A stretch of DNA of 64,000 nucleotides, taken from IMG/VR virus record IMGVR_UViG_3300020429_000529, positions 198,762 through 262,761 of that record; one strand, 5' to 3'. The position numbers were made by a program, and so were the translations under genes. The DNA comes from a virus. Positions 1 through 64,000 of this stretch are shown here, in pieces; within the stretch, counting starts at the first letter, position 1, and every line of letters begins with the position of its first letter. The notes under the pieces are model-generated. The model saw only the letters and a program-made list of their open reading frames with translations. It did no database searches and was not told the DNA's origin.

Positions 1-542
1 CCGCTTGCTATGGCTACCTGTCTTATACGACCGCATATCTCAAGGCTCACTATCCAGAAGAATACATGTCTTCATACCTCAATGTCATGCTTCGTTCAAA
101 CAAGCAAGACAAGTACGAGAAGATCTCCCAGTTTGAGAAGGAATGCGAGCGGATGGACATGGAGATCCTGCCTCGCAGCATCAACAAATGCAAGTGGGAT
201 TACGAGATCATCACGAAGCGAGACCCCTCTAAGGGCGTCCAGAAGTCTGAGATCCGACCATCTATCAGATGCAAGGGTTTGAGCCAGCGCGCGGCTATGA
301 ACATCATCGAGAATCAGCCCTTCAAGGATTTGCGCGATTTTGCTTTTGCGACAGACCCGAAGAAGGTTGACTCGAAGAGCGTTGAGTGTCTTGCTCTTGC
401 CGGTTTCTTCAAAGAGAAGAAAGGCAATCGGGTTGTTCGTCGCAAGGCGGAAGAAGTTGTTGAAGAGTTCAGTGTATTGCGAGAAGATCGCAAACGAGTA
501 GGCCGAAAAGGTGTTGAGTCAGATGACCTATTTGGAGGATGA
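1..542 (+). CDS. dnaE: C-terminal fragment of DNA polymerase III alpha subunit (DnaE-like); the 5' end lies outside the window
   Basis: Frame 3 is open from position 3 to the stop at 542. The translation ACYGYLSYTTAYLKAHYPEEYM...EILPRSINKCKWDYEI...IRCKGLSQRAAMNII resembles the conserved DnaE C-terminal region (SYQTAYLKAHYPAEFM, VLPPDIN, IRxGLxAIKG). The ORF track only shows the internal Met at 66. Confidence 0.55.
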   Translation, partial: ACYGYLSYTTAYLKAHYPEEYMSSYLNVMLRSNKQDKYEKISQFEKECERMDMEILPRSINKCKWDYEIITKRDPSKGVQKSEIRPSIRCKGLSQRAAMNIIENQPFKDLRDFAFATDPKKVDSKSVECLALAGFFKEKKGNRVVRRKAEEVVEEFSVLREDRKRVGRKGVESDDLFGG

Positions 543-841
543 CAATGGCAGATGAAGCAAAGACGCCGCGTAAGGCGGTTATCACGAAGACAATCGTGAG
601 GAAGTTGAACACGGCAAAGTATGAGACGATGGATGTCTCGGCGAGTATTTCTCAGGAAGTTGAGTGGAACAACATCACGGAGCTTCTTGAGAAATCCGAG
701 AACATTGGCAAGCTCGTATTGCGAGATTACCAGGGTTTTGAGGCTGAGGCGCTGGAAGAGTTGAACTTGAACTCGTCTCATTCGTCAAAGAATGATGGAG
801 CAACCAAGCCGTTCTCGAAGGATGATTTCGACGGGCTTTGA
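539..841 (+). CDS. hypothetical protein
   Basis: 100-aa ORF that overlaps the dnaE stop by 4 nt (ATGA). No recognisable motif. Confidence 0.4.
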   Translation: MTMADEAKTPRKAVITKTIVRKLNTAKYETMDVSASISQEVEWNNITELLEKSENIGKLVLRDYQGFEAEALEELNLNSSHSSKNDGATKPFSKDDFDGL

Positions 842-860
842 ATCATAAAGGTGCGGACAG

Positions 861-2111
861 ATGGTTGACTATGACATTGCTGAAACAATGGACGACATCT
901 TTGGCGTCCCGCAAGACGGAAGCAACGTAAACGCTTCGTCTGATGAATCTCAAGAAGGCGCATACGCAGAGGTCTCAAATGATGGCGGTAACGCTACATT
1001 TGAAGACAAGGCTGCTGCTGTTAAGGAGACCATCAACGGAGACGGGGACGTTGAATACGGCGATGTTCCCGAGCCAGAGACGCCAGCGCCGCAGGCTGAG
1101 TCTCAAAGCGAGGAGCCATCTCATGATTCCGAACCGAGCAGTTTCGAAGACATCCTCACGGATGCGATTTCAGGCGAAGATAACGGAGGATCGAAGAGTC
1201 CAGAAGTGGATGACGAACCGACCGCTGATTCTGAACCTCCCTTCGACACCGGAGGCGATGAGACGAGCAGCGAAGTACGGGCCGAGCCTCCAATCGATCC
1301 TCAAGATGAGACCAAGATGAGCCAAGAAGAGAAGCCGGTCGAGACCAAAGCCGAAGAACCGACCAACGAGTTCGATGAGGCAGAGTCCGAATCACAAGAA
1401 GATGAGGACGGCTGGATTCTCAGCTTCCCAAGTTCCAAGTACGATGAGTTCTATCGAGAGAAGCGACGAGCCCTGAAGCAAGCTCTGGTTGGAGGCAAGC
1501 TGCCTGTTGACCGTTATGCGAAGGAGCTTATGGATTCTCGGGTAGATACTCGCAACGTGGATATGTATGCTCACGATCTCATCGCTGAGAAGATGGCTGA
1601 TATCCGCATGCAGAAGGATCGAGTCCTTGAGATTCGAGGGCGAGTTCTCCGTCAATACTACAAGTTCCAACGAACGACAGAGATGCTTGAGGGAGCCCTT
1701 GCTCGTTGTCAGTACGAGAAGCCCGTCATTCGTCAGCAGGGTCTCAATCTGATCCATCTGAGGGATTGCGAAAACTACCTGGCAGAACTCAAATATCTCG
1801 TTGAGTTCAGTAGCGAGGTCATGAAGAACCTCGAAGCTGGCTACGAGAACATGAGCCGTTTGGTGTCCATGTCGATGCCCAACAAGATGCTCGAAGGATA
1901 CCAGTCAAACCCTGTCCCCAGGGACTCAAAACCAGCCCCTCAAACTCCTTCTTCAGAACCGCAAAATGAAGAAGAAAACAAGTCCGATTTAAGTGACTTT
2001 GATGGGCTAAAAACCTGCGTGGAAGACAAGGGAAATAAGGCCGAAAAGCCGAAAGAGAATATACCGCCTAAGAAAGGCAACGGCAGTCTGGATTGGGGCG
2101 ACATTGACTGA
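861..2111 (+). CDS. hypothetical protein with a highly acidic low-complexity N-terminal region (about 180 aa) and a C-terminal helical domain
   Basis: 416-aa ORF. The N-terminal half is rich in D/E/S/P. The C-terminal part has a coiled-coil-like composition. No catalytic motif recognised. Confidence 0.45.
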   Translation: MVDYDIAETMDDIFGVPQDGSNVNASSDESQEGAYAEVSNDGGNATFEDKAAAVKETINGDGDVEYGDVPEPETPAPQAESQSEEPSHDSEPSSFEDILTDAISGEDNGGSKSPEVDDEPTADSEPPFDTGGDETSSEVRAEPPIDPQDETKMSQEEKPVETKAEEPTNEFDEAESESQEDEDGWILSFPSSKYDEFYREKRRALKQALVGGKLPVDRYAKELMDSRVDTRNVDMYAHDLIAEKMADIRMQKDRVLEIRGRVLRQYYKFQRTTEMLEGALARCQYEKPVIRQQGLNLIHLRDCENYLAELKYLVEFSSEVMKNLEAGYENMSRLVSMSMPNKMLEGYQSNPVPRDSKPAPQTPSSEPQNEEENKSDLSDFDGLKTCVEDKGNKAEKPKENIPPKKGNGSLDWGDID

Positions 2112-2159
2112 GCCCAGGACTGACGGAAACCCATGTTTGTAAGGAGCAGAAGCGCACAG

Positions 2160-2253
2160 AGAGTACGATAAGAACAGACCACCGAACAGATAAGAACGTT
2201 GAACAGCTAAAGACTAAGAACAGACAGAACAACCATGAACAGGAGAAACAATC
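2160..2253 (+). promoter_or_regulatory. array of short direct repeats (5x GAACAG, 3x TAAGAAC) upstream of the putative SSB gene
   Basis: GAACAG occurs at 2172, 2184, 2201, 2218 and 2237. TAAGAAC occurs at 2169, 2191 and 2215, about 22-24 nt apart. The last copy overlaps the AGGAG ribosome-binding site before the ATG at 2254. Confidence 0.35.
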
Positions 2254-2934
2254 ATGGGTACAGTAGATTGGGATAACGTAGACCCTCGTCCCGAGGGCGC
2301 AGGCTCGGGCAATGGCCGCAGCCGTTTTCTGAAGCTCGAAGCCAACAAGGAATACAAGATTCGACCTGTCGGTAAGCCTTACGAGGTACGCCGATACTTT
2401 GTCCGAGGCGAAGGCGGCAAGTTCAATGTCGCAATCACGGACGCCGGCGATGATTGCGTCATTCTTCGCAACTACAAGAACGCCGATGGAGAGCCTGAGT
2501 ACCAGCAGAGGGTACGCTATGCTCTCAACTGCCTCGACCGCAATGACACCGACCCGGATACCGGCCTTCCTCGACTGAAGATCATTGAGGTTCCGGTCAC
2601 CGTTGCTCGCTTCATCCGCGATTGGGGCAAGGAGATGGGAGTCAACCCCGGCTCTGGTAAGGGCGCTGACTTCAAGATCAAGGTTGTCCTCAAGGGAGAT
2701 GACCGTCGTAACACTCGTTACGAGACCTTCCCGCTCGCTCAGACCGCCTTTACCGATGAGGAGAAGGCGTTCCTCAAGGAGCATGGAGCGTATGACCTTG
2801 AAGAGCAGTTCGCTCCAACCCCGCAGAGCGAGATCGAGGAGAAGCTCGGTCTTTCTGGCGGAGGTTCCACCGTAACCGCAGGCGCATCGAGCGGCTCGTC
2901 TTCGAGCAGCGACGATGACGATCTCGACTTCTAA
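2254..2934 (+). CDS. putative single-stranded DNA-binding protein with an acidic C-terminal tail ending in Phe (T7 gp2.5 / bacterial SSB-tail-like)
   Basis: 226 aa. The C-terminus is GGGSTVTAGASSGSSSSSDDDDLDF, comparable to the SSB tail DDDIPF and the gp2.5 tail ending in DF. The gene sits immediately upstream of recA in the replication module. Assigned by architecture, not by sequence identity. Confidence 0.45.
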   Translation: MGTVDWDNVDPRPEGAGSGNGRSRFLKLEANKEYKIRPVGKPYEVRRYFVRGEGGKFNVAITDAGDDCVILRNYKNADGEPEYQQRVRYALNCLDRNDTDPDTGLPRLKIIEVPVTVARFIRDWGKEMGVNPGSGKGADFKIKVVLKGDDRRNTRYETFPLAQTAFTDEEKAFLKEHGAYDLEEQFAPTPQSEIEEKLGLSGGGSTVTAGASSGSSSSSDDDDLDF

Positions 2935-2965
2935 TCAACGACTCAGACAACTTGGTTAGAACGAC

Positions 2966-3007
2966 GAGCGCCGTGGCCGTTCCCCTCGGCTGCGGCGCTC
3001 ATTTTAC
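2966..3007 (+). terminator. rho-independent terminator-like hairpin between the SSB and recA genes
   Basis: The stem is GAGCGCCGTGGCCG / CGGCTGCGGCGCTC, with two G-U wobbles and loop TTCCCCT, followed by ATTTTA. Confidence 0.4.
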
Positions 3008-3031
3008 ATGCACACATTGCAGGAGCAAAAA

Positions 3032-4285
3032 ATGGCAAAGAAGAATCCAAAGCTTGATGCTCTGCGGAATCTCGCAAATCACGATCCAGATCTTGATAAG
3101 AACTCCCAGATCATTCCAAGCGGTCACTCAGAGCTTGACTTCTACATCTCTCGCGGGCTGTACGAAGATGAGCATGGACAGACAATCGAATACGATGAAG
3201 AAGTGCTGTATGGTTTTCCGAGCGGTAAGCTTGCGATGCTTTATGGCGGCGAGGGTTGCGGTAAGTCATCTCTTGCGTATCGCATTGGCGGCAACGCTCA
3301 GCAGATGGGGCGAGTGGTTTTCTGGATCGACGCAGAGAACTCGTTCAGTCCTCAGTTGGCAAAGATCAACGGTCTTGATCCCGATCAGATCGCTATCCAA
3401 CGACTCTTTGACACAAACGATCCTGACAAGATCTTTGATGCCGAGACGATTCTCGACATTGTGATGGACGCCTGTAAGAAGGGCGCTGGCGTTGTTGTTC
3501 TTGACTCTGTTGCTTCGCTTGTTCCGAAGTATGTCATGGATAACCCGACAGAGAAGGATACTGTCGCTGTTCTGGCGAGAGTCCTTGGCAAGTCGCTATC
3601 CAAGATCGCAGGATATGCTGCGGCCAACGATACGCTTGTCATCTTCCTAAACCAGCTTCGAGTCAACCCAGGACAGATGTTTGGCAACCCCGAGGGTACG
3701 ACTGGCGGTAACGCTCTTCGTCACTTCGTTAGCATCACGCTCAAGATGAACAAGCTGAGCAGCAAGGAAGCGTATCACTACGTTCAAGATGATGAGGGTT
3801 CTGAAACCCTAATCGCTGGGTCAACAAACGTTTGGATCGAGAAGAATCGCTTTGCGAGTCCTCACCGAGAAGCGGTCAAGATTCCGATCTACTACCGCTA
3901 CTACTTCCCTGATGCGGAAGAGATCATCTTTGATTACGGTCGTAAGACTCGCGTGATTTCTGTCCGTAAGGGCGTTTACTCATGGAACGATATCAAGGTT
4001 GAAGGCCGAGAAGATTTCATGAGCGCCGTGAAGGCCAGCGATGCGATCGGCGGTTTGGTCGAAGCTATTCGTGAGGCAGCCGTTGAGAAGGGCATTCCGA
4101 TCCCTCCCGAGGTTGTCAACTACGAGAAGCACGTTCAGTTTGGGCAGAACAACGAGGTTCAGCAGGGCAAAGAGCCGCCTGATTTCGATCCTGACAAGGA
4201 AGCGCCCAAGCGTAAGCAGACCAAGAAGAAGACAAGCAGGATGCCCAAGGTTACTGCAGGCAGCAATGACGAAGCAGAGATATGA
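3032..4285 (+). CDS. recA: RecA-family recombinase
   Basis: Walker A is GGEGCGKSS. The motifs IDAENSF, VLDSVASLVPK, IFLNQLR and MFGNPEGTTGGNALRHFVSITL match the RecA core (IDAE, [37 protein letters not shown]). The ORF track starts at 3008. The ATG at 3032 has an AGGAGC ribosome-binding site. Confidence 0.85.
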   Translation: MAKKNPKLDALRNLANHDPDLDKNSQIIPSGHSELDFYISRGLYEDEHGQTIEYDEEVLYGFPSGKLAMLYGGEGCGKSSLAYRIGGNAQQMGRVVFWIDAENSFSPQLAKINGLDPDQIAIQRLFDTNDPDKIFDAETILDIVMDACKKGAGVVVLDSVASLVPKYVMDNPTEKDTVAVLARVLGKSLSKIAGYAAANDTLVIFLNQLRVNPGQMFGNPEGTTGGNALRHFVSITLKMNKLSSKEAYHYVQDDEGSETLIAGSTNVWIEKNRFASPHREAVKIPIYYRYYFPDAEEIIFDYGRKTRVISVRKGVYSWNDIKVEGREDFMSAVKASDAIGGLVEAIREAAVEKGIPIPPEVVNYEKHVQFGQNNEVQQGKEPPDFDPDKEAPKRKQTKKKTSRMPKVTAGSNDEAEI

Positions 4286-5088
4286 GCGAAATCCGCCTAC
4301 CCGAGATTCAGCGAGAAAGAATTTGCCATCTTGGGCAGGACACTCTGTGGGAAGATGACGCACATGATGTTGAAGAAGCAAGAGAATACTTGCTGAAGAA
4401 GAGAAGGCTGCCAGAGCGTATCTTGAGAGAGTATCGCTTTGGCTACATGCCTCGCAGAGTTCGGCATGATTGGTCTGAGAGGATCATCATGCCGCTTTAC
4501 GACCCATACGGGGAACTCATTGTTCTGACCAGCCGCAAGTTCAGAGCAACCGAACAAAGAGAGTATCCTCACCTTCATGAGACTTTCAACAAGCGGTTCT
4601 ACTTTTACGGTTTCGATGTCGCCAAGAAAGACATCATGCAAAAAGGAAAGGCCATCGTTGTCGAAGGCCAGTTTGATACCGCGCGCATGCGGGCGGCAGG
4701 ATTCAAGATGACAATTGGCATCTTGGGTTCGGCCTTCACATTTGAGCATGCCTGTATTCTCCGTCGCTATTGTAGCGAAGTTTACCTGCTTTTCGATCAT
4801 GATGAGTCAGGACTAAAAACGCTCCGTCGCTCAATGGAGATGATGGACACCCAAGACATTACAGGCACGTTCGGCATGGACTTCATTCCTGTGATATTGC
4901 CAAAGCAGGAAGATCAGAAGAAGATCGATCCGGACGCTTTCCTTGAGGAGCGAGGCGCTGCAGAAATGCGTGATGTTCTCGCTCAGGCCAAACTCGAAAG
5001 AAAACAGTTCTCCTATGAGGACATAGACCGAAGGATCGAAAAGTATGGCATTTCTCAAGCAGCCAACGGAGGTTCAGGCTCTAAGTAA
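4282..5088 (+). CDS. DnaG-like DNA primase (Toprim domain)
   Basis: The Toprim signature is present: EGQFD (conserved Glu) and DHDESG (DxD). The start overlaps the recA stop (ATGA). Confidence 0.6.
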   Translation: MSEIRLPEIQRERICHLGQDTLWEDDAHDVEEAREYLLKKRRLPERILREYRFGYMPRRVRHDWSERIIMPLYDPYGELIVLTSRKFRATEQREYPHLHETFNKRFYFYGFDVAKKDIMQKGKAIVVEGQFDTARMRAAGFKMTIGILGSAFTFEHACILRRYCSEVYLLFDHDESGLKTLRRSMEMMDTQDITGTFGMDFIPVILPKQEDQKKIDPDAFLEERGAAEMRDVLAQAKLERKQFSYEDIDRRIEKYGISQAANGGSGSK

Positions 5089-6085
5089 CGTCCTGAACAC
5101 TTACCTGCGATGGAAGAGTCTTAACGGGCCTCCTCGCGGATACGAAATCTATCACCCCTCTGCATTCGGCAGTTGTCTTCGTAGGATGCAGTATCAGCGA
5201 TACGCAGAGCGAGGGCATATTGAAGTTGCGCCTATCGCTCACGAAGCGAAGACTGTCCGCATCTTTGACTCAGGTCACTCGATGCATGATCGATGGGCGA
5301 AGTATTGGGAAGAGATTGGGGTTCTTCGAGGTATCTGGGAGTGTAAGAACCCATGCTGCCGTCTGTGGGACGATGAGGGCAACTACAAGGGCGATAGCGA
5401 TAGCTGTCCGTTCGTGGTGCCTGAGCATGGAGGCAAGCCATCAGACGAGCCCCTGTCGCCTCCTCGCAAGTACGGCAAGGAAGACAAGCTCGGCGCTTTC
5501 AAGCCCGAGCGCTGCGTTTGCGGATGTCAGGATTTCGAGTATCATGAAATCACGGTCTACGACAAGGAACTGAACTTCCGAGGTCATGTTGACCAGATTA
5601 TTGACTTCTCAAAGTTTCCTGGCGGCAAGACCTACAAGGAGGGAAGACCCGTCAAGGTGCTTTTCAAGGACGAAGATCTTCCCAAGGAACCTATCGTTGT
5701 TGACATGAAGAGCATCAACTCTTTCGGTTTCAAGACCAAGCTTGAAGATGGCGCTGCACCCTTTGGGTACAGAGTCCAGGTCAACATCTATTTGCATCTG
5801 CTGGATCTGCAGTGCGGCGTCCTCTACTTCGAGAACAAGGACAACAGCGGAACTCGACTTGTTCATGTCCCAAGAGATCCTGATTTGTGGGAGAAGATCA
5901 AAGAACAGGCGAGGACAATGACAGATATGGTTGATGACTTGCTTTTGCCTCCTCCAAGACCCAAGGGCCAGGGCGAGTTTGAGTGTAGAAATTGTGAATT
6001 TCAGTCGATATGTCACTCATCGGGTATATGGGAAGACCCAAACCTGGCTGAGAAACGGCTGAAGTTCTATGGAGGCTTCTCCTAA
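5045..6085 (+). CDS. PD-(D/E)XK nuclease of the Cas4/RecB type with Cys clusters
   Basis: GHVDQIID ... VVDMKS gives a D...D/ExK arrangement. The C-terminal CRNCEFQSIC cluster is typical of Cas4/AddB Fe-S nucleases. There is an internal Cys-rich insert (CKNPCC...CVCGC). Confidence 0.5.
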   Translation: MAFLKQPTEVQALSNVLNTYLRWKSLNGPPRGYEIYHPSAFGSCLRRMQYQRYAERGHIEVAPIAHEAKTVRIFDSGHSMHDRWAKYWEEIGVLRGIWECKNPCCRLWDDEGNYKGDSDSCPFVVPEHGGKPSDEPLSPPRKYGKEDKLGAFKPERCVCGCQDFEYHEITVYDKELNFRGHVDQIIDFSKFPGGKTYKEGRPVKVLFKDEDLPKEPIVVDMKSINSFGFKTKLEDGAAPFGYRVQVNIYLHLLDLQCGVLYFENKDNSGTRLVHVPRDPDLWEKIKEQARTMTDMVDDLLLPPPRPKGQGEFECRNCEFQSICHSSGIWEDPNLAEKRLKFYGGFS

Positions 6086-6109
6086 AGGACTTGGCAGATC
6101 AAGGAGAAG

Positions 6110-6457
6110 ATGATGAGTAGCTACGCAGATGATCCAACCCTTCTGAAAGTTCGAGGCGAAGGCAACGGACAACGCGGTGCAAACGATGAAGAACGAGACC
6201 TGCAGCGAAAAGAGTATGTCAAGAAGGTTTCTTCTGCTGTCCTCACGGTTATCGGTAAGCATGGTTCCGCCAAGCTGAAGGCAGTTGGCGCTCCATCGTT
6301 GAGCAATGCAGTGAAGGCGGCGATTATTGCCCGAGGCGAGGGCGCTAAGAAGGGCATGGATCTCGTGGCAGAGATGAGTTTTGACAACGCAGAGTTCGAT
6401 GGATCTGTTAAGACAGCGATCGTTCTTCGCATTGTTGATCGCAACAACGGAGGTTGA
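6110..6457 (+). CDS. SpoVS-like (stage V sporulation protein S family) small protein
   Basis: SAVLTVIGKHGSAKLKAVGAPSLSNAVKAAIIARGEGAKKGMDLVAEMSFDNAEFDGSVKTAIVLRIV aligns with SpoVS (AIGAGALNQAVKAVAIARGFV...ERTAIKLIV). Confidence 0.55.
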   Translation: MMSSYADDPTLLKVRGEGNGQRGANDEERDLQRKEYVKKVSSAVLTVIGKHGSAKLKAVGAPSLSNAVKAAIIARGEGAKKGMDLVAEMSFDNAEFDGSVKTAIVLRIVDRNNGG

Positions 6458-7073
6458 AGTGAGTTACGACGCAGTAATCGATGAAATCTTGCAAGCAGAG
6501 CCGGATAAAATCTCGCGCATCTTGAGAGGCGAGGAAGAGATCGGCGATCCAACAGAGATCGAAGATGTCCTTCTTGAGATCAACCGACTCGAACGGAATG
6601 TCGAGTTCTTCAAGAAGCTCAAGAAGCGACGAACCGAGCCTTTGGATCAGCGGATCAAGGAGAGCGATGCGCAGATCGATCAGCTTCGAGCAGCCATTAT
6701 TGACTGCATGGAGCGAACCAACAATAGCAGCCTTGATTTCCCCGAGGTTGCCAAGATCAGTTGTCGCAAGAAGGCCGGATCCTGGGATATCAAGGATGAG
6801 GCCAATGTGGAAGAGCATCTTCAGGAGCTTGGCGTTCTCGATGATGTTGCAACCAGGACGTTGAAGTTCGACAAGAGGAAGCTGTATAAGCTCCTCAACG
6901 AGCTTCTTGAGAACAACAACGTTCCCGAAGGAGCAGAGAAGTCTGAGGACAGCCAAACGGTTGCTATCTCGTTCTATGAAAAGGCAGAAGATCGTGCGAA
7001 GCAGGATCAGGCCGAGCGAGAGGCAGCCAGGTGGAAGAAGGCTGAATCCAACTACGACTCGCTGACGATCTGA
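6381..7073 (+). CDS. hypothetical coiled-coil protein (true start probably the GTG near 6459)
   Basis: The ORF overlaps the SpoVS-like gene. GGAGG followed by a GTG at about 6459 sits right after the upstream stop. The protein is charged and helical, with no motif recognised. Confidence 0.4.
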   Translation: MTTQSSMDLLRQRSFFALLIATTEVEVSYDAVIDEILQAEPDKISRILRGEEEIGDPTEIEDVLLEINRLERNVEFFKKLKKRRTEPLDQRIKESDAQIDQLRAAIIDCMERTNNSSLDFPEVAKISCRKKAGSWDIKDEANVEEHLQELGVLDDVATRTLKFDKRKLYKLLNELLENNNVPEGAEKSEDSQTVAISFYEKAEDRAKQDQAEREAARWKKAESNYDSLTI

Positions 7074-7813
7074 TGAGCAAACGATTAGAAGACTCACGAA
7101 AACTGCTCGATTACATCTACTCAAAGATACCTGAGACAAAAGGATGTATGGAGCATATCTCGAAGCCCGTTTCCGAAGGAGGATGCGGAGCTTGGTGCTG
7201 TCAAACTCAGAACCCTCAAGTTCTGTACGTTGAGTTCCGCAATGCATGGAACAACGTACAAGAGAACTGGTCTGACCAGGATATCATTGAGCTTGTCCGC
7301 AGAAGCCTGCGAGCATATCTCTTTGCATCAGAGCGCGATGGTTGCGTGTTCTGGGATCGAGAAACCAAGATGTGTTCGCACCATGAAACCCGACCATTCA
7401 ACTGTCGAGTTTATGGCATTACTCCCGAGGAGGAATGGAGACCTCGCTACGAGCGACTCAAGGTCATCTATCCCGACACAAGGGAACAATGCAACCTTGT
7501 TTCGACAGCAGACGGTTCGGAGTTCACGAAGAAGAAAAGCGATTCTCTCTGGAACATGCTCAAGAACGCGGAGAAGACAATCGGCGTTCGTCCCTCTGAT
7601 ATCCATGATGATTTCGGGGGATCGTACCGCAGGTACTACGAGCATGTCATCTTGCATCTCATGGGCGATGAAGGCATGGAGATGTTGAGTCAAGTCAGAG
7701 AGCATGGCAGTAACGATGAGAAAGAAGGCGTTATCAAGGCGGCGCTCGACGGTCTCATCAAGATGAAGGAGACTGCAAATGTCGGAGCGACGAGCGACGA
7801 TTCTGACGGCTGA
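7073..7813 (+). CDS. YkgJ/UPF0153-like putative Fe-S or zinc-binding protein
   Basis: GGCGAWCCQ plus CVFWDRETKMCSHHETRPFNCRVYG matches the CxxCxxCC ... C..IY..RP..CR pattern of the YkgJ (PF03692-like) family. Confidence 0.45.
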   Translation: MSKRLEDSRKLLDYIYSKIPETKGCMEHISKPVSEGGCGAWCCQTQNPQVLYVEFRNAWNNVQENWSDQDIIELVRRSLRAYLFASERDGCVFWDRETKMCSHHETRPFNCRVYGITPEEEWRPRYERLKVIYPDTREQCNLVSTADGSEFTKKKSDSLWNMLKNAEKTIGVRPSDIHDDFGGSYRRYYEHVILHLMGDEGMEMLSQVREHGSNDEKEGVIKAALDGLIKMKETANVGATSDDSDG

Positions 7814-8090
7814 TTACAAGTCCGAAAGCGACCTGATGATTTGGACTCTTCGTTTTCACGACAACGATGAGGAGCAATCATTTTGTTGGCCGAGTCGAGA
7901 CTACCTTGAGCATGTTGTCAACATCAGCGTCCCCAAGAAGTTCGTGATCGATGAGAATCTCATCAAGCAGTTGTCCGATCATTGCGAGGCAATGAAAGGG
8001 AAAGAAGTCAACTTTGATGTGAGGAAAGAGATCAACAACCCGTTGACGGACATTGCGAAGGAGCTTTCATCGGGGAGTATTGAGGAATGA
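7779..8090 (+). CDS. hypothetical protein
   Basis: 103-aa ORF overlapping its neighbours. No motif recognised. Confidence 0.3.
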   Translation: MSERRATILTADYKSESDLMIWTLRFHDNDEEQSFCWPSRDYLEHVVNISVPKKFVIDENLIKQLSDHCEAMKGKEVNFDVRKEINNPLTDIAKELSSGSIEE

Positions 8091-8494
8091 GCGAAAAGCC
8101 AGGCATCATCAAGATTCGTATGTTTGGATCGCATGATTGCGACGAGTGTACGAAGTTTCGTAAGGCTTTTGGTATCTATTCGATACCTGTTGATTTCATT
8201 GATGCCATGGCTGATGAGAACCAAGAGTTGTGCGATCGGCATGGAGTTGACAAGCTTCCTCATATACAGGCCTTTAGGTCTGGTAGCGACGATATCATCT
8301 ACGAACGGATTGGTTACACATCTCCATTGTCGGTCATCGCAGAGATTGCAGAAGCGAAGGAATCGCAAAGAAGCAACATGACCCTTCAGGGTGTAAGAAG
8401 GCCTTCTCTCGGTCCAAAACTGCCGAAGAGAGGGTACAAGGGTCGAGGATGTAGCGGGTGCCGAAATGCAAAAACAAAAGATCAGTCTGAATGA
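8087..8494 (+). CDS. glutaredoxin/NrdH-like thioredoxin-fold protein
   Basis: CDEC (CxxC) active-site motif near the N-terminus in a thioredoxin-fold-like context (IKIRMFGSHDCDEC...). Confidence 0.45.
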   Translation: MSEKPGIIKIRMFGSHDCDECTKFRKAFGIYSIPVDFIDAMADENQELCDRHGVDKLPHIQAFRSGSDDIIYERIGYTSPLSVIAEIAEAKESQRSNMTLQGVRRPSLGPKLPKRGYKGRGCSGCRNAKTKDQSE

Positions 8495-10379
8495 ACATCA
8501 GGAACGAGCCGTCAATCACACTTGGGGGCCTTGCTTCGTTTCCGCATGTCCTGGATCCGGTAAAACGAGAGTCATCGTTGAGCGTTGCGCTCGATTGATC
8601 TCAGACGGTTTCGACCCAAAGTCGATCCTCTGCATCACGTTTACCAACAAAGCCGCAGCAGAGATGAAGAGTCGCCTGCAAGCCATGATCGGCGAAGAGG
8701 CGAACAAGCTCTACATCTCAACTTTCCATGCCTTGTGCGCGAACATTCTTCGCAAGTTTGGCAGCTATCTCGGCTATGACAAGAACCTCTCGATCCTGAC
8801 GCCTGATGATTCTGAATCATTGATGGCGCAGTGCGCCCGAGGTCTTGAGTATGAGCTTCAGACCCGAGATGTCCGCAAGATTATCTGGCAGTCAAATGAC
8901 GCCAGAGAGAAGCTTGTTGATGTTGATACGAGCGAGTTCGATAGCTTCTTCCAGGCTCCGTTCGAAGCAAGGATCGCCAGAGAGTATCTTGATCGCATGA
9001 GGAAGGCGAATCAGATCGACTTCAGCGGTCTTCTCTCCGAAACCATCCGTCTTCTTGAGAAGGACTCAGAGATCCTTGAGAAGCTACAGGACCGCTTCGA
9101 GCTTATACAGGTCGATGAGGCGCAAGATACGAACCTTGCTCAGTTCAAGATCGTTGAGATGCTCGGCGAACATACGAACGTCCTCATGGTCGGAGATCCG
9201 GATCAGTCGATTTACGGTTGGCGCGGCGCTCGATTCGAGAATATCGAAGACTTCATCGTCAACTTCAGCGCCGATGTCATCCGTCTTCCGTTGAACTACA
9301 GATCAACCAAGAAGATAGTTTCGACTGCATCGAGACTAATCAGTCACAACGAAAATCGAGAAGAGGTTGATTTCGACACGATCAATCCCGATGGACGAGA
9401 CGTTGACTGCTTTATCTTCCGCAACCCCGATGAAGAGGGTTCATGGATTGCTCATGCTATCCGAACTCTGATGGGGCGTCATGGGTACAAGCCTCACGAT
9501 TTCGCTGTTCTGTATCGAGCGAACTCGATGTCGAGAGCTATTGAAACGGGATTGCTTGGGGCTGGCATTGATTACGAGGTCATTGGATCTCGTAGCTTCT
9601 TTGATCGCATGGAGGTCAAGGATTCGCTGTCAATGCTCAAGTTTTATGCGAACCCGAAAGACGGTATCGCTCTCAATCGATTCATCAACAAGCCAACTCG
9701 ACGCATCGGACAGGGTACTGTTGCCAAAATCGAGAAGTATGCGAATGACCATAAGATCGATCTCATCGAGTCTATGGGCAAGGCCGACCAGTATATCAAC
9801 GGGGCAAACAGCAGCACGATCAAAACCGAACTGAAGCGAATATCAGGACTGTTTGCCGCAGCGCCCAAGGGCGATATCGGCTCGCTCATGCAGCATCTTG
9901 TGAGCGGTATGAACTATGTCAAGTATCTTGAAGAATACGATGACAAGGGCGTTCGCAACAGGCAAGATAACCTCGAAGAACTCTACAACTCTGCTTCGCA
10001 GTTCAAGGGCGATGCCTCTGCATACTTGAACAAGATTGCTTTGCAGAGCGCTTCTGACAAGGAGTCTGTGGACGACTGCGTTTCGCTGATGACTATCCAT
10101 GCTTCCAAGGGGCTTGAGTTCCCGGTTGTCTTCATGCCCTGCATGGACGAGGGAAGCATGCCGAGCAGCCTGGCGCTACAAGACAGAGATAACAACGCTG
10201 AAGAAGAGAGACGTTTGGCATACGTCGGTATGACGAGAGCCAAGGAGCATCTCATCTTCTCATACCCATCTACGCGCCTTAAGAGGGGTCGCAGGGGAAC
10301 GTTCCCGGTCAATACTCAGCCGAGCCGTTTCCTCAAGGAATGCGATGTTCTTGAACGGGCGAAGAGGATTAATCCATGA
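8466..10379 (+). CDS. uvrD: UvrD/Rep/PcrA-family superfamily 1 DNA helicase
   Basis: Walker A is ACPGSGKTRVIVER. Also ITFTNKAAAEM, QVDEAQDTN (motif II), LNYRST and TIHASKGLEFPVVF (motif V/VI). Confidence 0.85.
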   Translation: MQKQKISLNEHQERAVNHTWGPCFVSACPGSGKTRVIVERCARLISDGFDPKSILCITFTNKAAAEMKSRLQAMIGEEANKLYISTFHALCANILRKFGSYLGYDKNLSILTPDDSESLMAQCARGLEYELQTRDVRKIIWQSNDAREKLVDVDTSEFDSFFQAPFEARIAREYLDRMRKANQIDFSGLLSETIRLLEKDSEILEKLQDRFELIQVDEAQDTNLAQFKIVEMLGEHTNVLMVGDPDQSIYGWRGARFENIEDFIVNFSADVIRLPLNYRSTKKIVSTASRLISHNENREEVDFDTINPDGRDVDCFIFRNPDEEGSWIAHAIRTLMGRHGYKPHDFAVLYRANSMSRAIETGLLGAGIDYEVIGSRSFFDRMEVKDSLSMLKFYANPKDGIALNRFINKPTRRIGQGTVAKIEKYANDHKIDLIESMGKADQYINGANSSTIKTELKRISGLFAAAPKGDIGSLMQHLVSGMNYVKYLEEYDDKGVRNRQDNLEELYNSASQFKGDASAYLNKIALQSASDKESVDDCVSLMTIHASKGLEFPVVFMPCMDEGSMPSSLALQDRDNNAEEERRLAYVGMTRAKEHLIFSYPSTRLKRGRRGTFPVNTQPSRFLKECDVLERAKRINP

Positions 10380-10672
10380 ATGGAGTCGAGAGTTTCATGT
10401 CGTCGTTAGATGCGGACAACAAAGTTCACAAGCTAATGGTCCATGCGGCGACAAACTATCTTGTTACGACGATCAAGTTTTTCGATATCAGTCGTCATGA
10501 GTTCGGTCCACAAGTAACTCGCATTGTGATGGAGATGCATCAAGTTCTTGACGAAAGCGGGTCGATAGAGGTTCTGTGGGAACTTTACGCAGAGCTTGTA
10601 GCCGCTTGCAAGACAGAGGGACTCGATATCACAATGGTTCCATTGAGGGCATTCGGCTGCAGCATCCATTAG
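10376..10672 (+). CDS. hypothetical protein
   Basis: 98-aa ORF, start overlaps uvrD stop. Confidence 0.35.
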   Translation: MNGVESFMSSLDADNKVHKLMVHAATNYLVTTIKFFDISRHEFGPQVTRIVMEMHQVLDESGSIEVLWELYAELVAACKTEGLDITMVPLRAFGCSIH

Positions 10673-10681
10673 GAGGGCTGC

Positions 10682-10987
10682 ATGAACGTCTATGACGAGA
10701 AGATGAGAGAGGCAAGTCGTGAGTTTGTCCGAGCATATCTGAGATTCTACTTCGAGTTTTCGTTTGTTGCTGGCGAAGAGGGAGAGTATCCCGTCAATCT
10801 TGTTGCCGAAGCAAATGACTATCTCATGAAGATCGAAGACGAGAACACATCGGATCATGAACTCGTTGGCATTTACCAGATGGCGCTTACAAGTCTTGGA
10901 AACTCTGGCAATATCGAGGGTTACAACGCTCTGCCAGTACGGTTTTTGAGAGATGACACAGGGATTCCGTATGGGGCAAGTTTTTAG
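10682..10987 (+). CDS. hypothetical protein
   Basis: 101-aa ORF. Confidence 0.35.
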   Translation: MNVYDEKMREASREFVRAYLRFYFEFSFVAGEEGEYPVNLVAEANDYLMKIEDENTSDHELVGIYQMALTSLGNSGNIEGYNALPVRFLRDDTGIPYGASF

Positions 10988-11975
10988 CGAACCAGGCAAG
11001 TTTGACATCTACGTTGGCGATCCGCGAGAAGTATTGCCCGAGTCATTCGAGAAGCAGAGCGTTCATTGTTCTATCACAAGTCCTCCGTACTGGAAGCAGC
11101 GAACATACGGGCACGACGGAGAGATAGGCAATGAGCCAACTCTCGAAAGCTACCTCGACAACGTATGCGGTGTCTTTGATGCTGTTCGACCTGTGCTTCG
11201 CAACGACGGCACGCTCTTTGTGAACATCGGAGATAAGGTTGATGATGGTCAATGCCTGAACATTCCCTTCATGTTTGCTGAAGAGATGAAGCGTCGAGGA
11301 TGGTTTCAGAGACAGTGGATGCCCTGGTTGAAGCGTAACGGCATCCCCAAGGGAGGGCCATCCAAGCCCAACGACAATCTCGAAGTCATCCTCATGTTCT
11401 CGAAAACGAAGGGTAACTATTACTACGATCAGTTGTCGGCGAAAGAACAGGCAGGCTTGACGACTCGTATGTTCCGTAATGGCGATTCGATCACGCTTGA
11501 TCCAGAACCCGATTATTGGGTCTTCGACGTTCTGACTCGCAAGAACTTCTCGCCGCATTTCTCGACGTTTCCGCCGCTCTTGGCAGAGATCATGGTCAGA
11601 GCAGGCACGAGCGACGAGGGCGTTCACCCGACGACAGGCGAGCCCGCTGTCCGCAAGGTAGAGAAGCGTCGGTACGCAACAAGATCTGGTACAAAGTCAA
11701 AAGAAGACAAGAGCGGTATGGCGTTCCGAGACAAGGGTCGTCATATCACAGAGTTCAGCACTCTTGGGTGGGAGTTTTCTCAGCCGATCAAGGTTGATGA
11801 GATGAGTAAGCCCATTGTTCTTGATCCGTTTAGCGGTCTTGCGACAACCGGAGTGGCTTGTATGGATCACAGAAGGTTCTACAAGGGAATCGAGCTTGTT
11901 GAGGAGTTTGCTCAAGAGGGACGAGACAGGCTGTTGACCCATAATCCGCCGGATGTTTTCGATGACGTTCAGTAA
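10953..11975 (+). CDS. DNA methyltransferase (amino-MTase of the N6A/N4C type, beta-class motif order)
   Basis: SPPY motif IV (ITSPPYW) lies upstream of FDPFSGLATTG motif I. No adjacent restriction endonuclease is recognisable, so this looks like an orphan methyltransferase. Confidence 0.8.
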   Translation: MTQGFRMGQVFSEPGKFDIYVGDPREVLPESFEKQSVHCSITSPPYWKQRTYGHDGEIGNEPTLESYLDNVCGVFDAVRPVLRNDGTLFVNIGDKVDDGQCLNIPFMFAEEMKRRGWFQRQWMPWLKRNGIPKGGPSKPNDNLEVILMFSKTKGNYYYDQLSAKEQAGLTTRMFRNGDSITLDPEPDYWVFDVLTRKNFSPHFSTFPPLLAEIMVRAGTSDEGVHPTTGEPAVRKVEKRRYATRSGTKSKEDKSGMAFRDKGRHITEFSTLGWEFSQPIKVDEMSKPIVLDPFSGLATTGVACMDHRRFYKGIELVEEFAQEGRDRLLTHNPPDVFDDVQ

Positions 11976-12336
11976 TCACTACGACTATTACAGGGATAAA
12001 GCCTCGGATTGGTTCTATGAGAACGGCATCGAAGAGTATGTCGAAGCAACGACCATCGGAGACCCTTTGCCGGTTTACATGGCCAGAGTTGGCGACGAGT
12101 GGATGAGGATAACCTGTCACGAAATGGGGATAGAGATGGCTTACGGAAACATCAAGAAGCTCAAGACATCTGACGATCAGGTTGTCGAGATGGAGCAGCA
12201 CGATCCCAAGAAGGGCACGATGTCTATCCGAGATGTGGCTGAAGCCAAGCAGAAGGCAGAGAAGAAACGAAAAGACGAGGAAGAGCATCGCCTATCGAGA
12301 GAGGCGTCTCGGGGCGAGTTCATTGAACTTGATTGA
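11953..12336 (+). CDS. hypothetical protein ending in RGEFIELD
   Basis: 127-aa ORF. Its C-terminal octapeptide is shared with the next gene. Confidence 0.4.
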   Translation: MFSMTFSNHYDYYRDKASDWFYENGIEEYVEATTIGDPLPVYMARVGDEWMRITCHEMGIEMAYGNIKKLKTSDDQVVEMEQHDPKKGTMSIRDVAEAKQKAEKKRKDEEEHRLSREASRGEFIELD

Positions 12337-12770
12337 TGAAGATTGCGCTACCAGGCAAGACTGATGTCCTACGAGTTGGATCGGACCCCATTCTGTTGAG
12401 CAGAATGAAGGGCGTTCATGTGGACTTCGATGGTAAGCGAGTTTTGTATCAGGCGTGGGTCGTTACGAGCGATCACAACAAGCTCAAGCCTCCCATGAAG
12501 AACGTCATCGCAACCGATTCGTTCGAGATTCAGTCTGCTGGTACTTTTACGTCTGACAACGTATCGCATCCGTGCCATGTCCATCGGGCTGTTTATCACG
12601 CTGCAAAGCATATGTATCTTGTCGAGTTCACGTGCGGGCTCGATATGGAATCTGATCTGAAACCTACAACCATACAAAAAGGCATGTCGAATACACCGAA
12701 TACTGAAACAGACATAGCCGTTAAGGATGTTGCTGATAATGGCAGAGGAAACTTCATCGAGTTCGACTAA
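12333..12770 (+). CDS. hypothetical protein ending in RGNFIEFD
   Basis: 145-aa ORF. The C-terminal motif is similar to that of the preceding ORF. Confidence 0.4.
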   Translation: MMKIALPGKTDVLRVGSDPILLSRMKGVHVDFDGKRVLYQAWVVTSDHNKLKPPMKNVIATDSFEIQSAGTFTSDNVSHPCHVHRAVYHAAKHMYLVEFTCGLDMESDLKPTTIQKGMSNTPNTETDIAVKDVADNGRGNFIEFD

Positions 12771-13515
12771 GAGTATCAACGAACTCTCGGGCGCTCACAA
12801 AGAGCAGATGGCCTTCATTCTCGGAGCGGGGCCATCTCTACATTTCCAGGACTTAGAACCGCTTCATAACTATGTCACCTTTGCTGTCAATTCTGGTCTC
12901 CTAAAGATGCCAGATTGCGATTACTTTGTGACAGATGATGGCGCTGCGGCAGATTGGAACTACTTCAGAGACACCGCCAAGAATAGCCATTGCAAGAAGC
13001 TTCTTTTCCGCGCCAAGCTAAAGAAGTCGGCATCTCACTTTCGCCAAAATGAAGTCTTCTGGTACGATCATGTCAGAGAGCATAGCCCTGACTTTGACGG
13101 AGCCAATCTGAACGGCTATGAAATGGGACCAGTCAATCCTCTCATGGCCGCAAGAACCTCAGCAGGGTCAGCGGTACATGCTGCGCACATCATGGGGTGT
13201 AGTCCGATTGTTCTTCTCGGATGCGATTCGTGTCATAAGTACGGCAAGCGATATTTCTGGCAGTTCCCCAAGGAAGAGAAAGCGTACCGAGTCAATGATT
13301 CTCGACCGCCTTGGACAAAGGCTGACAGAGGCCAGCTTAGGGGCAAGCCGGTTGACCAGCATTGCATAGATTTCGATGTCTATTGGAAGCGAGTTGCCAA
13401 GGCCAATCCTGGTGTAAACATCATCTATGCGTCAGAGGGTGGACTGATTGATGCGTTCCCGTCGATGAAGCTGACAGAAGTGTTAGCGGAATACGGCGGG
13501 CGCACCAAGCAATGA
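12727..13515 (+). CDS. GT42/DUF115 (MAF, CstII-like) putative nonulosonic-acid (sialyl) transferase, paralog 1
   Basis: An N-terminal GAGPSL motif and an LLGCDSCH motif resemble CstII GNGPSL ... LSGIDFY. It is a tandem paralog of the next gene. Confidence 0.5.
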   Translation: MLLIMAEETSSSSTKSINELSGAHKEQMAFILGAGPSLHFQDLEPLHNYVTFAVNSGLLKMPDCDYFVTDDGAAADWNYFRDTAKNSHCKKLLFRAKLKKSASHFRQNEVFWYDHVREHSPDFDGANLNGYEMGPVNPLMAARTSAGSAVHAAHIMGCSPIVLLGCDSCHKYGKRYFWQFPKEEKAYRVNDSRPPWTKADRGQLRGKPVDQHCIDFDVYWKRVAKANPGVNIIYASEGGLIDAFPSMKLTEVLAEYGGRTKQ

Positions 13516-14261
13516 ACCTCAAAGACCTCGAAGACAAGCATAAGGGCAAACTCGGGTTTGTAGTAGGAGCAGGGCCATCGCTCCATTTTCAAGATGTTGA
13601 GCCCCTTAGCAACTACGTCACAATAACCGCAAACTCGGGTATTCTCAAAATTCCAGATTGCGACTACTTCGTCAGCGATGACGAAGGCGTTCGCCATTGG
13701 AACTACTACAGAGTCACAGCCAAAAACAGTAAGTGTACCAAGCTACTGTATCGAGCCAAGCTCGGAGATCATATCGGGCACTTCAAGCCCGAAGAGGTTT
13801 TGCTCTTTGATCACAAATCCTGGTATGAGCCAAGCAAAAGGGCATGGAAAGAAGGCGGCGGAACGATGACCAAGGATGCCGAAGCACCGATTATTGGCGC
13901 TCGGACATCTCTTGCAACCGGCCTTCATTGGGCTCACATTATGGGTTGCGATCCCATCGTTCTTCTCGGGTGCGATTGCTGCTACAAGGGTCGTAACCGT
14001 TACTTCTGGCAGTTCCCTGGTGAAACCAAGGGATACCAGATGAATAACCGACCTGTCTTTTCTACTCCGAATCGAGGGTTGAAAAAGAACAAGCCGGTCG
14101 ATAATCACTGTGTTGACTTCCTTGAGTATTGGAAGAAGCTCGCCGAAGAAGCCAAAGGCGTTGCGAACATCATCTACGCATCAGAGGGCGGCATCCTTGA
14201 TGTCTTTCCTTCGATGACTCTGGTTGAGGTTCTTGAGAAGTACGGAGATAGGACCAAATGA
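13512..14261 (+). CDS. GT42/DUF115-like putative sialyltransferase, paralog 2 (tandem duplicate)
   Basis: GAGPSLHFQDVEPLSNYVTITANSGILKIPDCDYFVSDD and LLGCDCCYKG are highly similar to the preceding ORF. Confidence 0.5.
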   Translation: MNLKDLEDKHKGKLGFVVGAGPSLHFQDVEPLSNYVTITANSGILKIPDCDYFVSDDEGVRHWNYYRVTAKNSKCTKLLYRAKLGDHIGHFKPEEVLLFDHKSWYEPSKRAWKEGGGTMTKDAEAPIIGARTSLATGLHWAHIMGCDPIVLLGCDCCYKGRNRYFWQFPGETKGYQMNNRPVFSTPNRGLKKNKPVDNHCVDFLEYWKKLAEEAKGVANIIYASEGGILDVFPSMTLVEVLEKYGDRTK

Positions 14262-14962
14262 TAAACGACCGCAGAGTCCTTGCAATCATACCGGCACGAG
14301 CCGGATCTAAAGGCGTTCCTGGTAAGAACTATCAAGACCTTGCAGGCAAGCCTCTTATTTCATGGAGCATCGAGGCCGCTATCAAGAGCGAGCTTATTGA
14401 TGCTATTTGCGTCACGACCAACTGCGATGAGTGCGCGAAGATCGCCAAGCGATACGAGAAGGATCATGTTATTACGATCCGTCGTCCCGAAGATCTTTGT
14501 TCGGCTACATCAAGAACAGAAGATGCCATGTCTCATGCCGTGGCATGTCTTGGCGAGAAGTGGGGATATGTCTGTCTGCTTCAGCCAACATCTCCCGCTC
14601 GTCCTCGAAGGCTGATCGATCGGGCCATCATGAAGATGATCGATACGGAGTCGGACAGCGTTATCACGGTAACATCAGAGACGCCTTTCTTTTGGCGAGT
14701 TACTCCCGATGCTCATCAGCCCTACCCGCTGTATTCCAATATCCGCCGTCCCATGCGTCAGGATCTTGACGACTCAGAGATGTTCTATCACGACAACGGC
14801 AACTTTTACGCCGTTGAAGGAGAGTTGTTGAGAGAGTATGGACGGATTGGAAGGAAAACCGCTCTTCAGGTAACGACTAAGTATGAAAGTATGCAAATAG
14901 ATACTGAAGAAGACTTCGCTGTTATGAACTCGATGGCGGAGGTATATGGCCCCCTGATCTAA
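14258..14962 (+). CDS. neuA: acylneuraminate (CMP-nonulosonate) cytidylyltransferase
   Basis: AIIPARAGSKGVPGKNYQDLAGKPLI is the N-terminal signature of the CMP-NeuAc/CMP-Kdo synthetase family. Confidence 0.7.
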   Translation: MINDRRVLAIIPARAGSKGVPGKNYQDLAGKPLISWSIEAAIKSELIDAICVTTNCDECAKIAKRYEKDHVITIRRPEDLCSATSRTEDAMSHAVACLGEKWGYVCLLQPTSPARPRRLIDRAIMKMIDTESDSVITVTSETPFFWRVTPDAHQPYPLYSNIRRPMRQDLDDSEMFYHDNGNFYAVEGELLREYGRIGRKTALQVTTKYESMQIDTEEDFAVMNSMAEVYGPLI

Positions 14963-14972
14963 GGGAGAAAAC

Positions 14973-15845
14973 GTGGAATACCCAACCCCTAATGTCATTG
15001 CCGAGATTGGCTGCGTGCATCTCGGTAAACCTGAAAGAGCTAAAGAGCTATGTAAGCTGGCAAAGCTTTGCTCCGCAGATTACGTCAAGTTCCAAAAGAG
15101 GAATCCCGAAGAGAGTACGCCTGTTCATATGAGGGACAAGCCTCATCCGAACAAGATCTTTGCTTACGGCGAGACTTACCTTGAGCATCGCCAGAATCTC
15201 GAACTCAGCATCATTGAGCATGCGGAGATCAAGCAGTTCTGCGAAGATATCGGTATCGGTTACTCGACATCGGTCTGGGATCTCACTTCAGCAAAAGAGG
15301 TCGTAGAGCTTGACCCCGAGTTTGTGAAGATCCCGAGCGCTTGCAATCAACACTATGAGATGCTGAAGTATCTCGTTGACAACTTCAAGGGCGATATTCA
15401 TGTTTCAACGGGCATGACTGATCGAAATGAGATGCAAGCTCTTCGCGAGTTTGTAGGTCAGAATCCCGATCGCTTTGTTGTCTACCATTGCACGAGCAAG
15501 TACCCATGCGAGTTTGATGATCTTCACTTGCTTGAGATAGAACGTCTCAAAAGCGAATGGAAGACCCGCATTGGTTTCAGCAACCACGGTAAGGGTATCG
15601 CTGCGGATGTAGCGGCATACATGCTTGGCGCAGAATGGATCGAGCGACACTTTGTTGATGATCGAACAATGCGTCATACTGATGCTGCTGCGAGTCTTGA
15701 GTCGCCCGGATTGCAGAGGCTCTGCAGAGACTTGAGAGCGATCCGTCGTGCATTGGTAAATCGGCCAGATGAAATGGACGAAGAAGAGTTGCTGCAGCGG
15801 CACAAGATGAAGTTCCACGGAGACAGTTATGGGTCTGGACATTGA
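14973..15845 (+). CDS. neuB: NeuB-family nonulosonic acid (sialic/legionaminic/pseudaminic) synthase, TIM-barrel core only
   Basis: IAEIGCVHLGKPERAKELCKLAKLCSADYVKFQKRNPEE matches the NeuB N-terminus. There is no C-terminal SAF domain. GTG start. Confidence 0.7.
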   Translation: MEYPTPNVIAEIGCVHLGKPERAKELCKLAKLCSADYVKFQKRNPEESTPVHMRDKPHPNKIFAYGETYLEHRQNLELSIIEHAEIKQFCEDIGIGYSTSVWDLTSAKEVVELDPEFVKIPSACNQHYEMLKYLVDNFKGDIHVSTGMTDRNEMQALREFVGQNPDRFVVYHCTSKYPCEFDDLHLLEIERLKSEWKTRIGFSNHGKGIAADVAAYMLGAEWIERHFVDDRTMRHTDAAASLESPGLQRLCRDLRAIRRALVNRPDEMDEEELLQRHKMKFHGDSYGSGH

Positions 15846-16317
15846 TAAGGTCAAGATGTTTGCGGTCGATGTTGATGGAACGCTCACAAACGGTCTCTAC
15901 ACCGTGGACGAATCAGGCATCGTTTCCAAGAGCTTTCATACCCGAGATTTTTACGCGCTCAATCGAATGAAGCAGCTTGGCTTCACGATTGTCATCATCA
16001 CATCAGCGCAAGATACTGTCATCGAAGAGAAGTGCCGTCCATTCGATTTCCTTGTCTATACAGGTGTTGAGAACAAGGCCGAAGAGATGGGCCGCATCCT
16101 GAAAGCTCACAAGATGAAGTGGGAGAATCTTGGGTATATCGGAGACGCAGAGAACGATCTTGAGTGCATGTCACATGCGGCATTCACAGGATGCCCTCTG
16201 GATGCAATCCCCGAAGTTGCAGAAAGTATCAATTATCAGTCTGTCCAGCACGGCGGGCACGCTGCTGTCTATGACATTATGCGTAAGTATTGCGATTACG
16301 CTGCTCTCGACTGGTGA
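15829..16317 (+). CDS. KdsC-like HAD phosphatase (nonulosonate-9-phosphate or KDO-8-P phosphatase)
   Basis: FAVDVDGTLTNG (DxDGT motif) and GDAENDLECM motif III. Size and layout are typical of KdsC. Confidence 0.7.
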   Translation: MGLDIDKVKMFAVDVDGTLTNGLYTVDESGIVSKSFHTRDFYALNRMKQLGFTIVIITSAQDTVIEEKCRPFDFLVYTGVENKAEEMGRILKAHKMKWENLGYIGDAENDLECMSHAAFTGCPLDAIPEVAESINYQSVQHGGHAAVYDIMRKYCDYAALDW

Positions 16318-16342
16318 AGACGAAGTAAGGTAGAATGTAGCC

Positions 16343-16753
16343 ATGTCAGAGTTTCACACGGTTCAGACCGAGTTTCTGCAGGACAATGAGGGAGCCTTGA
16401 TAAAGGCTCTGCAAGACATTGGGTACGAGCCCATTGTCTACGAAGACGCTGTTCATCTCGAAGGATACAGGGGAGACAAGAGAGAGCAGAAGGCTCACAT
16501 TGTCATTCCTCGCAAACAGATCAGCAACGCCAGCAACGATATCGGATTCGAGCGATTGGAGAACGGCAAGTACCGTCTTCATGTTTCTGAGTTCGATGAG
16601 ACTGGCTGGAAGAAGCAGTCTGAGAAACTGGTTCAGTATTACGGCAAGGCTGTTGTAGAGTCGATCGCTGAGTCTTCTGACTACTCGATGGTTGAGGAAG
16701 TTGAGGACGAAGATGGCACCATCCGTATCCGTATGCGGATCAACGAGTATTGA
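16343..16753 (+). CDS. DUF1257-like protein
   Basis: MSEFHTVQTEFLQDNEGALIKALQDIGYEP...GYRGDKREQKAHIVIPRKQ...DIGFERLENGKYRLHVSEFD matches the pattern I recall for the DUF1257 family. Confidence 0.4.
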   Translation: MSEFHTVQTEFLQDNEGALIKALQDIGYEPIVYEDAVHLEGYRGDKREQKAHIVIPRKQISNASNDIGFERLENGKYRLHVSEFDETGWKKQSEKLVQYYGKAVVESIAESSDYSMVEEVEDEDGTIRIRMRINEY

Positions 16754-17675
16754 TCTCGCTGATGGGCGGATCGAATGCTCGCTCTGTCCGATCCGCTGCA
16801 AGCTCCGTGAGGGACAGCGAGGCCGTTGCATGGCTCGGTACTCGGATGGTCAGTCGATCCTCTTAGAAGCCCCTCAGATCAGTTCTGCGGCTATCGAGCC
16901 GATCGAGAAGAAACCTCTCTATCACTACAAGCCCAATCTTCGAACTCTGTCGTTCGGAGGTTATGGCTGCAACATGTCCTGCGATTTTTGTCAGAACTGG
17001 ATGGTTTCGCAAGAGAAGCCTTCTGATCTGATGGACGGCTATCAGCTTATCAGTATGGCCCGAGAGCATGAATGCGATGCTCTCTGTATGACATACAACG
17101 AGCCGCTGATCTACTTTGAGTTCTTAGATTTCCTGCGACAGTCTTGGGATCAAGATCTGGTCATCAAAACCAATGCCTATTGCGAGGCCGATCCATGGTC
17201 TGAGGTCTGCGATTGGGTCGATGCCATGAATATCGACTGGAAGGGCTCTGAGGCTCGCTACAGGGCTGTCGCAAAGACAGATGGGGCGACGACCCTTCGA
17301 CGCATCGAAGAGGCTCTGGCGGCGTCTGTGCATGTCGAGATCAGCGTTCCTGTCTATCTTGATGGAGAGGATGACGAGTACCTCGATTTTGCTGATTGGT
17401 TGTCGAGCCTCGATCGATCAACGCCTATCCATCTGCTCAAGCTCTTTCCCGCATTCAGGAACGTGTCGCAGCCTGCTACTCCCGACAAGAAGATCTCTCG
17501 TATCCGAGATGCGATGCTTGAGCGTCTTGATTACGTCTATGCTCACAATATCTTTGGCGAAGCTGGACGAGAGATGAAGAGAACCATCTGCAGATCTTGC
17601 GGGCAAAAAATCGCTGATCGGACGGGTCTTCGTACCGAGTTTTCTGTCTGTGGATGCGGCACGATTAGGACATAA
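16692..17675 (+). CDS. radical SAM enzyme (PflA / AmmeMemoRadiSam-like)
   Basis: The CNMSCDFCQNW CxxxCxxC cluster and an N-terminal Cys motif (CSLCPIRCKL...GRC) resemble PFL-activating-enzyme-like radical SAM proteins. It lies inside the glycan island. The start is uncertain (16692 or 16713). Confidence 0.65.
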   Translation: MRKLRTKMAPSVSVCGSTSIDLADGRIECSLCPIRCKLREGQRGRCMARYSDGQSILLEAPQISSAAIEPIEKKPLYHYKPNLRTLSFGGYGCNMSCDFCQNWMVSQEKPSDLMDGYQLISMAREHECDALCMTYNEPLIYFEFLDFLRQSWDQDLVIKTNAYCEADPWSEVCDWVDAMNIDWKGSEARYRAVAKTDGATTLRRIEEALAASVHVEISVPVYLDGEDDEYLDFADWLSSLDRSTPIHLLKLFPAFRNVSQPATPDKKISRIRDAMLERLDYVYAHNIFGEAGREMKRTICRSCGQKIADRTGLRTEFSVCGCGTIRT

Positions 17676-17718
17676 ACCGCTTCTGGACGATACATGAGTA
17701 TCGTACCTGGGAGCAAGT

Positions 17719-18771
17719 ATGTCTAAACTCGATATCTTTCATGTCATACCGACGCTGTTTCCGTATGGGGCATATAGCTCGCTCTCGGAACTCCATTACG
17801 CAATCGACAAGTATTACGGAGACGTTGGACAATATATCTTGTCTCTGAAAGACGAGAATCATAAGGGGATGTTCGAACTCCCTCACAAGATCGTTCCATT
17901 GAGCGGTCTCAAAGCGAAGATCCAATCCAAGTCAACGAATCCGGTTGTCTTTTTTCACAAGCTCTCAGCGACAGATTGCAAGCCTGTGTCCGCTGTTCTT
18001 TACAATGACATACCCTTTGTCATTGTAAATCATACGCAGACTAATAAGCCGAGAGGTTTTGCTCGCAACAATGGTATCGTTGCGGTGTCCGATCATATGT
18101 ACCAAACATTGTCAAAGGGCTTCAAGGGATTCAATTTTCATCGTATCCGAAATGGCGTCAACGGCGAACGCTATGAGAACATCGAGCCCTATTACCCTGA
18201 CGAAGTTGAAGGCTACTTTGTTACGGGTCGGATGAACAACTTCAATGGATGCAAGCATCCGAACGACTGGATCCCGTGGGTCAAGGCGACTTGGATCGGC
18301 TCTCCTCATTGGCATGACTATCTTGGCGACGGTCAATACTTTCAACGAGCCAGTCAGCAGGCCAACAAGCGGGGTCGATCAGCCATGCGACCCAATGTCT
18401 GCAATATGCCAGGTCGAATCAACGGCTTCAAAGACAAGGTTGCCTATCTGAAGCGATGGCAAGTATTCTTGTACGAGATCCGAGGAACTGAAGGTACGAG
18501 CATGGCTCTTCTCGAAGCGCTTGCTTGCGGAATCCCTGCCATCATCAACAACAAGCCAGGAAACCATGAGATTGTCACAAAGAAGGTCAATGGCTATGTC
18601 TACAACAGCAGAGAACAACTGCTTGCAAAGATAAAATACCTGGTTGAAAACCCAGCCTATCTTGAAGACTTGAGCGCCAGCACGAAGGCCAACTTTGATG
18701 CCAAGCTCGACGCAAGGTACATGGCGAAAGAATACGTCGATCTGGCGAAGAAGGTCATCAATGAGTTCTGA
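17719..18771 (+). CDS. GT-B glycosyltransferase (GT4-like)
   Basis: The C-terminal EGTSMALLEALACGIPAIINN motif is typical of the GT1/GT4 retaining glycosyltransferases. Confidence 0.65.
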   Translation: MSKLDIFHVIPTLFPYGAYSSLSELHYAIDKYYGDVGQYILSLKDENHKGMFELPHKIVPLSGLKAKIQSKSTNPVVFFHKLSATDCKPVSAVLYNDIPFVIVNHTQTNKPRGFARNNGIVAVSDHMYQTLSKGFKGFNFHRIRNGVNGERYENIEPYYPDEVEGYFVTGRMNNFNGCKHPNDWIPWVKATWIGSPHWHDYLGDGQYFQRASQQANKRGRSAMRPNVCNMPGRINGFKDKVAYLKRWQVFLYEIRGTEGTSMALLEALACGIPAIINNKPGNHEIVTKKVNGYVYNSREQLLAKIKYLVENPAYLEDLSASTKANFDAKLDARYMAKEYVDLAKKVINEF

Positions 18772-19540
18772 GAAGCCTCTGTTCTCTATTTTGACCTGCT
18801 CCTACAATCAGAAGCAGTTCCAAGGTGTTTGGCTGAAGTCCGTGTTGCGTCAGGACTATCGACCTCTTGAGGTTGTGTTTGTTGATGATTGCTCCGATAC
18901 AAACGATGCAAAAGCTCTTGAGAAGCATCGCAAGCTATTCGAGGATGCAGGTATAGATCTCACGATTCATCGCAATCAAGACAGTCTCTACTGCGCCTCT
19001 TCTTACCTTGAGGCTCTGCGTCTTGCTAAAGGAGACTACTTCGGGGTTGTTGACGCTGATGATGCTTTGACTGAGGGATCTGTTTCGGCTGTCATGAAGT
19101 GCTATCTCAAGCATCCTGATGTTGGCTTTATCTATACGCAGTTTGATTGGTGTAACTCTGAAATGGGAAACTGCCGCAGGGGATTCTGCAGACAACCAGC
19201 AAGGGGTCGTAATCTGTTGACGGGAGAGAAGAGTCCGCAGTCAAGGCATTGCTATTCTCACTGGCGGACGTTTAGGCGGCTTCCTGATATTGAGTCGATT
19301 TTCAAGCCAAGGTTGAGATGTTCAGTTGACAAGTATATGGGCTACCGTCTTGAGGAGTTGGCTCCAGGAGTCTTCTTAAATCGGGTATGTTACAAGTATC
19401 GTAACGGCGTATCTTCGGGGGTAACTCAAAACGAAAAGTCGATAGAAACATGGAAGTCGGTACGAAGAGAAGTCATGCGGCGCAGAAAAGCCAATCAAAC
19501 CAAGGTCTATCCAATCAGGACAATACAGACTAAACGATGA
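18761..19540 (+). CDS. GT2 family glycosyltransferase
   Basis: FSILTCSYNQ ... VVFVDDCSDTND is the GT-A N-terminal signature. The ORF track starts at 18695; the ATG at 18761 overlaps the upstream stop. Confidence 0.65.
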   Translation: MSSEKPLFSILTCSYNQKQFQGVWLKSVLRQDYRPLEVVFVDDCSDTNDAKALEKHRKLFEDAGIDLTIHRNQDSLYCASSYLEALRLAKGDYFGVVDADDALTEGSVSAVMKCYLKHPDVGFIYTQFDWCNSEMGNCRRGFCRQPARGRNLLTGEKSPQSRHCYSHWRTFRRLPDIESIFKPRLRCSVDKYMGYRLEELAPGVFLNRVCYKYRNGVSSGVTQNEKSIETWKSVRREVMRRRKANQTKVYPIRTIQTKR

Positions 19541-20478
19541 GACTATCGCTATCAAGAAGTTTGAAAGGCGACCGAGGAGTAAATCACTTCATGCGTCGTC
19601 TCGTGAAGCATCTGAAGTCAGATTACGATGTCAAGATTGTAGATGCCAAGGCTCCGTCTGATATCCATCTGGCAGTCATCAGCGGCATCAAGCCTGGCAC
19701 AAAGAACGTCTTGCGTCTGGATGGCGTCTACTATGACGTTGGTCGTCTCAAGATGAATGTCCCCATTCTGAAGGCTCTCAAGGCCGCAGATGGAGTTGTC
19801 TACCAGAGCGCATGGTGTCAGACATTCGTTCAGAAGATGCTCAGAGCAAAGCCTCGTAGTTCTACGGTTGTATGGAACGGCGTCGATCAGTCTCAGTTCA
19901 AGCTCCCGAAGCAGAAGAACCCCCATGGCTTTGATAAGGTGTTCGTCTCATGCGCTCACTGGCGACCCAATAAAAGACCTGAAGCTATGGCTGAGGCCTT
20001 CATCCAGGCCAACAATCTGACTGATTTGAACTTGGGTTTCTACTTCATAGGTAAGGTTGAAAAGCGAGCCAAAGTCGATCATCCCAATATCATCTACCAC
20101 GGGACGGTCTCGAATGACTCTTTACCGGAGTTGTATTCTCAATCAGACTACATGGTTCACATTTGTCACATTGATGCCTGCCCCAACTCGGTTGTCGAGG
20201 GGCTTTCGGCAGGGCTGCCTGTCTTGAGCAACAACTTGTCGGGCACTCCTGAGATTGTTGGCAAGAGCGGAATCATTCTTCCGATCGACAAGCCATTTAA
20301 CTTCAAACCGTTGCATGATATCAACTCGGTCGGGTCATCCTCTGTAAGGATCAAGACTCTGCGACAAGGCATGCTGAGCATGCTTGATAAAGATTGGAAC
20401 ATAGAAAGACCAGACCTCGATATCAAGGTCTCGGCGAGGAAGTATTATGACTACTTCTGCGAAATCCTCAAGTCCTAA
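19537..20478 (+). CDS. GT-B glycosyltransferase (GT1/GT4-like)
   Basis: CPNSVVEGLSAGLPVLSNN C-terminal GT-B motif. Confidence 0.6.
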   Translation: MRLSLSRSLKGDRGVNHFMRRLVKHLKSDYDVKIVDAKAPSDIHLAVISGIKPGTKNVLRLDGVYYDVGRLKMNVPILKALKAADGVVYQSAWCQTFVQKMLRAKPRSSTVVWNGVDQSQFKLPKQKNPHGFDKVFVSCAHWRPNKRPEAMAEAFIQANNLTDLNLGFYFIGKVEKRAKVDHPNIIYHGTVSNDSLPELYSQSDYMVHICHIDACPNSVVEGLSAGLPVLSNNLSGTPEIVGKSGIILPIDKPFNFKPLHDINSVGSSSVRIKTLRQGMLSMLDKDWNIERPDLDIKVSARKYYDYFCEILKS

Positions 20479-21271
20479 GACGACTATCGTTGTTTCGAAC
20501 TACAACTACAAGCGGTACGTCGGTGCGTGCCTTGAAAGCTGCGCGAAACAGACAAACCCTTGCAAGGTCATTATTGTTGATGATTGTTCGACCGATAGTT
20601 CTTGGCAGGTTATCAAGAAGACCATTGACGAGAATCCTCATTTCTCTGCAATCCGACTGAACGCAAACAGCGGAGGCAACGCCAGGGGCAAGAACGTCGG
20701 TATCTTCTATGCGAAGACCCCATATATCATGTGTCTCGATTCTGATGATGCTCTTGTTCCGAAGGCAATTGAGAAGCTTGAAGACAGTATCGAGGGCGTT
20801 GATATTGTCCATGGCAAGGCTCGTCGAGTCGAGACAACAGTCGATACCTTCAAGGGGATGATGGCGAAAAAGTATCAGACCTGGGAACGATACGAAAAGT
20901 TTGAAAACACTCCCGAAGACAGCATCGAATGGTATAAGTGCATGGAGGCCTCAACCATCCTTGTTCGTCGAAATGTCTATGAGCATGTAGGTCTTTTTAA
21001 CGAAGACCTGAAGTGGAAGATAGACAGAGAGATGTGGTATAGAGCAATCAACGAGGGACATTCTCGTCGATTCCTTGATCTCCATGTTTCTCTCTATCGA
21101 GGTCATCCGCAGCAGATTACAAGAAACCCGAAGAGGAAGAAGCCGCTCAAGATTGACGAGAAGTTTGAGCAGATTATCCGTTCGTATGGAACCAAAACCG
21201 ACAAGAGGCTTTCGTTGGACTCGTACAACCCCGAACCTCATGTCCTTAAGACCATTGGGGCACCTCTCTAA
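20447..21271 (+). CDS. GT2 family glycosyltransferase
   Basis: TIVVSNYNYKRYVGACLESCAKQTNPCKVIIVDDCSTDSS is the GT-A signature. Confidence 0.65.
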   Translation: MTTSAKSSSPKTTIVVSNYNYKRYVGACLESCAKQTNPCKVIIVDDCSTDSSWQVIKKTIDENPHFSAIRLNANSGGNARGKNVGIFYAKTPYIMCLDSDDALVPKAIEKLEDSIEGVDIVHGKARRVETTVDTFKGMMAKKYQTWERYEKFENTPEDSIEWYKCMEASTILVRRNVYEHVGLFNEDLKWKIDREMWYRAINEGHSRRFLDLHVSLYRGHPQQITRNPKRKKPLKIDEKFEQIIRSYGTKTDKRLSLDSYNPEPHVLKTIGAPL

Positions 21272-21273
21272 GT

Positions 21274-22134
21274 ATGGAATACTTCAAGCTCATCAACGGA
21301 CAGACAGGACGGAACACGGGCTACATCATGGTCCGTCGTCCTCCTATCAATAGGAAGCGCTGGAAAGAAGTCCAGAAGAGATACGAAGGCAAGATCATCG
21401 GCATTTCTTGCAATCGTGATTTCCCTCGCAAGAGTCCCGATGTTGTAGACGTAGCTTCGGGCTGGTTGCATGTCTTCCGAGATCCGCAGGCGCATGGAAT
21501 ACCTGAGTCAATGCCTCAGATGCTATTGGGCGAATCGGACTTCGTTTCCGTTGATAAGAGGTTTGTCACAAAGAAGAAACGCTTTGACTTCTACTATGTC
21601 TGTCTTGGTTCTTCTTCGCAACGTCGCTCCAAGAACTTCAAGCTCTTTCAAGCGAGTCTCCCAATTCTCTGCGGAGAACTTGGACTAAGAGGCGTCGTCA
21701 TCGGTATGAAGCAGTTCAAGGACATGGAGCAATGGAATAGTTATCTCACATGGACGGGCCGCAGACGACCAAGCGAAGTTTTCAACTACATTGGTCAGTC
21801 TCGGTTTGGCTTCTTTCCAAACGTAACAGACGCATCCCCAAAGGCCCTTACCGAGGGCTTTGCTCTCAATGTGCCGTCGCTTGTCAACAACAAGATCTAC
21901 GGAGGCTGGAAATACATAGACGACCAGACTACTGGTCATTTCTTCAATCCGGATCTGACAGATCTCAAGGAGAAGGCTAAGCTCATAACAGCAGGCCACT
22001 ACTCCGCAAGGGATACTTTCTACAAGGACTGGGGGACCAAGAATGCCAGCCGTAAACTTGGCAAGTTTCTCCGAGATATCTACGGTAAGCAAGGTCTGAA
22101 GAAAGTGTATATCCAAAAAGCGCAGAAGGTGTAA
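21274..22134 (+). CDS. putative GT-B-like glycosyltransferase / hypothetical
   Basis: The C-terminal FGFFPNVTDASPKALTEGFALNVPSLV resembles the GT-B E-x7-E region. Weak call. Confidence 0.35.
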   Translation: MEYFKLINGQTGRNTGYIMVRRPPINRKRWKEVQKRYEGKIIGISCNRDFPRKSPDVVDVASGWLHVFRDPQAHGIPESMPQMLLGESDFVSVDKRFVTKKKRFDFYYVCLGSSSQRRSKNFKLFQASLPILCGELGLRGVVIGMKQFKDMEQWNSYLTWTGRRRPSEVFNYIGQSRFGFFPNVTDASPKALTEGFALNVPSLVNNKIYGGWKYIDDQTTGHFFNPDLTDLKEKAKLITAGHYSARDTFYKDWGTKNASRKLGKFLRDIYGKQGLKKVYIQKAQKV

Positions 22135-22135
22135 G

Positions 22136-22894
22136 ATGAGCGATAAGCCACTTGTATCCATTGTGATACCTCTTTACAACTATGCTCGGTACGTTTCAGA
22201 TTGCTTGAAGTCTGTTCTGTCTCAAACGCATCAGAACATCGAAGTCATTGTCATTGACGACTGTTCAAGCGATAATCCAAAGAAGGTCATCAAGCCTTTT
22301 CTTGAGACAGATAGTCGGCTGCAGTTTCACAAGAACGACAGCAATCGAGGCGTAAGCTTTACACGGAATCGAGGCATCAGGATGTGCAAGGGAAGTTACA
22401 TCTGCTATATCGATGCCGATGACATGATGACTTTGAAATCGATTGAGCTAAGGCTTGCAAAGCTTCAAGCGTCTGAGAGGATATGGGTCCATGGCAGGGT
22501 CTATGACCTCATTAATGGCAAGAGGGTGCCCGACAAGAGCTTCCATGGTATTCAGAAACAGTATCGCTCTGCGATGCCGAAGCCTGTAACCCGATATGCG
22601 AAATCGGTTCATTCTCAATCTGTTCTTGTTGAGCGAGAGTTCTTCAAGATACTTGGTATGTTCGAAGAGGATATCCATTACGGAGAAGAGCAAGACTTAT
22701 GGCGTCGGGCTCTTGCCTTTGGTTATCATCCTGAATACGTTAGCGACTTTGTTGCGGTTCATAGAAATCACAAGCAGCAAACCAGATTTGGCAAGTATAG
22801 GCCAAGAAAAGAAGAGTGGTACAAAGAGTCTGAGCGACGACTGAAGATCAGGCTAAAGAACGGTATTACAGCCGAGAACACGATATTGCTATGA
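22136..22894 (+). CDS. GT2 family glycosyltransferase
   Basis: VSIVIPLYNYARYVSDCLKSVLSQTHQNIEVIVIDDCSSDN and a DAD (DxD) motif. Confidence 0.65.
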   Translation: MSDKPLVSIVIPLYNYARYVSDCLKSVLSQTHQNIEVIVIDDCSSDNPKKVIKPFLETDSRLQFHKNDSNRGVSFTRNRGIRMCKGSYICYIDADDMMTLKSIELRLAKLQASERIWVHGRVYDLINGKRVPDKSFHGIQKQYRSAMPKPVTRYAKSVHSQSVLVEREFFKILGMFEEDIHYGEEQDLWRRALAFGYHPEYVSDFVAVHRNHKQQTRFGKYRPRKEEWYKESERRLKIRLKNGITAENTILL

Positions 22895-23508
22895 TCGTAC
22901 ACGGAAAGAGATGCATCTTCATACATATCAACCGCTGCGCCGGGAACAGCATGGAGGAGATTCTGCGCCCCTTCACTCAGGGTAAGTTTGGGCTTCAATC
23001 TCCGTATCCAAGTCGGTCAGCCAAACATCTCAATGCTATTGAGCATCGCAATGCTGCTCACAGGTTAGCATGGCGAGATTACTACAAGTTCTCTTTTGTG
23101 AGGAATCCTTGGGACAAAATGCTTTCGTACTATCTTCTCAAGAGGCGAGACAACAAAGACTTCAAGAAACAGTACCGAACGTTCGACGACTGGATCAAGT
23201 CGGATTTCTTTACTCTCAAGCTTCCTTACATGCATACTTATCGTCATCGCAAGTTTACCAATCAGATCGATTGGCTCACAAACGAGCGAGGTCAGAATCA
23301 GATGAACTTCGTAGGCAGGTTTGAGACGATAGCAAAGGACTGGGCAACGGTTGCGGCCAGAATCGGCGTCGATCGAAAACTTCCTCACACCAACAAGACA
23401 AGTCACGATCATTATTCTTGCTACTATGACGATGAAAGCATAGAGATTGTTCGAAAGCTATTTGAGAAAGACATAGCGTACTTCAGGTACGATTTCGAGG
23501 AGGCCTGA
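22891..23508 (+). CDS. carbohydrate sulfotransferase (Sulfotransfer_2-like)
   Basis: CIFIHINRCAGNSMEEIL is the 5'-PSB-like motif (compare IFIHIPKTGGTS). VRNPWDKMLSYY is the 3'-PB motif (compare RDPxxRxxSxY). Confidence 0.6.
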   Translation: MIVHGKRCIFIHINRCAGNSMEEILRPFTQGKFGLQSPYPSRSAKHLNAIEHRNAAHRLAWRDYYKFSFVRNPWDKMLSYYLLKRRDNKDFKKQYRTFDDWIKSDFFTLKLPYMHTYRHRKFTNQIDWLTNERGQNQMNFVGRFETIAKDWATVAARIGVDRKLPHTNKTSHDHYSCYYDDESIEIVRKLFEKDIAYFRYDFEEA

Positions 23509-24140
23509 TGCTATTTCAGTGTAGGACAAAGCTCAAGAATGCAATGGATGATCCCAAGATCCGAAGCGTGCTTGAAATAGGCAGCGGCCTAAATGCTACT
23601 CCGGTCATCGTCAAGAAGTTTGATCGAGGAGCTATCGACCGCTATGTTTCTCTTGAAACAAGTTCCGAATGGGCTGAGAAGGTCAACGGCAAGTGCAAGA
23701 GAGAAGTCGTCACGCTGGCGGACTTTGGCTTCGACAAAGAACGAGGCATCTTTGCGTATGACTACAGCAGCGTTTACAAGTTTGATCTCATCTTCGTAGA
23801 TGGGCCTGGCAAGCTTCAGGGAGACGACTATAGCGCTGCGGTCAAGCTCTGCGAACAATCAGACTTTTGTTTGAGTTCTCCTACCGCTGCTGGTATCCAG
23901 TCCATCCATATGATCGAGGCATTCCGCAGCAACATCCATGACGATACGGTTATCATGGTAGACGGTCGCAGGGCGGCTGTCCTCTATTATCTGAGCAGGT
24001 ATCAGGATGAGTTTGATTTCTTCTTTGGCGGGACTCCGTATCCCAAGAAGCGACTCAAGGAAATACTGAAACCAGAGTTTCGCCATCTCGCTAAATTCAA
24101 TGTCGGAGAAATCACGACCATGGTAAGGAAGAAGAAGTGA
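23508..24140 (+). CDS. putative class I SAM-dependent O-methyltransferase (Methyltransf_24-like)
   Basis: VLEIGSGLN motif I and DLIFVDGPG (compare DLIFIDGDH). Confidence 0.45.
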   Translation: MLFQCRTKLKNAMDDPKIRSVLEIGSGLNATPVIVKKFDRGAIDRYVSLETSSEWAEKVNGKCKREVVTLADFGFDKERGIFAYDYSSVYKFDLIFVDGPGKLQGDDYSAAVKLCEQSDFCLSSPTAAGIQSIHMIEAFRSNIHDDTVIMVDGRRAAVLYYLSRYQDEFDFFFGGTPYPKKRLKEILKPEFRHLAKFNVGEITTMVRKKK

Positions 24141-24787
24141 GAGTATTTGACTTTAGCACAGCAAGGCAAGCCGATGCGGTTGTTGTGATCGGCGGCGGTC
24201 CAACCGCAGGCAGACGGCTGCCAGATGCTCGAAAGTTCGCAGAAGAACGAGGCGCTCTCGTCTATTCGGCCAACTATGAGCATGACGATTTGCCTTCAGA
24301 TTACATCTGCTTCGCTACGCCATCGAAGTTCAAAGAGTGTCTCAACAAGAAACCGAACTGCAAAGATCTTGTTGTTCGAGACAAGGTGGCTCCAAAGACC
24401 AAGAGGTATCCTGGGTACAACTATTACCAGTTCTGCTCGCAAGACGCCAGCGATGGGGCATATTCGATCAAGAGCATCCCCTTGACAAAGTATGGTCATT
24501 TCCCCCTTTACAACATTGGTAACGCTGGCTTTTCAACCATAGCCCTCGCTTGCTTGAGCAGACCCAAGGATATGCTTCTTGTTGGCTTTGATGGATTGAG
24601 AGACGAAAGCAGTAAGCTCACATACGAAAACAAAGTCATGGCGTATCCTGCAAAGAAGGGCGCTGACAAGAAGATCTACTTCGGCAAGGTCATTCTTCAG
24701 TTTGCCCTTGATAGGGGCATACGGTTGCATGCCTTTGAGGATGACGCCCTATGGGGATGGCAGAGTAAGGCAAATATCATCGCATGA
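24137..24787 (+). CDS. DUF115/GT42-like protein, paralog 3
   Basis: VVVIGGGPTAG ... LLVGFDGLRDE has the same GxGPS + GxDG architecture as the 12727 and 13512 genes. Confidence 0.4.
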   Translation: MRVFDFSTARQADAVVVIGGGPTAGRRLPDARKFAEERGALVYSANYEHDDLPSDYICFATPSKFKECLNKKPNCKDLVVRDKVAPKTKRYPGYNYYQFCSQDASDGAYSIKSIPLTKYGHFPLYNIGNAGFSTIALACLSRPKDMLLVGFDGLRDESSKLTYENKVMAYPAKKGADKKIYFGKVILQFALDRGIRLHAFEDDALWGWQSKANIIA

Positions 24788-25443
24788 AGAATGTAAGCTA
24801 CGACATTTTCAAGCCTGTTGATTCGGTAATCATCATGGCTGCGGGACCATCTATCAGCAGTAACTTTGATGGTATACGCAGGTTCCAGGCGGAGAATCCT
24901 GATCACGTGGTTCTTGCTTGCAACTATGATTTTCCGATTGATGCGGAGTATACGGTCTTCATAGACAATGGCAGATATCGCAGGTTCATCGATTCGATTC
25001 GTAGCCCCAACATCATCATTGCTCCCTACTTTGGGCCTTGGCTTAAGAAGAAGCACTTCACGGCAGATCGTACCTTCTACAAGCTAAAATGGAATGCTGA
25101 CGTACAGCCATATGACGTAAGCGGAATTCTCGTCAACAAAGATGGCAGTACGGGTCATAAGCTTGGCAACTGCGGAATGACATGCTTGTATCTTGCTCAC
25201 ATGTTTAGGCCAACCAAGGTTCTTGTTGCTGGTCTCGACGGCCCTCAGCCTGACAATAAGACTGTCAAGCATTTCAACAATATCACAAGGACTTGGACTA
25301 AGAAAGACATCGATCGAGTAGATCCGAAGAAGAAGTACCTTCGAAAGCTTGTCAAGTTTTTGCGAGCAAGAGGTGCGGAGACTTACACGTTTAGTAACTG
25401 TCCTTTTTGGGAACAGCAGAGCATAGCGAGGATTTGGGAATGA
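24784..25443 (+). CDS. DUF115/GT42-like protein, paralog 4
   Basis: VIIMAAGPSISS ... VLVAGLDGPQPDN. Confidence 0.4.
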   Translation: MKNVSYDIFKPVDSVIIMAAGPSISSNFDGIRRFQAENPDHVVLACNYDFPIDAEYTVFIDNGRYRRFIDSIRSPNIIIAPYFGPWLKKKHFTADRTFYKLKWNADVQPYDVSGILVNKDGSTGHKLGNCGMTCLYLAHMFRPTKVLVAGLDGPQPDNKTVKHFNNITRTWTKKDIDRVDPKKKYLRKLVKFLRARGAETYTFSNCPFWEQQSIARIWE

Positions 25444-26102
25444 GCCTGGTAGAGGCATTCATCTTCACTAATGGAGCAGAAATTGCCAAGCATTGCGAGC
25501 AATGCCTGAAGGCGCAGACGGTTCCCTGCCCATATCGCATTATACAAGGCAAGTCTCTGTTGGATGCGATACAGTTTGCCATGGAAGAGAGCGTATCGGA
25601 TTTCTTCATCAAGCTCGATGATGACATGTTGCTTCATCCGAGAGCGATTGAGTATCTAACTCCGAGGCTAAGGGTCTGTAGAGAGCGACGAAATCTCGCT
25701 ATGTACGGATGCAGGCTATGGGAGCCTTGGGGCAATAGGACAATTCGTTGCATCAAGGCATACAAGACCAAGGCTTGTCGAGACATTGGTTTTCGATCAG
25801 ACAAGAGAGGCAAGATAGATCGCGCCTTTGTTGCCGATATGACTCAGAAGGGGTACAGGCATCTGCAGGATCGAAGCGTGATTGCCGTTCATGGTTTGAG
25901 ATCGCTTTCGGATCAGCAGCAGTATCGTCGGCTTTGGGCCAGGAATGCTGGCAAGACCGTTTCTGAACTAAGATCGGTAGACAAGGATCAGACTCGCATT
26001 GTCTCAGTCGTTCCTTCATACAAAAAACAGGTCAAATGGATTCGCAAAATTGACACTGTAAACGAGAAGACCAAGTTTGGCAAGTTGCTAAGAGATGGGT
26101 AA
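25440..26102 (+). CDS. putative GT-A-like glycosyltransferase / hypothetical
   Basis: N-terminal layout with IKLDDDMLLHP (DxD-like). The ORF track starts at 25407. Weak call. Confidence 0.3.
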   Translation: MSLVEAFIFTNGAEIAKHCEQCLKAQTVPCPYRIIQGKSLLDAIQFAMEESVSDFFIKLDDDMLLHPRAIEYLTPRLRVCRERRNLAMYGCRLWEPWGNRTIRCIKAYKTKACRDIGFRSDKRGKIDRAFVADMTQKGYRHLQDRSVIAVHGLRSLSDQQQYRRLWARNAGKTVSELRSVDKDQTRIVSVVPSYKKQVKWIRKIDTVNEKTKFGKLLRDG

Positions 26103-26904
26103 TCGCATACGACAACTTTTCACGTTTCCTCAGGTTCAGCATCTACATGATCGGCTGAAGGCGAGGTACGGTCTTGAGGATCGGGCGACTAAGAAGGCTC
26201 CGATGATTTCCTTCGGCTGCTATCCTGGTAGCAAGAAAGAGATCCAGATGTTACTTAAGCAGCAGGATCTTGTCGTTGTCGTTTGGGCCGGTAGCGATGC
26301 CATGTATATGAGAATGCCCAAGCATCGCGAGATGATGAAGGCGGTCAAGAAGGCATCTCATTTCCGTCATATCGCTATCTCTCAATACATTGTCAAAGAC
26401 CTCAAAGCTCTCGGGATACGCCATGAGTTTCTCCCGGTTTCGCAGGTCAACGAATCAATGTTTTCGCCCGAGCCTATGGGGGACAGTATCTTCTTCTACG
26501 ATTCAGTTTCATCTCGTAAGAGCGTTTTCTATGGAAGCGAGATTGTCAAGGAGATCAAGGCCAAGATGCCTGGCGTCAAGTTTGTCTCGGGCGCTCAGGC
26601 AGGTAAGACTCATGTTTCATACGCATCAATGCCCGATGTCTATCGGAAGTGCTTCTTAGGACTAAGGCCGACCCCTCATGATGGTTTGCCGAATACGGCG
26701 GTTGAACTCGGCCTCATGGGACGGAGATGCATTTGCAATCATGAGCTACCAAACTGCCTTCGCTACAGAGATGTCAAAGACATCATGGAGATTATCGAGC
26801 GAGAGCAGGGTCGTATTGGTCAAACGGATATTGAGACGGCTGAAAAGATGAAACGATACATCAGTATACCTGATGATTGGCTAAATGAGGATCACTATGG
26901 CTGA
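26095..26904 (+). CDS. hypothetical protein, possibly glycosyltransferase-like
   Basis: GLRPTPHDGLPNTAVELGLMGRRCICN is weakly like a GT-B C-terminal segment. Confidence 0.3.
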   Translation: MGNRIRQLFTFPQVQHLHDRLKARYGLEDRATKKAPMISFGCYPGSKKEIQMLLKQQDLVVVVWAGSDAMYMRMPKHREMMKAVKKASHFRHIAISQYIVKDLKALGIRHEFLPVSQVNESMFSPEPMGDSIFFYDSVSSRKSVFYGSEIVKEIKAKMPGVKFVSGAQAGKTHVSYASMPDVYRKCFLGLRPTPHDGLPNTAVELGLMGRRCICNHELPNCLRYRDVKDIMEIIEREQGRIGQTDIETAEKMKRYISIPDDWLNEDHYG

Positions 26905-27562
26905 ATGGAATGCAAATAAGACTCGGATTATCTATGAGAGCGAAGAAGAGTTCTTGGAGATTCAATCTGGTCGAACCAAGGATGAACTTGAGCCTTACGA
27001 CTCAACGCAATACCCGCAAGTTGTAACTGATCTTCTTCGATTCTATCCCTACATCGAGAAGAACTCGTTGATCCTTGATGCTGGATGCAGAGACGGATGG
27101 ACCATGCTCCGCATGAAGGAAGATGGTTATAATTGCGTCACTGGTGTTGATGTTGTTCCAAGGGCTATCGATTTCTGTCATCAGAGGGGGCTGAACGCTT
27201 CTGTTCAGAACATTCAAGAGATGGACTTCGATGACGCCTCGTTTGATGCTGCCTTTTGCAGGCATACGCTTGAACACACCATCAACCCCAAGAAGGCATT
27301 GAAGGAGATGGCGAGGGTCGTAAAGCCCGGTGGCGTCGTCTTTGTAATCATTCCCATTGAGTCAGGCAAGAGGAAGCTCAAGGCGAGACGGAAGATCAAG
27401 TTTGGTCACTCTTATGTCTTTGAAGGCGACAACAAGTTCCTTGAACTGATCGATGATTCTCTATACAAGCTGGTTGGCCGATTCCATGACCAAACCATCA
27501 AATACATTGCTTCGATTTTTGTGCTGAGAAGGAGATCCGATGACGACGAAGCTGATAGCTGA
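26885..27562 (+). CDS. class I SAM-dependent methyltransferase
   Basis: ILDAGCRDGWTM (motif I), VTGVDVV (motif II) and VKPGGVVFV (post-III). Confidence 0.65.
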   Translation: MRITMAEWNANKTRIIYESEEEFLEIQSGRTKDELEPYDSTQYPQVVTDLLRFYPYIEKNSLILDAGCRDGWTMLRMKEDGYNCVTGVDVVPRAIDFCHQRGLNASVQNIQEMDFDDASFDAAFCRHTLEHTINPKKALKEMARVVKPGGVVFVIIPIESGKRKLKARRKIKFGHSYVFEGDNKFLELIDDSLYKLVGRFHDQTIKYIASIFVLRRRSDDDEADS

Positions 27563-28337
27563 ACTGTCAATGAACTTCATGGGCGACATGGAGCTTGCCG
27601 AAGAGATGATCTCTGCTGCCGCTCATGCAGGCGCAGATTACGTCAAGTTTCAAACCTGGAAGGTTGACAAGCTTGTAGAAGGTCCATGGGACAATGATGG
27701 GCGTCGAGAGGTCTACGAGAAGGCAGAGCTTTCTGAGGCCGATCATGAGCATCTGAAGGTCATCTGCGAGGCGAATGGGACGAAGTTCTTGACTTCGGTC
27801 TTCTCTCCTGATCTGCTCCCCATGGTCAGCGGTCTGAGCGATTCTGTGAAGATCGCAAGCACCGAATGTTGCAATCGAGAACTGATCGATCAAGCAACAA
27901 GGTTGTTTGAGAATGTCTTTGTGAGCGTTGGCGCTACGAATGCCGAAGACTACCGATATCTTGCGGATATCGAGAATGTCTACATGTTGCATTGCGTTTC
28001 GGCATACCCTTGTCCTGCAGATCAAGTCAACATGCCTCGCCTTGACTACATCAGGAGTTTGACTCCTCGCTTTGGTTATAGCGGTCATTACTTTGGCATA
28101 TGGGATGCTATTGCTGCCATCAGCAGAGGCGCAACAGTTGTAGAGAAGCACTTCACTACTGACCAATCTCTTCCGTTTCGAGATAACCAGTTTGCGATTT
28201 TGCCGCAAGATCTGGCTCTAATCAGAGAGTATGCCGATGAGTTCGATAGGATGAACATCGATCATGGGGTCGATATGCAATCCGCCGAGGCCGAAGTTAA
28301 GAAAGCGTACTCTGGCAGATGGATGGGCACCTCTTGA
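27540..28337 (+). CDS. second NeuB-family nonulosonic acid synthase (core TIM barrel)
   Basis: IAELSMNFMGDMELAEEMISAAAHAGADYVKFQTWK matches the NeuB/PseI N-terminus. Confidence 0.65.
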   Translation: MTTKLIAELSMNFMGDMELAEEMISAAAHAGADYVKFQTWKVDKLVEGPWDNDGRREVYEKAELSEADHEHLKVICEANGTKFLTSVFSPDLLPMVSGLSDSVKIASTECCNRELIDQATRLFENVFVSVGATNAEDYRYLADIENVYMLHCVSAYPCPADQVNMPRLDYIRSLTPRFGYSGHYFGIWDAIAAISRGATVVEKHFTTDQSLPFRDNQFAILPQDLALIREYADEFDRMNIDHGVDMQSAEAEVKKAYSGRWMGTS

Positions 28338-29251
28338 TACTGTATGTTGGTCCAACTGAATACATGGATCTTGTCAAAGAAGTTTCCGGCATGTCGGTTT
28401 TTGCCGTCAACGACGAGCGAGAGATTGACATTCTCATACCGGAATGCGAATACATCCTCGATGCTTGCGTCAAGATCCCTTTTGATGCCAAGAGACTTTC
28501 GAGGGCCATGGTACTGAGGGCTTATGTTGCGGCATCAACGGGCACTTCTCACATTGATGTCGATCATCTTTCCGAGAGAAACATCCCGGTTTTGTCTCTT
28601 CTTGGTCGTCCTGAGATCAAGAATATCACATCGGCTGCCGAGCATTCATGGCATTTGTTGATGGCCGCTGCCAGAAATGTAAGAGCCTCAACGCAGCATG
28701 TTATCGACGGAGAGTGGGATCGGATGGCCTTCGATTCTCCCATGTTCATCGGTAGAACGCTTGGCGTCATCGGCTGCGGACGCATCGGAACTTGGATGGG
28801 AAGATACGCAACCGCTTTTGGCATGAATGTTGTCGGTTGCGATCCTCACGTGTCTGATTGGGAGTTTGAGCTTGCCGATATGGACGAGGTTCTGAGTCGT
28901 TCAGATTTTGTCACGATCAATGTCGCTTTGACCGATGATACGAAAGACATGATCGATCATGCTCAGTTGATGAAGATGAAGGATGGGGTCATCCTTGTCA
29001 ATACCTCCAATGGAGGCGTCATCAATGAGTACGCCTTGGCAGATAAGCTGATGTCGGGTAAGGTAGCTGCTGTAGGTCTTGATGTTCTGAAGAACGAACC
29101 CAACGTTCAAGAGAGCCCCCTTCTTGTTCTGGCTCGAAAGAATCCGAACATTGTCATAACCCCTCATATCGGAGGACGTAGCAGCGATGCCCTCAAGTAC
29201 GTCATCAAGTTCTGCGCAGAGCGAATCAGGGACCACGCCATACCTCGTTGA
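28319..29251 (+). CDS. D-isomer-specific 2-hydroxyacid dehydrogenase (phosphoglycerate dehydrogenase-like)
   Basis: Its NAD-binding motif is GVIGCGRIGTWMGRYATAFGMNVVGCDP. Catalytic-region motifs are present (VTPHIGG). Confidence 0.65.
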   Translation: MDGHLLILYVGPTEYMDLVKEVSGMSVFAVNDEREIDILIPECEYILDACVKIPFDAKRLSRAMVLRAYVAASTGTSHIDVDHLSERNIPVLSLLGRPEIKNITSAAEHSWHLLMAAARNVRASTQHVIDGEWDRMAFDSPMFIGRTLGVIGCGRIGTWMGRYATAFGMNVVGCDPHVSDWEFELADMDEVLSRSDFVTINVALTDDTKDMIDHAQLMKMKDGVILVNTSNGGVINEYALADKLMSGKVAAVGLDVLKNEPNVQESPLLVLARKNPNIVITPHIGGRSSDALKYVIKFCAERIRDHAIPR

Positions 29252-30611
29252 TGTAGCCTTTGGCGTTACGGGTAGCGGCAAATCTTGGCGAGTCGCCGAC
29301 AGCCTTGGGCCTCGATACATTCCGACGTATCACGAGGCTTCTGCTGCAATTATGGCCGGGGCTGTGAGTCTCAAAGGTTTCTTAGGGGCATCTCTTTCGA
29401 TCAAAGGGCCGGGCCTTACGAATGCCTTGCCGGGCATTGCAAACAACTTCTTTGAGAATCGACCGGCTCTCTCGATTTCTGAGCGATTCGAAGACGGATC
29501 AGAAAAGGCCCACAAAAGAGTAGACCATGACGCTCTCTTGCGACCCCTTGTGAAGGCAAGAGGACGACAAGGCTCTGACCTTGAAGTTCTATGGCATCGA
29601 GCAAGGATAGAACCTTGCGGTCCTGTTCATCAAGATCTTTGCGAGGGCGGAGAGATAGTTGTCGAGGCAGATCCGTATCGCCTGGATCCTGATGATTATC
29701 GCAAATCAAAGAGACCATCCATCCTTCTTGGAGGCGCTGCCTTGCGGAAGGGCGTTGATTTTTCGGGCGTCAACGTGCCCGTCTTTACGACTGCGACAGC
29801 GAAGGGTCTTCTCGATGAGTCGTTACCTCAGAGCGCTGGCGTCTTTACCGGGGTTGGGCTTGAGAACACCTGCGAGCCAATGACTGTTGCGGGCGATTGC
29901 GTTATCTGCGTTCAGGTTTACGATCATGAGCTTCTTTCTCCGCCTCCGAGGGCTAAGCACATAACGCTGAATGGCGTTGATGAGTTGCTGTCGTTCTTGG
30001 ATGGTAAAGAATGGGGTCTCCCGGTCATAGAGAAGACCAAGAGACAGCTTTCTGAGTTCAACATGGACGCCTGGTTGCCCTATCAGGCGTTTGACCATCT
30101 CAGCGCCCTTCCATGGCATCATGATGTTGTTGTCGATGTGGGGCTGTTCTCTGTCGTTGGAGAGCATGTCTGGCGGGCGTCTCCTGATAGAGGGTTCTAC
30201 GGAAGCCTGAATAGCCGCTATATGGGGACGGCGATCCCAACGGCCATCGGTCTCGGAGCAGTAAGCAAGAAGCCTATTTTCTGCGTCACCGGCGATGGCG
30301 GTTCCAATATGTACCTGACTGAGGCAAGAATCGCAGCAAACAGATCGATGCCCATCTGCTTCGTCATCATGTCCGATGGACGTTACGGAAGTATCGCACA
30401 GTCTTCGTCTGAACTGTATCAAGATGCTGTGAATATCTCTGCTCCCGATCATCGGGTTTTTGAAACATTTGGCATAGAGACTCATCAGGCTTTCTCGTTC
30501 AACTCTTTCGCGCACTACGTCGATACTTGGGATAGGGAATCTCCGCTCGCAATCTTCTGCTCGTTTGACCAAGATAGATATGCGACAATGACGAGAGGCT
30601 TGCGAAGATGA
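29187..30611 (+). CDS. thiamine-diphosphate-dependent enzyme (acetolactate synthase / sulfopyruvate decarboxylase / YerE-like carboligase family)
   Basis: The N-terminal Pyr domain is VDVAFGVTGSG. The C-terminal TPP-binding motif is GDGGSNMYLTEARIAANRSMPICFVIMSDGRYGSI (GDG-x24-N). The start overlaps the upstream gene by 65 nt. Confidence 0.6.
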   Translation: MPSSTSSSSAQSESGTTPYLVDVAFGVTGSGKSWRVADSLGPRYIPTYHEASAAIMAGAVSLKGFLGASLSIKGPGLTNALPGIANNFFENRPALSISERFEDGSEKAHKRVDHDALLRPLVKARGRQGSDLEVLWHRARIEPCGPVHQDLCEGGEIVVEADPYRLDPDDYRKSKRPSILLGGAALRKGVDFSGVNVPVFTTATAKGLLDESLPQSAGVFTGVGLENTCEPMTVAGDCVICVQVYDHELLSPPPRAKHITLNGVDELLSFLDGKEWGLPVIEKTKRQLSEFNMDAWLPYQAFDHLSALPWHHDVVVDVGLFSVVGEHVWRASPDRGFYGSLNSRYMGTAIPTAIGLGAVSKKPIFCVTGDGGSNMYLTEARIAANRSMPICFVIMSDGRYGSIAQSSSELYQDAVNISAPDHRVFETFGIETHQAFSFNSFAHYVDTWDRESPLAIFCSFDQDRYATMTRGLRR

Positions 30612-31582
30612 AGATACTGATACTTGGCGCTGGTTCGGTCGGTAAACGACATGCTCGTAATCTGAAAGAGCTTGGCGCTGATGTGTCTGTTTTTGACCCC
30701 AGGGAAGACCGTCGCAAAGAATGCGAAGACTTTACCGAATACCAGTTTGATGATTTAGTTTCTGTGTTTGATATCAACTGGGACGGAGCCGTTATAGCTT
30801 CGCCTCCTCATGTCCACTGCGAGCAGTTGCAGATGCTCGCAGAACGAAACATCCCGACTCTTCTTGAGAAACCGATCTGTCCAACAAGAGACGCTGCCCT
30901 TGAGACGTACAGAAAGATCGGCGGCTTCTCCAAGAAAGTCATTCTTGGGTACTCGTATCGCTGGTGGGCTCCGTTCTTGTTCTTCAAAGAGAGTCTGAGC
31001 GAGGTTGGCGATATTTTGCGAGTTGAATGCAGTATGGCTGCTCATCTTGAGGATTGGCATCCTTGGGAGTCTTACAAGGATTTCTTCATGGCTCATAAAG
31101 AGCAGGGCGGAGGCGCTTTGCTGGATGAGAGTCATGTTATTGATCTCATGCTGTGGCTATTTGGCGCTCCCAGGAAGCTTTTTGGCTGCGTAAGCAAGGT
31201 CAGCGACCTCGATATCACGACCGATGACAATGTTGACACAATCTGGTATTACGATGATAAGATCGTTCAGATTCATCTTGATTTGCATCGTCGTCCGCAT
31301 GAAAGGTCCATCAAGGCTTACGGTACAAATGGTCAGTTGACATGGAGCTTTGACGAGGTTCGCATGGACCCTAAAGACGGACCAGGTAGATCTCATAAGT
31401 TTGAGATAGAACGCAACGAAATGTTCATGCATACGGCAAGAGAGTTCTTGGATTTCATTCGCAACGGGTCTCCTTTGCGATGCTCGCTTGCCGATGGTAT
31501 ATGGGCTCTCGATATGGTTGAGGCCATCAGAGAAAGTTCACAGAAGGAAGAGGTAGTCAAATGCTCTCTGTCGCGATTGTAG
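30608..31582 (+). CDS. Gfo/Idh/MocA-family NAD(P) oxidoreductase
   Basis: MKILILGAGSVGKRHARNL Rossmann N-terminus and EKP motif (LLEKPICPT). Confidence 0.65.
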   Translation: MKILILGAGSVGKRHARNLKELGADVSVFDPREDRRKECEDFTEYQFDDLVSVFDINWDGAVIASPPHVHCEQLQMLAERNIPTLLEKPICPTRDAALETYRKIGGFSKKVILGYSYRWWAPFLFFKESLSEVGDILRVECSMAAHLEDWHPWESYKDFFMAHKEQGGGALLDESHVIDLMLWLFGAPRKLFGCVSKVSDLDITTDDNVDTIWYYDDKIVQIHLDLHRRPHERSIKAYGTNGQLTWSFDEVRMDPKDGPGRSHKFEIERNEMFMHTAREFLDFIRNGSPLRCSLADGIWALDMVEAIRESSQKEEVVKCSLSRL

Positions 31583-32232
31583 TCAATGCAAGGCTCGGTT
31601 CTTCGAGACTGCCGAACAAGATCATCAAGCCTTTCGGAGACACAACTCTCCTTGATATCGCTCTGAAGAAACTTGCAGCCATCGATAATCGAGAGAAGTA
31701 TCTCGCTGTTCATGACCAAGAACTGATCGATATCTATCGGAAGTACGAGAACGACATAGGCCTTATAGTGAGGTCTCCTGAATCGGTAGAGAAGGGAGCG
31801 GTTCCTCATCATATCGCTTTCCAGCACTACATGGATGTCAACGCCGATTCTGTCATGGTCATGAACCCTTGCCATCCCTTTACTCGACCTGAGACATACG
31901 AGAATGCTATTCAGCACTATATCGCAAAGGGTATGAGGTCCATGACATCTGTTGTCAAGAAGGAGAACATCTTCTTCGACCAGAACGGAGGGGTCGTGAA
32001 CTCCTCAAAGCAAAGGGAAGTCACGACTGTTGGGCATGACGCTCTATTCGAGATGGCGCATGCCTTCCATATCTTCCCGAAGAATGCCTTCCAAGAGGGC
32101 AGCAAAATTTGGAGCTATGAGTACGGCGATCCTGAGATGTATATTGTTGACAAGATGTCAGCCCTTGATGTAGATGATGAGATCGACTTCGCTCTCTGCG
32201 AAGGACTATACAAGAGCAATGCGAGAGATTAG
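31561..32232 (+). CDS. second CMP-sugar cytidylyltransferase (CTP_transf_3 family; CMP-nonulosonate synthetase-like)
   Basis: VAIVVNARLGSSRLPNKIIKPFGDTTLL is the N-terminal signature. Confidence 0.6.
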   Translation: MLSVAIVVNARLGSSRLPNKIIKPFGDTTLLDIALKKLAAIDNREKYLAVHDQELIDIYRKYENDIGLIVRSPESVEKGAVPHHIAFQHYMDVNADSVMVMNPCHPFTRPETYENAIQHYIAKGMRSMTSVVKKENIFFDQNGGVVNSSKQREVTTVGHDALFEMAHAFHIFPKNAFQEGSKIWSYEYGDPEMYIVDKMSALDVDDEIDFALCEGLYKSNARD

Positions 32233-32818
32233 TCTTGAACAATACATCATATCGAGAAGACCGATACTTGACAAAGAAGGCAAGTTCATTTTCTTCCCCA
32301 CGCATAAAGCATGCATGACATCCATTCAGCATGTGCTGAGGGATCGTATACTGACTCACAAAAAGCATGGTAAGAAGTACCAGAAGGCATTGAGAGCGGC
32401 AGCGGCATACCCCAAGGGGTACTACAAGTTCACGGTTGTTCGCAATCCCTATGACAGAACACTGTCTGCTTACAGGTATCTGAGCAAGATCAAGAGATAT
32501 CGAACTCTTGCGGAAGATAGGTTTAGGGACTTTTGCGTTAAGGGACTGGTTGGCTATTTGGGAGATGCGCATTTTTCGCACCAGCATCACAATGTCATGT
32601 TCCAAAACAGTCAGTTTGTTGACTTCGTTGCAAGATTCGAGAACATCGATACTGATTGGGAGATAATCGCTAACACGATTGGCTGCAAGGCCTCGCTTCC
32701 TGTCAAGAATGCGTCGAAGAAGAAGGTTGACTATCGAGACTACTACACGGACATGTCCAAGAAGACAGTCAAAAAGATATACAAGAATGATCTGAGGATA
32801 TTAGGGTATGACTTCTAA
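32174..32818 (+). CDS. second carbohydrate sulfotransferase
   Basis: FIFFPTHKACMTSIQHVL (5'-PSB-like) and VRNPYDRTLSAYRY (3'-PB RDPxxRxxSxY-like). Confidence 0.6.
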   Translation: MMRSTSLSAKDYTRAMREISLEQYIISRRPILDKEGKFIFFPTHKACMTSIQHVLRDRILTHKKHGKKYQKALRAAAAYPKGYYKFTVVRNPYDRTLSAYRYLSKIKRYRTLAEDRFRDFCVKGLVGYLGDAHFSHQHHNVMFQNSQFVDFVARFENIDTDWEIIANTIGCKASLPVKNASKKKVDYRDYYTDMSKKTVKKIYKNDLRILGYDF

Positions 32819-33911
32819 GCTCGTCGTTCCAATGTCAAACCGAACGAACTACACGAAGATACGCCCCGTGTTGTTTGAGCTTCAGAAGCATCCTGAGGTT
32901 GATGTCTCGGTTATTCTTAGCTCGGCCATACTCCTTGACGAGTACGGAGGAGCATGCAAGGATATAGAGAAGGACGGCTTCAGGATCGCCGCCAACATTG
33001 ATTGTCTATTCAAGAGCGATAGCCTCTCTGCAATGTCAAAGACGGTTGCGGTGTCTCTTCTTGAGCATACCTCGACCTTTGATCGCATCGAAGCAGATGG
33101 CATGATGTTGGTTGGAGATCGATTTGACATTTTGGGCTCTGTGCTTGCGGCAAGAATGCTCAATGTCCCGATCTTTCATATTCAGGGCGGCGAGATCACT
33201 GGCTCGATTGATGATGCTGTTCGAGACATGATTAGCGTCTGCTCTTCGAGGCATTATGTTGCCACCGATGCAGCCGCAGAACGGCTCAAGTCGATTGTCA
33301 AGCAGCCAGAGAACATCTTCAACTACGGCTGCCCTGCTGTAGAGATGATTGCCAAGACAATCATCGGAGATCCATGCCATGAGGTTTGGGGGCAAGTCGG
33401 ATTGAGCTACGGCGAAGAGTTTTTCTTGATTGCTCTCCATCCCAATACGGATGACAAGAACGATGTCGATTTCGATGTCATTATGGATGGCGTCAATCAG
33501 TTTGACAAGAAGTGTCTGATCTTTCAGCCAAATCCTGATGCGTTCAACTCGTACATCAGAGACAAGATGAACGCCATGAACTCGGACAGGCTCAGGGTCA
33601 TCAAGCATTTGCCGGTTGAATCGTTCGTTGTTCTGATGGCTCATACCAAATGCATGATCGGGAACTCAAGCGCTGGTATTCGAGAGGCCGCAAGCTTCGG
33701 AACGCCTGTTGTCAACATTGGCAAGAGGCAGAGATTCAGAGAGAGAAATCACAACGTGATCGATGTAGATTGCGGGAAAAATGAGATCGCTGATGCGATA
33801 ACGAAGTCTCTTGAAATCGGTCGATACGAGAGAAAGAACATCTATTACAAGACGGATGCATCGAAGCTCATTGCGAGCGATATTGTTTCAACTCTAACGG
33901 AGAAGTCATGA
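32808..33911 (+). CDS. neuC: UDP-N-acetylglucosamine 2-epimerase (NeuC-like, probably hydrolysing)
   Basis: The overall epimerase_2 layout is present. The N-terminal segment is TNYTKIRPVLFELQKHPEVDVSVI. The HIQGGE motif and the C-terminal GNSSAGIREA segment are present. Confidence 0.7.
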   Translation: MTSKLVVPMSNRTNYTKIRPVLFELQKHPEVDVSVILSSAILLDEYGGACKDIEKDGFRIAANIDCLFKSDSLSAMSKTVAVSLLEHTSTFDRIEADGMMLVGDRFDILGSVLAARMLNVPIFHIQGGEITGSIDDAVRDMISVCSSRHYVATDAAAERLKSIVKQPENIFNYGCPAVEMIAKTIIGDPCHEVWGQVGLSYGEEFFLIALHPNTDDKNDVDFDVIMDGVNQFDKKCLIFQPNPDAFNSYIRDKMNAMNSDRLRVIKHLPVESFVVLMAHTKCMIGNSSAGIREAASFGTPVVNIGKRQRFRERNHNVIDVDCGKNEIADAITKSLEIGRYERKNIYYKTDASKLIASDIVSTLTEKS

Positions 33912-34846
33912 AGATACTTGTCACAGGAGCTTCGGGTCAGATCGGAGCCAATCTCATAGATCGCTGGGAAGGCGAGGCCGTTGGCGTTGACCGCAACCCT
34001 CAACCATGGCCCATTAGCCACGATCGATTGGAGTTCGTACACGCTGATCTTATGGACCCGAACTGGCATGAATCAGTCAACTGGAACGACATCGACTTCC
34101 TTGTTCATTTTGCTGCATATGCCAAGGTTCATGAACTTGTTGTTGAGCCTCGAAAGGCGCTGGAGAACATTCAGGTTCTCTACAATGCTCTCGAAGTTGC
34201 CCGAGACAAGAAGTTGCCGTTTCTCTTTTCGAGTTCGAGAGAGGTCTACGGCAATATCCAAGAAAGGGATCGTCCCATCGATGAGGACGATTACGACCTC
34301 ATGCAGGAGAGCCCCTACAGCGCAAGCAAGCTCTCGGGAGAGGCAATGGTTCATGGGTTCGCCAACTGCTACGGCATGAAGTGCGGCATCATTCGCTTCA
34401 GTAATGTGTATGGGCGATTTGACAACGATCTTGAGAGAATGGAGCGAGTGATCCCGCTGTTCTTCAAGAAGATAGCCAACGATGAGCCGATCGAGGTTTA
34501 TGGGCCTGAGAAGACTCTTGACTTCACATATGTTGCGGACGCTGTTGCGGGTATCAAGTCTGCCATCCGTCATGTCAGCGAGAAAATGAAACCAGGAAGC
34601 GTTGAGACGTTCAATCTGGCTTATGGGAGCGGGCACTCGCTGAGAGAGCTTGTGATGTTCATTTCCGAGGCTGTAGGCAAGGTTCCCGACGTTTCTTGGC
34701 AGAAGCCCAGGGTAGGAGAGGTCTGTTGGTATGTTGCGGATATTGACCATGCGAAGACATGGCTTGATTTTGATCCTCAAGTGAGTCTTCGAGAGGGGAT
34801 TCAAAAAACCGCCCAATGGTACAGGGAGACTGGATTCATCTCATGA
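33908..34846 (+). CDS. NAD-dependent epimerase/dehydratase (extended SDR)
   Basis: MKILVTGASGQIGANLI (GxxGxxG) and YSASK catalytic motif. Confidence 0.7.
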   Translation: MKILVTGASGQIGANLIDRWEGEAVGVDRNPQPWPISHDRLEFVHADLMDPNWHESVNWNDIDFLVHFAAYAKVHELVVEPRKALENIQVLYNALEVARDKKLPFLFSSSREVYGNIQERDRPIDEDDYDLMQESPYSASKLSGEAMVHGFANCYGMKCGIIRFSNVYGRFDNDLERMERVIPLFFKKIANDEPIEVYGPEKTLDFTYVADAVAGIKSAIRHVSEKMKPGSVETFNLAYGSGHSLRELVMFISEAVGKVPDVSWQKPRVGEVCWYVADIDHAKTWLDFDPQVSLREGIQKTAQWYRETGFIS

Positions 34847-34889
34847 ATCTGGCCGATGTCATAGAATGTAACTGCAGGAGGATCTCTAA

Positions 34890-35753
34890 ATGCAAACAGT
34901 AGCCATCATCGGTCACGGATACGTTGGTCAAGCGATGACCGGATTCTTCCGAGACCATTACAACCTCGTTGTTGTTGACACCAAGTTCGCAGGCGATATC
35001 GTTGAGGGGCAGGTCGGCGGAACCGATCCGATCTGCACTTTCACCAAGGACTACAGAGCCGCCAATGGCGCAGACCTCGTTGTCGTCTGTCTGCCAACTC
35101 CGAGAGACGAAAAGGGGTTCTGCGATACCTCTCTTGTCGAAGAGGCGTTGCGGACGATTGAGGCTCCGTTCTTCATCATCAAGTCTACGGTTGAGCCTGG
35201 AACGACCAAGAAGCTCCAAGAAGAGACAGGCAAGAACATTGTCTTTGCTCCCGAGTTCGCTGGTGAGTCAAGGTACTGGACTGAATACAAGTTCCACACG
35301 GATGTCAAGGAGACGCCATGGTTTGTCTTCGGAGGCGAGCCCGAGTGGACGGAGAAGGCAGTCCAGTTCTACATCAAGGTTGCAGGCCCAACCAAGACCT
35401 ATCATCAGACAGACTGCACTACGGCGGAACTCGTCAAATACATCGAGAACACTTTCTTCGCCATGAAGGTTGCTTTCTGCTATGAAGTCGATCAGGTCTG
35501 CAAGACCTTTGGCGTTGACTACTACAAGCTTCGCACTGCTTGGTTGCTTGATCCAAGGCTCAGCCCGATGCATACGGCAGTCTTCGAGGAGAGCGAGAAG
35601 CCATTCGGCGGTAAGTGCTTCCCGAAGGACGTTTCTGCGATCGTAGAAGCAAGCTCTGCTAATGGATATGAACCTGAGTTGCTCAGGGAAATCTTGAAGT
35701 CAAATGAGCGCATTGGCGAGATTAGGCGAGAGCAGCACGCCAAGAAACAGTGA
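34890..35753 (+). CDS. UDP-glucose/GDP-mannose dehydrogenase family protein lacking the C-terminal UDP-binding domain
   Basis: N-terminal VAIIGHGYVGQAMT NAD-binding motif. The catalytic motif FGGKCFPKDV (GGxCFxKD) is present. The ORF ends about 100 aa short of the full-length family. Confidence 0.5.
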   Translation: MQTVAIIGHGYVGQAMTGFFRDHYNLVVVDTKFAGDIVEGQVGGTDPICTFTKDYRAANGADLVVVCLPTPRDEKGFCDTSLVEEALRTIEAPFFIIKSTVEPGTTKKLQEETGKNIVFAPEFAGESRYWTEYKFHTDVKETPWFVFGGEPEWTEKAVQFYIKVAGPTKTYHQTDCTTAELVKYIENTFFAMKVAFCYEVDQVCKTFGVDYYKLRTAWLLDPRLSPMHTAVFEESEKPFGGKCFPKDVSAIVEASSANGYEPELLREILKSNERIGEIRREQHAKKQ

Positions 35754-35846
35754 GATTTACAAGCGCTTTGCGTGGAATGCTCAGTGAAACTTGCAGGTAT
35801 CTCCGATTTTAAGTTATAGCGTCAGGCTACAACTACGGAGAACACC

Positions 35847-36164
35847 ATGCCACGCCGAAGGAAAAAGATACAGGAAGAGTTTCCATACGAAGCTACGGCT
35901 GTCATCAACATGGACGACATTTATGCGGTCATCAACTATGTTCAGTTGTCCCGCAAGAACTGCTCGTTCATTGCTGATACAGACGATTCAATCACAATGG
36001 AACATCTCTTCAAGGATTGTGAGATCAGCTTTTCGAAGCTACCCGACCCCAGCGGAGTCAAGTATAGTTTAGAGCCTCCTCCAGTGAATGCTATTCCTGA
36101 GGAGGCTTTTTTGATCGATGAAGACTACGACGACGAGATTACTGAAGAAGGTCAGTGTTTCTGA
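35847..36164 (+). CDS. hypothetical acidic protein
   Basis: 105-aa ORF preceded by a 93-nt intergenic gap. Confidence 0.35.
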   Translation: MPRRRKKIQEEFPYEATAVINMDDIYAVINYVQLSRKNCSFIADTDDSITMEHLFKDCEISFSKLPDPSGVKYSLEPPPVNAIPEEAFLIDEDYDDEITEEGQCF

Positions 36165-36232
36165 GTCAGCGAATGACAGAACGAACCGATATGTCTTAGA
36201 CAGCAGTCGTAAAACTTGAAGGAACAAACACG

Positions 36233-36685
36233 ATGCCGATACGAAAGTCAGAAGATGGAACCAGTCACCTGCGAAGCATGCGTCAGTTCAGCGGTACGCG
36301 AGGAGAGCGTATTGAAGAGAATACTCTGGTGAATCCAGAGACTCTTGAGCCGTTGACCGAGCAAGATCGCCAGGAGCTTGGTATTGAAGAACCGCTTGTT
36401 CTCTACATTGGAGTTGTCGCCGTTGTCAATGCGGTAATGCAGCCGATGGGTCCGATTGGGATTCCTTGCGATGCAAGATTCCCCATTCGAGATGCGACCA
36501 CTCCCGCCGAGGCTCTTGCAAACTTCGACACAGCAGTCGAGGCTTTTGAGCAGCGAATGAGAGAGCAGCAGGAAGCAGTCGAGCAGAAGATCCGAGAGCA
36601 GCAATCTCAGAGCGAGTTGATCGTCCCGAATGCGGCTGAGTCGCAAGCGATCAATGAAGGACTAAAGCTTGTGACTGACGACTAA
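36233..36685 (+). CDS. hypothetical protein
   Basis: 150-aa ORF. Confidence 0.35.
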   Translation: MPIRKSEDGTSHLRSMRQFSGTRGERIEENTLVNPETLEPLTEQDRQELGIEEPLVLYIGVVAVVNAVMQPMGPIGIPCDARFPIRDATTPAEALANFDTAVEAFEQRMREQQEAVEQKIREQQSQSELIVPNAAESQAINEGLKLVTDD

Positions 36686-36736
36686 GCTCTCGATTGACGA
36701 TACACAAGTGCTGTCGCTGTTTTTGAGGTCAGCGCT

Positions 36737-37369
36737 ATGAAGATCGCAATCGTGAGCGATACGCTCGGTACTCTTCCCAACATCAAAGAAAGCTTCGATG
36801 TTTTCATCCATTGTGGAAACTTCTGCCCAAGGCCATCTTCGGATGGTCTTGCTATTGCTACGCAGCAACATTGGCTTGAAACCAGGTTTTCGCCATGGTT
36901 GAAAAACATCGATGCCGAAGTCAAGATCGTTATACCAGGTCAATCCGATATTGCGGTCAACTTTTTGGAGGCTCAGTTTGAGTATCACATCGGGGCCATG
37001 TTTCTCAAGGATTCTCAGGCTATGGTCGGAGGACTTGTGGTTCATGGAATGCCCTGGATACCCAACTACTACCGACAGAAGTTACCAGCAAAATCAGCCT
37101 ACATCGCTCGTAACAAAATGATGTATGAGGCAGCGATCGATAACATACCTGACGAGACAAACATTCTTCTCACCCGGATCCCGCCGCAAGGAATCTTGGA
37201 TTCAGGTTCGGGCGATAAGCTGCTTCGAGACAAGGTTGAGAGCATGAAGAATCTCAAGATGCATTGTTTCGGTTTCCTGCAGTCTGAGGAAGCTCCCTTT
37301 GAGAACGAAGGCGTTTGCTATGCGAACGGCTATCTCGGCAAACCAGGCTACATTGAAGTAAATGCGTGA
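36737..37369 (+). CDS. calcineurin-like metallophosphoesterase
   Basis: MKIAIVSDTLG (compare IxxxSDxHG), VFIHCGNF (GDxxD/GNH-like) and VVHGMPW. Confidence 0.45.
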   Translation: MKIAIVSDTLGTLPNIKESFDVFIHCGNFCPRPSSDGLAIATQQHWLETRFSPWLKNIDAEVKIVIPGQSDIAVNFLEAQFEYHIGAMFLKDSQAMVGGLVVHGMPWIPNYYRQKLPAKSAYIARNKMMYEAAIDNIPDETNILLTRIPPQGILDSGSGDKLLRDKVESMKNLKMHCFGFLQSEEAPFENEGVCYANGYLGKPGYIEVNA

Positions 37370-37835
37370 ACCTCTCAGACTTTATGGCAAAGCGTTCGAT
37401 AAGAGACTTGTGAGGAAGATCAAAATGAACAACAAGTACGAGCAGGTCGTTCGGCTGGTTTGCGGGGACGACTGGTGCGGACCCGATAAGTCTGCTGACG
37501 ATCGAGATGGAGCGTTGGGGGTAGCGATTATCCTTGCCTATCTGCAAGGCATTCCCGCTCGTTTGCCTGATTTGGCAAGCGCTCTCGATCTCCCTCCTTA
37601 TCTATTGGAGATGTCATACAAGCGTCTTCAAGCCAATGGATTGTTCTCTCCTCGATCATACATCGTAGGCGATCCAGTTCTGATGGGTCATGCTGGTAGC
37701 GATGAGAGCCGCTTGACGGCTTGGTGCTACATCGCTGGCATGGCAAGCGGCTATACAGGAATGGGCTTTACGAGAGATGAGTACGCCGCATTGTACGGCA
37801 ACAAAGAAGAGCAGAAGCATGAATCCAGAGCGTAA
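37362..37835 (+). CDS. hypothetical protein
   Basis: 157-aa ORF. The start may be the internal Met (MNNKYEQ). Confidence 0.3.
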   Translation: MREPLRLYGKAFDKRLVRKIKMNNKYEQVVRLVCGDDWCGPDKSADDRDGALGVAIILAYLQGIPARLPDLASALDLPPYLLEMSYKRLQANGLFSPRSYIVGDPVLMGHAGSDESRLTAWCYIAGMASGYTGMGFTRDEYAALYGNKEEQKHESRA

Positions 37836-38469
37836 GATCGCTATCGCAGTCATCAAGAGGTACAGAGAGAATCTTGACGATACGTTGAGACCGACTGTTG
37901 TACCCGAGATGTTCGTACAGAAACAGACCGACAATGCTATTTTCTTCGCCATGGGCGGAGACGAGCGTCCAGATGTCGAAGATGCAGCGACCAAGCGACT
38001 CGAAAACAACCTGAAAGAAGCTTTCAAGGAGATCAACACTGATCTTATGAAGCATGTTCAGGAAGAGTATGATGCTCGGTTGACAGAGACTATCGATGCT
38101 GCGATGGCTCGCATCGAAGACTATCTCGTCAAAGAGTTCACAAACGAAGAGCTTGATCGTCTTAGCGAGATTGTTGAAGATGGTCTTGTTTTGAAGCTCT
38201 TCGATAAGAGCGGTATGTTCGAGATTCTTGACGAAGAGAAGCATGGTTTGTGGATGCAGGTCAACTCTGCCTTCACGACGTTCTCATCCAATCGTGATCG
38301 TCAGGACGAAATCCGAGCAGCGGTTCAGTTGGCTGTCGATAGGTATCGAGAAGAGAAGCATGGAGACGAAGAGCTTGATGTCTCATTCGAGTTTGATGTC
38401 TTCGATTCCAATGATCTCGTCGATCCCGATATTCTCGATGACGATGATGACGATGACAATCCGTTTTGA
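37777..38469 (+). CDS. hypothetical acidic helical protein with an SSB-tail-like C-terminus (DDDDDDDNPF)
   Basis: The C-terminus ILDDDDDDDNPF resembles the bacterial SSB tip DDDIPF. The start is possibly at 37819 (MNPERK). Confidence 0.4.
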   Translation: MSTPHCTATKKSRSMNPERKIAIAVIKRYRENLDDTLRPTVVPEMFVQKQTDNAIFFAMGGDERPDVEDAATKRLENNLKEAFKEINTDLMKHVQEEYDARLTETIDAAMARIEDYLVKEFTNEELDRLSEIVEDGLVLKLFDKSGMFEILDEEKHGLWMQVNSAFTTFSSNRDRQDEIRAAVQLAVDRYREEKHGDEELDVSFEFDVFDSNDLVDPDILDDDDDDDNPF

Positions 38470-38511
38470 TCCCGAAACGATCGCAGTAACACAAGAAGAA
38501 GGAGTTTGAAT

Positions 38512-38754
38512 ATGGCATCAACAGAGAGCATTCAGAAGCGTGTCGTCAATACCAAGCGACACACCGTTGGTTATCTTCTGCGGGGCGGCAAGCGTGTCAC
38601 CCGCACTCAGGCGTACAACATGGCCCGTCGAAACCAGATCCGAAACGTTCGCGCAGTCAACGGTCCTAACGGTCGGTACATTCAGAGCATCAATGGTGCG
38701 CGTAATCTGTATGACCTGCCGATCACGATCGAAAGCGGAAGCAGGCGTAGCTGA
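38512..38754 (+). CDS. small basic protein (about 80 aa)
   Basis: AGGAG ribosome-binding site before the ATG at 38512. Arg/Lys-rich. Followed by a strong terminator hairpin. The ORF track starts at 38506. Confidence 0.4.
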   Translation: MASTESIQKRVVNTKRHTVGYLLRGGKRVTRTQAYNMARRNQIRNVRAVNGPNGRYIQSINGARNLYDLPITIESGSRRS

Positions 38755-38779
38755 CCTTTTTGGTCGTTTCGGGATATTC

Positions 38780-38813
38780 AAGCCGTGGCCTGAGAAGGCT
38801 GCGGCTTTTTTCT
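38780..38813 (+). terminator. rho-independent terminator
   Basis: AGCCGTGGCC-TGAGAA-GGCTGCGGCT stem-loop (10 bp including two G-U pairs) followed by TTTTTTCTT. Confidence 0.55.
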
Positions 38814-38829
38814 TGCCGATAGGAATCCC

Positions 38830-40836
38830 ATGGCTAAATACCTCGTCATAGTCGAGGCTCCGAGAAAGACCTCGAAGTATCAGAAGTACCTCGGGAAGGA
38901 TTACAAGGTCGTTGCTACCGCAGGCCATGTTATCGATCTGCCCTCGAAGGGCATCAATATCAAGATCCGCAAAGACAAGAAGTCAGGCGATTACGATTTT
39001 GACCCGCAATATGATGTCATGGATGGCAAAGACTCCATCGTCGATGGCATTATCAAGGATGCTACGAAGTACGGGACCGTCTATGTGATGACTGACCCTG
39101 ACCGAGAGGGCGAGGCTATCGGGTGGCATGTCGCCAACCAACTGCCCGCAGGCACCAAGGTCATCCGAGCATCAACGAACAGCATTACTCAGCAGGGCAT
39201 CGCCGATGCTCTCAAGAATGCTCGACAGATCAGCGATGATCTCGTTTACGCCTACGAAGCGCGACGCATGCTCGATCGTATCGTCGGTTACAAGTGTAGC
39301 TATTTGACCAAGACAGCTACCGGCGGCCCGTCTGTTGGTCGAGTCCAGAGCGCTGCGCTCCGAGTCCTGGCCGAACGAGAAGAAGAGATCCAGAGCTTCA
39401 AGCCTCAAGAGTATTGGGATATCGAAGCGGAGTTGCTCACAAGCAACAAGCACAAGGTTCCGGCGAAACTCGTCAAACCGGACAAGATGGACATCGATAA
39501 CAAGACAAAGGCTGACAAGATCGTACAGGATCTTCAAGGTCAGACGGTTACTATCTCCGTCTATGATGTCAAACAGGTCTCGTCGAAGCCATACGCTCCG
39601 TTTACGACTTCGACGCTGCAGCAGGCCGCATCGACCTATCTGCATTGGAATCCCAAGAAAACGATGCAGGTCGCTCAGGCTCTTTACTCAAACGGCGACA
39701 TCACTTATCACCGTACTGATTCAACATCGATCTCTCCCATTCGAGTTGCGGCGATTCGGACTCACATTCAAACAGCCTTTGCTCCCAAGTATCTTCCCAA
39801 GAATCCGATTGTCTACAAGACGGCAGTCAAGAATGCGCAGGAAGCTCACGAAGCTATCTTGCCAAACGATCCTGCTATTCGCTCTGCAGGTAGCTCTGCG
39901 GATGAGAAGAAGCTGTACGATCTTATCTGGCGTCGATCGGTTGCATCGCAGATGTCGAATGCAGAGTCAGAGAACATCAATGTGAAGTTCGCCTACAAGA
40001 GCTATGAGCTTGAGACAAGGGGCATTCGTTCGCTGTTTGATGGATGGAAGAAGGTTTGGACATATGCCATGGGGCAAGATGTCATTCTCCCGCAAATGGC
40101 AAAGGGTGACAAGCTCGACATCATCGATATCGATGCGCAGCAGAAGTTCACGCAGCCGCCTCCTCGATACTCTGGCGCATCTCTTGTCAAGACGCTTGAG
40201 AAGTCGGGTATTGGTCGTCCTTCGACCTTTGCTTCGATCATCGATACCTTGACAGCCCGGGAATATGTCGAAGAAAAGAAGCGAGTCTTCCATGTGACTG
40301 ATCTCGGTCTCAAGGTTGTCAAGTTCCTCAAGGATGCCAACTTTTGTTTCATCGATCTTCAGTTCACGGCGAATATGGAGAATGACCTTGACCTGATCTC
40401 AAATCAGAAGGCGACCAAAGAGAACGTCCTGAACGTCTTCTACAAGCGATTGCTTCAAGATATCGATAACGCCAAGAAGATCAAGGCATCTGCTCAGATG
40501 ACTGGCATTCCATGTCCTAAATGCGGGACCGAGTTGATGATGAAGCATGGTCGCTTCGGTTCATTCTTCGCTTGTCAGGATAAGGACAACTGCGGTTTCA
40601 CGGCCAATGTTGGCGAAGACGGCAAGCCGAAGGAGAAGGCCAAGAAAGAGTACGGACCTGATCCCTGCCCGAACTGCAAGGCCAAGATGGTCAAGCGAAA
40701 GAGCAAGTTTGGCGAGTTCTTTGGTTGCGAGAAGTATCCCGAGTGCAAGGGTATGCGGGATATGAATGGCGACGAGATCAAGCCGAAGCCAAAGACGGGT
40801 AAGAAGAAAAGGTACACGAGAAAGAAGAAGCCGTGA
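38830..40836 (+). CDS. topA: DNA topoisomerase I (type IA) with C-terminal zinc-ribbon repeats
   Basis: Toprim DPDREGEAIGWHV motif, the TopoIA core, and two C-terminal C4 ribbons (CPKCG...C...C and CPNC...C..C). Confidence 0.85.
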   Translation: MAKYLVIVEAPRKTSKYQKYLGKDYKVVATAGHVIDLPSKGINIKIRKDKKSGDYDFDPQYDVMDGKDSIVDGIIKDATKYGTVYVMTDPDREGEAIGWHVANQLPAGTKVIRASTNSITQQGIADALKNARQISDDLVYAYEARRMLDRIVGYKCSYLTKTATGGPSVGRVQSAALRVLAEREEEIQSFKPQEYWDIEAELLTSNKHKVPAKLVKPDKMDIDNKTKADKIVQDLQGQTVTISVYDVKQVSSKPYAPFTTSTLQQAASTYLHWNPKKTMQVAQALYSNGDITYHRTDSTSISPIRVAAIRTHIQTAFAPKYLPKNPIVYKTAVKNAQEAHEAILPNDPAIRSAGSSADEKKLYDLIWRRSVASQMSNAESENINVKFAYKSYELETRGIRSLFDGWKKVWTYAMGQDVILPQMAKGDKLDIIDIDAQQKFTQPPPRYSGASLVKTLEKSGIGRPSTFASIIDTLTAREYVEEKKRVFHVTDLGLKVVKFLKDANFCFIDLQFTANMENDLDLISNQKATKENVLNVFYKRLLQDIDNAKKIKASAQMTGIPCPKCGTELMMKHGRFGSFFACQDKDNCGFTANVGEDGKPKEKAKKEYGPDPCPNCKAKMVKRKSKFGEFFGCEKYPECKGMRDMNGDEIKPKPKTGKKKRYTRKKKP

Positions 40837-41111
40837 CTCAGGATCGCAGACAGTCTCTTCGCAGGATCAAGAGCAATCAGAGGAGGGTATGGACAGTGAA
40901 CTCGGATGAAGAAAGACGAGCAGTTCATGGGTTCCTTCGGTTGTGTTCATCGATCTTTACGCTCAACGAGATGGATGAACTGAATCAGGAAGATATGCAG
41001 AGAGTGGTAAACGAAATCATTGATGGCAAAACGACGATGGATGATCTAAAGGCGCTCAGCGCGAGCGAACTTTACGATCACATCATAGGACAGGGGCGGC
41101 TTTTCCAATGA
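40833..41111 (+). CDS. hypothetical protein
   Basis: 92-aa ORF. Confidence 0.3.
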   Translation: MTQDRRQSLRRIKSNQRRVWTVNSDEERRAVHGFLRLCSSIFTLNEMDELNQEDMQRVVNEIIDGKTTMDDLKALSASELYDHIIGQGRLFQ

Positions 41112-41305
41112 GAGGCGAGATTCAAGGCCTGAAAGCAGGCACCTACTACTCGGAAGACGAAAGCGCTCTTGTTCGGGTAAGTATGCATGACGACGGTGTA
41201 ATCATAGAGGTAGCGGACTTTGATGCCGATATCTTCTACGAGTTCGTTGTCAACGAAAAGGGCGAAACGAAGTTCAACTACGGTCAAGTCACACCGACCG
41301 GCTGA
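41108..41305 (+). CDS. hypothetical protein
   Basis: 65-aa ORF. Confidence 0.25.
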   Translation: MRGEIQGLKAGTYYSEDESALVRVSMHDDGVIIEVADFDADIFYEFVVNEKGETKFNYGQVTPTG

Positions 41306-41316
41306 AGGAGTAACAG

Positions 41317-41751
41317 ATGCAGAAGGAATGCGAATACGACGAGATCGTTGAGTTTATCGATATCGCTGATAAGCTCGTAGCGAAGTACCCCGATGAGTTT
41401 GGCGATATCGACCTGGCGACCGTCGCTTGCGTTGGCATCACAAACAAAACGAGATCCGACAAGAAGAAGCAGTTCTGGGATATCAAGCCTGTGAAGCAGC
41501 CGCTTGCTCGTTACTGCAACAAGCGGTACGTTGTTGTCTTCTACATGCATGACTGGGATGAGTGGGATGACATTCGTCGAGCGGCCATTACCGCAGACGT
41601 TCTTTGCTCCATTCCTCCCGGCGGTAATGGCGAAGTCACAGCCATGGACTACAAGGACCACGGCATCATGCTTCGTACTCTTGGCGTTGATTACATGGAG
41701 AATGAGCAGTTGCCAAATATCCTCGATGAGGATGTGGAATGGAGGAAGTAA
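41317..41751 (+). CDS. hypothetical protein
   Basis: 144-aa ORF. Acidic, with a WDEWDD segment. Confidence 0.35.
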   Translation: MQKECEYDEIVEFIDIADKLVAKYPDEFGDIDLATVACVGITNKTRSDKKKQFWDIKPVKQPLARYCNKRYVVVFYMHDWDEWDDIRRAAITADVLCSIPPGGNGEVTAMDYKDHGIMLRTLGVDYMENEQLPNILDEDVEWRK

Positions 41752-42167
41752 TGAGTATTCAGGTTATCTCGCGAGACTATAACGGAACGACTTCGATCGT
41801 TGCCACTGTTGAAGACCTTGATGATGCGATCGATCGGATCAAGTCAGAGGTCAGCGACATGAACTTCAACAACGCCCTCACAACGGACAACAAGTTCCGT
41901 TCAATCGAGGCGTATTTCCCGCAGTTCGTTGACGAGGACGGCGAGGTTGTTGAAGGCCTTGTTTACGCTGGTAATGCTACCGATGGTACGCATCGAGTGT
42001 ACGATGAGGGAAGCCTTCGTAACATGACTGATGAAGAGTTGAGGTTCTACATCGGTCGCAACGAGGGCGAAGAGTTCTTCTTGCAGACTTGGCAGAACCG
42101 TCCAGTCAACAACTTTGGTCACGACCTTCTTGAGGACAAGACCTACTTCTTCGTCAAGGTGGTCTAA
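41739..42167 (+). CDS. hypothetical protein
   Basis: 142-aa ORF. Confidence 0.35.
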   Translation: MEEVMSIQVISRDYNGTTSIVATVEDLDDAIDRIKSEVSDMNFNNALTTDNKFRSIEAYFPQFVDEDGEVVEGLVYAGNATDGTHRVYDEGSLRNMTDEELRFYIGRNEGEEFFLQTWQNRPVNNFGHDLLEDKTYFFVKVV

Positions 42168-42973
42168 TGACGTTCATTCTCGCAGTATCAGGTAAGAAAC
42201 AAAGCGGCAAATCAACGCTCGTCGATTTCCTTGTCGAGTGGTTTGAGAACGAGGGGCTGATCGTCAAAGCGTATTCGTTCGCTGATTCGCTCAAGGAGTT
42301 TCTTGTCAACGCCATGGGGCTTCGCCCCGAGCAAGTGTACGGTACTGATGCAGAGAAGAACTCGTTGACCGACTACCGTTGGGAAACTCTGCCTCTCAAA
42401 GTTAGATGGCAGAACTCAGGAAAGCCCGCTGAGACTTTTTTGCGGGCTCATGAAGGCAACTATGCCATGCATCCTGGCGGGAAAGAAATGGCTTGGGCTG
42501 CGTTCGTTAAGTCGCATTGGCAGACTATCTCAAAGGATCTTCGTACAGGGCCAATGAGCGGTCGAGAGATGATGCAGGTGTTCGGAACGGACATCATGCG
42601 AGAGATGTTTGACGATCGCATCTGGGTCAATGCAACATTCCGTTCGATCTGTAAGGATGATCCCGACATTGCTTTGATCCCTGATCTCCGGTTCCCTTCG
42701 GAGATTCGAGGTCTTGAGGAAAATGATGGTTACATCATTCGACTCACAAGGGATGTGAGCGGAGGAGATCCTCACCCGAGCGAGACGGCGCTTGATGATT
42801 TCGATTGGGACAAGATCAGTCACCAGGACGGAATGGCGAGAGTTGTTCCTGCTGAAGCAAGTATTGAAGATGTGAGAGCGGCTGCGTTAAACTTCATAAC
42901 GTGGCTTGGCTATAGCAAGCCAGAGGCTTTCGAGAAATCGGGAGCGATGGCTGAAGAAGAAGGACAGCGATGA
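42167..42973 (+). CDS. deoxynucleoside monophosphate kinase (T4 gp1-like P-loop kinase)
   Basis: MTFILAVSGKKQSGKSTLVDF closely parallels the T4 dNMP kinase N-terminus MKLIFLSGVKRSGKDTTADF. Confidence 0.5.
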   Translation: MTFILAVSGKKQSGKSTLVDFLVEWFENEGLIVKAYSFADSLKEFLVNAMGLRPEQVYGTDAEKNSLTDYRWETLPLKVRWQNSGKPAETFLRAHEGNYAMHPGGKEMAWAAFVKSHWQTISKDLRTGPMSGREMMQVFGTDIMREMFDDRIWVNATFRSICKDDPDIALIPDLRFPSEIRGLEENDGYIIRLTRDVSGGDPHPSETALDDFDWDKISHQDGMARVVPAEASIEDVRAAALNFITWLGYSKPEAFEKSGAMAEEEGQR

Positions 42974-44094
42974 GCAACGATATTCTCGTAGACAAGTACC
43001 GTCCCAAGAAGCTCTCTGAGATTGTTGGGCAAGACCATGTTGTCCGCATCCTTGAGAACTCGATCAAGGAAGGCAAGTTCCATCACGCTTACATCTTTGC
43101 GGGTAACTTCGGTTGCGGCAAGACGAGCGCTGCGAGAGTCTTCGCTGCGTCTTTGAACGACCCGAAGGGCGTTACTCTTGAGCCGAATCTTGAATCAGGA
43201 TTGGTCAAGTCAATCTTCGAGGGCAAGAGCGCAGATGTCCTTGAGATCGATGCTGCTTCTGCTGGTAGCATCGACGGAGTGCGAACGCTCAAAGACAAGA
43301 TCCAGTACGCTCCTATCGAGTGCCGTTACAGATTCGTCATCCTCGACGAGGCGCATCGCTTGAGCGGAGCGGCTGCTGAAGCTGCTCTCAAGATGATCGA
43401 GGAGCCGCCGCCCGAGACCATCTTCATTCTTGCGACAACTGATCCTCAGAAGCTCAAGGACACGATTCATAGCCGCTGTCTGACGCTTCGTTTCAGCCAG
43501 GTCTCATGGGATCGAACGTTCCAGCATCTCAAGATGATTGCGGATGCTGAGGGCTTCGATTACGAAGACAATGCTTTGAGGGTTGCGGCTCGTCGCTCGA
43601 AGGGCAGTGTGAGAAACTCGCTGCAAAACCTGCAAATGGTCAAGACGTTTGCAGGAAAAGATAAGATGACAGCAGAGGGCGCTCTGCAAGCTTTGCAAGC
43701 CGTTGACGAAAGTTATTACTTCGATTTGGTCGATGCAATCTTGAAGCCCGACGCTGGCGATGCCATGCGAGTCATAGCCGATCTACTATCAGACGGTCGT
43801 GATATTGGGGAAGTTTTGAGTGGCCTTGTTGGTCATTTGAGAAACCTTCTGGTTATCAAGACATGTCCCAAAACGGATGGGCTGCTATTTCTCACCGAAG
43901 ACGAGAAGAAGAAGTATCTGCATCAAACCTCGCTTATGCCAGAGGGCAAGGCGATGGTACTGGTCGCTCACATGATCGATCTGTTGCAGAATACGAATCG
44001 AGGCATTGTCCTCAATCTCAACCCGCAAACGCTCCTGGAGAAGTTTGTGGTCGAGTCGATCTCGTTCAATGCGGCTTTGAAGAAGAGGGAATAG
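42970..44094 (+). CDS. dnaX: clamp loader ATPase (DNA polymerase III gamma/tau-like AAA+)
   Basis: Walker A GNFGCGKTSAARV, Walker B ILDEAHRL, the SRC motif (IHSRCLTLRF) and sensor 2. Confidence 0.8.
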   Translation: MSNDILVDKYRPKKLSEIVGQDHVVRILENSIKEGKFHHAYIFAGNFGCGKTSAARVFAASLNDPKGVTLEPNLESGLVKSIFEGKSADVLEIDAASAGSIDGVRTLKDKIQYAPIECRYRFVILDEAHRLSGAAAEAALKMIEEPPPETIFILATTDPQKLKDTIHSRCLTLRFSQVSWDRTFQHLKMIADAEGFDYEDNALRVAARRSKGSVRNSLQNLQMVKTFAGKDKMTAEGALQALQAVDESYYFDLVDAILKPDAGDAMRVIADLLSDGRDIGEVLSGLVGHLRNLLVIKTCPKTDGLLFLTEDEKKKYLHQTSLMPEGKAMVLVAHMIDLLQNTNRGIVLNLNPQTLLEKFVVESISFNAALKKRE

Positions 44095-44114
44095 ACAGGA
44101 ATATCTAATCGCCT

Positions 44115-44894
44115 ATGACTGAACCCCGTAAAAAGACCGGGGCACAGAAAACCGCTAAGAAGACCACAACGAAGAAGATTACGACCAAGAAGGTCGAAGT
44201 AGATGCACAAGAAGAGCAAGAAAATCAGCGGTTCGTCGAGCTTATCGAGACTGTACGAGGGTCGTCTGTTGAGACAGACATCAACAAAGCCTTCGAAGAC
44301 ATCCTCGACAAGCTCAAGCCGCGCATACAGCGCATGGTCAATCGATTCTCCATCAAGGGACTCGATTCCAGCGATGTCATGCAAGAGGCGCTCTTTGCCC
44401 TTCGGTACAAGGCCATTAAAGACTATGACGAAACCCGAGGAACAACGACTGGCGTTGCTCCCTTTGACAGATTCGCCCTTCTCTGTATTCGCAGGCACCT
44501 CTCGACCGAGTTCAAGTCGAGCTTGCAGAACAACCGCAAGAAGGTTCTCAACCAGAGCATCTCGCTCGATCAGGAGAACAAGGGCAACGACGATGAGTTG
44601 GCGCTCATCAATATCTTGCCAGCAGACGAAGGTTCCGTCTTGGAAATCATCCAGGAACAGGAATACTACCAAGATCTCATGTCCGCTCTTGTCAAGACGC
44701 TCTCTCAGTTCGAAAAGGAAGTCCTGGTGCTTTATGCCCAGCGGTTTACTTACGAAGAGATCGCAGAGAAGATCAACGAGAAGAGAGTCAAAATCAGAGT
44801 GAATGTCAAGGGAGTAGACAACGCTTTATCAAGAGTGAAAAACAAAGCTAAAGCGATTTTTGCCCAGTACGAACAAGACAATCCCGAAGACTGA
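44115..44894 (+). CDS. sigma-70-family RNA polymerase sigma factor
   Basis: Region 2-like DVMQEALFALRYKAIKDYD and a region 4-like HTH (LSQFEKEVLVLYAQRFTYEEIAEKINEKRVKIRVNVKGVDNALSRV). Confidence 0.6.
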   Translation: MTEPRKKTGAQKTAKKTTTKKITTKKVEVDAQEEQENQRFVELIETVRGSSVETDINKAFEDILDKLKPRIQRMVNRFSIKGLDSSDVMQEALFALRYKAIKDYDETRGTTTGVAPFDRFALLCIRRHLSTEFKSSLQNNRKKVLNQSISLDQENKGNDDELALINILPADEGSVLEIIQEQEYYQDLMSALVKTLSQFEKEVLVLYAQRFTYEEIAEKINEKRVKIRVNVKGVDNALSRVKNKAKAIFAQYEQDNPED

Positions 44895-44949
44895 CTTAGT
44901 TTTTACCCTTCCTTGAAGGATTATTGGAAGAAGGACTGTAAGGCCATGT

Positions 44950-45741
44950 ATGAAACGACTATTTCAAACATTGGATTCAGAAGATAGCTCATACTGGTTT
45001 GGCTTTACAGCAGCAGATGGCTGTCTTGTAACAGGCGGCAACCGAGTTTCATATACTCAATCAGCTAAGGATGAAGCTCATTTATCTCTGCTTGCTTCTC
45101 ATTTCAATCGTCCGCTGTATAGAGGCTCAACGAAGCTGGGAGAGAATACGCATCATTCAGTTAGCTTGCAAATCAACGGACGAGAAACATGGGACGATTT
45201 GTACGAAAAAGGTATGCGTCCGAGAAAATCATTGACCGCAATGAGAGGCGTGATAAGCTCTGTACCTACTGATATGACCCATCATTTTGTTCGAGGGTAC
45301 TTTGATGGGGACGGTTCAATAACAAGCAATAGACTCACAACAGTTGCGAGTTTTGTTGGATCACATGACTTTCTTGAGGAACTGAAACAGGCGATTTTGA
45401 ATCATGTTCCTCTCAATGATAACAAGGTCATTCCTGATGGCACGATTCATAAGGTAGGCTGGTCTGGTAAACAGCAATTGAATCTTTTCCGAGATTGGCT
45501 GTATAGAGATGCAACGGTATTCTTAGCCAGGAAGAAGAATAGATTTGATGCCTTGCGAAGTCGAAAGTATCGAGGAGTTTCTTGGATCAAGAAGCGAAAC
45601 AAGTGGCAATCGATGATAACCATTGATAAGAAGCCGATGTTTCTTGGATACTTTGATTCCGAAGAAGATGCAGCAAAGGCATATGACGAGCAGATTATCA
45701 ATCACGGGCTTGCTCTTCACAGATTGAACTTTCAGCGGTGA
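44950..45741 (+). mobile_element. free-standing LAGLIDADG-family homing endonuclease with a C-terminal AP2 DNA-binding domain
   Basis: Two dodecapeptide motifs (YWFGFTAADGC and VRGYFDGDGSI). The C-terminal YRGVSWIKKRNKWQSMITIDKKPMFLGYFDSEEDAAKAYD matches the AP2 domain. It has its own ATG and is flanked by a duplicated target. Confidence 0.7.
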
Positions 45742-45769
45742 AAGTTGACCGAGAAGAGGTAGAAAGAGC

Positions 45770-45832
45770 CGAGTTAAGAACAAGGCGAAAGCCATTTTTG
45801 CTCAGTACGAGCAAGACAATCCCGAAGATTGA
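45770..45832 (+). pseudogene. orphan duplicate of the last 20 codons plus stop of the sigma factor gene, recoded synonymously
   Basis: 45770..45832 encodes RVKNKAKAIFAQYEQDNPED*, identical in protein to 44832..44894. It has 9 nucleotide differences over 63 nt, all at synonymous positions. There is an in-frame TGA 8 codons upstream, so it is not part of an intact ORF. Confidence 0.6.
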
Positions 45833-45853
45833 TGAAGCATTGGAGGACAACCG

Positions 45854-47212
45854 ATGAAGTTTCGAGCCGCAGTAAAGGATTTCACCGAGGGATTGAACTC
45901 GGCGATTTCTGTCGCAACAAAGGGCGTCGTCAAAGAGCATCCGCTCGCATTCCTGGTGACGCTCGCCGCTGAAGATGATGAGATCATTGCCCTGTCGCAC
46001 GGCGGACGCATGAGCATCCGTTCGTACATCTCTGATCGCCATGGTTGCGATGATCTGAGATACGACTGCGAAGACAAGGGTCATTGCACCGTTCGCGCCT
46101 CTGATCTGAAGGCGACCCTTTCTTCGTTCGATGAGAGCGATGAGATCTGGGTCGAGCTTCGGACCTACGATGAGCCGCAGGACGGCGATGATGGCGATGA
46201 TGGAGACACCGACGCTCCGAACGCTGAGAAAGACTCGGGACGAGAGCTTGTCCTCACGCTCGTCAATGATCCCGAGCAGTTCCAGACCATGCCGACCTAC
46301 CGCGAGACGATAGAGATCCCGCAGTACGTCAACGACATCATGGAGACTAAGAGCGACGATGATGCGCTCCAAGTCCGCAGAGACATCTTTATCAGCGGCG
46401 CGAACAGAGTCTTCTTCGCTCGCGGATTCGAAGACGAGCGAGAAGCGTACAAGTATTGGAAGATCGATGCCCAGCCTGGCGAAGTTCGCTTTGCCGCCGG
46501 AAGCGGTCCTCGTTTTGCCATCCTCGACCTGTCTGGTCATGATCTAACAAAGGGCAAGGATAAGTTCGGCCTTCTGATGCCCAACGATCAGACCCCTGCG
46601 ATTCTCGATATCCTCAACCAGGCGATCGATGAATACATCAACTTCTACCCCGAAGACAAGTACCTCATCATCAAGAGCAACTCGTTCTTGGCCTACATCG
46701 CTCAGTATGACGCTGATGTGACTTGGCCTGATGTCAATATGTTCCTTGATCGTAAGAGCCCCATCAAGCTCACGACGCAGATCAAGAACTGGGCCAATGT
46801 CGTTCGAGGCATCTCCGCGACGTACAACGACGAGATGAAGAAGGCTCATGACATTCACTTTGCAACTCTGAGCATTGACTTCGAGAACTCGGACTTCATT
46901 GAAACGAAGACTGAGGGAGTCATGCGAGCCCGCCGTAAGGTTGGAGTCGATGACATTGAGATCAACGATTCCGCCAAGAGCGATGGCGCTCTGTCGATCA
47001 GTTGCGTTTCGTTCTATCTTGCCGAGGCTGTCAAGAGAGCGGCTGACGATGACCATGTTCAGGTCGAGTTTGAGTCCTCGAAGGCTCCGATTCTCTTCCG
47101 TTACCACGCTGGTTCGAAGGTCGATGAGCGAGATTTCTGGTCCGAACCCGATCAGTCTGGCATCAAGGAGCGATACTCCATCTTCTTCGCTCCCAAGAAG
47201 TCTCGTCGCTGA
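45854..47212 (+). CDS. dnaN: DnaN-like sliding clamp (beta clamp) with an acidic insertion
   Basis: The N-terminal MKFRAAVKDFTEGLNSAISVATKG...LAFLVTLAAEDDEIIALSHGGRMSIRSYI follows the DnaN pattern (MKF...L...L..V..............PIL..V.L.A....L.L.ATD.E.). Its position between the clamp-loader subunits supports the call. Confidence 0.55.
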   Translation: MKFRAAVKDFTEGLNSAISVATKGVVKEHPLAFLVTLAAEDDEIIALSHGGRMSIRSYISDRHGCDDLRYDCEDKGHCTVRASDLKATLSSFDESDEIWVELRTYDEPQDGDDGDDGDTDAPNAEKDSGRELVLTLVNDPEQFQTMPTYRETIEIPQYVNDIMETKSDDDALQVRRDIFISGANRVFFARGFEDEREAYKYWKIDAQPGEVRFAAGSGPRFAILDLSGHDLTKGKDKFGLLMPNDQTPAILDILNQAIDEYINFYPEDKYLIIKSNSFLAYIAQYDADVTWPDVNMFLDRKSPIKLTTQIKNWANVVRGISATYNDEMKKAHDIHFATLSIDFENSDFIETKTEGVMRARRKVGVDDIEINDSAKSDGALSISCVSFYLAEAVKRAADDDHVQVEFESSKAPILFRYHAGSKVDERDFWSEPDQSGIKERYSIFFAPKKSRR

Positions 47213-47238
47213 TTCTCAAGTCCATTGATTGTTCTCCG

Positions 47239-47273
47239 CCCCTGGCCGCTCTATCGGGGCGTCAGGGGTTTTT
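47239..47273 (+). terminator. hairpin followed by a T-tract downstream of the clamp gene
   Basis: CCCCTGGCC ... GGCGTCAGGGG stem followed by TTTTT. It lies immediately before the ATG at 47274. Confidence 0.4.
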
Positions 47274-48443
47274 ATGAGTAGCGACAAGAGTCATATCGCC
47301 TGGATGCACGGTAGCTATCATGCTCGTCGAGCATTGATGAATCGTTTCCGCGAGAAGTTTCAAGGCTGCGAAACGTTCAGTTGCGATAACGATGTGACGT
47401 ATGAGTTCCTTGCGGTTGAACTGCAAGAGACCGGCTGCTTCGCTGAGCAGAAGCTCGTCATTATCAATGCAATGCCAAAGTTCAAGAACTCGAACAAGGC
47501 AACGCACATCAAGAAGTTCAAGGAAGTCCTCGAAGGTCTTGATGACAATATCTTCGTGATCTTCAATGGTATCGATCCAAAGAAAGAGAAATCTCTCTTC
47601 GATCATGTCAAGAAGCTCGGAGGCAAGGTCTATGAGTTTCCCGACACCCTCGACAAGAATGCTGCGCCGAAATGGGTTAAGGATCAGCTTGAGAAGAGGG
47701 GCTACAAGATTGACTTCGAGGTTGCAGAAGCCATCGTCGAAACATGCGGGCACGATGCCGCCGTCAATGGCATTGGAGCAGACCAGCTTGAGATGGTCAT
47801 TCAGAAGCTTGCTGCATACCAGGGTGGACGCAAGCAGATCACTCTTGAATCTGTAGAAGCGACTGCATCATCGGTTGAGAACTTCATCATCTGGGATCTG
47901 CTGAATGCGATTGATGCCAAGGACTACGAACGCTGTATCAATATGATCTCGAAGGCATATCTGGTAGACAACAACGTTCCTGTTGCGGTCAGCCAGATGC
48001 TCTCTACGTTGTATTGGAAGTTCCGTCTTCTATGGCTGCTCAAAGACAGAGCCGCAAATGAGGATATGACCGCTGCTGCCAAGACTGCTTTGCAGATGCC
48101 GAAGCTCAAGGGCTCGGGATCCGGCTATTCTCGCAAGATGGAAAAGCAGATCAACCAAAGCGGCGATAACGCCGGACAGCCTGCTCAGCAATGGAGCAAG
48201 TTTGTGGTCCAGCAGGCTATCGAAGGAGCCTATGGTCGGCAGCCTTCATTGTCTCTCTACAACAGAAGAGATCTGTATCGCATTGTGAGGTCTCTGCAGA
48301 CGGCGTTGATATGTCTTCGTTCAATCTCGTCTGAGAGCGAAGCATTGCTTATTGCCGATACAGTCTTTATGACGGCTTGCAACACAGCAGAAGATCAGCA
48401 AATCAGGTCGATCATGAGAACGTTTGAAGAGGCAACAGTATGA
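47274..48443 (+). CDS. holA: clamp loader delta subunit (HolA-like)
   Basis: The layout and the motif pattern KLVIINAMPKF...KEVLEGLDDNIFVIFNGID...KLGGKVYEFP...WVKDQLEKRGYKIDFEVAEAIVETCGHD resemble DNA pol III delta. The ORF track starts at 47229. Confidence 0.5.
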   Translation: MSSDKSHIAWMHGSYHARRALMNRFREKFQGCETFSCDNDVTYEFLAVELQETGCFAEQKLVIINAMPKFKNSNKATHIKKFKEVLEGLDDNIFVIFNGIDPKKEKSLFDHVKKLGGKVYEFPDTLDKNAAPKWVKDQLEKRGYKIDFEVAEAIVETCGHDAAVNGIGADQLEMVIQKLAAYQGGRKQITLESVEATASSVENFIIWDLLNAIDAKDYERCINMISKAYLVDNNVPVAVSQMLSTLYWKFRLLWLLKDRAANEDMTAAAKTALQMPKLKGSGSGYSRKMEKQINQSGDNAGQPAQQWSKFVVQQAIEGAYGRQPSLSLYNRRDLYRIVRSLQTALICLRSISSESEALLIADTVFMTACNTAEDQQIRSIMRTFEEATV

Positions 48444-48703
48444 TGCATAAGATTGGAGCAGCTAACAGCGTTGCGGATAAGGGCATGGACCTGATCTCGA
48501 AGATTTCTTCGATCTCCGAAACCCTTCGCCAGTTGGCTGTAGAAACAGAGCAAGAGAATCTCGATCAGATCGCAAAGCAAGCGGGCAAGCTTGAATCCTC
48601 ATACGAGGAATACAAGGCATCGTTGCTTTCGGCTATTCAAGAGATAGCTCACGATTCTGATGAGTTTTCTGGCATTCAAGAGAACGATGGCGTTCGTTTG
48701 TAG
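48440..48703 (+). CDS. hypothetical protein
   Basis: 87-aa ORF. Confidence 0.3.
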   Translation: MMHKIGAANSVADKGMDLISKISSISETLRQLAVETEQENLDQIAKQAGKLESSYEEYKASLLSAIQEIAHDSDEFSGIQENDGVRL

Positions 48704-48712
48704 GAGAAACGC

Positions 48713-49045
48713 TTGTCTAAGAATATCGACAGACCCGATGATGGTCTTCCTCCGATGGATGATAGCGGCATCAACAACGATCATATCCTTGACTTGTGCG
48801 ATTTCATCATCACTAAGTCCTGGGAAAAGTACGTCCATAATCAGAACCGTCCGACCGCTGAAGAGCTTTCGATCCGGGATCTGAGGGATCTTGCTTACAC
48901 GATCGGGGCGGTATGGGGCCTTGTCCAAGACATCATCGATCTTGACTCTCGTTTGAGAGAGATGGGCGGGCCGCCTGATATGGATGGGCCTGCTGGTCCT
49001 CCCGGCGGACCAACTTTCGGACCATATGAAGACGAGGATGACTGA
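48713..49045 (+). CDS. hypothetical protein with a Pro/Gly-rich acidic C-terminus
   Basis: 110-aa ORF. Its C-terminus is GGPPDMDGPAGPPGGPTFGPYEDEDD. Confidence 0.3.
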   Translation: MSKNIDRPDDGLPPMDDSGINNDHILDLCDFIITKSWEKYVHNQNRPTAEELSIRDLRDLAYTIGAVWGLVQDIIDLDSRLREMGGPPDMDGPAGPPGGPTFGPYEDEDD

Positions 49046-49242
49046 TGGCAAAGGAAATTGAGTTTCGCATTGGACCTGACGGCAAGATTGACATGGAGCT
49101 AATCGGCTTTCATGGCGATGGTTGCGCCGAAGAAGCCCGTAAGCATGTTGAAAGACTTGGCGAGAGCGTTCATAGCGAGCAGAAGGCTGAGTTTTACGAT
49201 ACCTGCGATACCGATGAGGATCAAGAGCAGTACGGATCGTAA
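49045..49242 (+). CDS. DUF2997-like small protein
   Basis: MAKEIEFRIGPDGKIDMELIGFHGDGCAEEARKHVERLGE matches the pattern I recall for DUF2997 (M..IEF.I.PDGKV..EV.G..G..C...T..LE..LG). Confidence 0.4.
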   Translation: MAKEIEFRIGPDGKIDMELIGFHGDGCAEEARKHVERLGESVHSEQKAEFYDTCDTDEDQEQYGS

Positions 49243-50382
49243 ATGCCTGATTACTACAAGACACTTGGGGTTGATCGCAAGGCCAGCGATGATGAGATCA
49301 AGCGAGCTTATCGCAAGCTTGCTATGAAGTATCATCCTGATCGCAATCCTGATGATGCCGCAGCCGAGAAGAAGTTCAAGGAAGCCGCGGAAGCCTATGA
49401 AGTGCTATCGGATTCCAACAAGAAGCAGCAGTACGACAGATTTGGTACTGTAGGAGGTCAGGGCGCTCGCCGTCGTCCGACCCGTTCGCCGATGGACGAC
49501 ATGTTTGATTTCGGCTTTGGCGGCATGGGAGGTAGAGGGCGTTCCCAAGACCCTTTCGGATCAGTAGACCCGAAAGACATTCCGGGTCTCGATCAGCAGT
49601 CCGTAGCGAATGTGACTCTCGAAGAAGCATTCGAGGGTTGCACAAAGACATGTACCGCTCGTTGGAACGACAAGTGTTCCGATTGCGAAGGCAAGGGCCT
49701 GAAAAAGGATGCCCAATCAACAACGTGCCCTGACTGCAATGGCAGAGGCTTCTTCGTCAAGAGCTTCAGCAAAGGCTCTCAATCTGTTCAGGTGCAGCAA
49801 TCGTGCCCGACTTGCCGAGGCGCGGGAACTTTTGTGAGACCGACCGATCGTTGCAATAAGTGCAAGGGCGAAGGTATGGTCTCCTCTTCGAAGAGTATCG
49901 AGGTCAAGATTCCTTCTGGCGTACTGTCGGGCACTTCTCTCCGTATGAAGAATCAGGGCTTGCTTCGACATGCCGAGGGGCATCGAGGCGATTTGTACGT
50001 TGTTGTGAATGTTTTGCGCCATGAAATCTTCGAGGTCAACAATCGACGAGATGTGAGGCTCCTGTATCCTCTCAGTCCGTCTCAGGCGATCTTTGGGGAT
50101 GAGATCAAGGTTCCGACCCTCAGGGGCGATGAAAGCGTCACAGTCGCTCCTGGGACGCAGCACGGACAGATCCATGCAATACCAAGAGCGGGCATACCTC
50201 ACATTCGGGGCGGCGGCGCTGGTGACATGCTGGTTCAGTACGAAATAGAAATGCCAAAAGTTGAAAACGCCGATAGTAGATCTGTGCCACTGACGGATTT
50301 GGAGAGCAAAGAATCTCTACCAGGCACTTACCTGAAAAAACGTAAGATTGAGAGCTACTTACAGGAGAATTCAAATGAGTGA
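49243..50382 (+). CDS. dnaJ: DnaJ (Hsp40) co-chaperone
   Basis: J-domain ([33 protein letters not shown]), a G/F-rich linker, four CxxCxGxG repeats and a C-terminal substrate domain. Confidence 0.85.
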
Positions 50383-50713
50383 CTCACAGAAGAAGGAAAC
50401 CGCCCGAGGCATGGAGGCGGTCGTAAGGAACGCAAGCGTCATGAATCGTTCCGCTATCTCAAAGGTCCACTTCAAGGAAGGCGACCGAATCATCATCAGC
50501 AACCAGGACTATGCAGCCCAAGAGCTTCGGATCGTCGATGTTCAGCGTTCAGGCGGAGACGTTCATGTTCGTTTGCAGGGCGGAAGCGTAGACATGGTTA
50601 CTGAGATGTCTTGGCTTCAGAGAGAGTACGCAACCGGCAAGGTTGCTCGTCTTGACGAGAATGGCGAGATCATCAAGGATGACGAGAAGCTTAGCGATGG
50701 AACTGGCGCTTGA
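50348..50713 (+). CDS. hypothetical protein
   Basis: 121-aa ORF. Confidence 0.3.
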
Positions 50714-50896
50714 TATCATGCCTGATGGATCTATTCGGTTCTGCCGATGCGATCCAGAGACCAACGAACGTTTGTTCGAGGTCTTAAGCAGGTTGGCTCC
50801 CGAGAAGTCAGTCGAGGTTCGAGAGTTCCTCGACTGCTCTCGGGATGTCAAACGTCTCTTTGGAGACGAGCCGCTATGCGGATAGGAGATTACGCA

Positions 50897-51243
50897 TGAA
50901 GATGACAAGACCAGATTTCATGGATCATACTTATAGAAACATTGATATCTATGTCATCGATCTTGATCCTGAACAGTTTCAAGGGCTTGTAGGGTTGAAG
51001 AATTCCTCAACCGAAGAAGATGTCTTGTTACCATTTTGGCGACTTGAACAAATCACAGATGAATCTCATCGGAGCGTTGAGTTTCAAATCAAAGCATGCA
51101 TAGATGCATCGCATGAGGAAAAAGAAAATCAACATACCTCATGCTACTTATTGTATCGAGGCGATGAGTTAGCCATGTGCATGACGGGTTCATTTTTTGA
51201 TTTGCTAATGTTCTCGTCTTACGAGAAGCTTGAACTGGACTAA
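50897..51243 (+). CDS. hypothetical protein
   Basis: The ORF track starts at 50845; the ATG at 50897 (MKMTRPDF) is more likely. Confidence 0.3.
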
Positions 51244-51349
51244 AGTTTTCCAGGTCTTTTGACCGATAAGCCACAATGACATACTTCACGCTATGACGTT
51301 TGCTCAGAGTAAGTGCCTGGCAAGGGTTAGTAGTAAAAGGAGAATGAAT

Positions 51350-51811
51350 ATGGCTAAGAAGCGCACTGCGCGGAAGGCAAGCTCTACAAAGAAGGGGGCT
51401 TGTACGGAAGCAAAGGAGGGCGGGATCTCCCTGATGGTCCGCCCTGACAAACTGCCCGAGCATATCTATGTGCTAAGGGGCGGAACCAGGACCAAAGTCA
51501 ACGTTAATCCGATACCGAAAGAGTTTTTCGAAGTTGATGATAGCAACTTCGGAACTTGCGGTCATAAGAACATCCATTTGGGCGGAAGTTCTGTGGCGGT
51601 CAAGGAACATCTCCGCTTTCGACACATTGACTTTGAAAAGCTTGCCCAAAACCTCAAAGAGAAGAACGACGCCCGAATCGCTGAAGCCGAAGAGAAACTT
51701 CGCGCGGAGAGAGACAAGGGGAACTACTGGACGATCCGCAAGCCGAAACTTTGGCTTCGCTTGGAGAAGACGGTGGTATACTCAAAGATTCGGAGGCTTT
51801 TTAGACGATAA
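51350..51811 (+). CDS. hypothetical protein with a basic N-terminal tail
   Basis: AAAGGAGA ribosome-binding site before the ATG at 51350. The N-terminus MAKKRTARKASSTKKG is Lys/Arg-rich. Confidence 0.4.
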   Translation: MAKKRTARKASSTKKGACTEAKEGGISLMVRPDKLPEHIYVLRGGTRTKVNVNPIPKEFFEVDDSNFGTCGHKNIHLGGSSVAVKEHLRFRHIDFEKLAQNLKEKNDARIAEAEEKLRAERDKGNYWTIRKPKLWLRLEKTVVYSKIRRLFRR

Positions 51812-51839
51812 GTAGCCAGACACCAAAGGAGATTTCTCT

Positions 51840-52772
51840 ATGCGAGTTCTGGTTACTGGCGGTTGTGGTTTCATCGGGACAAACCTTGTCATTCGATGTT
51901 TCAATGAGGGATGGAAAACTGACGTAGTTGACAACAGCTACGAACATGTTCAACGAGCAACCGAATGCCTACCGTCTGTGAGAATTCTCAATACCGACTT
52001 TGCAAGCGAAGAAGTTCTTGATGCCATACATCACGAGCATTATGACGTAATCTTTCACCAAGCAGCAGTACCCCGAGTCTCGTACTCGGTCGAAGAACCA
52101 GCATATACAACTGACGAGAACCTGTTTAAGACCGTCAGGCTACTCGAAGCGGCGGCGGGCCACTGCCGTCGCTTTGTTTTCGCATCATCTTCATCAGTCT
52201 ATGGAGACACCGAAAGACTGCCGATCGTCGAAGACGATTTCATCGGTTCGGTCACGAAGTCTCCCTATGCGCTGCAGAAGAAGTCGTCGGAAGAGTTCAT
52301 TCGACTCTTCTGCGATCTCTATGAGATGGATGCTGTTTGTCTCAGGTATTTCAATGTCTTTGGACCGCATCAGTATGGTGACAGTCCGTACTCAACGGCG
52401 CTTAGCAGTTGGTGTCATCGCATCAAGGAAGGTACGCCTCTCCGCAAGGATGGAGACGGAGAGCAGAGCCGAGACCTTTGCTATGTTGACAACGTAGTTG
52501 AGGCCAACATTCTCGCTGCAAAGGCTTCTCGAACTTTCAAGGGCGAGGGAATCAACATTGCTTGCGGCGACCGTACATCGAACAATGAGATCCTGGACGC
52601 TTTTGCTAAGAAGTTCAAGTTCGAGATCGATCAGCAGCCGTTTAGAGTTGGAGATATCATGCATACGCAGGCAGACATCTCGTATGCAAAGGAAATGCTC
52701 GGTTACGAGCCGGTTGTACGCTTCTGGGACGGTTTCGAGAAAACGCTCGATTGGTGGGGACTGAATGACTGA
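51840..52772 (+). CDS. NAD-dependent epimerase/dehydratase (extended SDR, UDP-sugar 4-epimerase / 4,6-dehydratase-like)
   Basis: MRVLVTGGCGFIGTNLV and a YALQK-type YxxxK motif. Confidence 0.7.
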   Translation: MRVLVTGGCGFIGTNLVIRCFNEGWKTDVVDNSYEHVQRATECLPSVRILNTDFASEEVLDAIHHEHYDVIFHQAAVPRVSYSVEEPAYTTDENLFKTVRLLEAAAGHCRRFVFASSSSVYGDTERLPIVEDDFIGSVTKSPYALQKKSSEEFIRLFCDLYEMDAVCLRYFNVFGPHQYGDSPYSTALSSWCHRIKEGTPLRKDGDGEQSRDLCYVDNVVEANILAAKASRTFKGEGINIACGDRTSNNEILDAFAKKFKFEIDQQPFRVGDIMHTQADISYAKEMLGYEPVVRFWDGFEKTLDWWGLND

Positions 52773-53451
52773 CGAGAGCTTGCTACATCAGGTTATCTAT
52801 CAGATTGCGAATACGCCGATGCGCAAGTATCCGTATCCGCATCTCATAACGGACAACGTATTTCCCAGCGATTACTACAAGGAGATGCTGCGTCTCTTCC
52901 CAGAGCAGAAGCTCATGGATTCGCATTCTGCTACATACAAGAAGCGAACCATATTCAAGCTAAGCGATATTGATGATTCGTTGATGAGCGATGAGCAGAA
53001 AACCTTCTGGACGGGTTTTAATTCTGCCCTTGGCGGCGATGAGTTTCGGAACTTCATGCTCGACGTTTGGGGAACATCGTTCAGAGAGACATACTCATTC
53101 CATACCTATTCTCGTATTGAGCTTGCTGAGGATATGCCTGGTTATTCGATTGGGGCTCATAAGGATAGTCACAATAAGATGGTAACTATCTTGTTCTATC
53201 TTGCAGAAGACACCAAAAGAAGGGATCTCGGTACGAACATTCTTGTTCCAAAGGGCGAGATTGCCGAAGGCTTTGGTCACGGAAACAACAAGGAGTTCCA
53301 CCAGGCTTCCATGGTCGAGTTCGTCCCGAATCGAATGTTTGCTTTTGCGCCTAACGATTATACCTACCACTCGGTATCGAAGTTGAAGACCAAGCTGCCT
53401 CGTAAGACAGTTCAGTTCAACATTACTCACAAAGACCTTGGGAAGATCTAA
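52765..53451 (+). CDS. putative 2OG-Fe(II) oxygenase-like protein
   Basis: The N-terminal KYPYPHLITDNVFP resembles the PfPHLVIDNFL start of 2OG oxygenases. HKD (HxD) and a later His are present. Weak call. Confidence 0.35.
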   Translation: MTDESLLHQVIYQIANTPMRKYPYPHLITDNVFPSDYYKEMLRLFPEQKLMDSHSATYKKRTIFKLSDIDDSLMSDEQKTFWTGFNSALGGDEFRNFMLDVWGTSFRETYSFHTYSRIELAEDMPGYSIGAHKDSHNKMVTILFYLAEDTKRRDLGTNILVPKGEIAEGFGHGNNKEFHQASMVEFVPNRMFAFAPNDYTYHSVSKLKTKLPRKTVQFNITHKDLGKI

Positions 53452-54509
53452 CCTTCGATATACCCTTTTCGCATCGGGTTGGGAGGAGCAATAACTGCCC
53501 TCTGCTTGGCGAGTGCTTTTTCCAACTCTGCGATCTTCTCTTCGAGAATGGCAATCGGATCGGGTTCATCGAGATCAGATGGTTCTGGCTGGTCGTTGAC
53601 CATAAACAGTTTGTTCGCGTCGATTAGACCAAATCCAGTTGTCACATCGTGCCCGCCGCCTTCCAGATCGATACATGTCCATTTCAGATGCTCTCTGATC
53701 TGTTCGACGGTATCTACGGGCGTTGATCCGCCATGAAGACGATGCTTAGAGAGCATCAAGGCAATGACGCCCGAAACCCAAGGCGTAGCCATGCTTGTTC
53801 CGCTGTATGACTGGTAGACGTTGCCTCCAATGGTTGAAACGATGTCTACGCCTGGCGCTACAAAGTCGAGACCGATGCCCGTATTACTGAACCACGCTCG
53901 AACGTTGTTGCGATCGATTGCCCCTACTGCGATAGCTTCATTGTAGCGAGCGGGAAACTCGACTTGACCTACATCGCCAGCGTTGCCTGCTGCGCAGACG
54001 ACAGGCACATTCAGGGCATAAGCTCGTTTGATAGCCGCATGGATTTCAGGAGACTCGGTAGGTCCGCCAAGAGACATGTTGATAACATCTGCGTTGTTGG
54101 CGAGAGCCAGGTCGATGCCTCGTGCGATATGATGATCGTATCCCCATCCCTCGTCATGCAGAACCTTGATAGGCATGAGTTTGCATTTTGGGGCAATGCC
54201 TGAAACGCCAAAGCTGTTGTTGTTTGCGGCGATAGTCCCGCAGACGTGCGTTCCATGACCATCGGGATCATTGACATTGTTTGAGTTGTCAACGACATTC
54301 CAGACGTAGGGAGCGAAACGATCTTGCAAGTCGTCGTGCTGAACCCAGCACCCGATGTCAAGGACAGCGACGGTAACGCCTTCTCCTTGAGAGTGCGTCC
54401 ACGCTTCGGGTATGTTGTAGTTTGTGATTTGATATCCGAAGGTTTGGCCGAGCGCTACTCGATCAAACTTCTTCATTCGACGCAAGGATGGCAGATAGCG
54501 TTCGCCCAT
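53448..54509 (-). CDS. subtilisin-like serine protease (S8 family)
   Basis: Catalytic triad motifs VAVLDIG (Asp), HGTHVCGTIAA (His) and GTSMATPWVSG (Ser). Confidence 0.8.
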   Translation of the reverse strand: MGERYLPSLRRMKKFDRVALGQTFGYQITNYNIPEAWTHSQGEGVTVAVLDIGCWVQHDDLQDRFAPYVWNVVDNSNNVNDPDGHGTHVCGTIAANNNSFGVSGIAPKCKLMPIKVLHDEGWGYDHHIARGIDLALANNADVINMSLGGPTESPEIHAAIKRAYALNVPVVCAAGNAGDVGQVEFPARYNEAIAVGAIDRNNVRAWFSNTGIGLDFVAPGVDIVSTIGGNVYQSYSGTSMATPWVSGVIALMLSKHRLHGGSTPVDTVEQIREHLKWTCIDLEGGGHDVTTGFGLIDANKLFMVNDQPEPSDLDEPDPIAILEEKIAELEKALAKQRAVIAPPNPMRKGYIEG

Positions 54510-54558
54510 AGCGATGTTTACTATGGGAGACCAGTCGAATCCTTGGGGCGGATATCAT

Positions 54559-54969
54559 TTACGCAGAGAAACTGGACCCGCAGCCGCAACTACTGGTTGC
54601 GTTGGGGTTATTGAATACGAATCCTCGACCCATGATCTCGTCTCGGAAATCGATCTGAGTGCCATTCAGGTAGAGCAGGCTCTTAGGATCGCAGATGACC
54701 GTGACTCCATGCTGCTCGAACTCCTCGTCGGTGTCCTTTTTGCTCTCAGTCAGGTCAAGGAGATAACTGAATCCAGAGCAGCCTCCGCCACGAACTCCCA
54801 CGCGAAGATAAGCGCCTGTATCAAGCTCTTGCTCTTCCGTGATTTTGCGTATTTCTTTTGCGGCGCTTTCCGTGAGAATCACACCCTCGCTCAAGGACTG
54901 TTCCGCATTCGGGACAGATTGTGTCTCTGGGGTAGAGGTATCCTGATTTTCCGGACCTGTATCGCTCAT
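54559..54969 (-). CDS. iscA: IscA/HesB-family Fe-S cluster assembly protein
   Basis: ILTESAAKEI ... GGGCSGFSY ... CGCGSSF are the three conserved Cys of the IscA signature. The N-terminal extension overlaps the upstream ORF, so the true start may be internal. Confidence 0.75.
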   Translation of the reverse strand: MSDTGPENQDTSTPETQSVPNAEQSLSEGVILTESAAKEIRKITEEQELDTGAYLRVGVRGGGCSGFSYLLDLTESKKDTDEEFEQHGVTVICDPKSLLYLNGTQIDFRDEIMGRGFVFNNPNATSSCGCGSSFSA

Positions 54970-55246
54970 AGTTATCCCTCGTCATTCCTGGGTAGCCCGC
55001 TTGGGCATGCGCTCTTCGCCAAACAAAGAACTCGTCTCCGTTGTCAATGGTATCGACTTGACAGTTGTTGCATGCTCGAACCTTGCCATAACCCTTGTAC
55101 GTTCTGATGCTTGAGCAGTTCGTACAAACAGGTAGTCCGCATACAAAGCAAGAAGCCCGCAGAACGGGCATCTGATCTTCATCGAGATTGGCGGGAGCAT
55201 GGCAGCCTTGATCGCAGACGCAGCACGGTTCTCGTTCAGTCGAAGT
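54821..55246 (-). CDS. Cys-rich putative zinc-finger protein
   Basis: Several CxxC pairs (CCVCDQGC, CFVCGLPVCTNC, CNNCQ, CPECG). The ORF track starts at 55321. The 3' end overlaps the IscA 5' region. Confidence 0.35.
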   Translation of the reverse strand, partial: TSTEREPCCVCDQGCHAPANLDEDQMPVLRASCFVCGLPVCTNCSSIRTYKGYGKVRACNNCQVDTIDNGDEFFVWRRAHAQAGYPGMTRDNYERYRSGKSGYLYPRDTICPECGTVLERGCDSHGKRRKRNTQNHGRARA

Positions 55247-55586
55247 CATCGAAAGGTATCCTTGGCAAATCGTATCCGTCCTCGGGAGCATTGTCGGCAA
55301 GGTCTGCCAGAACATCTCCATGGCAAGGTCTGCCCGGATCCGATGGGATCTTGCACCAACATCCGAGCCGTTTGCCTCTTAGTTCGTGTATCGAATCAAG
55401 AAGCTCGGGCTGTTTCATGATCCACTCTCGGTATTTGGCGATAGCCTCGTCCCGAGTATCAACTTGGAACTTTGCCGTGGTGCCTGATTTGTGAGTGAAT
55501 GGGTTGCCCCATTTTGAGCCGCGACCGATGTAGACATCGTATGCGTCAATCTTGCAGTGAACTACCTGAGTCTTTTGAGTCATCAT
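55236..55586 (-). CDS. DUF4326-family protein
   Basis: MMTQKTQVVHCKIDAYDVYIGRGSKWGNPF...GCWCKIP...CHGDVL matches what I recall of DUF4326. The ORF track extends to 55709. Confidence 0.45.
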   Translation of the reverse strand: MMTQKTQVVHCKIDAYDVYIGRGSKWGNPFTHKSGTTAKFQVDTRDEAIAKYREWIMKQPELLDSIHELRGKRLGCWCKIPSDPGRPCHGDVLADLADNAPEDGYDLPRIPFDDFD

Positions 55587-55964
55587 CTTGCCTTTTCTGG
55601 CAGCAGCAACAGCACGAGCCGTTAGACGGATAGTCTCTGCGGAGACGACGTTCCAGCCATTTCGCTTGCACGAACGTCCTGAGGATGTCCCATATCGCCA
55701 TCCCTGCAAATCCCGCTAATGCTATTCCGAACGGCTCCATAGACAGTCTCCGTTGGACAATCGTCCAAGCAAAGTAGGCTCAAGAAACGACTACACAAAA
55801 CGAACCAACTATTAGGACCGCCTTCGTCCTCGTCCATTCTGCGATCTACCTCCTGAAGAGAAAACGGCTCTTCGTGGATCGTGATACATGATTATTGTAC
55901 CAAGAACCTTCTCACCTTGTAGCCGTTTACGCAAGTTTACCAGCTATCTTGTCGAAAAGATAGT

Positions 55965-56600
55965 ATGGCTAACTGGCAAACATATACCACTATCATCGGC
56001 ATAGATCCCGGAATCGGGGGCGGAATCACGATTTTGACTGAAGATTCTGTCTCAGTCCATTACGTTCCTCATATCACAGAGAAGCGCGGGAAAACTAACA
56101 AGAAGAACTACGACAAGCGAGCGATGGCGGATCTTCTGCGTCCTCATGCTGGTCCGAAGACCGTGGCTGTTCTTGAACAGGTGCATGCGATGCGAGGTCA
56201 AGGCGTCACATCGATGTTCAACTTCGGTCGGGGCTTTGGCATTTGGGAGGGGATTTTCGCGGGCTTGGAGTTTGACGTTGAGTTGGTGACTCCGCAAACG
56301 TGGAAGAAGCAATGGGCCGATGAACTGATGGCGAAAGTCGTCAAACCTGAGATTCTCAAGACCAAGACCGCCGAATACAATCGACTCTCTCCAAAGAAGC
56401 GTCTTGAGTACGACGAAGCAGAGAAGGAATGGCAGCAGGAAAAGAAGAAAGCTAAAGAGAACGCTAAGGATGCTGCTCGAACGCTGGCGGCGAAACTGTA
56501 TCCTGACCTGTCCGACCATTTCAAGCTCAAAAAAGACGATGGTAAGGCAGAATCGCTCTTGATCGCTGAACGCAAGAGATTGGAGATTGCAGATGGCTGA
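55965..56600 (+). CDS. RuvC-like Holliday junction resolvase (RNase H fold)
   Basis: The N-terminal IIGIDPGIGGGITIL resembles RuvC ILGIDPGSRVTGYAV. It has a basic C-terminal extension. Confidence 0.45.
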   Translation: MANWQTYTTIIGIDPGIGGGITILTEDSVSVHYVPHITEKRGKTNKKNYDKRAMADLLRPHAGPKTVAVLEQVHAMRGQGVTSMFNFGRGFGIWEGIFAGLEFDVELVTPQTWKKQWADELMAKVVKPEILKTKTAEYNRLSPKKRLEYDEAEKEWQQEKKKAKENAKDAARTLAAKLYPDLSDHFKLKKDDGKAESLLIAERKRLEIADG

Positions 56601-57297
56601 TAGAAGTAAAGAAACGCTGGAAGAAAAGCGGGCCGCGGCTGAAGAAGCAAATCGTATGAATCGAGTAGACAAAGAGGGTCTGCTTGAAAATCTCCTGCGT
56701 ATTGGTACGGGTCACAGTCCTATTTACAAAGACGCAGGAGGGCGAGAGCCGTCAGGGTTCATTGATACATCCGCCGATCGTCCAGATGCGGATGTTGAAG
56801 CAGAGCATATTGACTTCGATGGGTTGATGTCCTCGATGGGCTATGCTCCTCCTCAGACTCAAACCAAGGTTGCATCGATCCAGTCGTTTGGCGACATCGA
56901 TCCCTTGTTCCAGGATATTGCTGAGTTCAAGTTCTCTTCGAGAAACCGAGATGACGAAATCGCCATCTTGCGAGAGGCTATCCGTCAGGGGAAGCTCGTC
57001 ATCATACAGCAGCGTCAGAAGGAAGTCACAAATCAGGTCGTAGAGAACACGAAGAAGGCATCGAAGGGAACGGAGAAGTTCTTCAGGCTCAAGGACGGCG
57101 GTCTTCGAGTCGAGTTTTCGCTACTTGGTCAAAAGTATTCCATGAGCGCTCACGGCATGCTTCAAAGCAACGACTGCCTTTGCTGGCAGGTTGAAGGCGA
57201 TTCTATTCAGGGTCATGTCATGAGGCTTCAGAACGGGCAGTTCCATAACGTCAGTAGCGGTTTTGAAATCAACGTGACTCAGGGCTGGAAGAGCTAA
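56587..57297 (+). CDS. hypothetical protein
   Basis: 236-aa ORF. Confidence 0.35.
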   Translation: MQMADRSKETLEEKRAAAEEANRMNRVDKEGLLENLLRIGTGHSPIYKDAGGREPSGFIDTSADRPDADVEAEHIDFDGLMSSMGYAPPQTQTKVASIQSFGDIDPLFQDIAEFKFSSRNRDDEIAILREAIRQGKLVIIQQRQKEVTNQVVENTKKASKGTEKFFRLKDGGLRVEFSLLGQKYSMSAHGMLQSNDCLCWQVEGDSIQGHVMRLQNGQFHNVSSGFEINVTQGWKS

Positions 57298-57689
57298 TGC
57301 GAAACTGGTACAAGATAGCTAAAGACGAGAAGCCTGAGGTCCAGTCGATTCATTCGATGGAAGACCGTAATCGCGTGAACGCGAAGATCAGGCATCTTGA
57401 AGCTCTTGTATCTGTTCTTGACCGAGCGGCGGATCTTGCTTTTCAGACTCAGCGAGGCGCTCGCGGTATGGTTCAGCGAGTTCTTGCCGATAAGAGATTG
57501 TCGTCTTACCCGTCGATCAAAGGAGTTCTTGTCGAGGCCGATGAGATTGCTATGGACTCTCCTCCCCGTTTCATCGAAGTATGCCGAGCCGGTATCATCG
57601 AGATCGAAATGAAAATCGCAGCCCTCAAAGCAGAGCGTAAGCGATTTGTTGATGAAGAGTTGGGCTTGCCTCGCAAGGGACTCTCCTAA
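57297..57689 (+). CDS. hypothetical protein
   Basis: 130-aa ORF. Confidence 0.35.
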   Translation: MRNWYKIAKDEKPEVQSIHSMEDRNRVNAKIRHLEALVSVLDRAADLAFQTQRGARGMVQRVLADKRLSSYPSIKGVLVEADEIAMDSPPRFIEVCRAGIIEIEMKIAALKAERKRFVDEELGLPRKGLS

Positions 57690-57700
57690 AGGAGTCCTGT

Positions 57701-58342
57701 ATGTCGGATGAAGAAAAGGCGCTTGCCAAAAACGAAGATTCCTCATCGCTTTCTGATTTTGCCGACTCGATAGATACGAGTCGAGTTGTCACAAGAGCCA
57801 ACTGCCGTCTTTGCAACCATCCGCTTCGAGAACAAGCGGAAGCCATGTACGCAGAGAGCAGCAATGCCAAGAAGGTCCATCGTTGGCTTGTTTCGCAAGG
57901 CCTCAACGATATCCATTACAACTCGGTCTACAATCATCTGACCCGACACTTCATGCAGCCGATCCTCGATGAGAGGATCAAAGATTACGCAAGCGACCTG
58001 AAGAGATACGCTCAGCTTCAGGAAGCTCAAGAAGAGAAGATCAGGCGACACATCGGAATGATCGAGAGGCGTATTCTCTTGATCGAGGCGAATACAGACG
58101 AGGAGAATATCGATTCGCAGCGAAAGACGGGCGAGACAGTCGCTAAGCTGATGGATCAGATTCACAAGTGGGAAGAGAAGCTTGCCGAACTCGAAGGGGC
58201 CAAGGAGCCAGTTCGAATCGTTCTGCACAAGTTCAATGATATCGTGAGAATCAAAATCGATGACATCCAAGATCCTGCGGCAAGGTTGGTCCTGCAGGAG
58301 ATCATCGATGAGTTTGCCCAAGAGGTTCAGGAGATTCAATAA
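57701..58342 (+). CDS. hypothetical coiled-coil protein with an N-terminal CxxC (possibly a DNA-packaging or regulatory protein)
   Basis: 213 aa. CRLCNHP near the N-terminus; the rest is helical and charged. Confidence 0.3.
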   Translation: MSDEEKALAKNEDSSSLSDFADSIDTSRVVTRANCRLCNHPLREQAEAMYAESSNAKKVHRWLVSQGLNDIHYNSVYNHLTRHFMQPILDERIKDYASDLKRYAQLQEAQEEKIRRHIGMIERRILLIEANTDEENIDSQRKTGETVAKLMDQIHKWEEKLAELEGAKEPVRIVLHKFNDIVRIKIDDIQDPAARLVLQEIIDEFAQEVQEIQ

Positions 58343-58345
58343 CTA

Positions 58346-58510
58346 TGGCTGAACATCATGACAGCATGAAGCGACTCATGCAAAAAGTCGAGGGGAAGAA
58401 AACCGTGCAGAGCAAACCTATTGCAAAGGCTCAGTCGAATACAAGCAAGACAACCACGGTCAATGCCTCTTCAAAGAAACGTGGCTGCGGCTGTAAGCGG
58501 AGAAAGAAGT
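58346..58510 (+). CDS. small Lys/Arg-rich peptide (54 aa), not in the ORF track
   Basis: ATG at 58346 to TAG at 58508-58510. It ends SSKKRGCGCKRRKK. Confidence 0.25.
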
Positions 58511-58511
58511 A

Positions 58512-61165
58512 GATTGGATAGCAACCAGATCATCTCGGATCTGCAGACTGTTGTTCACTCTCGTAATGGAAGATCGATCTCTGATAAAGAGGCTCGATCT
58601 GTCATTAGGGGACTGCTGTCGTATCGCGATACCTCAAAACAACTGCTCTCTGCGCCTCGGCATCTGTTTCAGGCGATCGTTGAAAACGACAGTTTCTACG
58701 GCAAGAGCCTGATCCCCTGCGATACCGTCCAACTTCGTTCAATGCTGTCGGACCAGCAGATCTCAACATGCGGAAGTCTGTGCGTCTTTTCGCTGTCTCT
58801 TGCCAAGAAGCTCTTCAGAGACTACGCTTGCTTCCTGATTCTCAAAGGAGAGCCAGAAGATATCTGTCACGATTTGAAGACCGTTGGCGGGATGGCTGTT
58901 TGCGGTCGAAACCGAATCAACTTCAAGGGTAGAGTTTCGAGTATCGTTGTCAACGATGATGCTCCCTTCGATGAGGTTGAGCGTATTGTTTCCGACACAA
59001 TCCCCGAGTGCCCGATCTACAACGTCAGCTATATTCCTGGCCTTGAGCAGGTCAGGGTTGCCGCTGTAGAGAGGCGATATGTTGTTGAGCTATCGGCTGT
59101 CAACCTGCATAAGATGATTGTCAAGGCTCCTACCGCTGAGGATGCCGTAGACCGAGCTTTGACAAAGCGGTGGAATACAAATCCGGACAACAAGGGCAAG
59201 AGACGATCAGAGCGATACCGTTCAGAGTATTGGAAGAATTCAGGTTTTTGGGACTCAATCGTGCGAGAAGCATCTATCAGAACATCTCAGTCGCAGGCAC
59301 CGTCGCTGCAGCTAACTCCTGAAGAGGAGCAGGTGTTCTCTACGATCATGGCAATCGATAAGCAGTTCGGGCTTGGACAGCAGTACCGAGTTGCGGGCGG
59401 ATGGGTTCGAGATCGATTGCTCGGAACGCAGAGCGACGACATCGACATCGCTCTTGACAAGATGACTGGTCAACAGTTCCGAGAGTATGCGGATCGATAT
59501 GCTCAGCAAAATCCTGATTCGCAGATCGGCAAGAGCTACGTTGTCGATCAGAATCCTGATGCCTCGAAGCATCTTGAAACGACTGCGATTCAGATGGGTC
59601 CGTTCAAGATCGACTTTGTAAATCTTCGCACCGAAGACTACGCCTCGGACAGTCGTATCCCTGAGATGCAGTTTGGATCTCCCGAGGAAGATGCTCAGCG
59701 ACGAGACCTGACGATCAATGCTTTGTTCTACAACATTGGAACAGGTCAGGTTGAGGATTATGTCGGAGGGCTGCAGGATATTCAGTCCATGACGCTCAGG
59801 ACGCCGTTGGATGCTCAACAGACGTTCATGGATGACCCTCTCCGTATGCTGAGGGTACTGAGGTTCCATAGCCGCTACGAGGGCTCTCAGATCGCTCCTG
59901 AGACGCTTGAGGGCATGAGCCATCCCGAGGTCCATGAGGCGTACAGAACGAAGGTCTCGCCCGAACGAGCGGGCCCTGAGATCATGAAGCTGTTTGGCGG
60001 AGCTACGCCCGAGGCATCTGTGCGCGTTCTCTACGAAACCGGCATGGATGCGGCTATTTTGAATCTGCCAGACTTCCAGGGCCTTCAGCCTGCAACCATG
60101 GACCAGAGGAATCCCAATCATCGCCTCAACTGGCTTGAGCATACGCTGAAGGTTGTCAAGAACCTGAATGATCTTCTCGCGCAAAATGGCATCGAAGGCA
60201 AGGATCGATCGCTTGCTCTAATGGGAGCTTGGTTCCATGACTTCGGTAAGTTGCATCCTGATATTCAGCAGCCCAAGGACGGCAATCCTGACCACATGAC
60301 CTATCACGGTCATGAGGATGTCTCCGCTAAGCTGTCCGAGAAGTTCCTCAAGAGTATCGGCGTAGGACGAGACGATCGAGAAGTCGTCAACATGATCGTG
60401 CAAGAACATATGACGCCCCACAACTATGGGAAGGACTGGAACAAGCGACAGATGGGCAAGTTCCGTCAGAAGACATTGATCCCTGGTCAGGACCGAGAGG
60501 ATCTTTGGAAGCTTGTCATGTGGCATGCCCAGGCGGATGCTGCGGCAAAGAGCGAAGACTCGACCCTTGAGGACGTTCCTGAGTATGCCGATCGCTTCAG
60601 CGCTATGCAGACGTACATGGATACCCCTCCGCCTGCGAAGCCTCTTGTTGACGGGAGGAGATTGATTGAACTTTTCCCAACACTAAGTCCTAAGAGCGGG
60701 TTTATTCGAGACGTTCATAGCCGACTGCTCGATGAGCAGGGCGCGGGAAACATTACAGACCAAGCGCAGGCTGAGGCCTATGTTGAGAGTCTCCGTTTGG
60801 AAATCGAATCAAGATACGGCGGAGGTCAGCCCATGGCGTCAAACTGGTACAAGAAAGTCAAAATCGCAGATGCCAGCAGCGCTTCCGGCACTGAGGGTTA
60901 CAACGCTGGCCCAGACAGCAACCCAGAGAGAGATCGATGGGATGGCGTAAAGCAAATGATCCGATATGAACCTGGGGAGAATAGTGTCTTCCGAGTCGGC
61001 GATCGGGTTAAGCGCCGTCAAGTTGGGCTTGGCGACGAACCTCTCATGGGCAAGGTCATTGGAAAGAAGGGGAATCGCATCAAGGTTCGTTGGGACGATG
61101 GCGATGAGGTTGAATCCTTTGATCTCAACGACACCAAGACGACTTTTACGTTGGAGCGGTTTTGA
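58512..61165 (+). CDS. CCA-adding tRNA nucleotidyltransferase / poly(A) polymerase family enzyme (Pol-beta-like head plus HD domain) with about 280-aa N-terminal and about 190-aa C-terminal extensions
   Basis: Head-domain GGWVRDRLLG ... DDIDIALD and RDLTINALFYNI. The HD motif is WFHDFGK...H. The ORF track start at 58421 overlaps the small ORF; a TTG at 58512 is a possible start. Confidence 0.6.
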
Positions 61166-61172
61166 GTTATAG

Positions 61173-64000
61173 ATGCCAACTTCTGATCTAACCATCATCA
61201 ACTTCAAGCAGGAATGGATCGTCGGTCCCGATGTCACGTTTAACTCGGGCTTTGAGGCCGATTCAAATGAACCATTCTTCAGCGCCGTAACGCTCGAAGC
61301 TGAGCGTCCCTTTACCGAGAGGTTGAGGGAGACGATTCAGCCTACTGCTGTTTCTGGCGTCGAAGGTCCAATTGTCTACGGAGGCAACTACAAGCCTGTC
61401 CTGCAGGATATTGAGATCGTTGAAGTTGCAAGTCAGGATCTTGATGCAACGCAGTTGCAAGTCATTCGTCAAAACCTCACGGTCAATGTAAGCCCGGATC
61501 CTGGCGGTCCTGATGTTTTCTTGCTGAACATCACGCCAATCGCTCTTGCAGGAGCGCAGTTCTTTGAGTTGAAGATTCCGTATGAGGAAACGGATATCGT
61601 CAACAACAGCCCTGACCTTACGATTCCGTTCTTGCAGTTTACAGGAACCGACGCCCTTCCGACAGAAACAGTCATAGGACTTAGCCAGTCCAACAACGAG
61701 CTTACTGTCTATGCGGGCAACGAGGTTATCACCGAACTCGTTCTTGAAGTTAATGATATCACAGCAGGAACTCGAACTTTTACTTCTAAGACGGCTGAGG
61801 TAACAGCGACAGATCTGGATATCAACTGGGCTGAGGACATCAACGGTCAAACATTGTTGATGATGGATAATCCAGGAGATACATTCCCTCAGTTCGTGCA
61901 GGCCACTTCTCTTGGTAGTAACACGATCGGCGTCAACTATTACTATTTGATGACAATCGATCCGAATACAGATACCATTAGCGCATTAGTCAACAAAGAA
62001 GTTGCTGGTGTAGAGGGCGGATCATTCGAAACGTCATCGACAGGCGTTCCTCTTTTCTCAATTTGTGTTGGGCCTGGTATTTTTGTTAGCGTCAATAAGG
62101 GTTCTCAAGGCGCATCAGGTATGCTTACTGTTACGGTTAACAGACAAAGCCTGCCAACTCCTGGAAACTTCAGAAGAAGCCTTCCTGTTATAGCCTTCAG
62201 AAACAATCACTCTTTCAATCAGGCTCTTTCAGTAACATGCGGAACAAGCACAATTGAACTCTCATCGACAAAAGATGCGATAGGCACAGTCGCTAATGCA
62301 ACGGCGATAGTCGATGCAGACATGACTGTAACCGAACTCATTACGGCGCTGAATGATGCTATTGCCACAGTGCCCGAATGGGTTCCCTGGTTCGAAGCTG
62401 TTTTGTTTGAAGGAGAATGGCAGCCAATTGCAAGTGCAGTTCTTTACATCAATGATCTTGCTATCAATGCCAAGTACGGTAATAACACAACAGGATTGCT
62501 TGATGGCATTAGGCATGGAACCTACATTATTCCAGATAACGGAGGCAACATTCCGACAAGGTTGCCGTCAGACCCTACTTCATTTGCTCTTCCTCTTGAG
62601 GTAGAACAAGGAACTGGTCTTCCTATCTATAGCGAATCGTATGATGCTTCTGATCTGAGTATCACAATCAAAGATGTTTTCGATGACCTTATTGAAAACC
62701 TTCCTGCAGGTTTCTTCCGCTTTTACCAGGGATCGACTTTTGCTGGAAGCGCATTCAATAACATTGACTTCACAACATTTGTTGATACGCCAATTGAATA
62801 CTACGAGAATCTTCCAATCGCAGCGATTAACGATGGAACGGTTTCCGTAAGCGGCAACAATGCAAGCAATAATGTCATCCATCTACAATGGATAAAGTTT
62901 GACCATACGTTCGAAACAGCGGTCGGTCAGTATACTTACTCCATCGCAACAGATACTATGTCTACTGTTGCTGCGGCTCTCGAAGCGGACGCTGATTTTA
63001 CCTCAGTCGGCGCATCGATCGAAGCAGGACTCCTGCTTGGAGATGCTCCCGTAGGCCTGATTGATAGACCAGAAACCATTACTGTCAATTCGATGCTGGC
63101 TCCGTTTGTGCTGACCGTCAAAGGAGAGCCCGGACAATCAATCTCTGCAAGCTCGACATTTTCATTGGCAGGCAAAACCGTTAATGAACTGATCTCTGAG
63201 TTCAATATCGACGCTGATATCGGCGGAGCTTTTGAAGCGGTTCTGCTGAATAGCACAAGAGGCAACGCTTCGGCAACTTCACTTATTGAAGCAGGCCCCC
63301 TTGATATCGATGAGCCACCTTCATCGCCAGCGAAGTTTGCTGGTTCGTTTACTCGACCTCGTTTTTCTCAGTACGATCTGTCAACTTTCCCAACCCTTGC
63401 CTCTCTGGCGACTCGCATCAACAGCGATTGGAGCGGAGATGGATTGTCTGTATTGGTCCGCTCTGAAACAAATCCGTTTCCAGATGCTATCTCAGCCAAT
63501 CTCCTTGAGGTCATTCCTGCTGTCTCGATTTACGATACGGTTGTTGTCTTCAATGGAGTTGTCAAAGAAGTTGCAACGCCAGAGGCTCCAAGAGAAGATG
63601 TCACGCTATCTTTCAACATCAAGTTTGCTGCTGGCGGCGTACCTTTCGAAGAAACAGGCATTCAAGTTGCGCTTGGAGGATACGAGAGCGAGGGAACGTT
63701 CTTCCCCAACAATGCTCCAAACTCATTCTTCGAACCTGGTTACAATACTCTCTTCCCGATAACGTTTAGCGTCGTTGATGCTGATACGATCTATCTGCTT
63801 GTGCGAACCCGTAAGAACCTTGACGGAACGATTTATCTATCTGAAGTCAATGATTATGCTGGTCGCATAACATACACAAACGGATCGAGAGGCGAACAAG
63901 CCTCGCCCTTCATCCCTACCGAACCGCAGTTCGTTGATGCATGGGAAGAGACAAATCTTGGCGATCCTCCTACGGATCAAGTTCCTGTTGTTGTCGCTTT
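61173..64000 (+). CDS. large virion structural protein (tail fibre or other structural component), 3' end outside the window
   Basis: I translated by hand from the ATG at 61173 and it stays open to the window end (more than 940 codons). It is absent from the ORF track, presumably because no stop lies inside the window. The composition is rich in T/S/N/G/A and low in charge, typical of fibre or beta-rich structural proteins. Confidence 0.45.
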   Translation, partial: MPTSDLTIINFKQEWIVGPDVTFNSGFEADSNEPFFSAVTLEAERPFTERLRETIQPTAVSGVEGPIVYGGNYKPVLQDIEIVEVASQDLDATQLQVIRQNLTVNVSPDPGGPDVFLLNITPIALAGAQFFELKIPYEETDIVNNSPDLTIPFLQFTGTDALPTETVIGLSQSNNELTVYAGNEVITELVLEVNDITAGTRTFTSKTAEVTATDLDINWAEDINGQTLLMMDNPGDTFPQFVQATSLGSNTIGVNYYYLMTIDPNTDTISALVNKEVAGVEGGSFETSSTGVPLFSICVGPGIFVSVNKGSQGASGMLTVTVNRQSLPTPGNFRRSLPVIAFRNNHSFNQALSVTCGTSTIELSSTKDAIGTVANATAIVDADMTVTELITALNDAIATVPEWVPWFEAVLFEGEWQPIASAVLYINDLAINAKYGNNTTGLLDGIRHGTYIIPDNGGNIPTRLPSDPTSFALPLEVEQGTGLPIYSESYDASDLSITIKDVFDDLIENLPAGFFRFYQGSTFAGSAFNNIDFTTFVDTPIEYYENLPIAAINDGTVSVSGNNASNNVIHLQWIKFDHTFETAVGQYTYSIATDTMSTVAAALEADADFTSVGASIEAGLLLGDAPVGLIDRPETITVNSMLAPFVLTVKGEPGQSISASSTFSLAGKTVNELISEFNIDADIGGAFEAVLLNSTRGNASATSLIEAGPLDIDEPPSSPAKFAGSFTRPRFSQYDLSTFPTLASLATRINSDWSGDGLSVLVRSETNPFPDAISANLLEVIPAVSIYDTVVVFNGVVKEVATPEAPREDVTLSFNIKFAAGGVPFEETGIQVALGGYESEGTFFPNNAPNSFFEPGYNTLFPITFSVVDADTIYLLVRTRKNLDGTIYLSEVNDYAGRITYTNGSRGEQASPFIPTEPQFVDAWEETNLGDPPTDQVPVVVA

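Follow-up and report, generated by a model that had tools for sequence, protein, structure and literature searches.

The architecture described below is already known from fungal mitochondria, where mobile ORF elements (mORFs) make hybrid genes. Such genes include atp6 of Allomyces macrogynus, atp6, atp9, cox2 and nad3 of Glomus sp., atp9 of Rhizopus and cox2 of Mortierella (PMC3630166). In Endoconidiophora, C-terminal duplications of cob and atp6 lie beside LAGLIDADG or GIY-YIG ORFs (PMC6279837).

Phages harbor endonuclease genes in several other arrangements. The free-standing endonucleases of phage T4 are GIY-YIG or HNH enzymes encoded in intergenic DNA between phage genes; they often cut away from their own gene, and their presumed mode of spread is double-strand-break repair in mixed infections, in which flanking markers are co-converted. 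Duplication is not mentioned in a review of these enzymes. Also in T4, MobA and the 50-nt bypass insert of gene 60 reportedly form a single mobile cassette, as Bonocora and colleagues are said to have described in 2011. In the nrdA/mobE region of Aeromonas phage Aeh1, a gene is split by the insertion of an endonuclease, and its halves are separate polypeptides that assemble. LAGLIDADG homing endonucleases are site-specific enzymes with a target of about 20 bp; they leave 4-nt 3' overhangs and are not transposases. A literature search, with most subscription-journal papers outside its scope, found no phage precedent for an endonuclease that replaces the end of a gene, nor any viral example of the mORF mode.

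The window analysed here is a stretch of 64,000 nucleotides (positions 198,762 to 262,761 of IMG/VR virus record IMGVR_UViG_3300020429_000529), and it holds the fungal mitochondrial mORF architecture in a giant marine phage. In the favored reading, to which we assign a probability of roughly 80%, a 938-nt cassette (44829..45766 on the + strand, as are all window features below) has entered the sigma-factor gene at its 3' end and brought with it a substitute tail, and the native tail is left downstream as an orphan. Like a mitochondrial mORF, the element pairs an endonuclease ORF, placed close to where a gene ends, with a putatively foreign C-terminal segment by which that gene is completed, the presumed native C-terminus being left downstream, matching an empty-site relative, and the inserted piece divergent. 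A working end upstream of the ORF and a non-functional copy downstream of it are found in the window and in a related locus, L018; an orphan that matches the single end of endonuclease-free relatives is found in L018 (compared with L002 and L006) and in L201 (compared with L153). As in one mORF case, the ORF of a further locus (L022) reads in frame into the native piece. In contrast to the mORFs, the host is a bacteriophage of roughly 0.5 Mb and the target a sigma-factor gene, the enzyme of the window carries a predicted AP2-like DNA-binding domain, and the two tails of the window encode 100% identical peptides, every difference between them being synonymous. Also unlike the mORFs, at least three phage lineages have an endonuclease at this one locus, those of the other two being only 37-40% identical to that of the window.

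The resemblance to the T4 free-standing endonucleases extends to the placement of the gene between phage genes and to the presumed routes of spread and repair; unlike those GIY-YIG or HNH genes in intergenic DNA, however, the element of the window interrupts a coding sequence, for which it provides a new gene end. With MobA and gene 60 it shares an endonuclease that travels with a target-altering sequence in an essential gene whose product is preserved, although in gene 60 ribosomes bypass an untranslated insert, and the sigma gene is rescued by a duplicate tail with its own stop. The Aeh1 nrdA/mobE arrangement is similar in that a phage coding sequence keeps its function despite a free-standing endonuclease gene within it, but it duplicates nothing.

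The sigma-70-family gene (44115..44894, 259 aa) is an ORF with matches to Sigma70_r2 and r4_2 just under the Pfam cut-offs and to PHROG 1740 ('RNA polymerase sigma factor', E 3.3e-5); it has 310 homologs, and several of the 120 matches listed carry the JGI name sigma factor. The gene is most likely a hybrid, with a native body to 44828 and a tail from 44829 brought by the cassette. The position of the last native base before the insertion (44828) is set by the L018/L002 pair and by the start of similarity between the two tail copies. Immediately before this junction, GAC AAC GCT TTA (44817..44828), encoding D-N-A-L of GVDNAL|SR(I/V)K, a conserved motif of sigma region 4.2, forms the left half of a putative homing site; this junction may be the site that the enzyme recognises. 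The cassette begins with the working sigma tail (44829..44894), which starts TCA AGA and encodes SRVKNKAKAIFAQYEQDNPED and a stop. It continues with a 55-nt spacer that separates the sigma stop from the start of the endonuclease gene (44895..44949), in which AAGGA/TAAGG Shine-Dalgarno-like motifs can be read, the free-standing endonuclease gene (44950..45741), and a 25-nt 3' spacer (45742..45766) that holds the TGA (45746-48) closing the orphan frame. The orphan sigma tail (45767..45832, AGC CGA GTT AAG ... GAT TGA), which would also supply the right half of the homing site, ends 21 nt before the ATG of a sliding-clamp-like gene (45854..47212; PHROG 947 'DNA polymerase processivity factor', E 4.7e-8), a position like that of the single tail in relatives. 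The clamp gene follows sigma in most related loci, and this conserved neighbor fixes the ancestral position of the tail. The GC3 of the endonuclease gene is 0.39, compared with 0.54-0.66 in the adjacent genes. A scan of 44000..46000 found no promoter or terminator above shuffled background, and the 55-nt spacer matched no RNA family.

The tail repeat spans 66 nt per copy (44829..44894 and 45767..45832), with 12 differing positions and 81.8% nucleotide identity. Both copies translate into the same 21 residues and a stop (22/22 codon meanings equal), and all 12 differences between the working and orphan tails are synonymous. The initial annotation had reported a 63-nt repeat (44832..44894 and 45770..45832) with nine synonymous differences. 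Comparison of the copies reproduces these coordinates and counts (eight third positions plus AGA/CGA, both copies encoding RVKNKAKAIFAQYEQDNPED and a stop), and the repeat itself stands, but its true start lies one codon upstream, at a serine that is TCA in the working tail (44829-31) and AGC in the orphan (45767-69). The insertion junction likewise falls one codon upstream of the boundary first drawn. The second copy is, as annotated, cut off by the upstream in-frame TGA, with no start codon between this TGA and the copy. When 12 (or 9) random substitutions were introduced, the peptide was unchanged in 0 of 300,000 trials, which excludes a chance origin. When the window was searched against itself with tblastx, the sigma-tail pair was the sole 100% protein-level repeat detected. 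Base composition does not separate native from imported tail (GC3 9/20 in the working and 10/20 in the orphan copy, counted by hand). The GC3 of the sigma gene declines already from about 44790, a drop that may reflect either local codon use or a tract of co-conversion. Readthrough or stop-codon reassignment joining the sigma or endonuclease ORF to the orphan is rejected by the reading frames: past its stop, the sigma frame meets TAG after 31 more codons, and the endonuclease frame meets TGA, TAG and TAA.

About 95 related loci have sigma and then clamp without this endonuclease, and nearly all of them are single-tailed. In the closest relatives the single sigma tail lies 10-20 nt before the clamp ATG; 44829..45766 is therefore an insertion relative to these empty sites, and insertion recurs at the sigma locus. 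Both other occupied lineages (L018 and L201/L202) have a near-identical relative with an empty site. The homologous element of L018 (1050 nt, 3891..4940) encodes an endonuclease 40% identical to that of the window and occupies the same codon junction, between Leu and Ser of GVDNAL|SR(I/V)K; the 3' spacers of the two elements also resemble each other by eye, in the sequences and alignment A3 (AAGT..AGGTA.AA..G|AGC CGA). L002 and L006, both without endonuclease, are 90-91% identical to L018, and the last 48 nt before the junction are identical. The single tail of L002 equals the L018 orphan at 46/46 nt, and that of L006 at 45/46 nt; beyond this match, the orphan is frameshifted by a 7-nt tandem duplication. 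The tail borne by the L018 cassette, in contrast, mismatches the native L002 tail at 22/57 nt, starting from the first base after the junction.

The third occupied locus, L201/L202, has an empty counterpart (L153) that is 99.7-99.96% identical, and L201 differs from it by an endonuclease and one copy of a 25-nt sigma-end sequence, which borders the 1039-nt insertion as a perfect repeat. The L201 junction differs from that of the window and L018, its duplicate is not recoded, and the occupied allele retains any empty-allele site of 26 bp or less; if recognition needed more than 26 bp, this allele could still escape cleavage by its own enzyme. This perfect direct repeat, with no nearby differences from L153, is what a transposon-like target-site duplication would produce, the copies being identical at first and diverging later in the same genome. 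Such an origin is nonetheless quite improbable for the window, where 12 synonymous and no non-synonymous differences would need all changes to have fallen in the working copy (odds that we put at about 0.5^12 if mutation rates are equal). It also conflicts with L018, whose orphan is identical to the tail of a 10%-divergent relative while its working tail differs by 39%. The repeat length is not fixed (25, about 54 and 66 nt), and LAGLIDADG enzymes as a family leave 4-nt overhangs and do not act as transposases.

Because the orphan matches the empty-site tail and the working tail diverges in the L018/L002 comparison, to which the L201/L153 pair is added, the downstream orphan most likely represents the native tail, and the endonuclease most likely brought in the working one. 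The initial annotation had proposed a homing cassette with a replacement tail and an orphan, "or the reverse," and comparison with related loci (L018/L002 and L201/L153) supports the proposal and settles its direction as orphan native and working tail imported. For the window itself this call is partly by analogy with L018, together with codon type and a weak preference shown by L118. The orphans of the window and L018 begin AGC CGA, like the tails of the empty-site relatives L118, L002 and L107, and both cassette tails begin TCN AGR; within same-residue stretches, all six of the six-fold-degenerate codons (two in the window, four in L018) have switched codon family. The L118 tail is slightly nearer to the orphan (28/36 nt) than to the working tail (23/36 nt). 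No empty-site variant of the window's own phage was found among 11 further contigs with the endonuclease or sigma, all of them cassette-bearing and 99.97-100% identical. Several independent contigs do break off close to the element (at 44685-44700, 45747 and 45878), a hint that the assembly graph may branch there.

The enzyme family is not confined to sigma genes, as a duplicated Ro60/TROVE tail accompanies its member in L022 and a duplicated gene head that in L028. In L135 a homologous endonuclease follows sigma with no recognisable orphan, and a flank duplicate is absent from this and other family members, P0127 (L019-21), P0134 (L203) and P0139 (L205). A direct IMG/VR search with the endonuclease returned no close relative and had to be followed by an alignment-based scan; a phage GenBank DNA search with 43000..48000 returned no match. 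Two candidate traces of homing were set aside: a GAGCCGA heptamer in the 51-nt spacer of L125 is too short to count as a cassette scar, and the flank similarity in L081 (score 85) looks like internal repeat domains of an opposite-strand gene.

The closest relative, L198 (76% amino acid identity), is without endonuclease and has a TCA AGA tail followed by a 108-nt spacer. This spacer contains a 15/16-nt second copy of part of the L198 tail, preceded by AGT CGA ATT. The repeat within L198 is significant; a global alignment of its spacer with the 3' spacer and orphan of the window is not (z 1.4). A relative with both copies and no endonuclease had been named as evidence that would count against homing. 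One such relative, L198, does exist, but its second copy is a decayed fragment and reads better as a trace of endonuclease loss. The fragment might otherwise suggest that the tail was duplicated in place first, without an endonuclease, and that the endonuclease later entered the spacer between the copies. In-frame second DNAL.R.K.KAK motifs in several distant sigma homologs (P0006, P0008, P0015, P0020, P0021 and P0027, and L106 at 3299) are compatible with this order of events. Yet a copy dead from the outset would gain mostly non-synonymous changes, whereas all 12 are synonymous, and the serine switch between TCA and AGC is unreachable by single synonymous steps. The extra tail and the endonuclease are moreover present or absent together in both L018/L002 and L201/L153, and the AGT CGA ATT preceding the decayed L198 copy fits a lost endonuclease. 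We consider duplication in place improbable.

The product of the endonuclease gene has 263 aa, with a predicted C-terminal AP2-like DNA-binding domain at about residues 203-253. The annotation of a LAGLIDADG+AP2 ORF between the copies is upheld for LAGLIDADG by a LAGLIDADG_3 match above the curated Pfam cut-off (E 3.6e-7, 30.8 bits against 22.5); the AP2 match lies below its own (E 8.8e-6, 26.4 bits against 33.3). The protein also matches PHROG 4645 'endonuclease' (E 6.3e-37), and its C-terminal segment matches C-terminal DNA-binding modules of phage HNH endonuclease PHROGs. Both LAGLIDADG motifs, WFGFTAADG (D23) and VRGYFDGDG (D121), have intact acidic residues, and D23, D119 and D121 are invariant in an alignment of 10 sequences (A1). 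In an AlphaFold2 model (mean pLDDT 92.1), the helix/strand order is repeated twice, giving a predicted pseudo-dimeric alpha-beta-beta-alpha-beta-beta-alpha fold, and in the AP2-like part the model places three strands (210-235) ahead of a helix (238-251). The top Foldseek matches in the PDB are bI3 maturase, I-Tsp061I, I-AniI and I-SceI (probability 1.00; TM 0.5-0.6 over the endonuclease part). The endonuclease fold, catalytic residues included, is intact, and the protein is presumably an active nuclease with its exact target at or near the junction. Enzymes only 37-40% identical to that of the window occupy the same locus in lineages whose close relatives are empty, which suggests endonuclease-driven movement of the element.

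LAGLIDADG genes are frequently intron-encoded, and splicing of 44828 to 45767 would yield the same protein, so that the 938 nt might be read as a self-splicing group I or II intron with copy 1 lying inside it by accident. This is highly unlikely. A permissive covariance-model scan against Rfam (E up to 10) detected no intron family either in 44000..46500 of the window or in 3700..5100 of L018, which agrees with the intron-less homing proposed at the outset. The non-coding part amounts to just 55 + 25 nt, the 5' spacer of the window has no similarity to that of L018 evident by eye, a whole sigma factor with its own stop is encoded even without splicing, and the L201 insertion sits past the stop codon region.

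The favored reading, a homing cassette with a substitute tail, suggests the following course of events. In a mixed infection, the enzyme would attack a related phage whose allele is empty, cutting at the Leu|Ser junction or close to it, and the break would be repaired from the cassette-bearing genome, with the substitute tail and endonuclease gene copied in together. Repair homology would be provided on the left by the sigma body and on the right by the orphan tail and clamp gene. The substitute tail (21 codons and a stop) would keep the sigma gene whole, and the native tail would be shifted downstream, untranslated, before the clamp gene. At the left junction of the occupied allele, native sequence is followed by TCA AGA GTG AAA rather than AGC CGA GTT AAG, and at the right junction cassette spacer precedes the orphan; the site is broken at both junctions. 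The substitute tail may have diverged from the native tail while both worked as gene ends in separate genomes, which would account for every difference being synonymous. A point against this reading is that the working and orphan peptides are 100% identical though the tail varies among relatives, which requires a donor with the same peptide. The first insertion probably arose by homologous repair on one side only, the right-hand join being illegitimate or mediated by microhomology. It is plausible that synonymous recoding shields the occupied allele against cleavage; this role is favored because Ser/Arg codon-family switches sit at the junction in two cassettes, and since the L201 duplicate is unrecoded, recoding is not a constant feature.

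These findings indicate that, by supplying a replacement gene end, phage homing endonucleases can invade the coding part of an essential gene with no need of an intron or intein. The predicted homing site lies in sigma region 4.2, at GAC AAY GCN YTN | AGC CGA RTN AAG, and nature offers candidate alleles for it, AGC CGA as sensitive and TCN AGR as resistant. A compact 263-aa LAGLIDADG enzyme with a predicted additional DNA-binding domain is also a candidate meganuclease scaffold. For annotation, elements of this kind account for orphan coding fragments and odd intergenic spacers beside endonuclease genes in huge-phage genomes, and the 3' end of such genes may differ in history from the remaining gene. 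More tentatively, and with somewhat less than even confidence, the LAGLIDADG/AP2 lineage may represent a general class of phage gene-end-replacing elements that enter the ends of conserved genes, carry a resistant substitute, and pass through a cycle of gain, orphan decay and loss. Such a class would include the elements at the sigma tails of at least three lineages, at a Ro60/TROVE tail and at a single gene head. If it exists, the substitute ends would be those with the greatest synonymous divergence at the cut site, the target site could be read directly from natural pairs of resistant and sensitive alleles, and gene ends would be shuffled among huge phages.

The last 63 nt of the sigma-factor gene (44115..44894) recur downstream, and the initial annotation placed the two copies correctly at 44832..44894 and 45770..45832, both of which stop at TGA; its count of nine differences, every one synonymous, also holds. 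The repeat itself starts one codon earlier than first annotated, at a serine codon that is TCA (44829-44831) in the upstream copy and AGC (45767-45769) in the downstream copy, and the 63-nt extent is thus too short. At its full length of 66 nt, the duplicate has 12 differences (81.8% identity), and 22 of 22 codons agree in meaning. When 12 (or 9) substitutions were introduced at random, the peptide remained unchanged in 0 of 300,000 simulations. The downstream copy lies outside any ORF, as originally described, because a TGA in its frame (45746-45748) precedes it and no start codon follows; this orphan tail retains its stop codon and has zero amino-acid changes. Had the tail been duplicated in place, with the downstream copy dead from the outset, that copy would be expected to gather mostly non-synonymous changes, whereas all 12 differences are synonymous; moreover, the TCA/AGC serine switch is unreachable via single synonymous steps, and in-place duplication fails as an explanation. 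Given these 12 synonymous differences, including the serine switch, the two tails must, on this evidence, have drifted apart while each served as a functional gene end in a different genome, and have come together recently. No other repeat with 100% identity at the protein level was found by tblastx of the window against itself. Two adjacent stretches (window positions 12772-13545 and 13515-14294) are 55-60% identical in protein and are apparently tandem paralogous genes.

Between the tail copies sits an endonuclease gene (44950..45741, plus strand) encoding 263 aa. The initial annotation described it as a LAGLIDADG+AP2 endonuclease; the Pfam match to LAGLIDADG_3 is above the curated cut-off, and that to AP2 is below it. 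The protein matches PHROG 4645 'endonuclease' (E = 6e-37), and further PHROG hits, to DNA-binding modules of HNH endonucleases from phages, cover its C-terminal 50 residues. The acidic residues of both LAGLIDADG motifs (D23 and D121) are kept and are invariant across an alignment of ten homologs. An AlphaFold2 model (pLDDT 92) has the alpha-beta-beta-alpha-beta-beta-alpha fold twice over, and then three strands and a helix; among PDB structures it is closest to LAGLIDADG enzymes of the monomeric type (bI3 maturase, I-Tsp061I, I-AniI, and I-SceI). The GC3 of the endonuclease gene is 0.39, versus 0.54-0.66 in the surrounding genes; the neighbors encode a clamp-loader subunit, the sigma-70-family factor, a sliding-clamp-like protein (45854..47212, plus strand), and a delta-like protein. 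An intron was rejected as an account of the region: no intron family turned up in permissive Rfam scans of window positions 44000..46500 and of the related locus L018 (3700..5100), the non-coding part of the element is only 80 nt, and the unspliced sigma gene already closes with a proper stop codon.

About 95 sigma loci, taken from IMG/VR and from metagenomes and with 39-76% identity in protein, were compared; in most of them the clamp gene follows sigma. Comparison with endonuclease-free relatives, proposed in the initial annotation, finds a single tail near the clamp gene, where the orphan stands in the window: the closest relatives have one tail only, 10-20 nt upstream of ATGAAGTTT with a Shine-Dalgarno motif between, and the orphan, 21 nt upstream of the clamp ATG, takes exactly the same place. 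In clades further removed, other genes separate sigma from the clamp gene, so this spot appears to attract insertions generally. Several more distant sigma homologs (P0006, P0008, P0015, P0020, P0021, and P0027; L106 at 3200 and 3299) contain a second, in-frame diverged tail motif, (V/I)DNA(L/I).R.K.KAK, within a longer ORF; these motifs could be remnants of old cassettes that became fused in frame, or could have arisen by duplication independently. In more distant relatives (L113, L114, L139-L141, L148, L159, L165-L167, and L189), the sigma-clamp spacer is home to a single gene of another kind, about 190-300 aa long; one ORF type repeats at several of these loci.

Two further lineages have an endonuclease at the sigma end and near-identical relatives without one. 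In locus L018, sigma and clamp are separated by an endonuclease gene whose product (P0122) is 40% identical to that of the window, and the L018 DNA is 90-91% identical to that of L002 and L006, both of which lack the endonuclease. L018 and L002 are identical over the last 48 nt upstream of the junction; right after ...GAC AAT GCT CTT, the L018 working tail splits from the native tail (TCT AGG ... versus AGC CGA ...), with mismatches at 22 of 57 positions. The copy 3' of the endonuclease equals the native L002 tail at 46 of 46 nt, after which a 7-nt tandem duplication frameshifts the orphan. By this alignment, L018 has its native tail in the orphan copy, and its working tail is of foreign origin. 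The insertion junction, Leu|Ser of GVDNAL|SR(I/V)K, is common to L018 and the window, and by eye these elements resemble each other in their short 3' spacers too. In the third lineage, the same sigma-clamp locus of L201 and L202 is occupied by an endonuclease (P0125) that is 37% identical to that of the window. The empty locus L153 is 99.7-99.96% identical to both, which differ from it by a 1039-nt insertion between copies of a perfect 25-nt direct repeat (L201:2941-2965 and 4005-4029; empty site L153:3147-3171), and over some 1.4-1.8 kb to each side the sequences are otherwise the same. The repeat contains the last seven sigma codons, the stop codon, and 4 further nt. Because both pairs (L018/L002 and L201/L153) show it, the tail copy and the endonuclease are gained or lost jointly at the sigma locus. 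Together with the single tails of relatives, these pairs support the original reading of an endonuclease cassette with a substitute gene tail and an orphan; the direction, initially left open, can now be assigned: most probably, the orphan is the native copy and the working tail was imported. We put the probability of the sigma-end homing cassette explanation as a whole at about 0.8.

The orphans of the window and L018 both begin AGC CGA, as do the tails of the empty-site relatives L118, L133, L107, L105/L117, and L106. Both cassette tails begin TCN AGR, a type found too in other endonuclease-free relatives. Where both tails encode the same residues, the codon family is switched at 2 of 2 six-fold-degenerate codons in the window and 4 of 4 in L018; the chance of such switching is roughly 0.01, as estimated from codon frequencies of relatives. 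This recoding fits a resistant allele travelling alongside the endonuclease. Since the L201 repeat is perfect, recoding is not a constant feature of the elements.

In the proposed mechanism, the enzyme would cleave empty alleles at the Leu|Ser junction or close to it, and the break would be repaired off an occupied genome, with the sigma body as left homology and the orphan and clamp gene as right homology. The tail and endonuclease gene would be copied in jointly during repair. Both junctions of the occupied allele are unlike the empty site: at the left, 6 of the first 12 following nt are changed, and at the right, cassette spacer replaces sigma sequence. Every empty-allele site of up to 26 bp persists in the occupied L201 allele. 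The first insertion of each cassette probably involved one-sided homologous repair and an illegitimate or microhomology join on the right, which would explain the varying repeat lengths (25, about 54, and 66 nt). The L201 right join overlaps ATAA, common to the endonuclease gene end and sigma.

The closest relative, L198 (76% aa identity), lacks the endonuclease. Its TCA AGA tail is followed by a 108-nt spacer up to the clamp gene (L198:915-1022). In that spacer, AGT CGA ATT precedes a stretch that repeats part of the L198 tail at 15 of 16 nt. This self-repeat score was reached by 0 of 1000 shuffles; alignment of the spacer with the window spacer and orphan is not significant alone. The copy is probably an orphan that decayed after endonuclease deletion (i.e., a scar of loss).

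The window derives from a marine phage with a genome of about 498.6 kb; window positions 43000..48000 have no DNA match among GenBank phages. Across the cassette region, 11 other contigs, drawn from ENA, NCBI, and Logan and including several Tara Oceans assemblies, are 99.97-100% identical, and the cassette is present in all 11. Several independent short assemblies (L011-L017) stop at or near the cassette, their ends falling at window positions 44685, 44700 (twice), 45245, 45267, 45747, and 45878 (twice). These breaks may reflect an assembly-graph branch from co-occurring occupied and empty alleles, or simply low coverage.

Beyond sigma, the flanks of 86 loci with related LAGLIDADG genes were scored against mismatched controls. 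Most had no flank duplicate; scores exceeding all controls were obtained for the window (113), L028 (113), L018 (73), L037 (53, a marginal match of 13 residues), and L022 (52). L028 is a mirror image, with a truncated gene head (the first 35 or so codons) upstream of the LAGLIDADG gene and the full gene downstream (head copies at about 1100-1240 and 2140-2260, 60-70% identical). In L022, the endonuclease homolog P0128 (4820-4891) lies just downstream of a Ro60/TROVE gene (tail at 3900-3962), and its ORF terminates in 19 residues (IGFDTATPEILSSFIRGEI) resembling Ro60 C-termini; an orphan Ro60/TROVE tail thus appears to be read in frame as the endonuclease C-terminus. L019-L021 also have an endonuclease homolog after Ro60, with no recognizable orphan. 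At L203, a DnaB-like helicase gene (1-1148) with an intein bearing its own LAGLIDADG domain lies a few genes upstream of a free-standing endonuclease of the family.

The window cassette shares its logic with the T4 mobA/gene 60 cassette. The same is true of intronless homing in T-even phages (PMC2988022). The cassette is built like the 'mORF' hybrid genes of fungal mitochondria, in which a foreign C-terminus is inserted with a LAGLIDADG or GIY-YIG ORF and the native C-terminus, left downstream, matches the empty-site relative (PMC3630166; see also PMC6279837). No phage example with a duplicated gene end was found in the literature searched, which mostly lacked subscription journals. Relative to known elements of the mORF kind, what is new is the host type and the target gene: a phage and its sigma factor.

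Follow-up and report, generated by a model that had tools for sequence, protein, structure and literature searches.

Gene content of the inverted block

The window analyzed here, a stretch of 64,000 nucleotides of viral DNA, carries six minus-strand genes between positions 53448 and 55837. Read leftward, these are ORF71, a small poly-Cys protein of 64 aa, a DUF4326 protein, a FYVE-like zinc finger, the Fe-S carrier IscA, and an S8 protease. An earlier note described an inverted island of four genes (protease, IscA, Cys-rich protein, and DUF4326) reaching only to 55586 or 55709; the inversion is real, but the block comprises six genes and extends to 55837. These are indeed the only minus-strand genes of the window, as had been proposed: minus-strand picks of our gene finder, a crude 3-periodic Markov model, were confined to the block, and the source assemblies' gene calls agree for window positions 43.4 to 64 kb. 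The remaining long minus-strand ORFs of the window are shadows of plus-strand genes.

Consecutive block genes share 119, 41, 14, and 149 nt, and a spacer of 49 nt separates the last pair, IscA and the protease gene; in every overlap the downstream gene lies in the +1 frame. Shine-Dalgarno (SD)-like motifs, as read from the sequence, precede five of the six start codons, the protease gene being the exception. All six genes show coding-type substitution patterns or have homologues. The main value of these results lies in correcting the annotation of, and providing context for, a cosmopolitan ∼500-kb marine phage: public calls omit or misrepresent three real genes or gene parts, among them a FYVE-like family of ∼200 members and an overlapping micro-gene pair. 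The locus is also a small natural example of cargo turnover combined with long dual-coding overlaps in a genome with room to spare.

The flanking genes are on the plus strand, and the window contains phage-type replication and recombination genes as well as PHROG matches. On the left is a conserved NAD-dependent epimerase/dehydratase gene (51840 to 52772; PF01370, E 1.8e-49), followed by a lineage-specific gene of 228 aa (52765 to 53451) with weak similarity to 2OG-Fe(II) oxygenases (PF13640 at E 1.1e-3, below the cut-off). The latter converges on the protease gene, with a stop-stop overlap of 4 nt read from the sequence (CTAA, 53448 to 53451). The conserved right flank and divergent partner of the block is a RuvC-like Holliday-junction resolvase gene (55965 to 56600; phrog_1770, E 3e-31).

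The first block gene, ORF71 (55622 to 55837, minus strand; 71 aa), is present in the source assemblies' gene calls and has no match in Pfam. Its N-terminal ∼34 aa are conserved (an acidic stretch beginning MD, a hydrophobic helix, and DD...YG), and this peptide is kept in the related lineages designated L009, L012, and L094. The second gene (55546 to 55740, minus strand) was missed by public gene calls; it shares 119 nt with ORF71, in frame +1, and 41 nt with the start of DUF4326. It encodes a hydrophobic 64-aa protein with a hydrophobic helix, a conserved W-D-x-x-R-x-F-x-Q motif, and a juxtaposed Cys cluster (CCCCC), without a match in Pfam or PHROG. Homologues occupy the same position in L009 (2037 to 2228), L012 (9606 to 9803), and L094. 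GGAG lies 7 nt ahead of its ATG, which is invariant in three lineages.

Codon-by-codon reading of the L012 and L094 alignment located the constraint within this pair. ORF71 codons 17 to 33 carry 10 synonymous changes and 1 nonsynonymous change, and all eight substitutions in the first 36 codons of the 64-aa frame are synonymous; within the overlap, eight of eight changes are nonsynonymous in the ORF71 frame. By this pattern, the C-terminal part of ORF71 that overlaps the next gene looks unconstrained. Rz/Rz1 spanins of phages are likewise overlapping or embedded small gene pairs. As in Rz/Rz1, the second small gene starts inside the first in the +1 frame, and its product is membrane associated and contains Cys; unlike Rz/Rz1, the pair lacks a lipobox and nearby lysis genes, and its sizes and features do not fit spanins. 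The resemblance, drawn by analogy, is one of architecture only.

The space between the block and the RuvC-like gene was previously taken to be a noncoding region of 250 to 380 nt, but most of it is coding, because it holds the 64-aa and 71-aa ORFs, both conserved in relatives. The true divergent intergenic region is the 127 nt between the ATG of ORF71 (55837) and that of the RuvC-like gene (55965), that is, 55838 to 55964; the equivalent gap in L012 and L009 is about 95 to 125 nt, and its sequence is poorly conserved among relatives. That this is the longest noncoding stretch of the window is not established, since 127 nt is shorter than a 271-nt gap in the crude gene set (40837 to 41107), which is itself filled by a 92-aa ORF of uncertain status. 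As for the divergent promoters suggested for the longer region, a σ70 consensus scan of the 127-nt gap returned no site; the lone extended −10 match of the window, TGGTACAAT, found post hoc, lies in this gap on the minus strand (55902 to 55894). The Rfam search of the intergenic region gave no match, and the fold z-score, measured on 55741 to 55964, was −1.3. Presumably, the gap carries the promoter or promoters.

Cargo proteins

The DUF4326-domain protein (55236 to 55586, minus strand; 115 to 116 aa) is a clear family member (PF14216, E 2.5e-25, 89.4 bits against a cut-off of 25; phrog_464, E 1.4e-37) and is 57% identical to its L009 homologue. DUF4326 is common in phages and, like many members, the protein encoded here is small and stands alone, with neither fusion to Macro, NADAR, or SLOG domains nor such genes adjacent. 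The domain belongs to a rhodanese-phosphatase-like clade described by Iyer, Aravind, and colleagues (PMC9503650, PMC7824862), and a role in processing ADP-ribose-derived molecules and in counter-defense is predicted in the same literature (PMC9503650, PMC7824862). This protein might act in that way during infection.

The Cys-rich ORF (54821 to 55249, minus strand; 142 aa) is unannotated in public assemblies and absent from both the source assemblies' gene calls and a word-indexed protein search; it is a real gene. As noted previously, its 3′ end overlaps IscA: the overlap spans 149 nt from codon 94 onward, with IscA in frame +1. Comparison with a 98.4%-identical strain, L002, showed seven synonymous and two nonsynonymous changes, and HMMER recovered 201 homologues, 40 of them at E ≤ 1e-10. 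The protein consists of a zinc-finger core (aa 1 to ∼100) and a lineage-specific tail (aa ∼101 to 142); the tail measures 79 aa, compared with a family median of 36. Homologues stop near residues 87 to 100 and stand alone; not one of the 30 inspected carries a fused IscA.

In the family alignment, C9, C16, C34, C37, C42, C45, C60, and C63 are invariant, as is R58. These eight putative Zn-ligand Cys residues form a cross-brace arrangement that ends in R-[LV]-C-x-x-C, as in the FYVE fingers of EEA1, Rim2, rabphilin-3A, and RUFY1. The window protein itself does not match Pfam FYVE (PF01363) at E ≤ 0.1 and falls below the gathering score, but 20 of 31 relatives give subthreshold FYVE matches (best E 2.2e-5), and the family profile finds the EEA1 FYVE domain in PDB at E 5e-4. 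The AF2 model is confident for aa 11 to 100 (pLDDT 89 to 97) and less so beyond (55 to 69), and its best Foldseek matches, all weak, are the FYVE-type fingers of Rim2, rabphilin, and RUFY1. FYVE domains bind PI3P through the motifs WxxD and R(R/K)HHCR; neither is found in the family alignment, where the equivalent position reads x-x-x-C-F-x-C-G. Also unlike FYVE proteins, the family is a stand-alone one of ∼80 to 110 aa on phage-like contigs, with conserved helices (..AGYP..T...) after the finger.

IscA (54559 to 54969, minus strand; 136 aa) is an A-type Fe-S cluster carrier of the IscA/ErpA family (PF01521, Fe-S_biosyn, E 8e-21). It scores 128 bits against TIGR00049 (cut-off 58.8) and 114.5 bits against the ErpA equivalog NF010147 (cut-off 117); its nearest named homologues are annotated ErpA. 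The cluster ligands Cys64, Cys128, and Cys130 (C-x(n)-C-G-C) are invariant in the alignment, and GAGGG lies 6 nt ahead of the ATG at 54969. The earlier note considered an Fe-S carrier in a phage unusual; IscA genes are nevertheless present in two 600-kb phages and have their own PHROG. IscA may deliver Fe-S clusters to phage or host apo-enzymes.

The closest homologues of IscA are cellular. Metagenomic relatives are 67 to 81% identical and, where named, belong to the Planctomycetota; ten of the closest are 66 to 77% identical, the named ones being Phycisphaerae/Phycisphaerales. Among the best 80 species genomes, identity is 59 to 78%, and almost all are Phycisphaerales, Phycisphaeraceae, or Planctomycetota; the bacterial (Phycisphaerales) proteins share a mean mutual identity of 77.5%. 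By comparison, the nearest GenBank phage IscA genes are only 45 to 47% identical to that of the window. Like the Phycisphaerales ErpA/IscA proteins, the window protein has all three Cys ligands and an N-terminal extension rich in T, S, P, and Q; unlike them, it is phage encoded, its extension is ∼12 aa longer, and its first ∼50 codons double, in another frame, as the tail of the zinc-finger gene upstream. Because it is 59 to 78% identical to Phycisphaerales proteins, IscA is a host-derived gene captured from Phycisphaerales-type bacteria; with cellular homologues and a phage context, it qualifies as a phage auxiliary metabolic gene (AMG). It also hints at the host, which, judged from this one gene, is probably a member of the Phycisphaerales (Planctomycetota). 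In the literature searched, we found no host assignment for such marine megaphages, and the Mar_Mega_1 paper reports none; IscA provides a concrete, testable host hypothesis for this megaphage lineage.

The last gene encodes a subtilisin-family serine protease (53448 to 54509, minus strand; 353 aa) that belongs to Peptidase_S8 (PF00082, E 1.7e-58, 198.7 bits against a cut-off of 21.8; phrog_3677, E 1.7e-79). Asp51, His85, Asn176, and Ser239 are invariant in a 41-sequence alignment. It consists of a short N-terminal extension with a YLPSLRR motif, a catalytic core, an acidic linker, and a C-terminal helix. The AF2 model (mean pLDDT 90.9; N-terminal strands 3 to 5 and 10 to 16 at about 80) matches subtilisins in Foldseek with TM 0.93 to 0.95, and the precursor of an intracellular subtilisin (ISP), 2wv7, aligns over 315 columns. 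The enzyme was first thought to be a secreted-type subtilase, which its N terminus contradicts: by inspection, MGERYLPSLRRMKKFDRVALGQ lacks the hydrophobic core of a signal peptide, and the only Pfam domain found is PF00082, from residue 42, with no I9 prodomain.

A short N-terminal extension in place of signal peptide and I9 prodomain is characteristic of ISPs. Like the ISPs of B. clausii (2X8J/2WV7) and Planococcus (PMC6220982), the protease has an S8 core with an Asp/His/Ser triad and a Pro-containing motif at residues 5 to 8 in an extension of predicted β-strands; 2x8j and 2wv7 align with it from residue 13. The inhibitory LIPY/F motif of ISPs is [LVI]-[IFLV]-P-[YFH] near residues 6 to 9 (PMC6220982), whereas the protease has Y5-L6-P7-S8, of which only L-P fits. 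Most of the listed homologues in its subfamily share an x-L-P-[PSD] motif, and x-L-P-x is predicted to be an ordered β-strand in the window protein. Unlike ISPs, the protease is phage encoded and has an additional acidic linker and C-terminal helix; by sequence, its core is equally near secreted subtilisin BPN′ (PDB match at E 5e-55) and ISPs. It resembles ISPs in architecture without being a strict member. It could be a cytoplasmic subtilisin that its extension keeps inactive until processed, as in ISPs. Nor is a phage subtilase as unusual as was supposed: S8 proteases occur in 57 GenBank phage records and in several huge-phage contigs, and homologues about 50% identical lie co-oriented in unrelated contexts on other huge contigs.

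The block in related phages

In L009 (229-kb contig), L012/L095 (488 kb), and L094, an inverted block occupies the same spot, with the epimerase gene on one side and the RuvC-like gene on the other, and the ORF71/64-aa pair heads the block there too. Epimerase identity to the window is 57 to 66% in L009, where the gene is interrupted by an intein, and 59% in L012 and L094; the RuvC-like protein is 65% identical in L009 and 49% in L012. The 228-aa plus-strand gene was not found in L009, L012, or L094, in which the epimerase gene directly abuts the block. Thus, synteny holds for the position and orientation of the block, but its cargo differs by lineage. L009 carries DUF4326, a 97-aa ORF, IS200/605 TnpA and TnpB, a Zn-ribbon protein, a LAGLIDADG endonuclease, IscA, a SET protein, a class-II aaRS-like fragment, and S8; in L012, the cargo is limited to a 90-aa ORF and a GT15 glycosyltransferase. 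DUF4326, IscA, and S8 occur together in two of three lineages (the window and L009), and none of L009, L012, and L094 has the FYVE-like gene. Because the block is common to lineages whose RuvC-like proteins are only 49 to 65% identical, and because the IscA proteins of the window and L009 share only 59% identity, the arrangement is old rather than recent.

The compositional difference that might mark a cassette was not observed: GC is 0.51 to 0.52 in block genes and 0.493 ± 0.024 in plus-strand genes, GC3 is 0.53 to 0.57 and 0.567 ± 0.044, respectively, and codon usage is within the range that the flanking genes show. The window contains neither an integrase nor a transposase, and no direct or inverted repeats flank the block; the only repeats are chance-level ones of 14 to 20 nt, none bracketing it. 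An invertible segment moved by a site-specific recombinase was considered and rejected for lack of bracketing repeats and of a recombinase among the neighboring genes.

Origin and organization of the locus

We think it likely that the block is an accessory operon that is old, is transcribed divergently, and lies at a conserved plasticity hot spot in a family of ∼230- to 500-kb marine phages, "hot spot" resting here on a small sample of three or four related lineages. Transcription would start within the 127 nt that separate the block from the RuvC-like gene, run leftward as a single transcript through the six tightly packed genes, and end at the junction with the convergent plus-strand gene. 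The small overlapping pair would be the conserved head of the locus, and the downstream cargo would be exchangeable, gained and lost by lineage through host gene capture (IscA), IS200/605 elements, homing endonucleases, and other insertions. Each cargo protein most likely acts on the infected cell independently of the others. Large phages have plasticity regions between conserved core genes that carry "moron"-type cargo. Like such hypervariable accessory/AMG regions, the locus has a fixed position between conserved genes, lineage-variable cargo that has acquired the phage's own composition, a host-derived metabolic gene, and, in relatives, homing endonucleases and an IS element. Unlike them, it lies entirely on the opposite strand of an otherwise unidirectional 64 kb, has a conserved overlapping micro-gene pair at its head, and chains its cargo by unusually long out-of-frame overlaps. 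The block is an ordinary kind of phage feature and leaves thinking on how such islands work unchanged.

The suggestion of an independently acquired cassette stands insofar as the block is a separately oriented accessory unit with a captured IscA. A recent foreign insertion in reverse, as a mobile island or moron, we consider unlikely: the bacterial origin of IscA, the IS200/605 element and LAGLIDADG endonuclease within the L009 block, and the lineage-specific gene at the block border speak for it, but composition matches the flanks, the window lacks mobility genes and flanking repeats, and the inverted block with its two leading genes is shared by lineages as diverged as those described above. 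Mis-orientation of the segment during assembly has no point in its favor and deserves practically no credence, the identical arrangement being present in at least six contigs that different projects assembled independently, among them two of ∼500 kb and Tara contigs reaching across both junctions, and also in diverged relatives.

Two further readings concern how the genes work together. Three of six products are Cys-rich or cluster binding, long overlaps entangle the genes translationally, and DUF4326, IscA, and S8 co-occur in the window and L009, so that the latter three may be functionally linked to some degree; an integrated module in which poly-Cys membrane protein, zinc finger, and IscA handle metal or Fe-S clusters and the protease processes one of them is nonetheless improbable, more so than a foreign cassette, because the FYVE-like gene is missing from all three relatives, L012 has the small-gene pair without IscA or S8, IscA and S8 of L009 lie apart from the pair, with unrelated genes and mobile elements in between, and FYVE-like and S8 homologues occur elsewhere without these partners. 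Programmed +1 ribosomal frameshifting, yielding fusions (ORF71 with the 64-aa protein; zinc finger with IscA) rather than separate products, would account for the constant +1 frame and for the shift of selection from the ORF71 frame to +1 at a conserved CTATGGA junction. It is very unlikely, however: each downstream gene has its own ATG with an SD-like motif at initiation distance, the ATG of the 64-aa protein is invariant in three lineages, the junctions as read lack a slippery or stop-codon-type +1 shift motif, the FYVE-like homologues inspected are unfused, and the IscA proteins of hosts, which have a similar N-terminal extension, start on their own.

Going beyond the accessory-operon reading, the head of the locus (the strand switch and two micro-genes) might be a dedicated site of cargo capture and expression in Phycisphaerales-infecting megaphages, with captured genes coupled translationally by out-of-frame overlap. 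We regard this stronger form as doubtful. If true, a new coding sequence would have been born, with the 40- to 50-aa tail of the zinc finger arising by overprinting at the 5′ end of an IscA gene captured from the host, and this tail may already be under selection.

Layout of the minus-strand island

Minus-strand genes in the window are confined to a single island: a gene finder (a simple 3-periodic Markov model trained on long plus-strand ORFs) picked the minus strand only there, and the gene calls of the source assemblies, which cover window positions 43.4 to 64 kb, concur. Three other minus-strand ORFs (10433-11008, 48599-49264, and 61263-61850) were rejected as genes, being shadows of plus-strand genes. 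The four minus-strand ORFs described in an earlier note are present and fall in the families it named: a Peptidase_S8 gene (53448-54509; Pfam/PHROG family membership), an Fe-S_biosyn/IscA gene (54559-54969; also by family membership), a Cys-rich ORF (54821-55249, counted from its first plausible ATG), and a DUF4326 gene (55236-55586; a Pfam and PHROG member). While that description was largely right, its island boundaries were not: the 250 to 380 nt it took for noncoding DNA are mostly coding and contain two small minus-strand genes, one for a 64-aa hydrophobic protein (55546-55740) and ORF71, encoding 71 aa and called by the source annotators (55622-55837). Only 127 nt (55838-55964) are truly intergenic, and we could not establish that this is the longest noncoding stretch in the window.

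Successive island genes overlap, from ORF71/64-aa gene to Cys-rich ORF/IscA, by 119, 41, 14, and 149 nt, with the downstream gene always in frame +1; the earlier note had seen the last of these overlaps. The long overlaps are best explained by independent initiation at Shine-Dalgarno (SD)-preceded ATGs, possibly with translational coupling across them; programmed frameshifting at the overlaps is a minor alternative. In a Tara Oceans contig with a near-identical locus (L006), a 1-nt deletion at 55596, in an A4 run, truncates the poly-Cys tail of the small protein, with the result that gene calling lengthens DUF4326 to 144 aa. Either the frameshift is genuine or a sequencing error produced it.

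A scan of the 55838-55964 gap found no σ70 promoters, and terminator-like matches were near chance level. The sole extended −10 match of the window lies inside the gap in the correct orientation, but this was noticed before testing and is thus post hoc. The gap had no Rfam structured-RNA or riboswitch match at E ≤ 1, and the fold z-score, measured on 55741-55964, was −1.3. At the other end of the island, the protease gene and a converging 228-aa plus-strand gene (52765-53451) share their stop codons (CTAA, 53448-53451) with zero spacer; with neither a spacer nor a convincing terminator between the two genes, convergent transcripts would collide.

A conserved head with variable cargo

Three lineages share the genes that flank the island, namely, the epimerase (51840-52772 in the window), the RuvC-like gene (55965-56600), and the next two genes. 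In all of them an inverted block lies at the same position between these flanks, headed by the ORF71/small-protein pair; a scan of JGI metagenomes with the RuvC-like alignment added only one new variant, L094. Behind the head, gene content differs. In L009 (229 kb; RuvC-like protein 65% identical), the block spans 6.6 kb and encodes DUF4326, a 97-aa ORF, IS200/605 TnpA and TnpB, a Zn-ribbon protein, an uncalled LAGLIDADG ORF, IscA, a SET-domain protein, a class-II aaRS-like fragment, and S8. In L012/L095 (488 kb; RuvC-like protein 49% identical) and L094, the cargo is only a 90-aa ORF and a GT15 glycosyltransferase. The FYVE-like (Cys-rich) gene and the 228-aa plus-strand gene occur in the window lineage only, and two further huge contigs have S8 homologues that are co-oriented in unrelated neighborhoods.

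The two head genes are small, and several observations bear on them. The 64-aa protein has a hydrophobic helix bearing the motif W-D-x-x-R-x-F-x-Q and, after it, a Cys cluster; its ORF has a homologue at the corresponding position in every relative recovered; in ORF71, the N-terminal ∼34 residues are kept in all lineages compared. L012 and L094 share 85% DNA identity, and we counted their substitutions by hand, reading the alignment codon by codon. Codons 17 to 33 of ORF71 carry 10 synonymous changes and 1 nonsynonymous change; past the ATG of the 64-aa gene, 8 of 8 changes are synonymous in its frame and nonsynonymous in that of ORF71. This coding-type substitution pattern, together with the conservation, shows that both genes are real, while the ORF71 tail looks free of constraint. 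A composition-based coding score was rejected as a test of the Cys-rich and small hydrophobic genes: it was negative or near zero and was not counted against them.

These results agree with a divergently oriented operon of accessory genes that is old and occupies a plasticity hot spot; its cargo would be exchanged behind a conserved two-gene head. The earlier note's idea of an independently acquired or regulated cassette holds up in part: the island is an accessory unit with its own orientation and a host-derived gene, but it is neither recent nor compositionally distinct, and its protease is not of the secreted type that the note named. Neither GC, GC3, nor codon log-likelihood distinguishes the island from its flanks. 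We rejected an invertible segment or mobile-element borders, since no meaningful repeats bracket the block. The cargo genes are not conserved together, which makes an integrated "metal module" unlikely as well. Islands of this kind are a familiar feature of phage genomes, and this one adds a new example.

Mobile elements were also seen in the relatives. The L009 island contains a complete IS200/IS605-type element (3107-4911) with a Y1 transposase (PF01797; E = 5e-34) and TnpB/OrfB_IS605, and the flanking epimerase of L009 (8994-11006) is split by a LAGLIDADG-domain intein, giving 670 aa versus 310 aa in the window. The L012 cargo gene at 8452-9327 belongs to Glyco_transf_15 (glycolipid 2-alpha-mannosyltransferase; E = 2.5e-30); this family and that of SET-domain proteins are mainly eukaryotic.

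Proteins encoded by the island

The Cys-rich ORF was left out by public gene callers, which is why a word-indexed protein search with it matched nothing, a misleading null result. An exhaustive HMMER search returned 201 homologues (best, 59% identity over residues 6 to 87), with eight cysteines invariant in the family alignment. Compared with strain L002, the ORF has seven synonymous and two nonsynonymous changes; within the IscA overlap, three changes are silent in the Cys-rich frame yet alter IscA residues. Judged from these sequence comparisons, the ORF is a real gene. Sub-threshold Pfam FYVE matches occur in 20 of 31 family members, and the family profile matches the EEA1 FYVE domain (E = 5e-4). 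AlphaFold modeled residues ∼11 to 100 confidently and those beyond poorly; the best Foldseek matches were FYVE-type fingers but were not significant. We call the protein FYVE-like rather than FYVE because the motifs with which true FYVE domains bind PI3P are absent from the family alignment. Both homologues inspected in context lie on phage-like contigs, and the zinc-finger core had no tblastn match in GenBank phages. Past the last CxxC, the window protein has 79 residues versus a median of 36 in homologues; a tail CxxC was rejected as a family trait, being found in only 5 of 136 homologues. The last 40 to 50 residues, which overlap IscA, are thus lineage specific.

IscA scores 128 bits with the A-type carrier model TIGR00049, above its cutoff of 58.8, falls just short of the ErpA equivalog cutoff, and retains all three ligand cysteines. 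Its nearest relatives are 67 to 81% identical and, where named, come from Phycisphaerae or Planctomycetota MAGs; its identity to IscA/ErpA encoded in genomes of Phycisphaerales and Phycisphaeraceae is 59 to 78% (loci L174 to L253). In a search of one genome for each of 185,579 species, the best 80 matches were almost all from Phycisphaerales, Phycisphaeraceae, or Planctomycetota. The bacterial relatives resemble the phage protein as closely as they resemble one another, and they share its T/S/P/Q-rich N-terminal extension. The nearest IscA genes of GenBank phages, from two ∼600-kb uncultured phages, are 45 to 47% identical. Given its similarity to Phycisphaerales proteins and the like extension, IscA is host derived and suggests Phycisphaerales as the host clade, a concrete host hypothesis for a cosmopolitan marine phage of ∼500 kb. 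In L009, an uncalled LAGLIDADG-type endonuclease ORF (5987-6460; phrog_5046, E = 8e-20) overlaps the annotated IscA start, so that in both lineages the 5′ end of IscA lies within the reading frame of the gene upstream.

The protease has a canonical subtilisin core (BPN′ at E = 5e-55; AF2 pLDDT 90.9; TM 0.93 to 0.95 to solved subtilisins) with an invariant catalytic triad. It was previously described as secreted type, but it lacks a prodomain and, by inspection, a signal peptide. Residues 5 to 8 (Y-L-P-S) are part of an x-L-P-[PSD] motif, ∼45 residues N-terminal of the catalytic Asp, that is conserved in most homologues; the region is modeled as ordered β-strands. Intracellular subtilisins have an inhibitory LIPY/F motif at the corresponding place (PMC6220982), although the phage motif does not match its strict form. 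GenBank phage records with a stand-alone S8 gene number 57, most of them for large Bacillus phages, and such genes also occur in several metagenomic contigs of 180 to 580 kb; a peptide-pattern search of IMG/VR for S8 had no match. Homologues of ∼50% identity on 180- to 210-kb contigs (P0005, P0006, P0008, and P0014) also bear a lamin-tail domain (PF00932), so this protease subfamily has been taken up into more than one architecture in large phages. PADLOC defense-system models gave generic subtilase matches only. DUF4326 proteins are predicted to process phosphates on ADP-ribose derivatives (Iyer, Aravind and colleagues; PMC9503650, PMC7824862).

The source phage

An S8 protein identical at every residue is encoded by at least 22 public contigs, among them ENA ERZ17089788 (498,610 bp), ERZ25074452 ctg12106_378x_c (502,461 bp), and short contigs from Tara Oceans. 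Across window positions 53000-56700, four loci are 100% identical, one has a single base deletion, and L002 is 98.4% identical. The window also encodes UvrD, RecA, topoisomerase IA, a clamp loader, DnaJ, and a CCA-adding enzyme, and its RuvC-like resolvase is of the PHROG type. DNA-level comparison with GenBank phages found no close relative; the sole match was a 130- to 160-nt patch of DUF4326 in Bacillus phages. We read the window as part of an uncultured marine phage of ∼500 kb.

ARAGORN found no tRNA genes in the whole 64-kb window. The N-terminal ∼300 aa of the CCA-adding/poly(A) polymerase-HD protein (58421-61165; 914 aa, or 900 aa according to the source assemblies) had no Pfam match. 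A 263-aa LAGLIDADG_3 and AP2-domain gene of the homing-endonuclease type (44950-45741, plus strand) is present in the window and in locus L001 but missing in the 98.4%-identical L002, where the flanking 452-aa and 259-aa genes adjoin; this mobile endonuclease shows presence/absence polymorphism.
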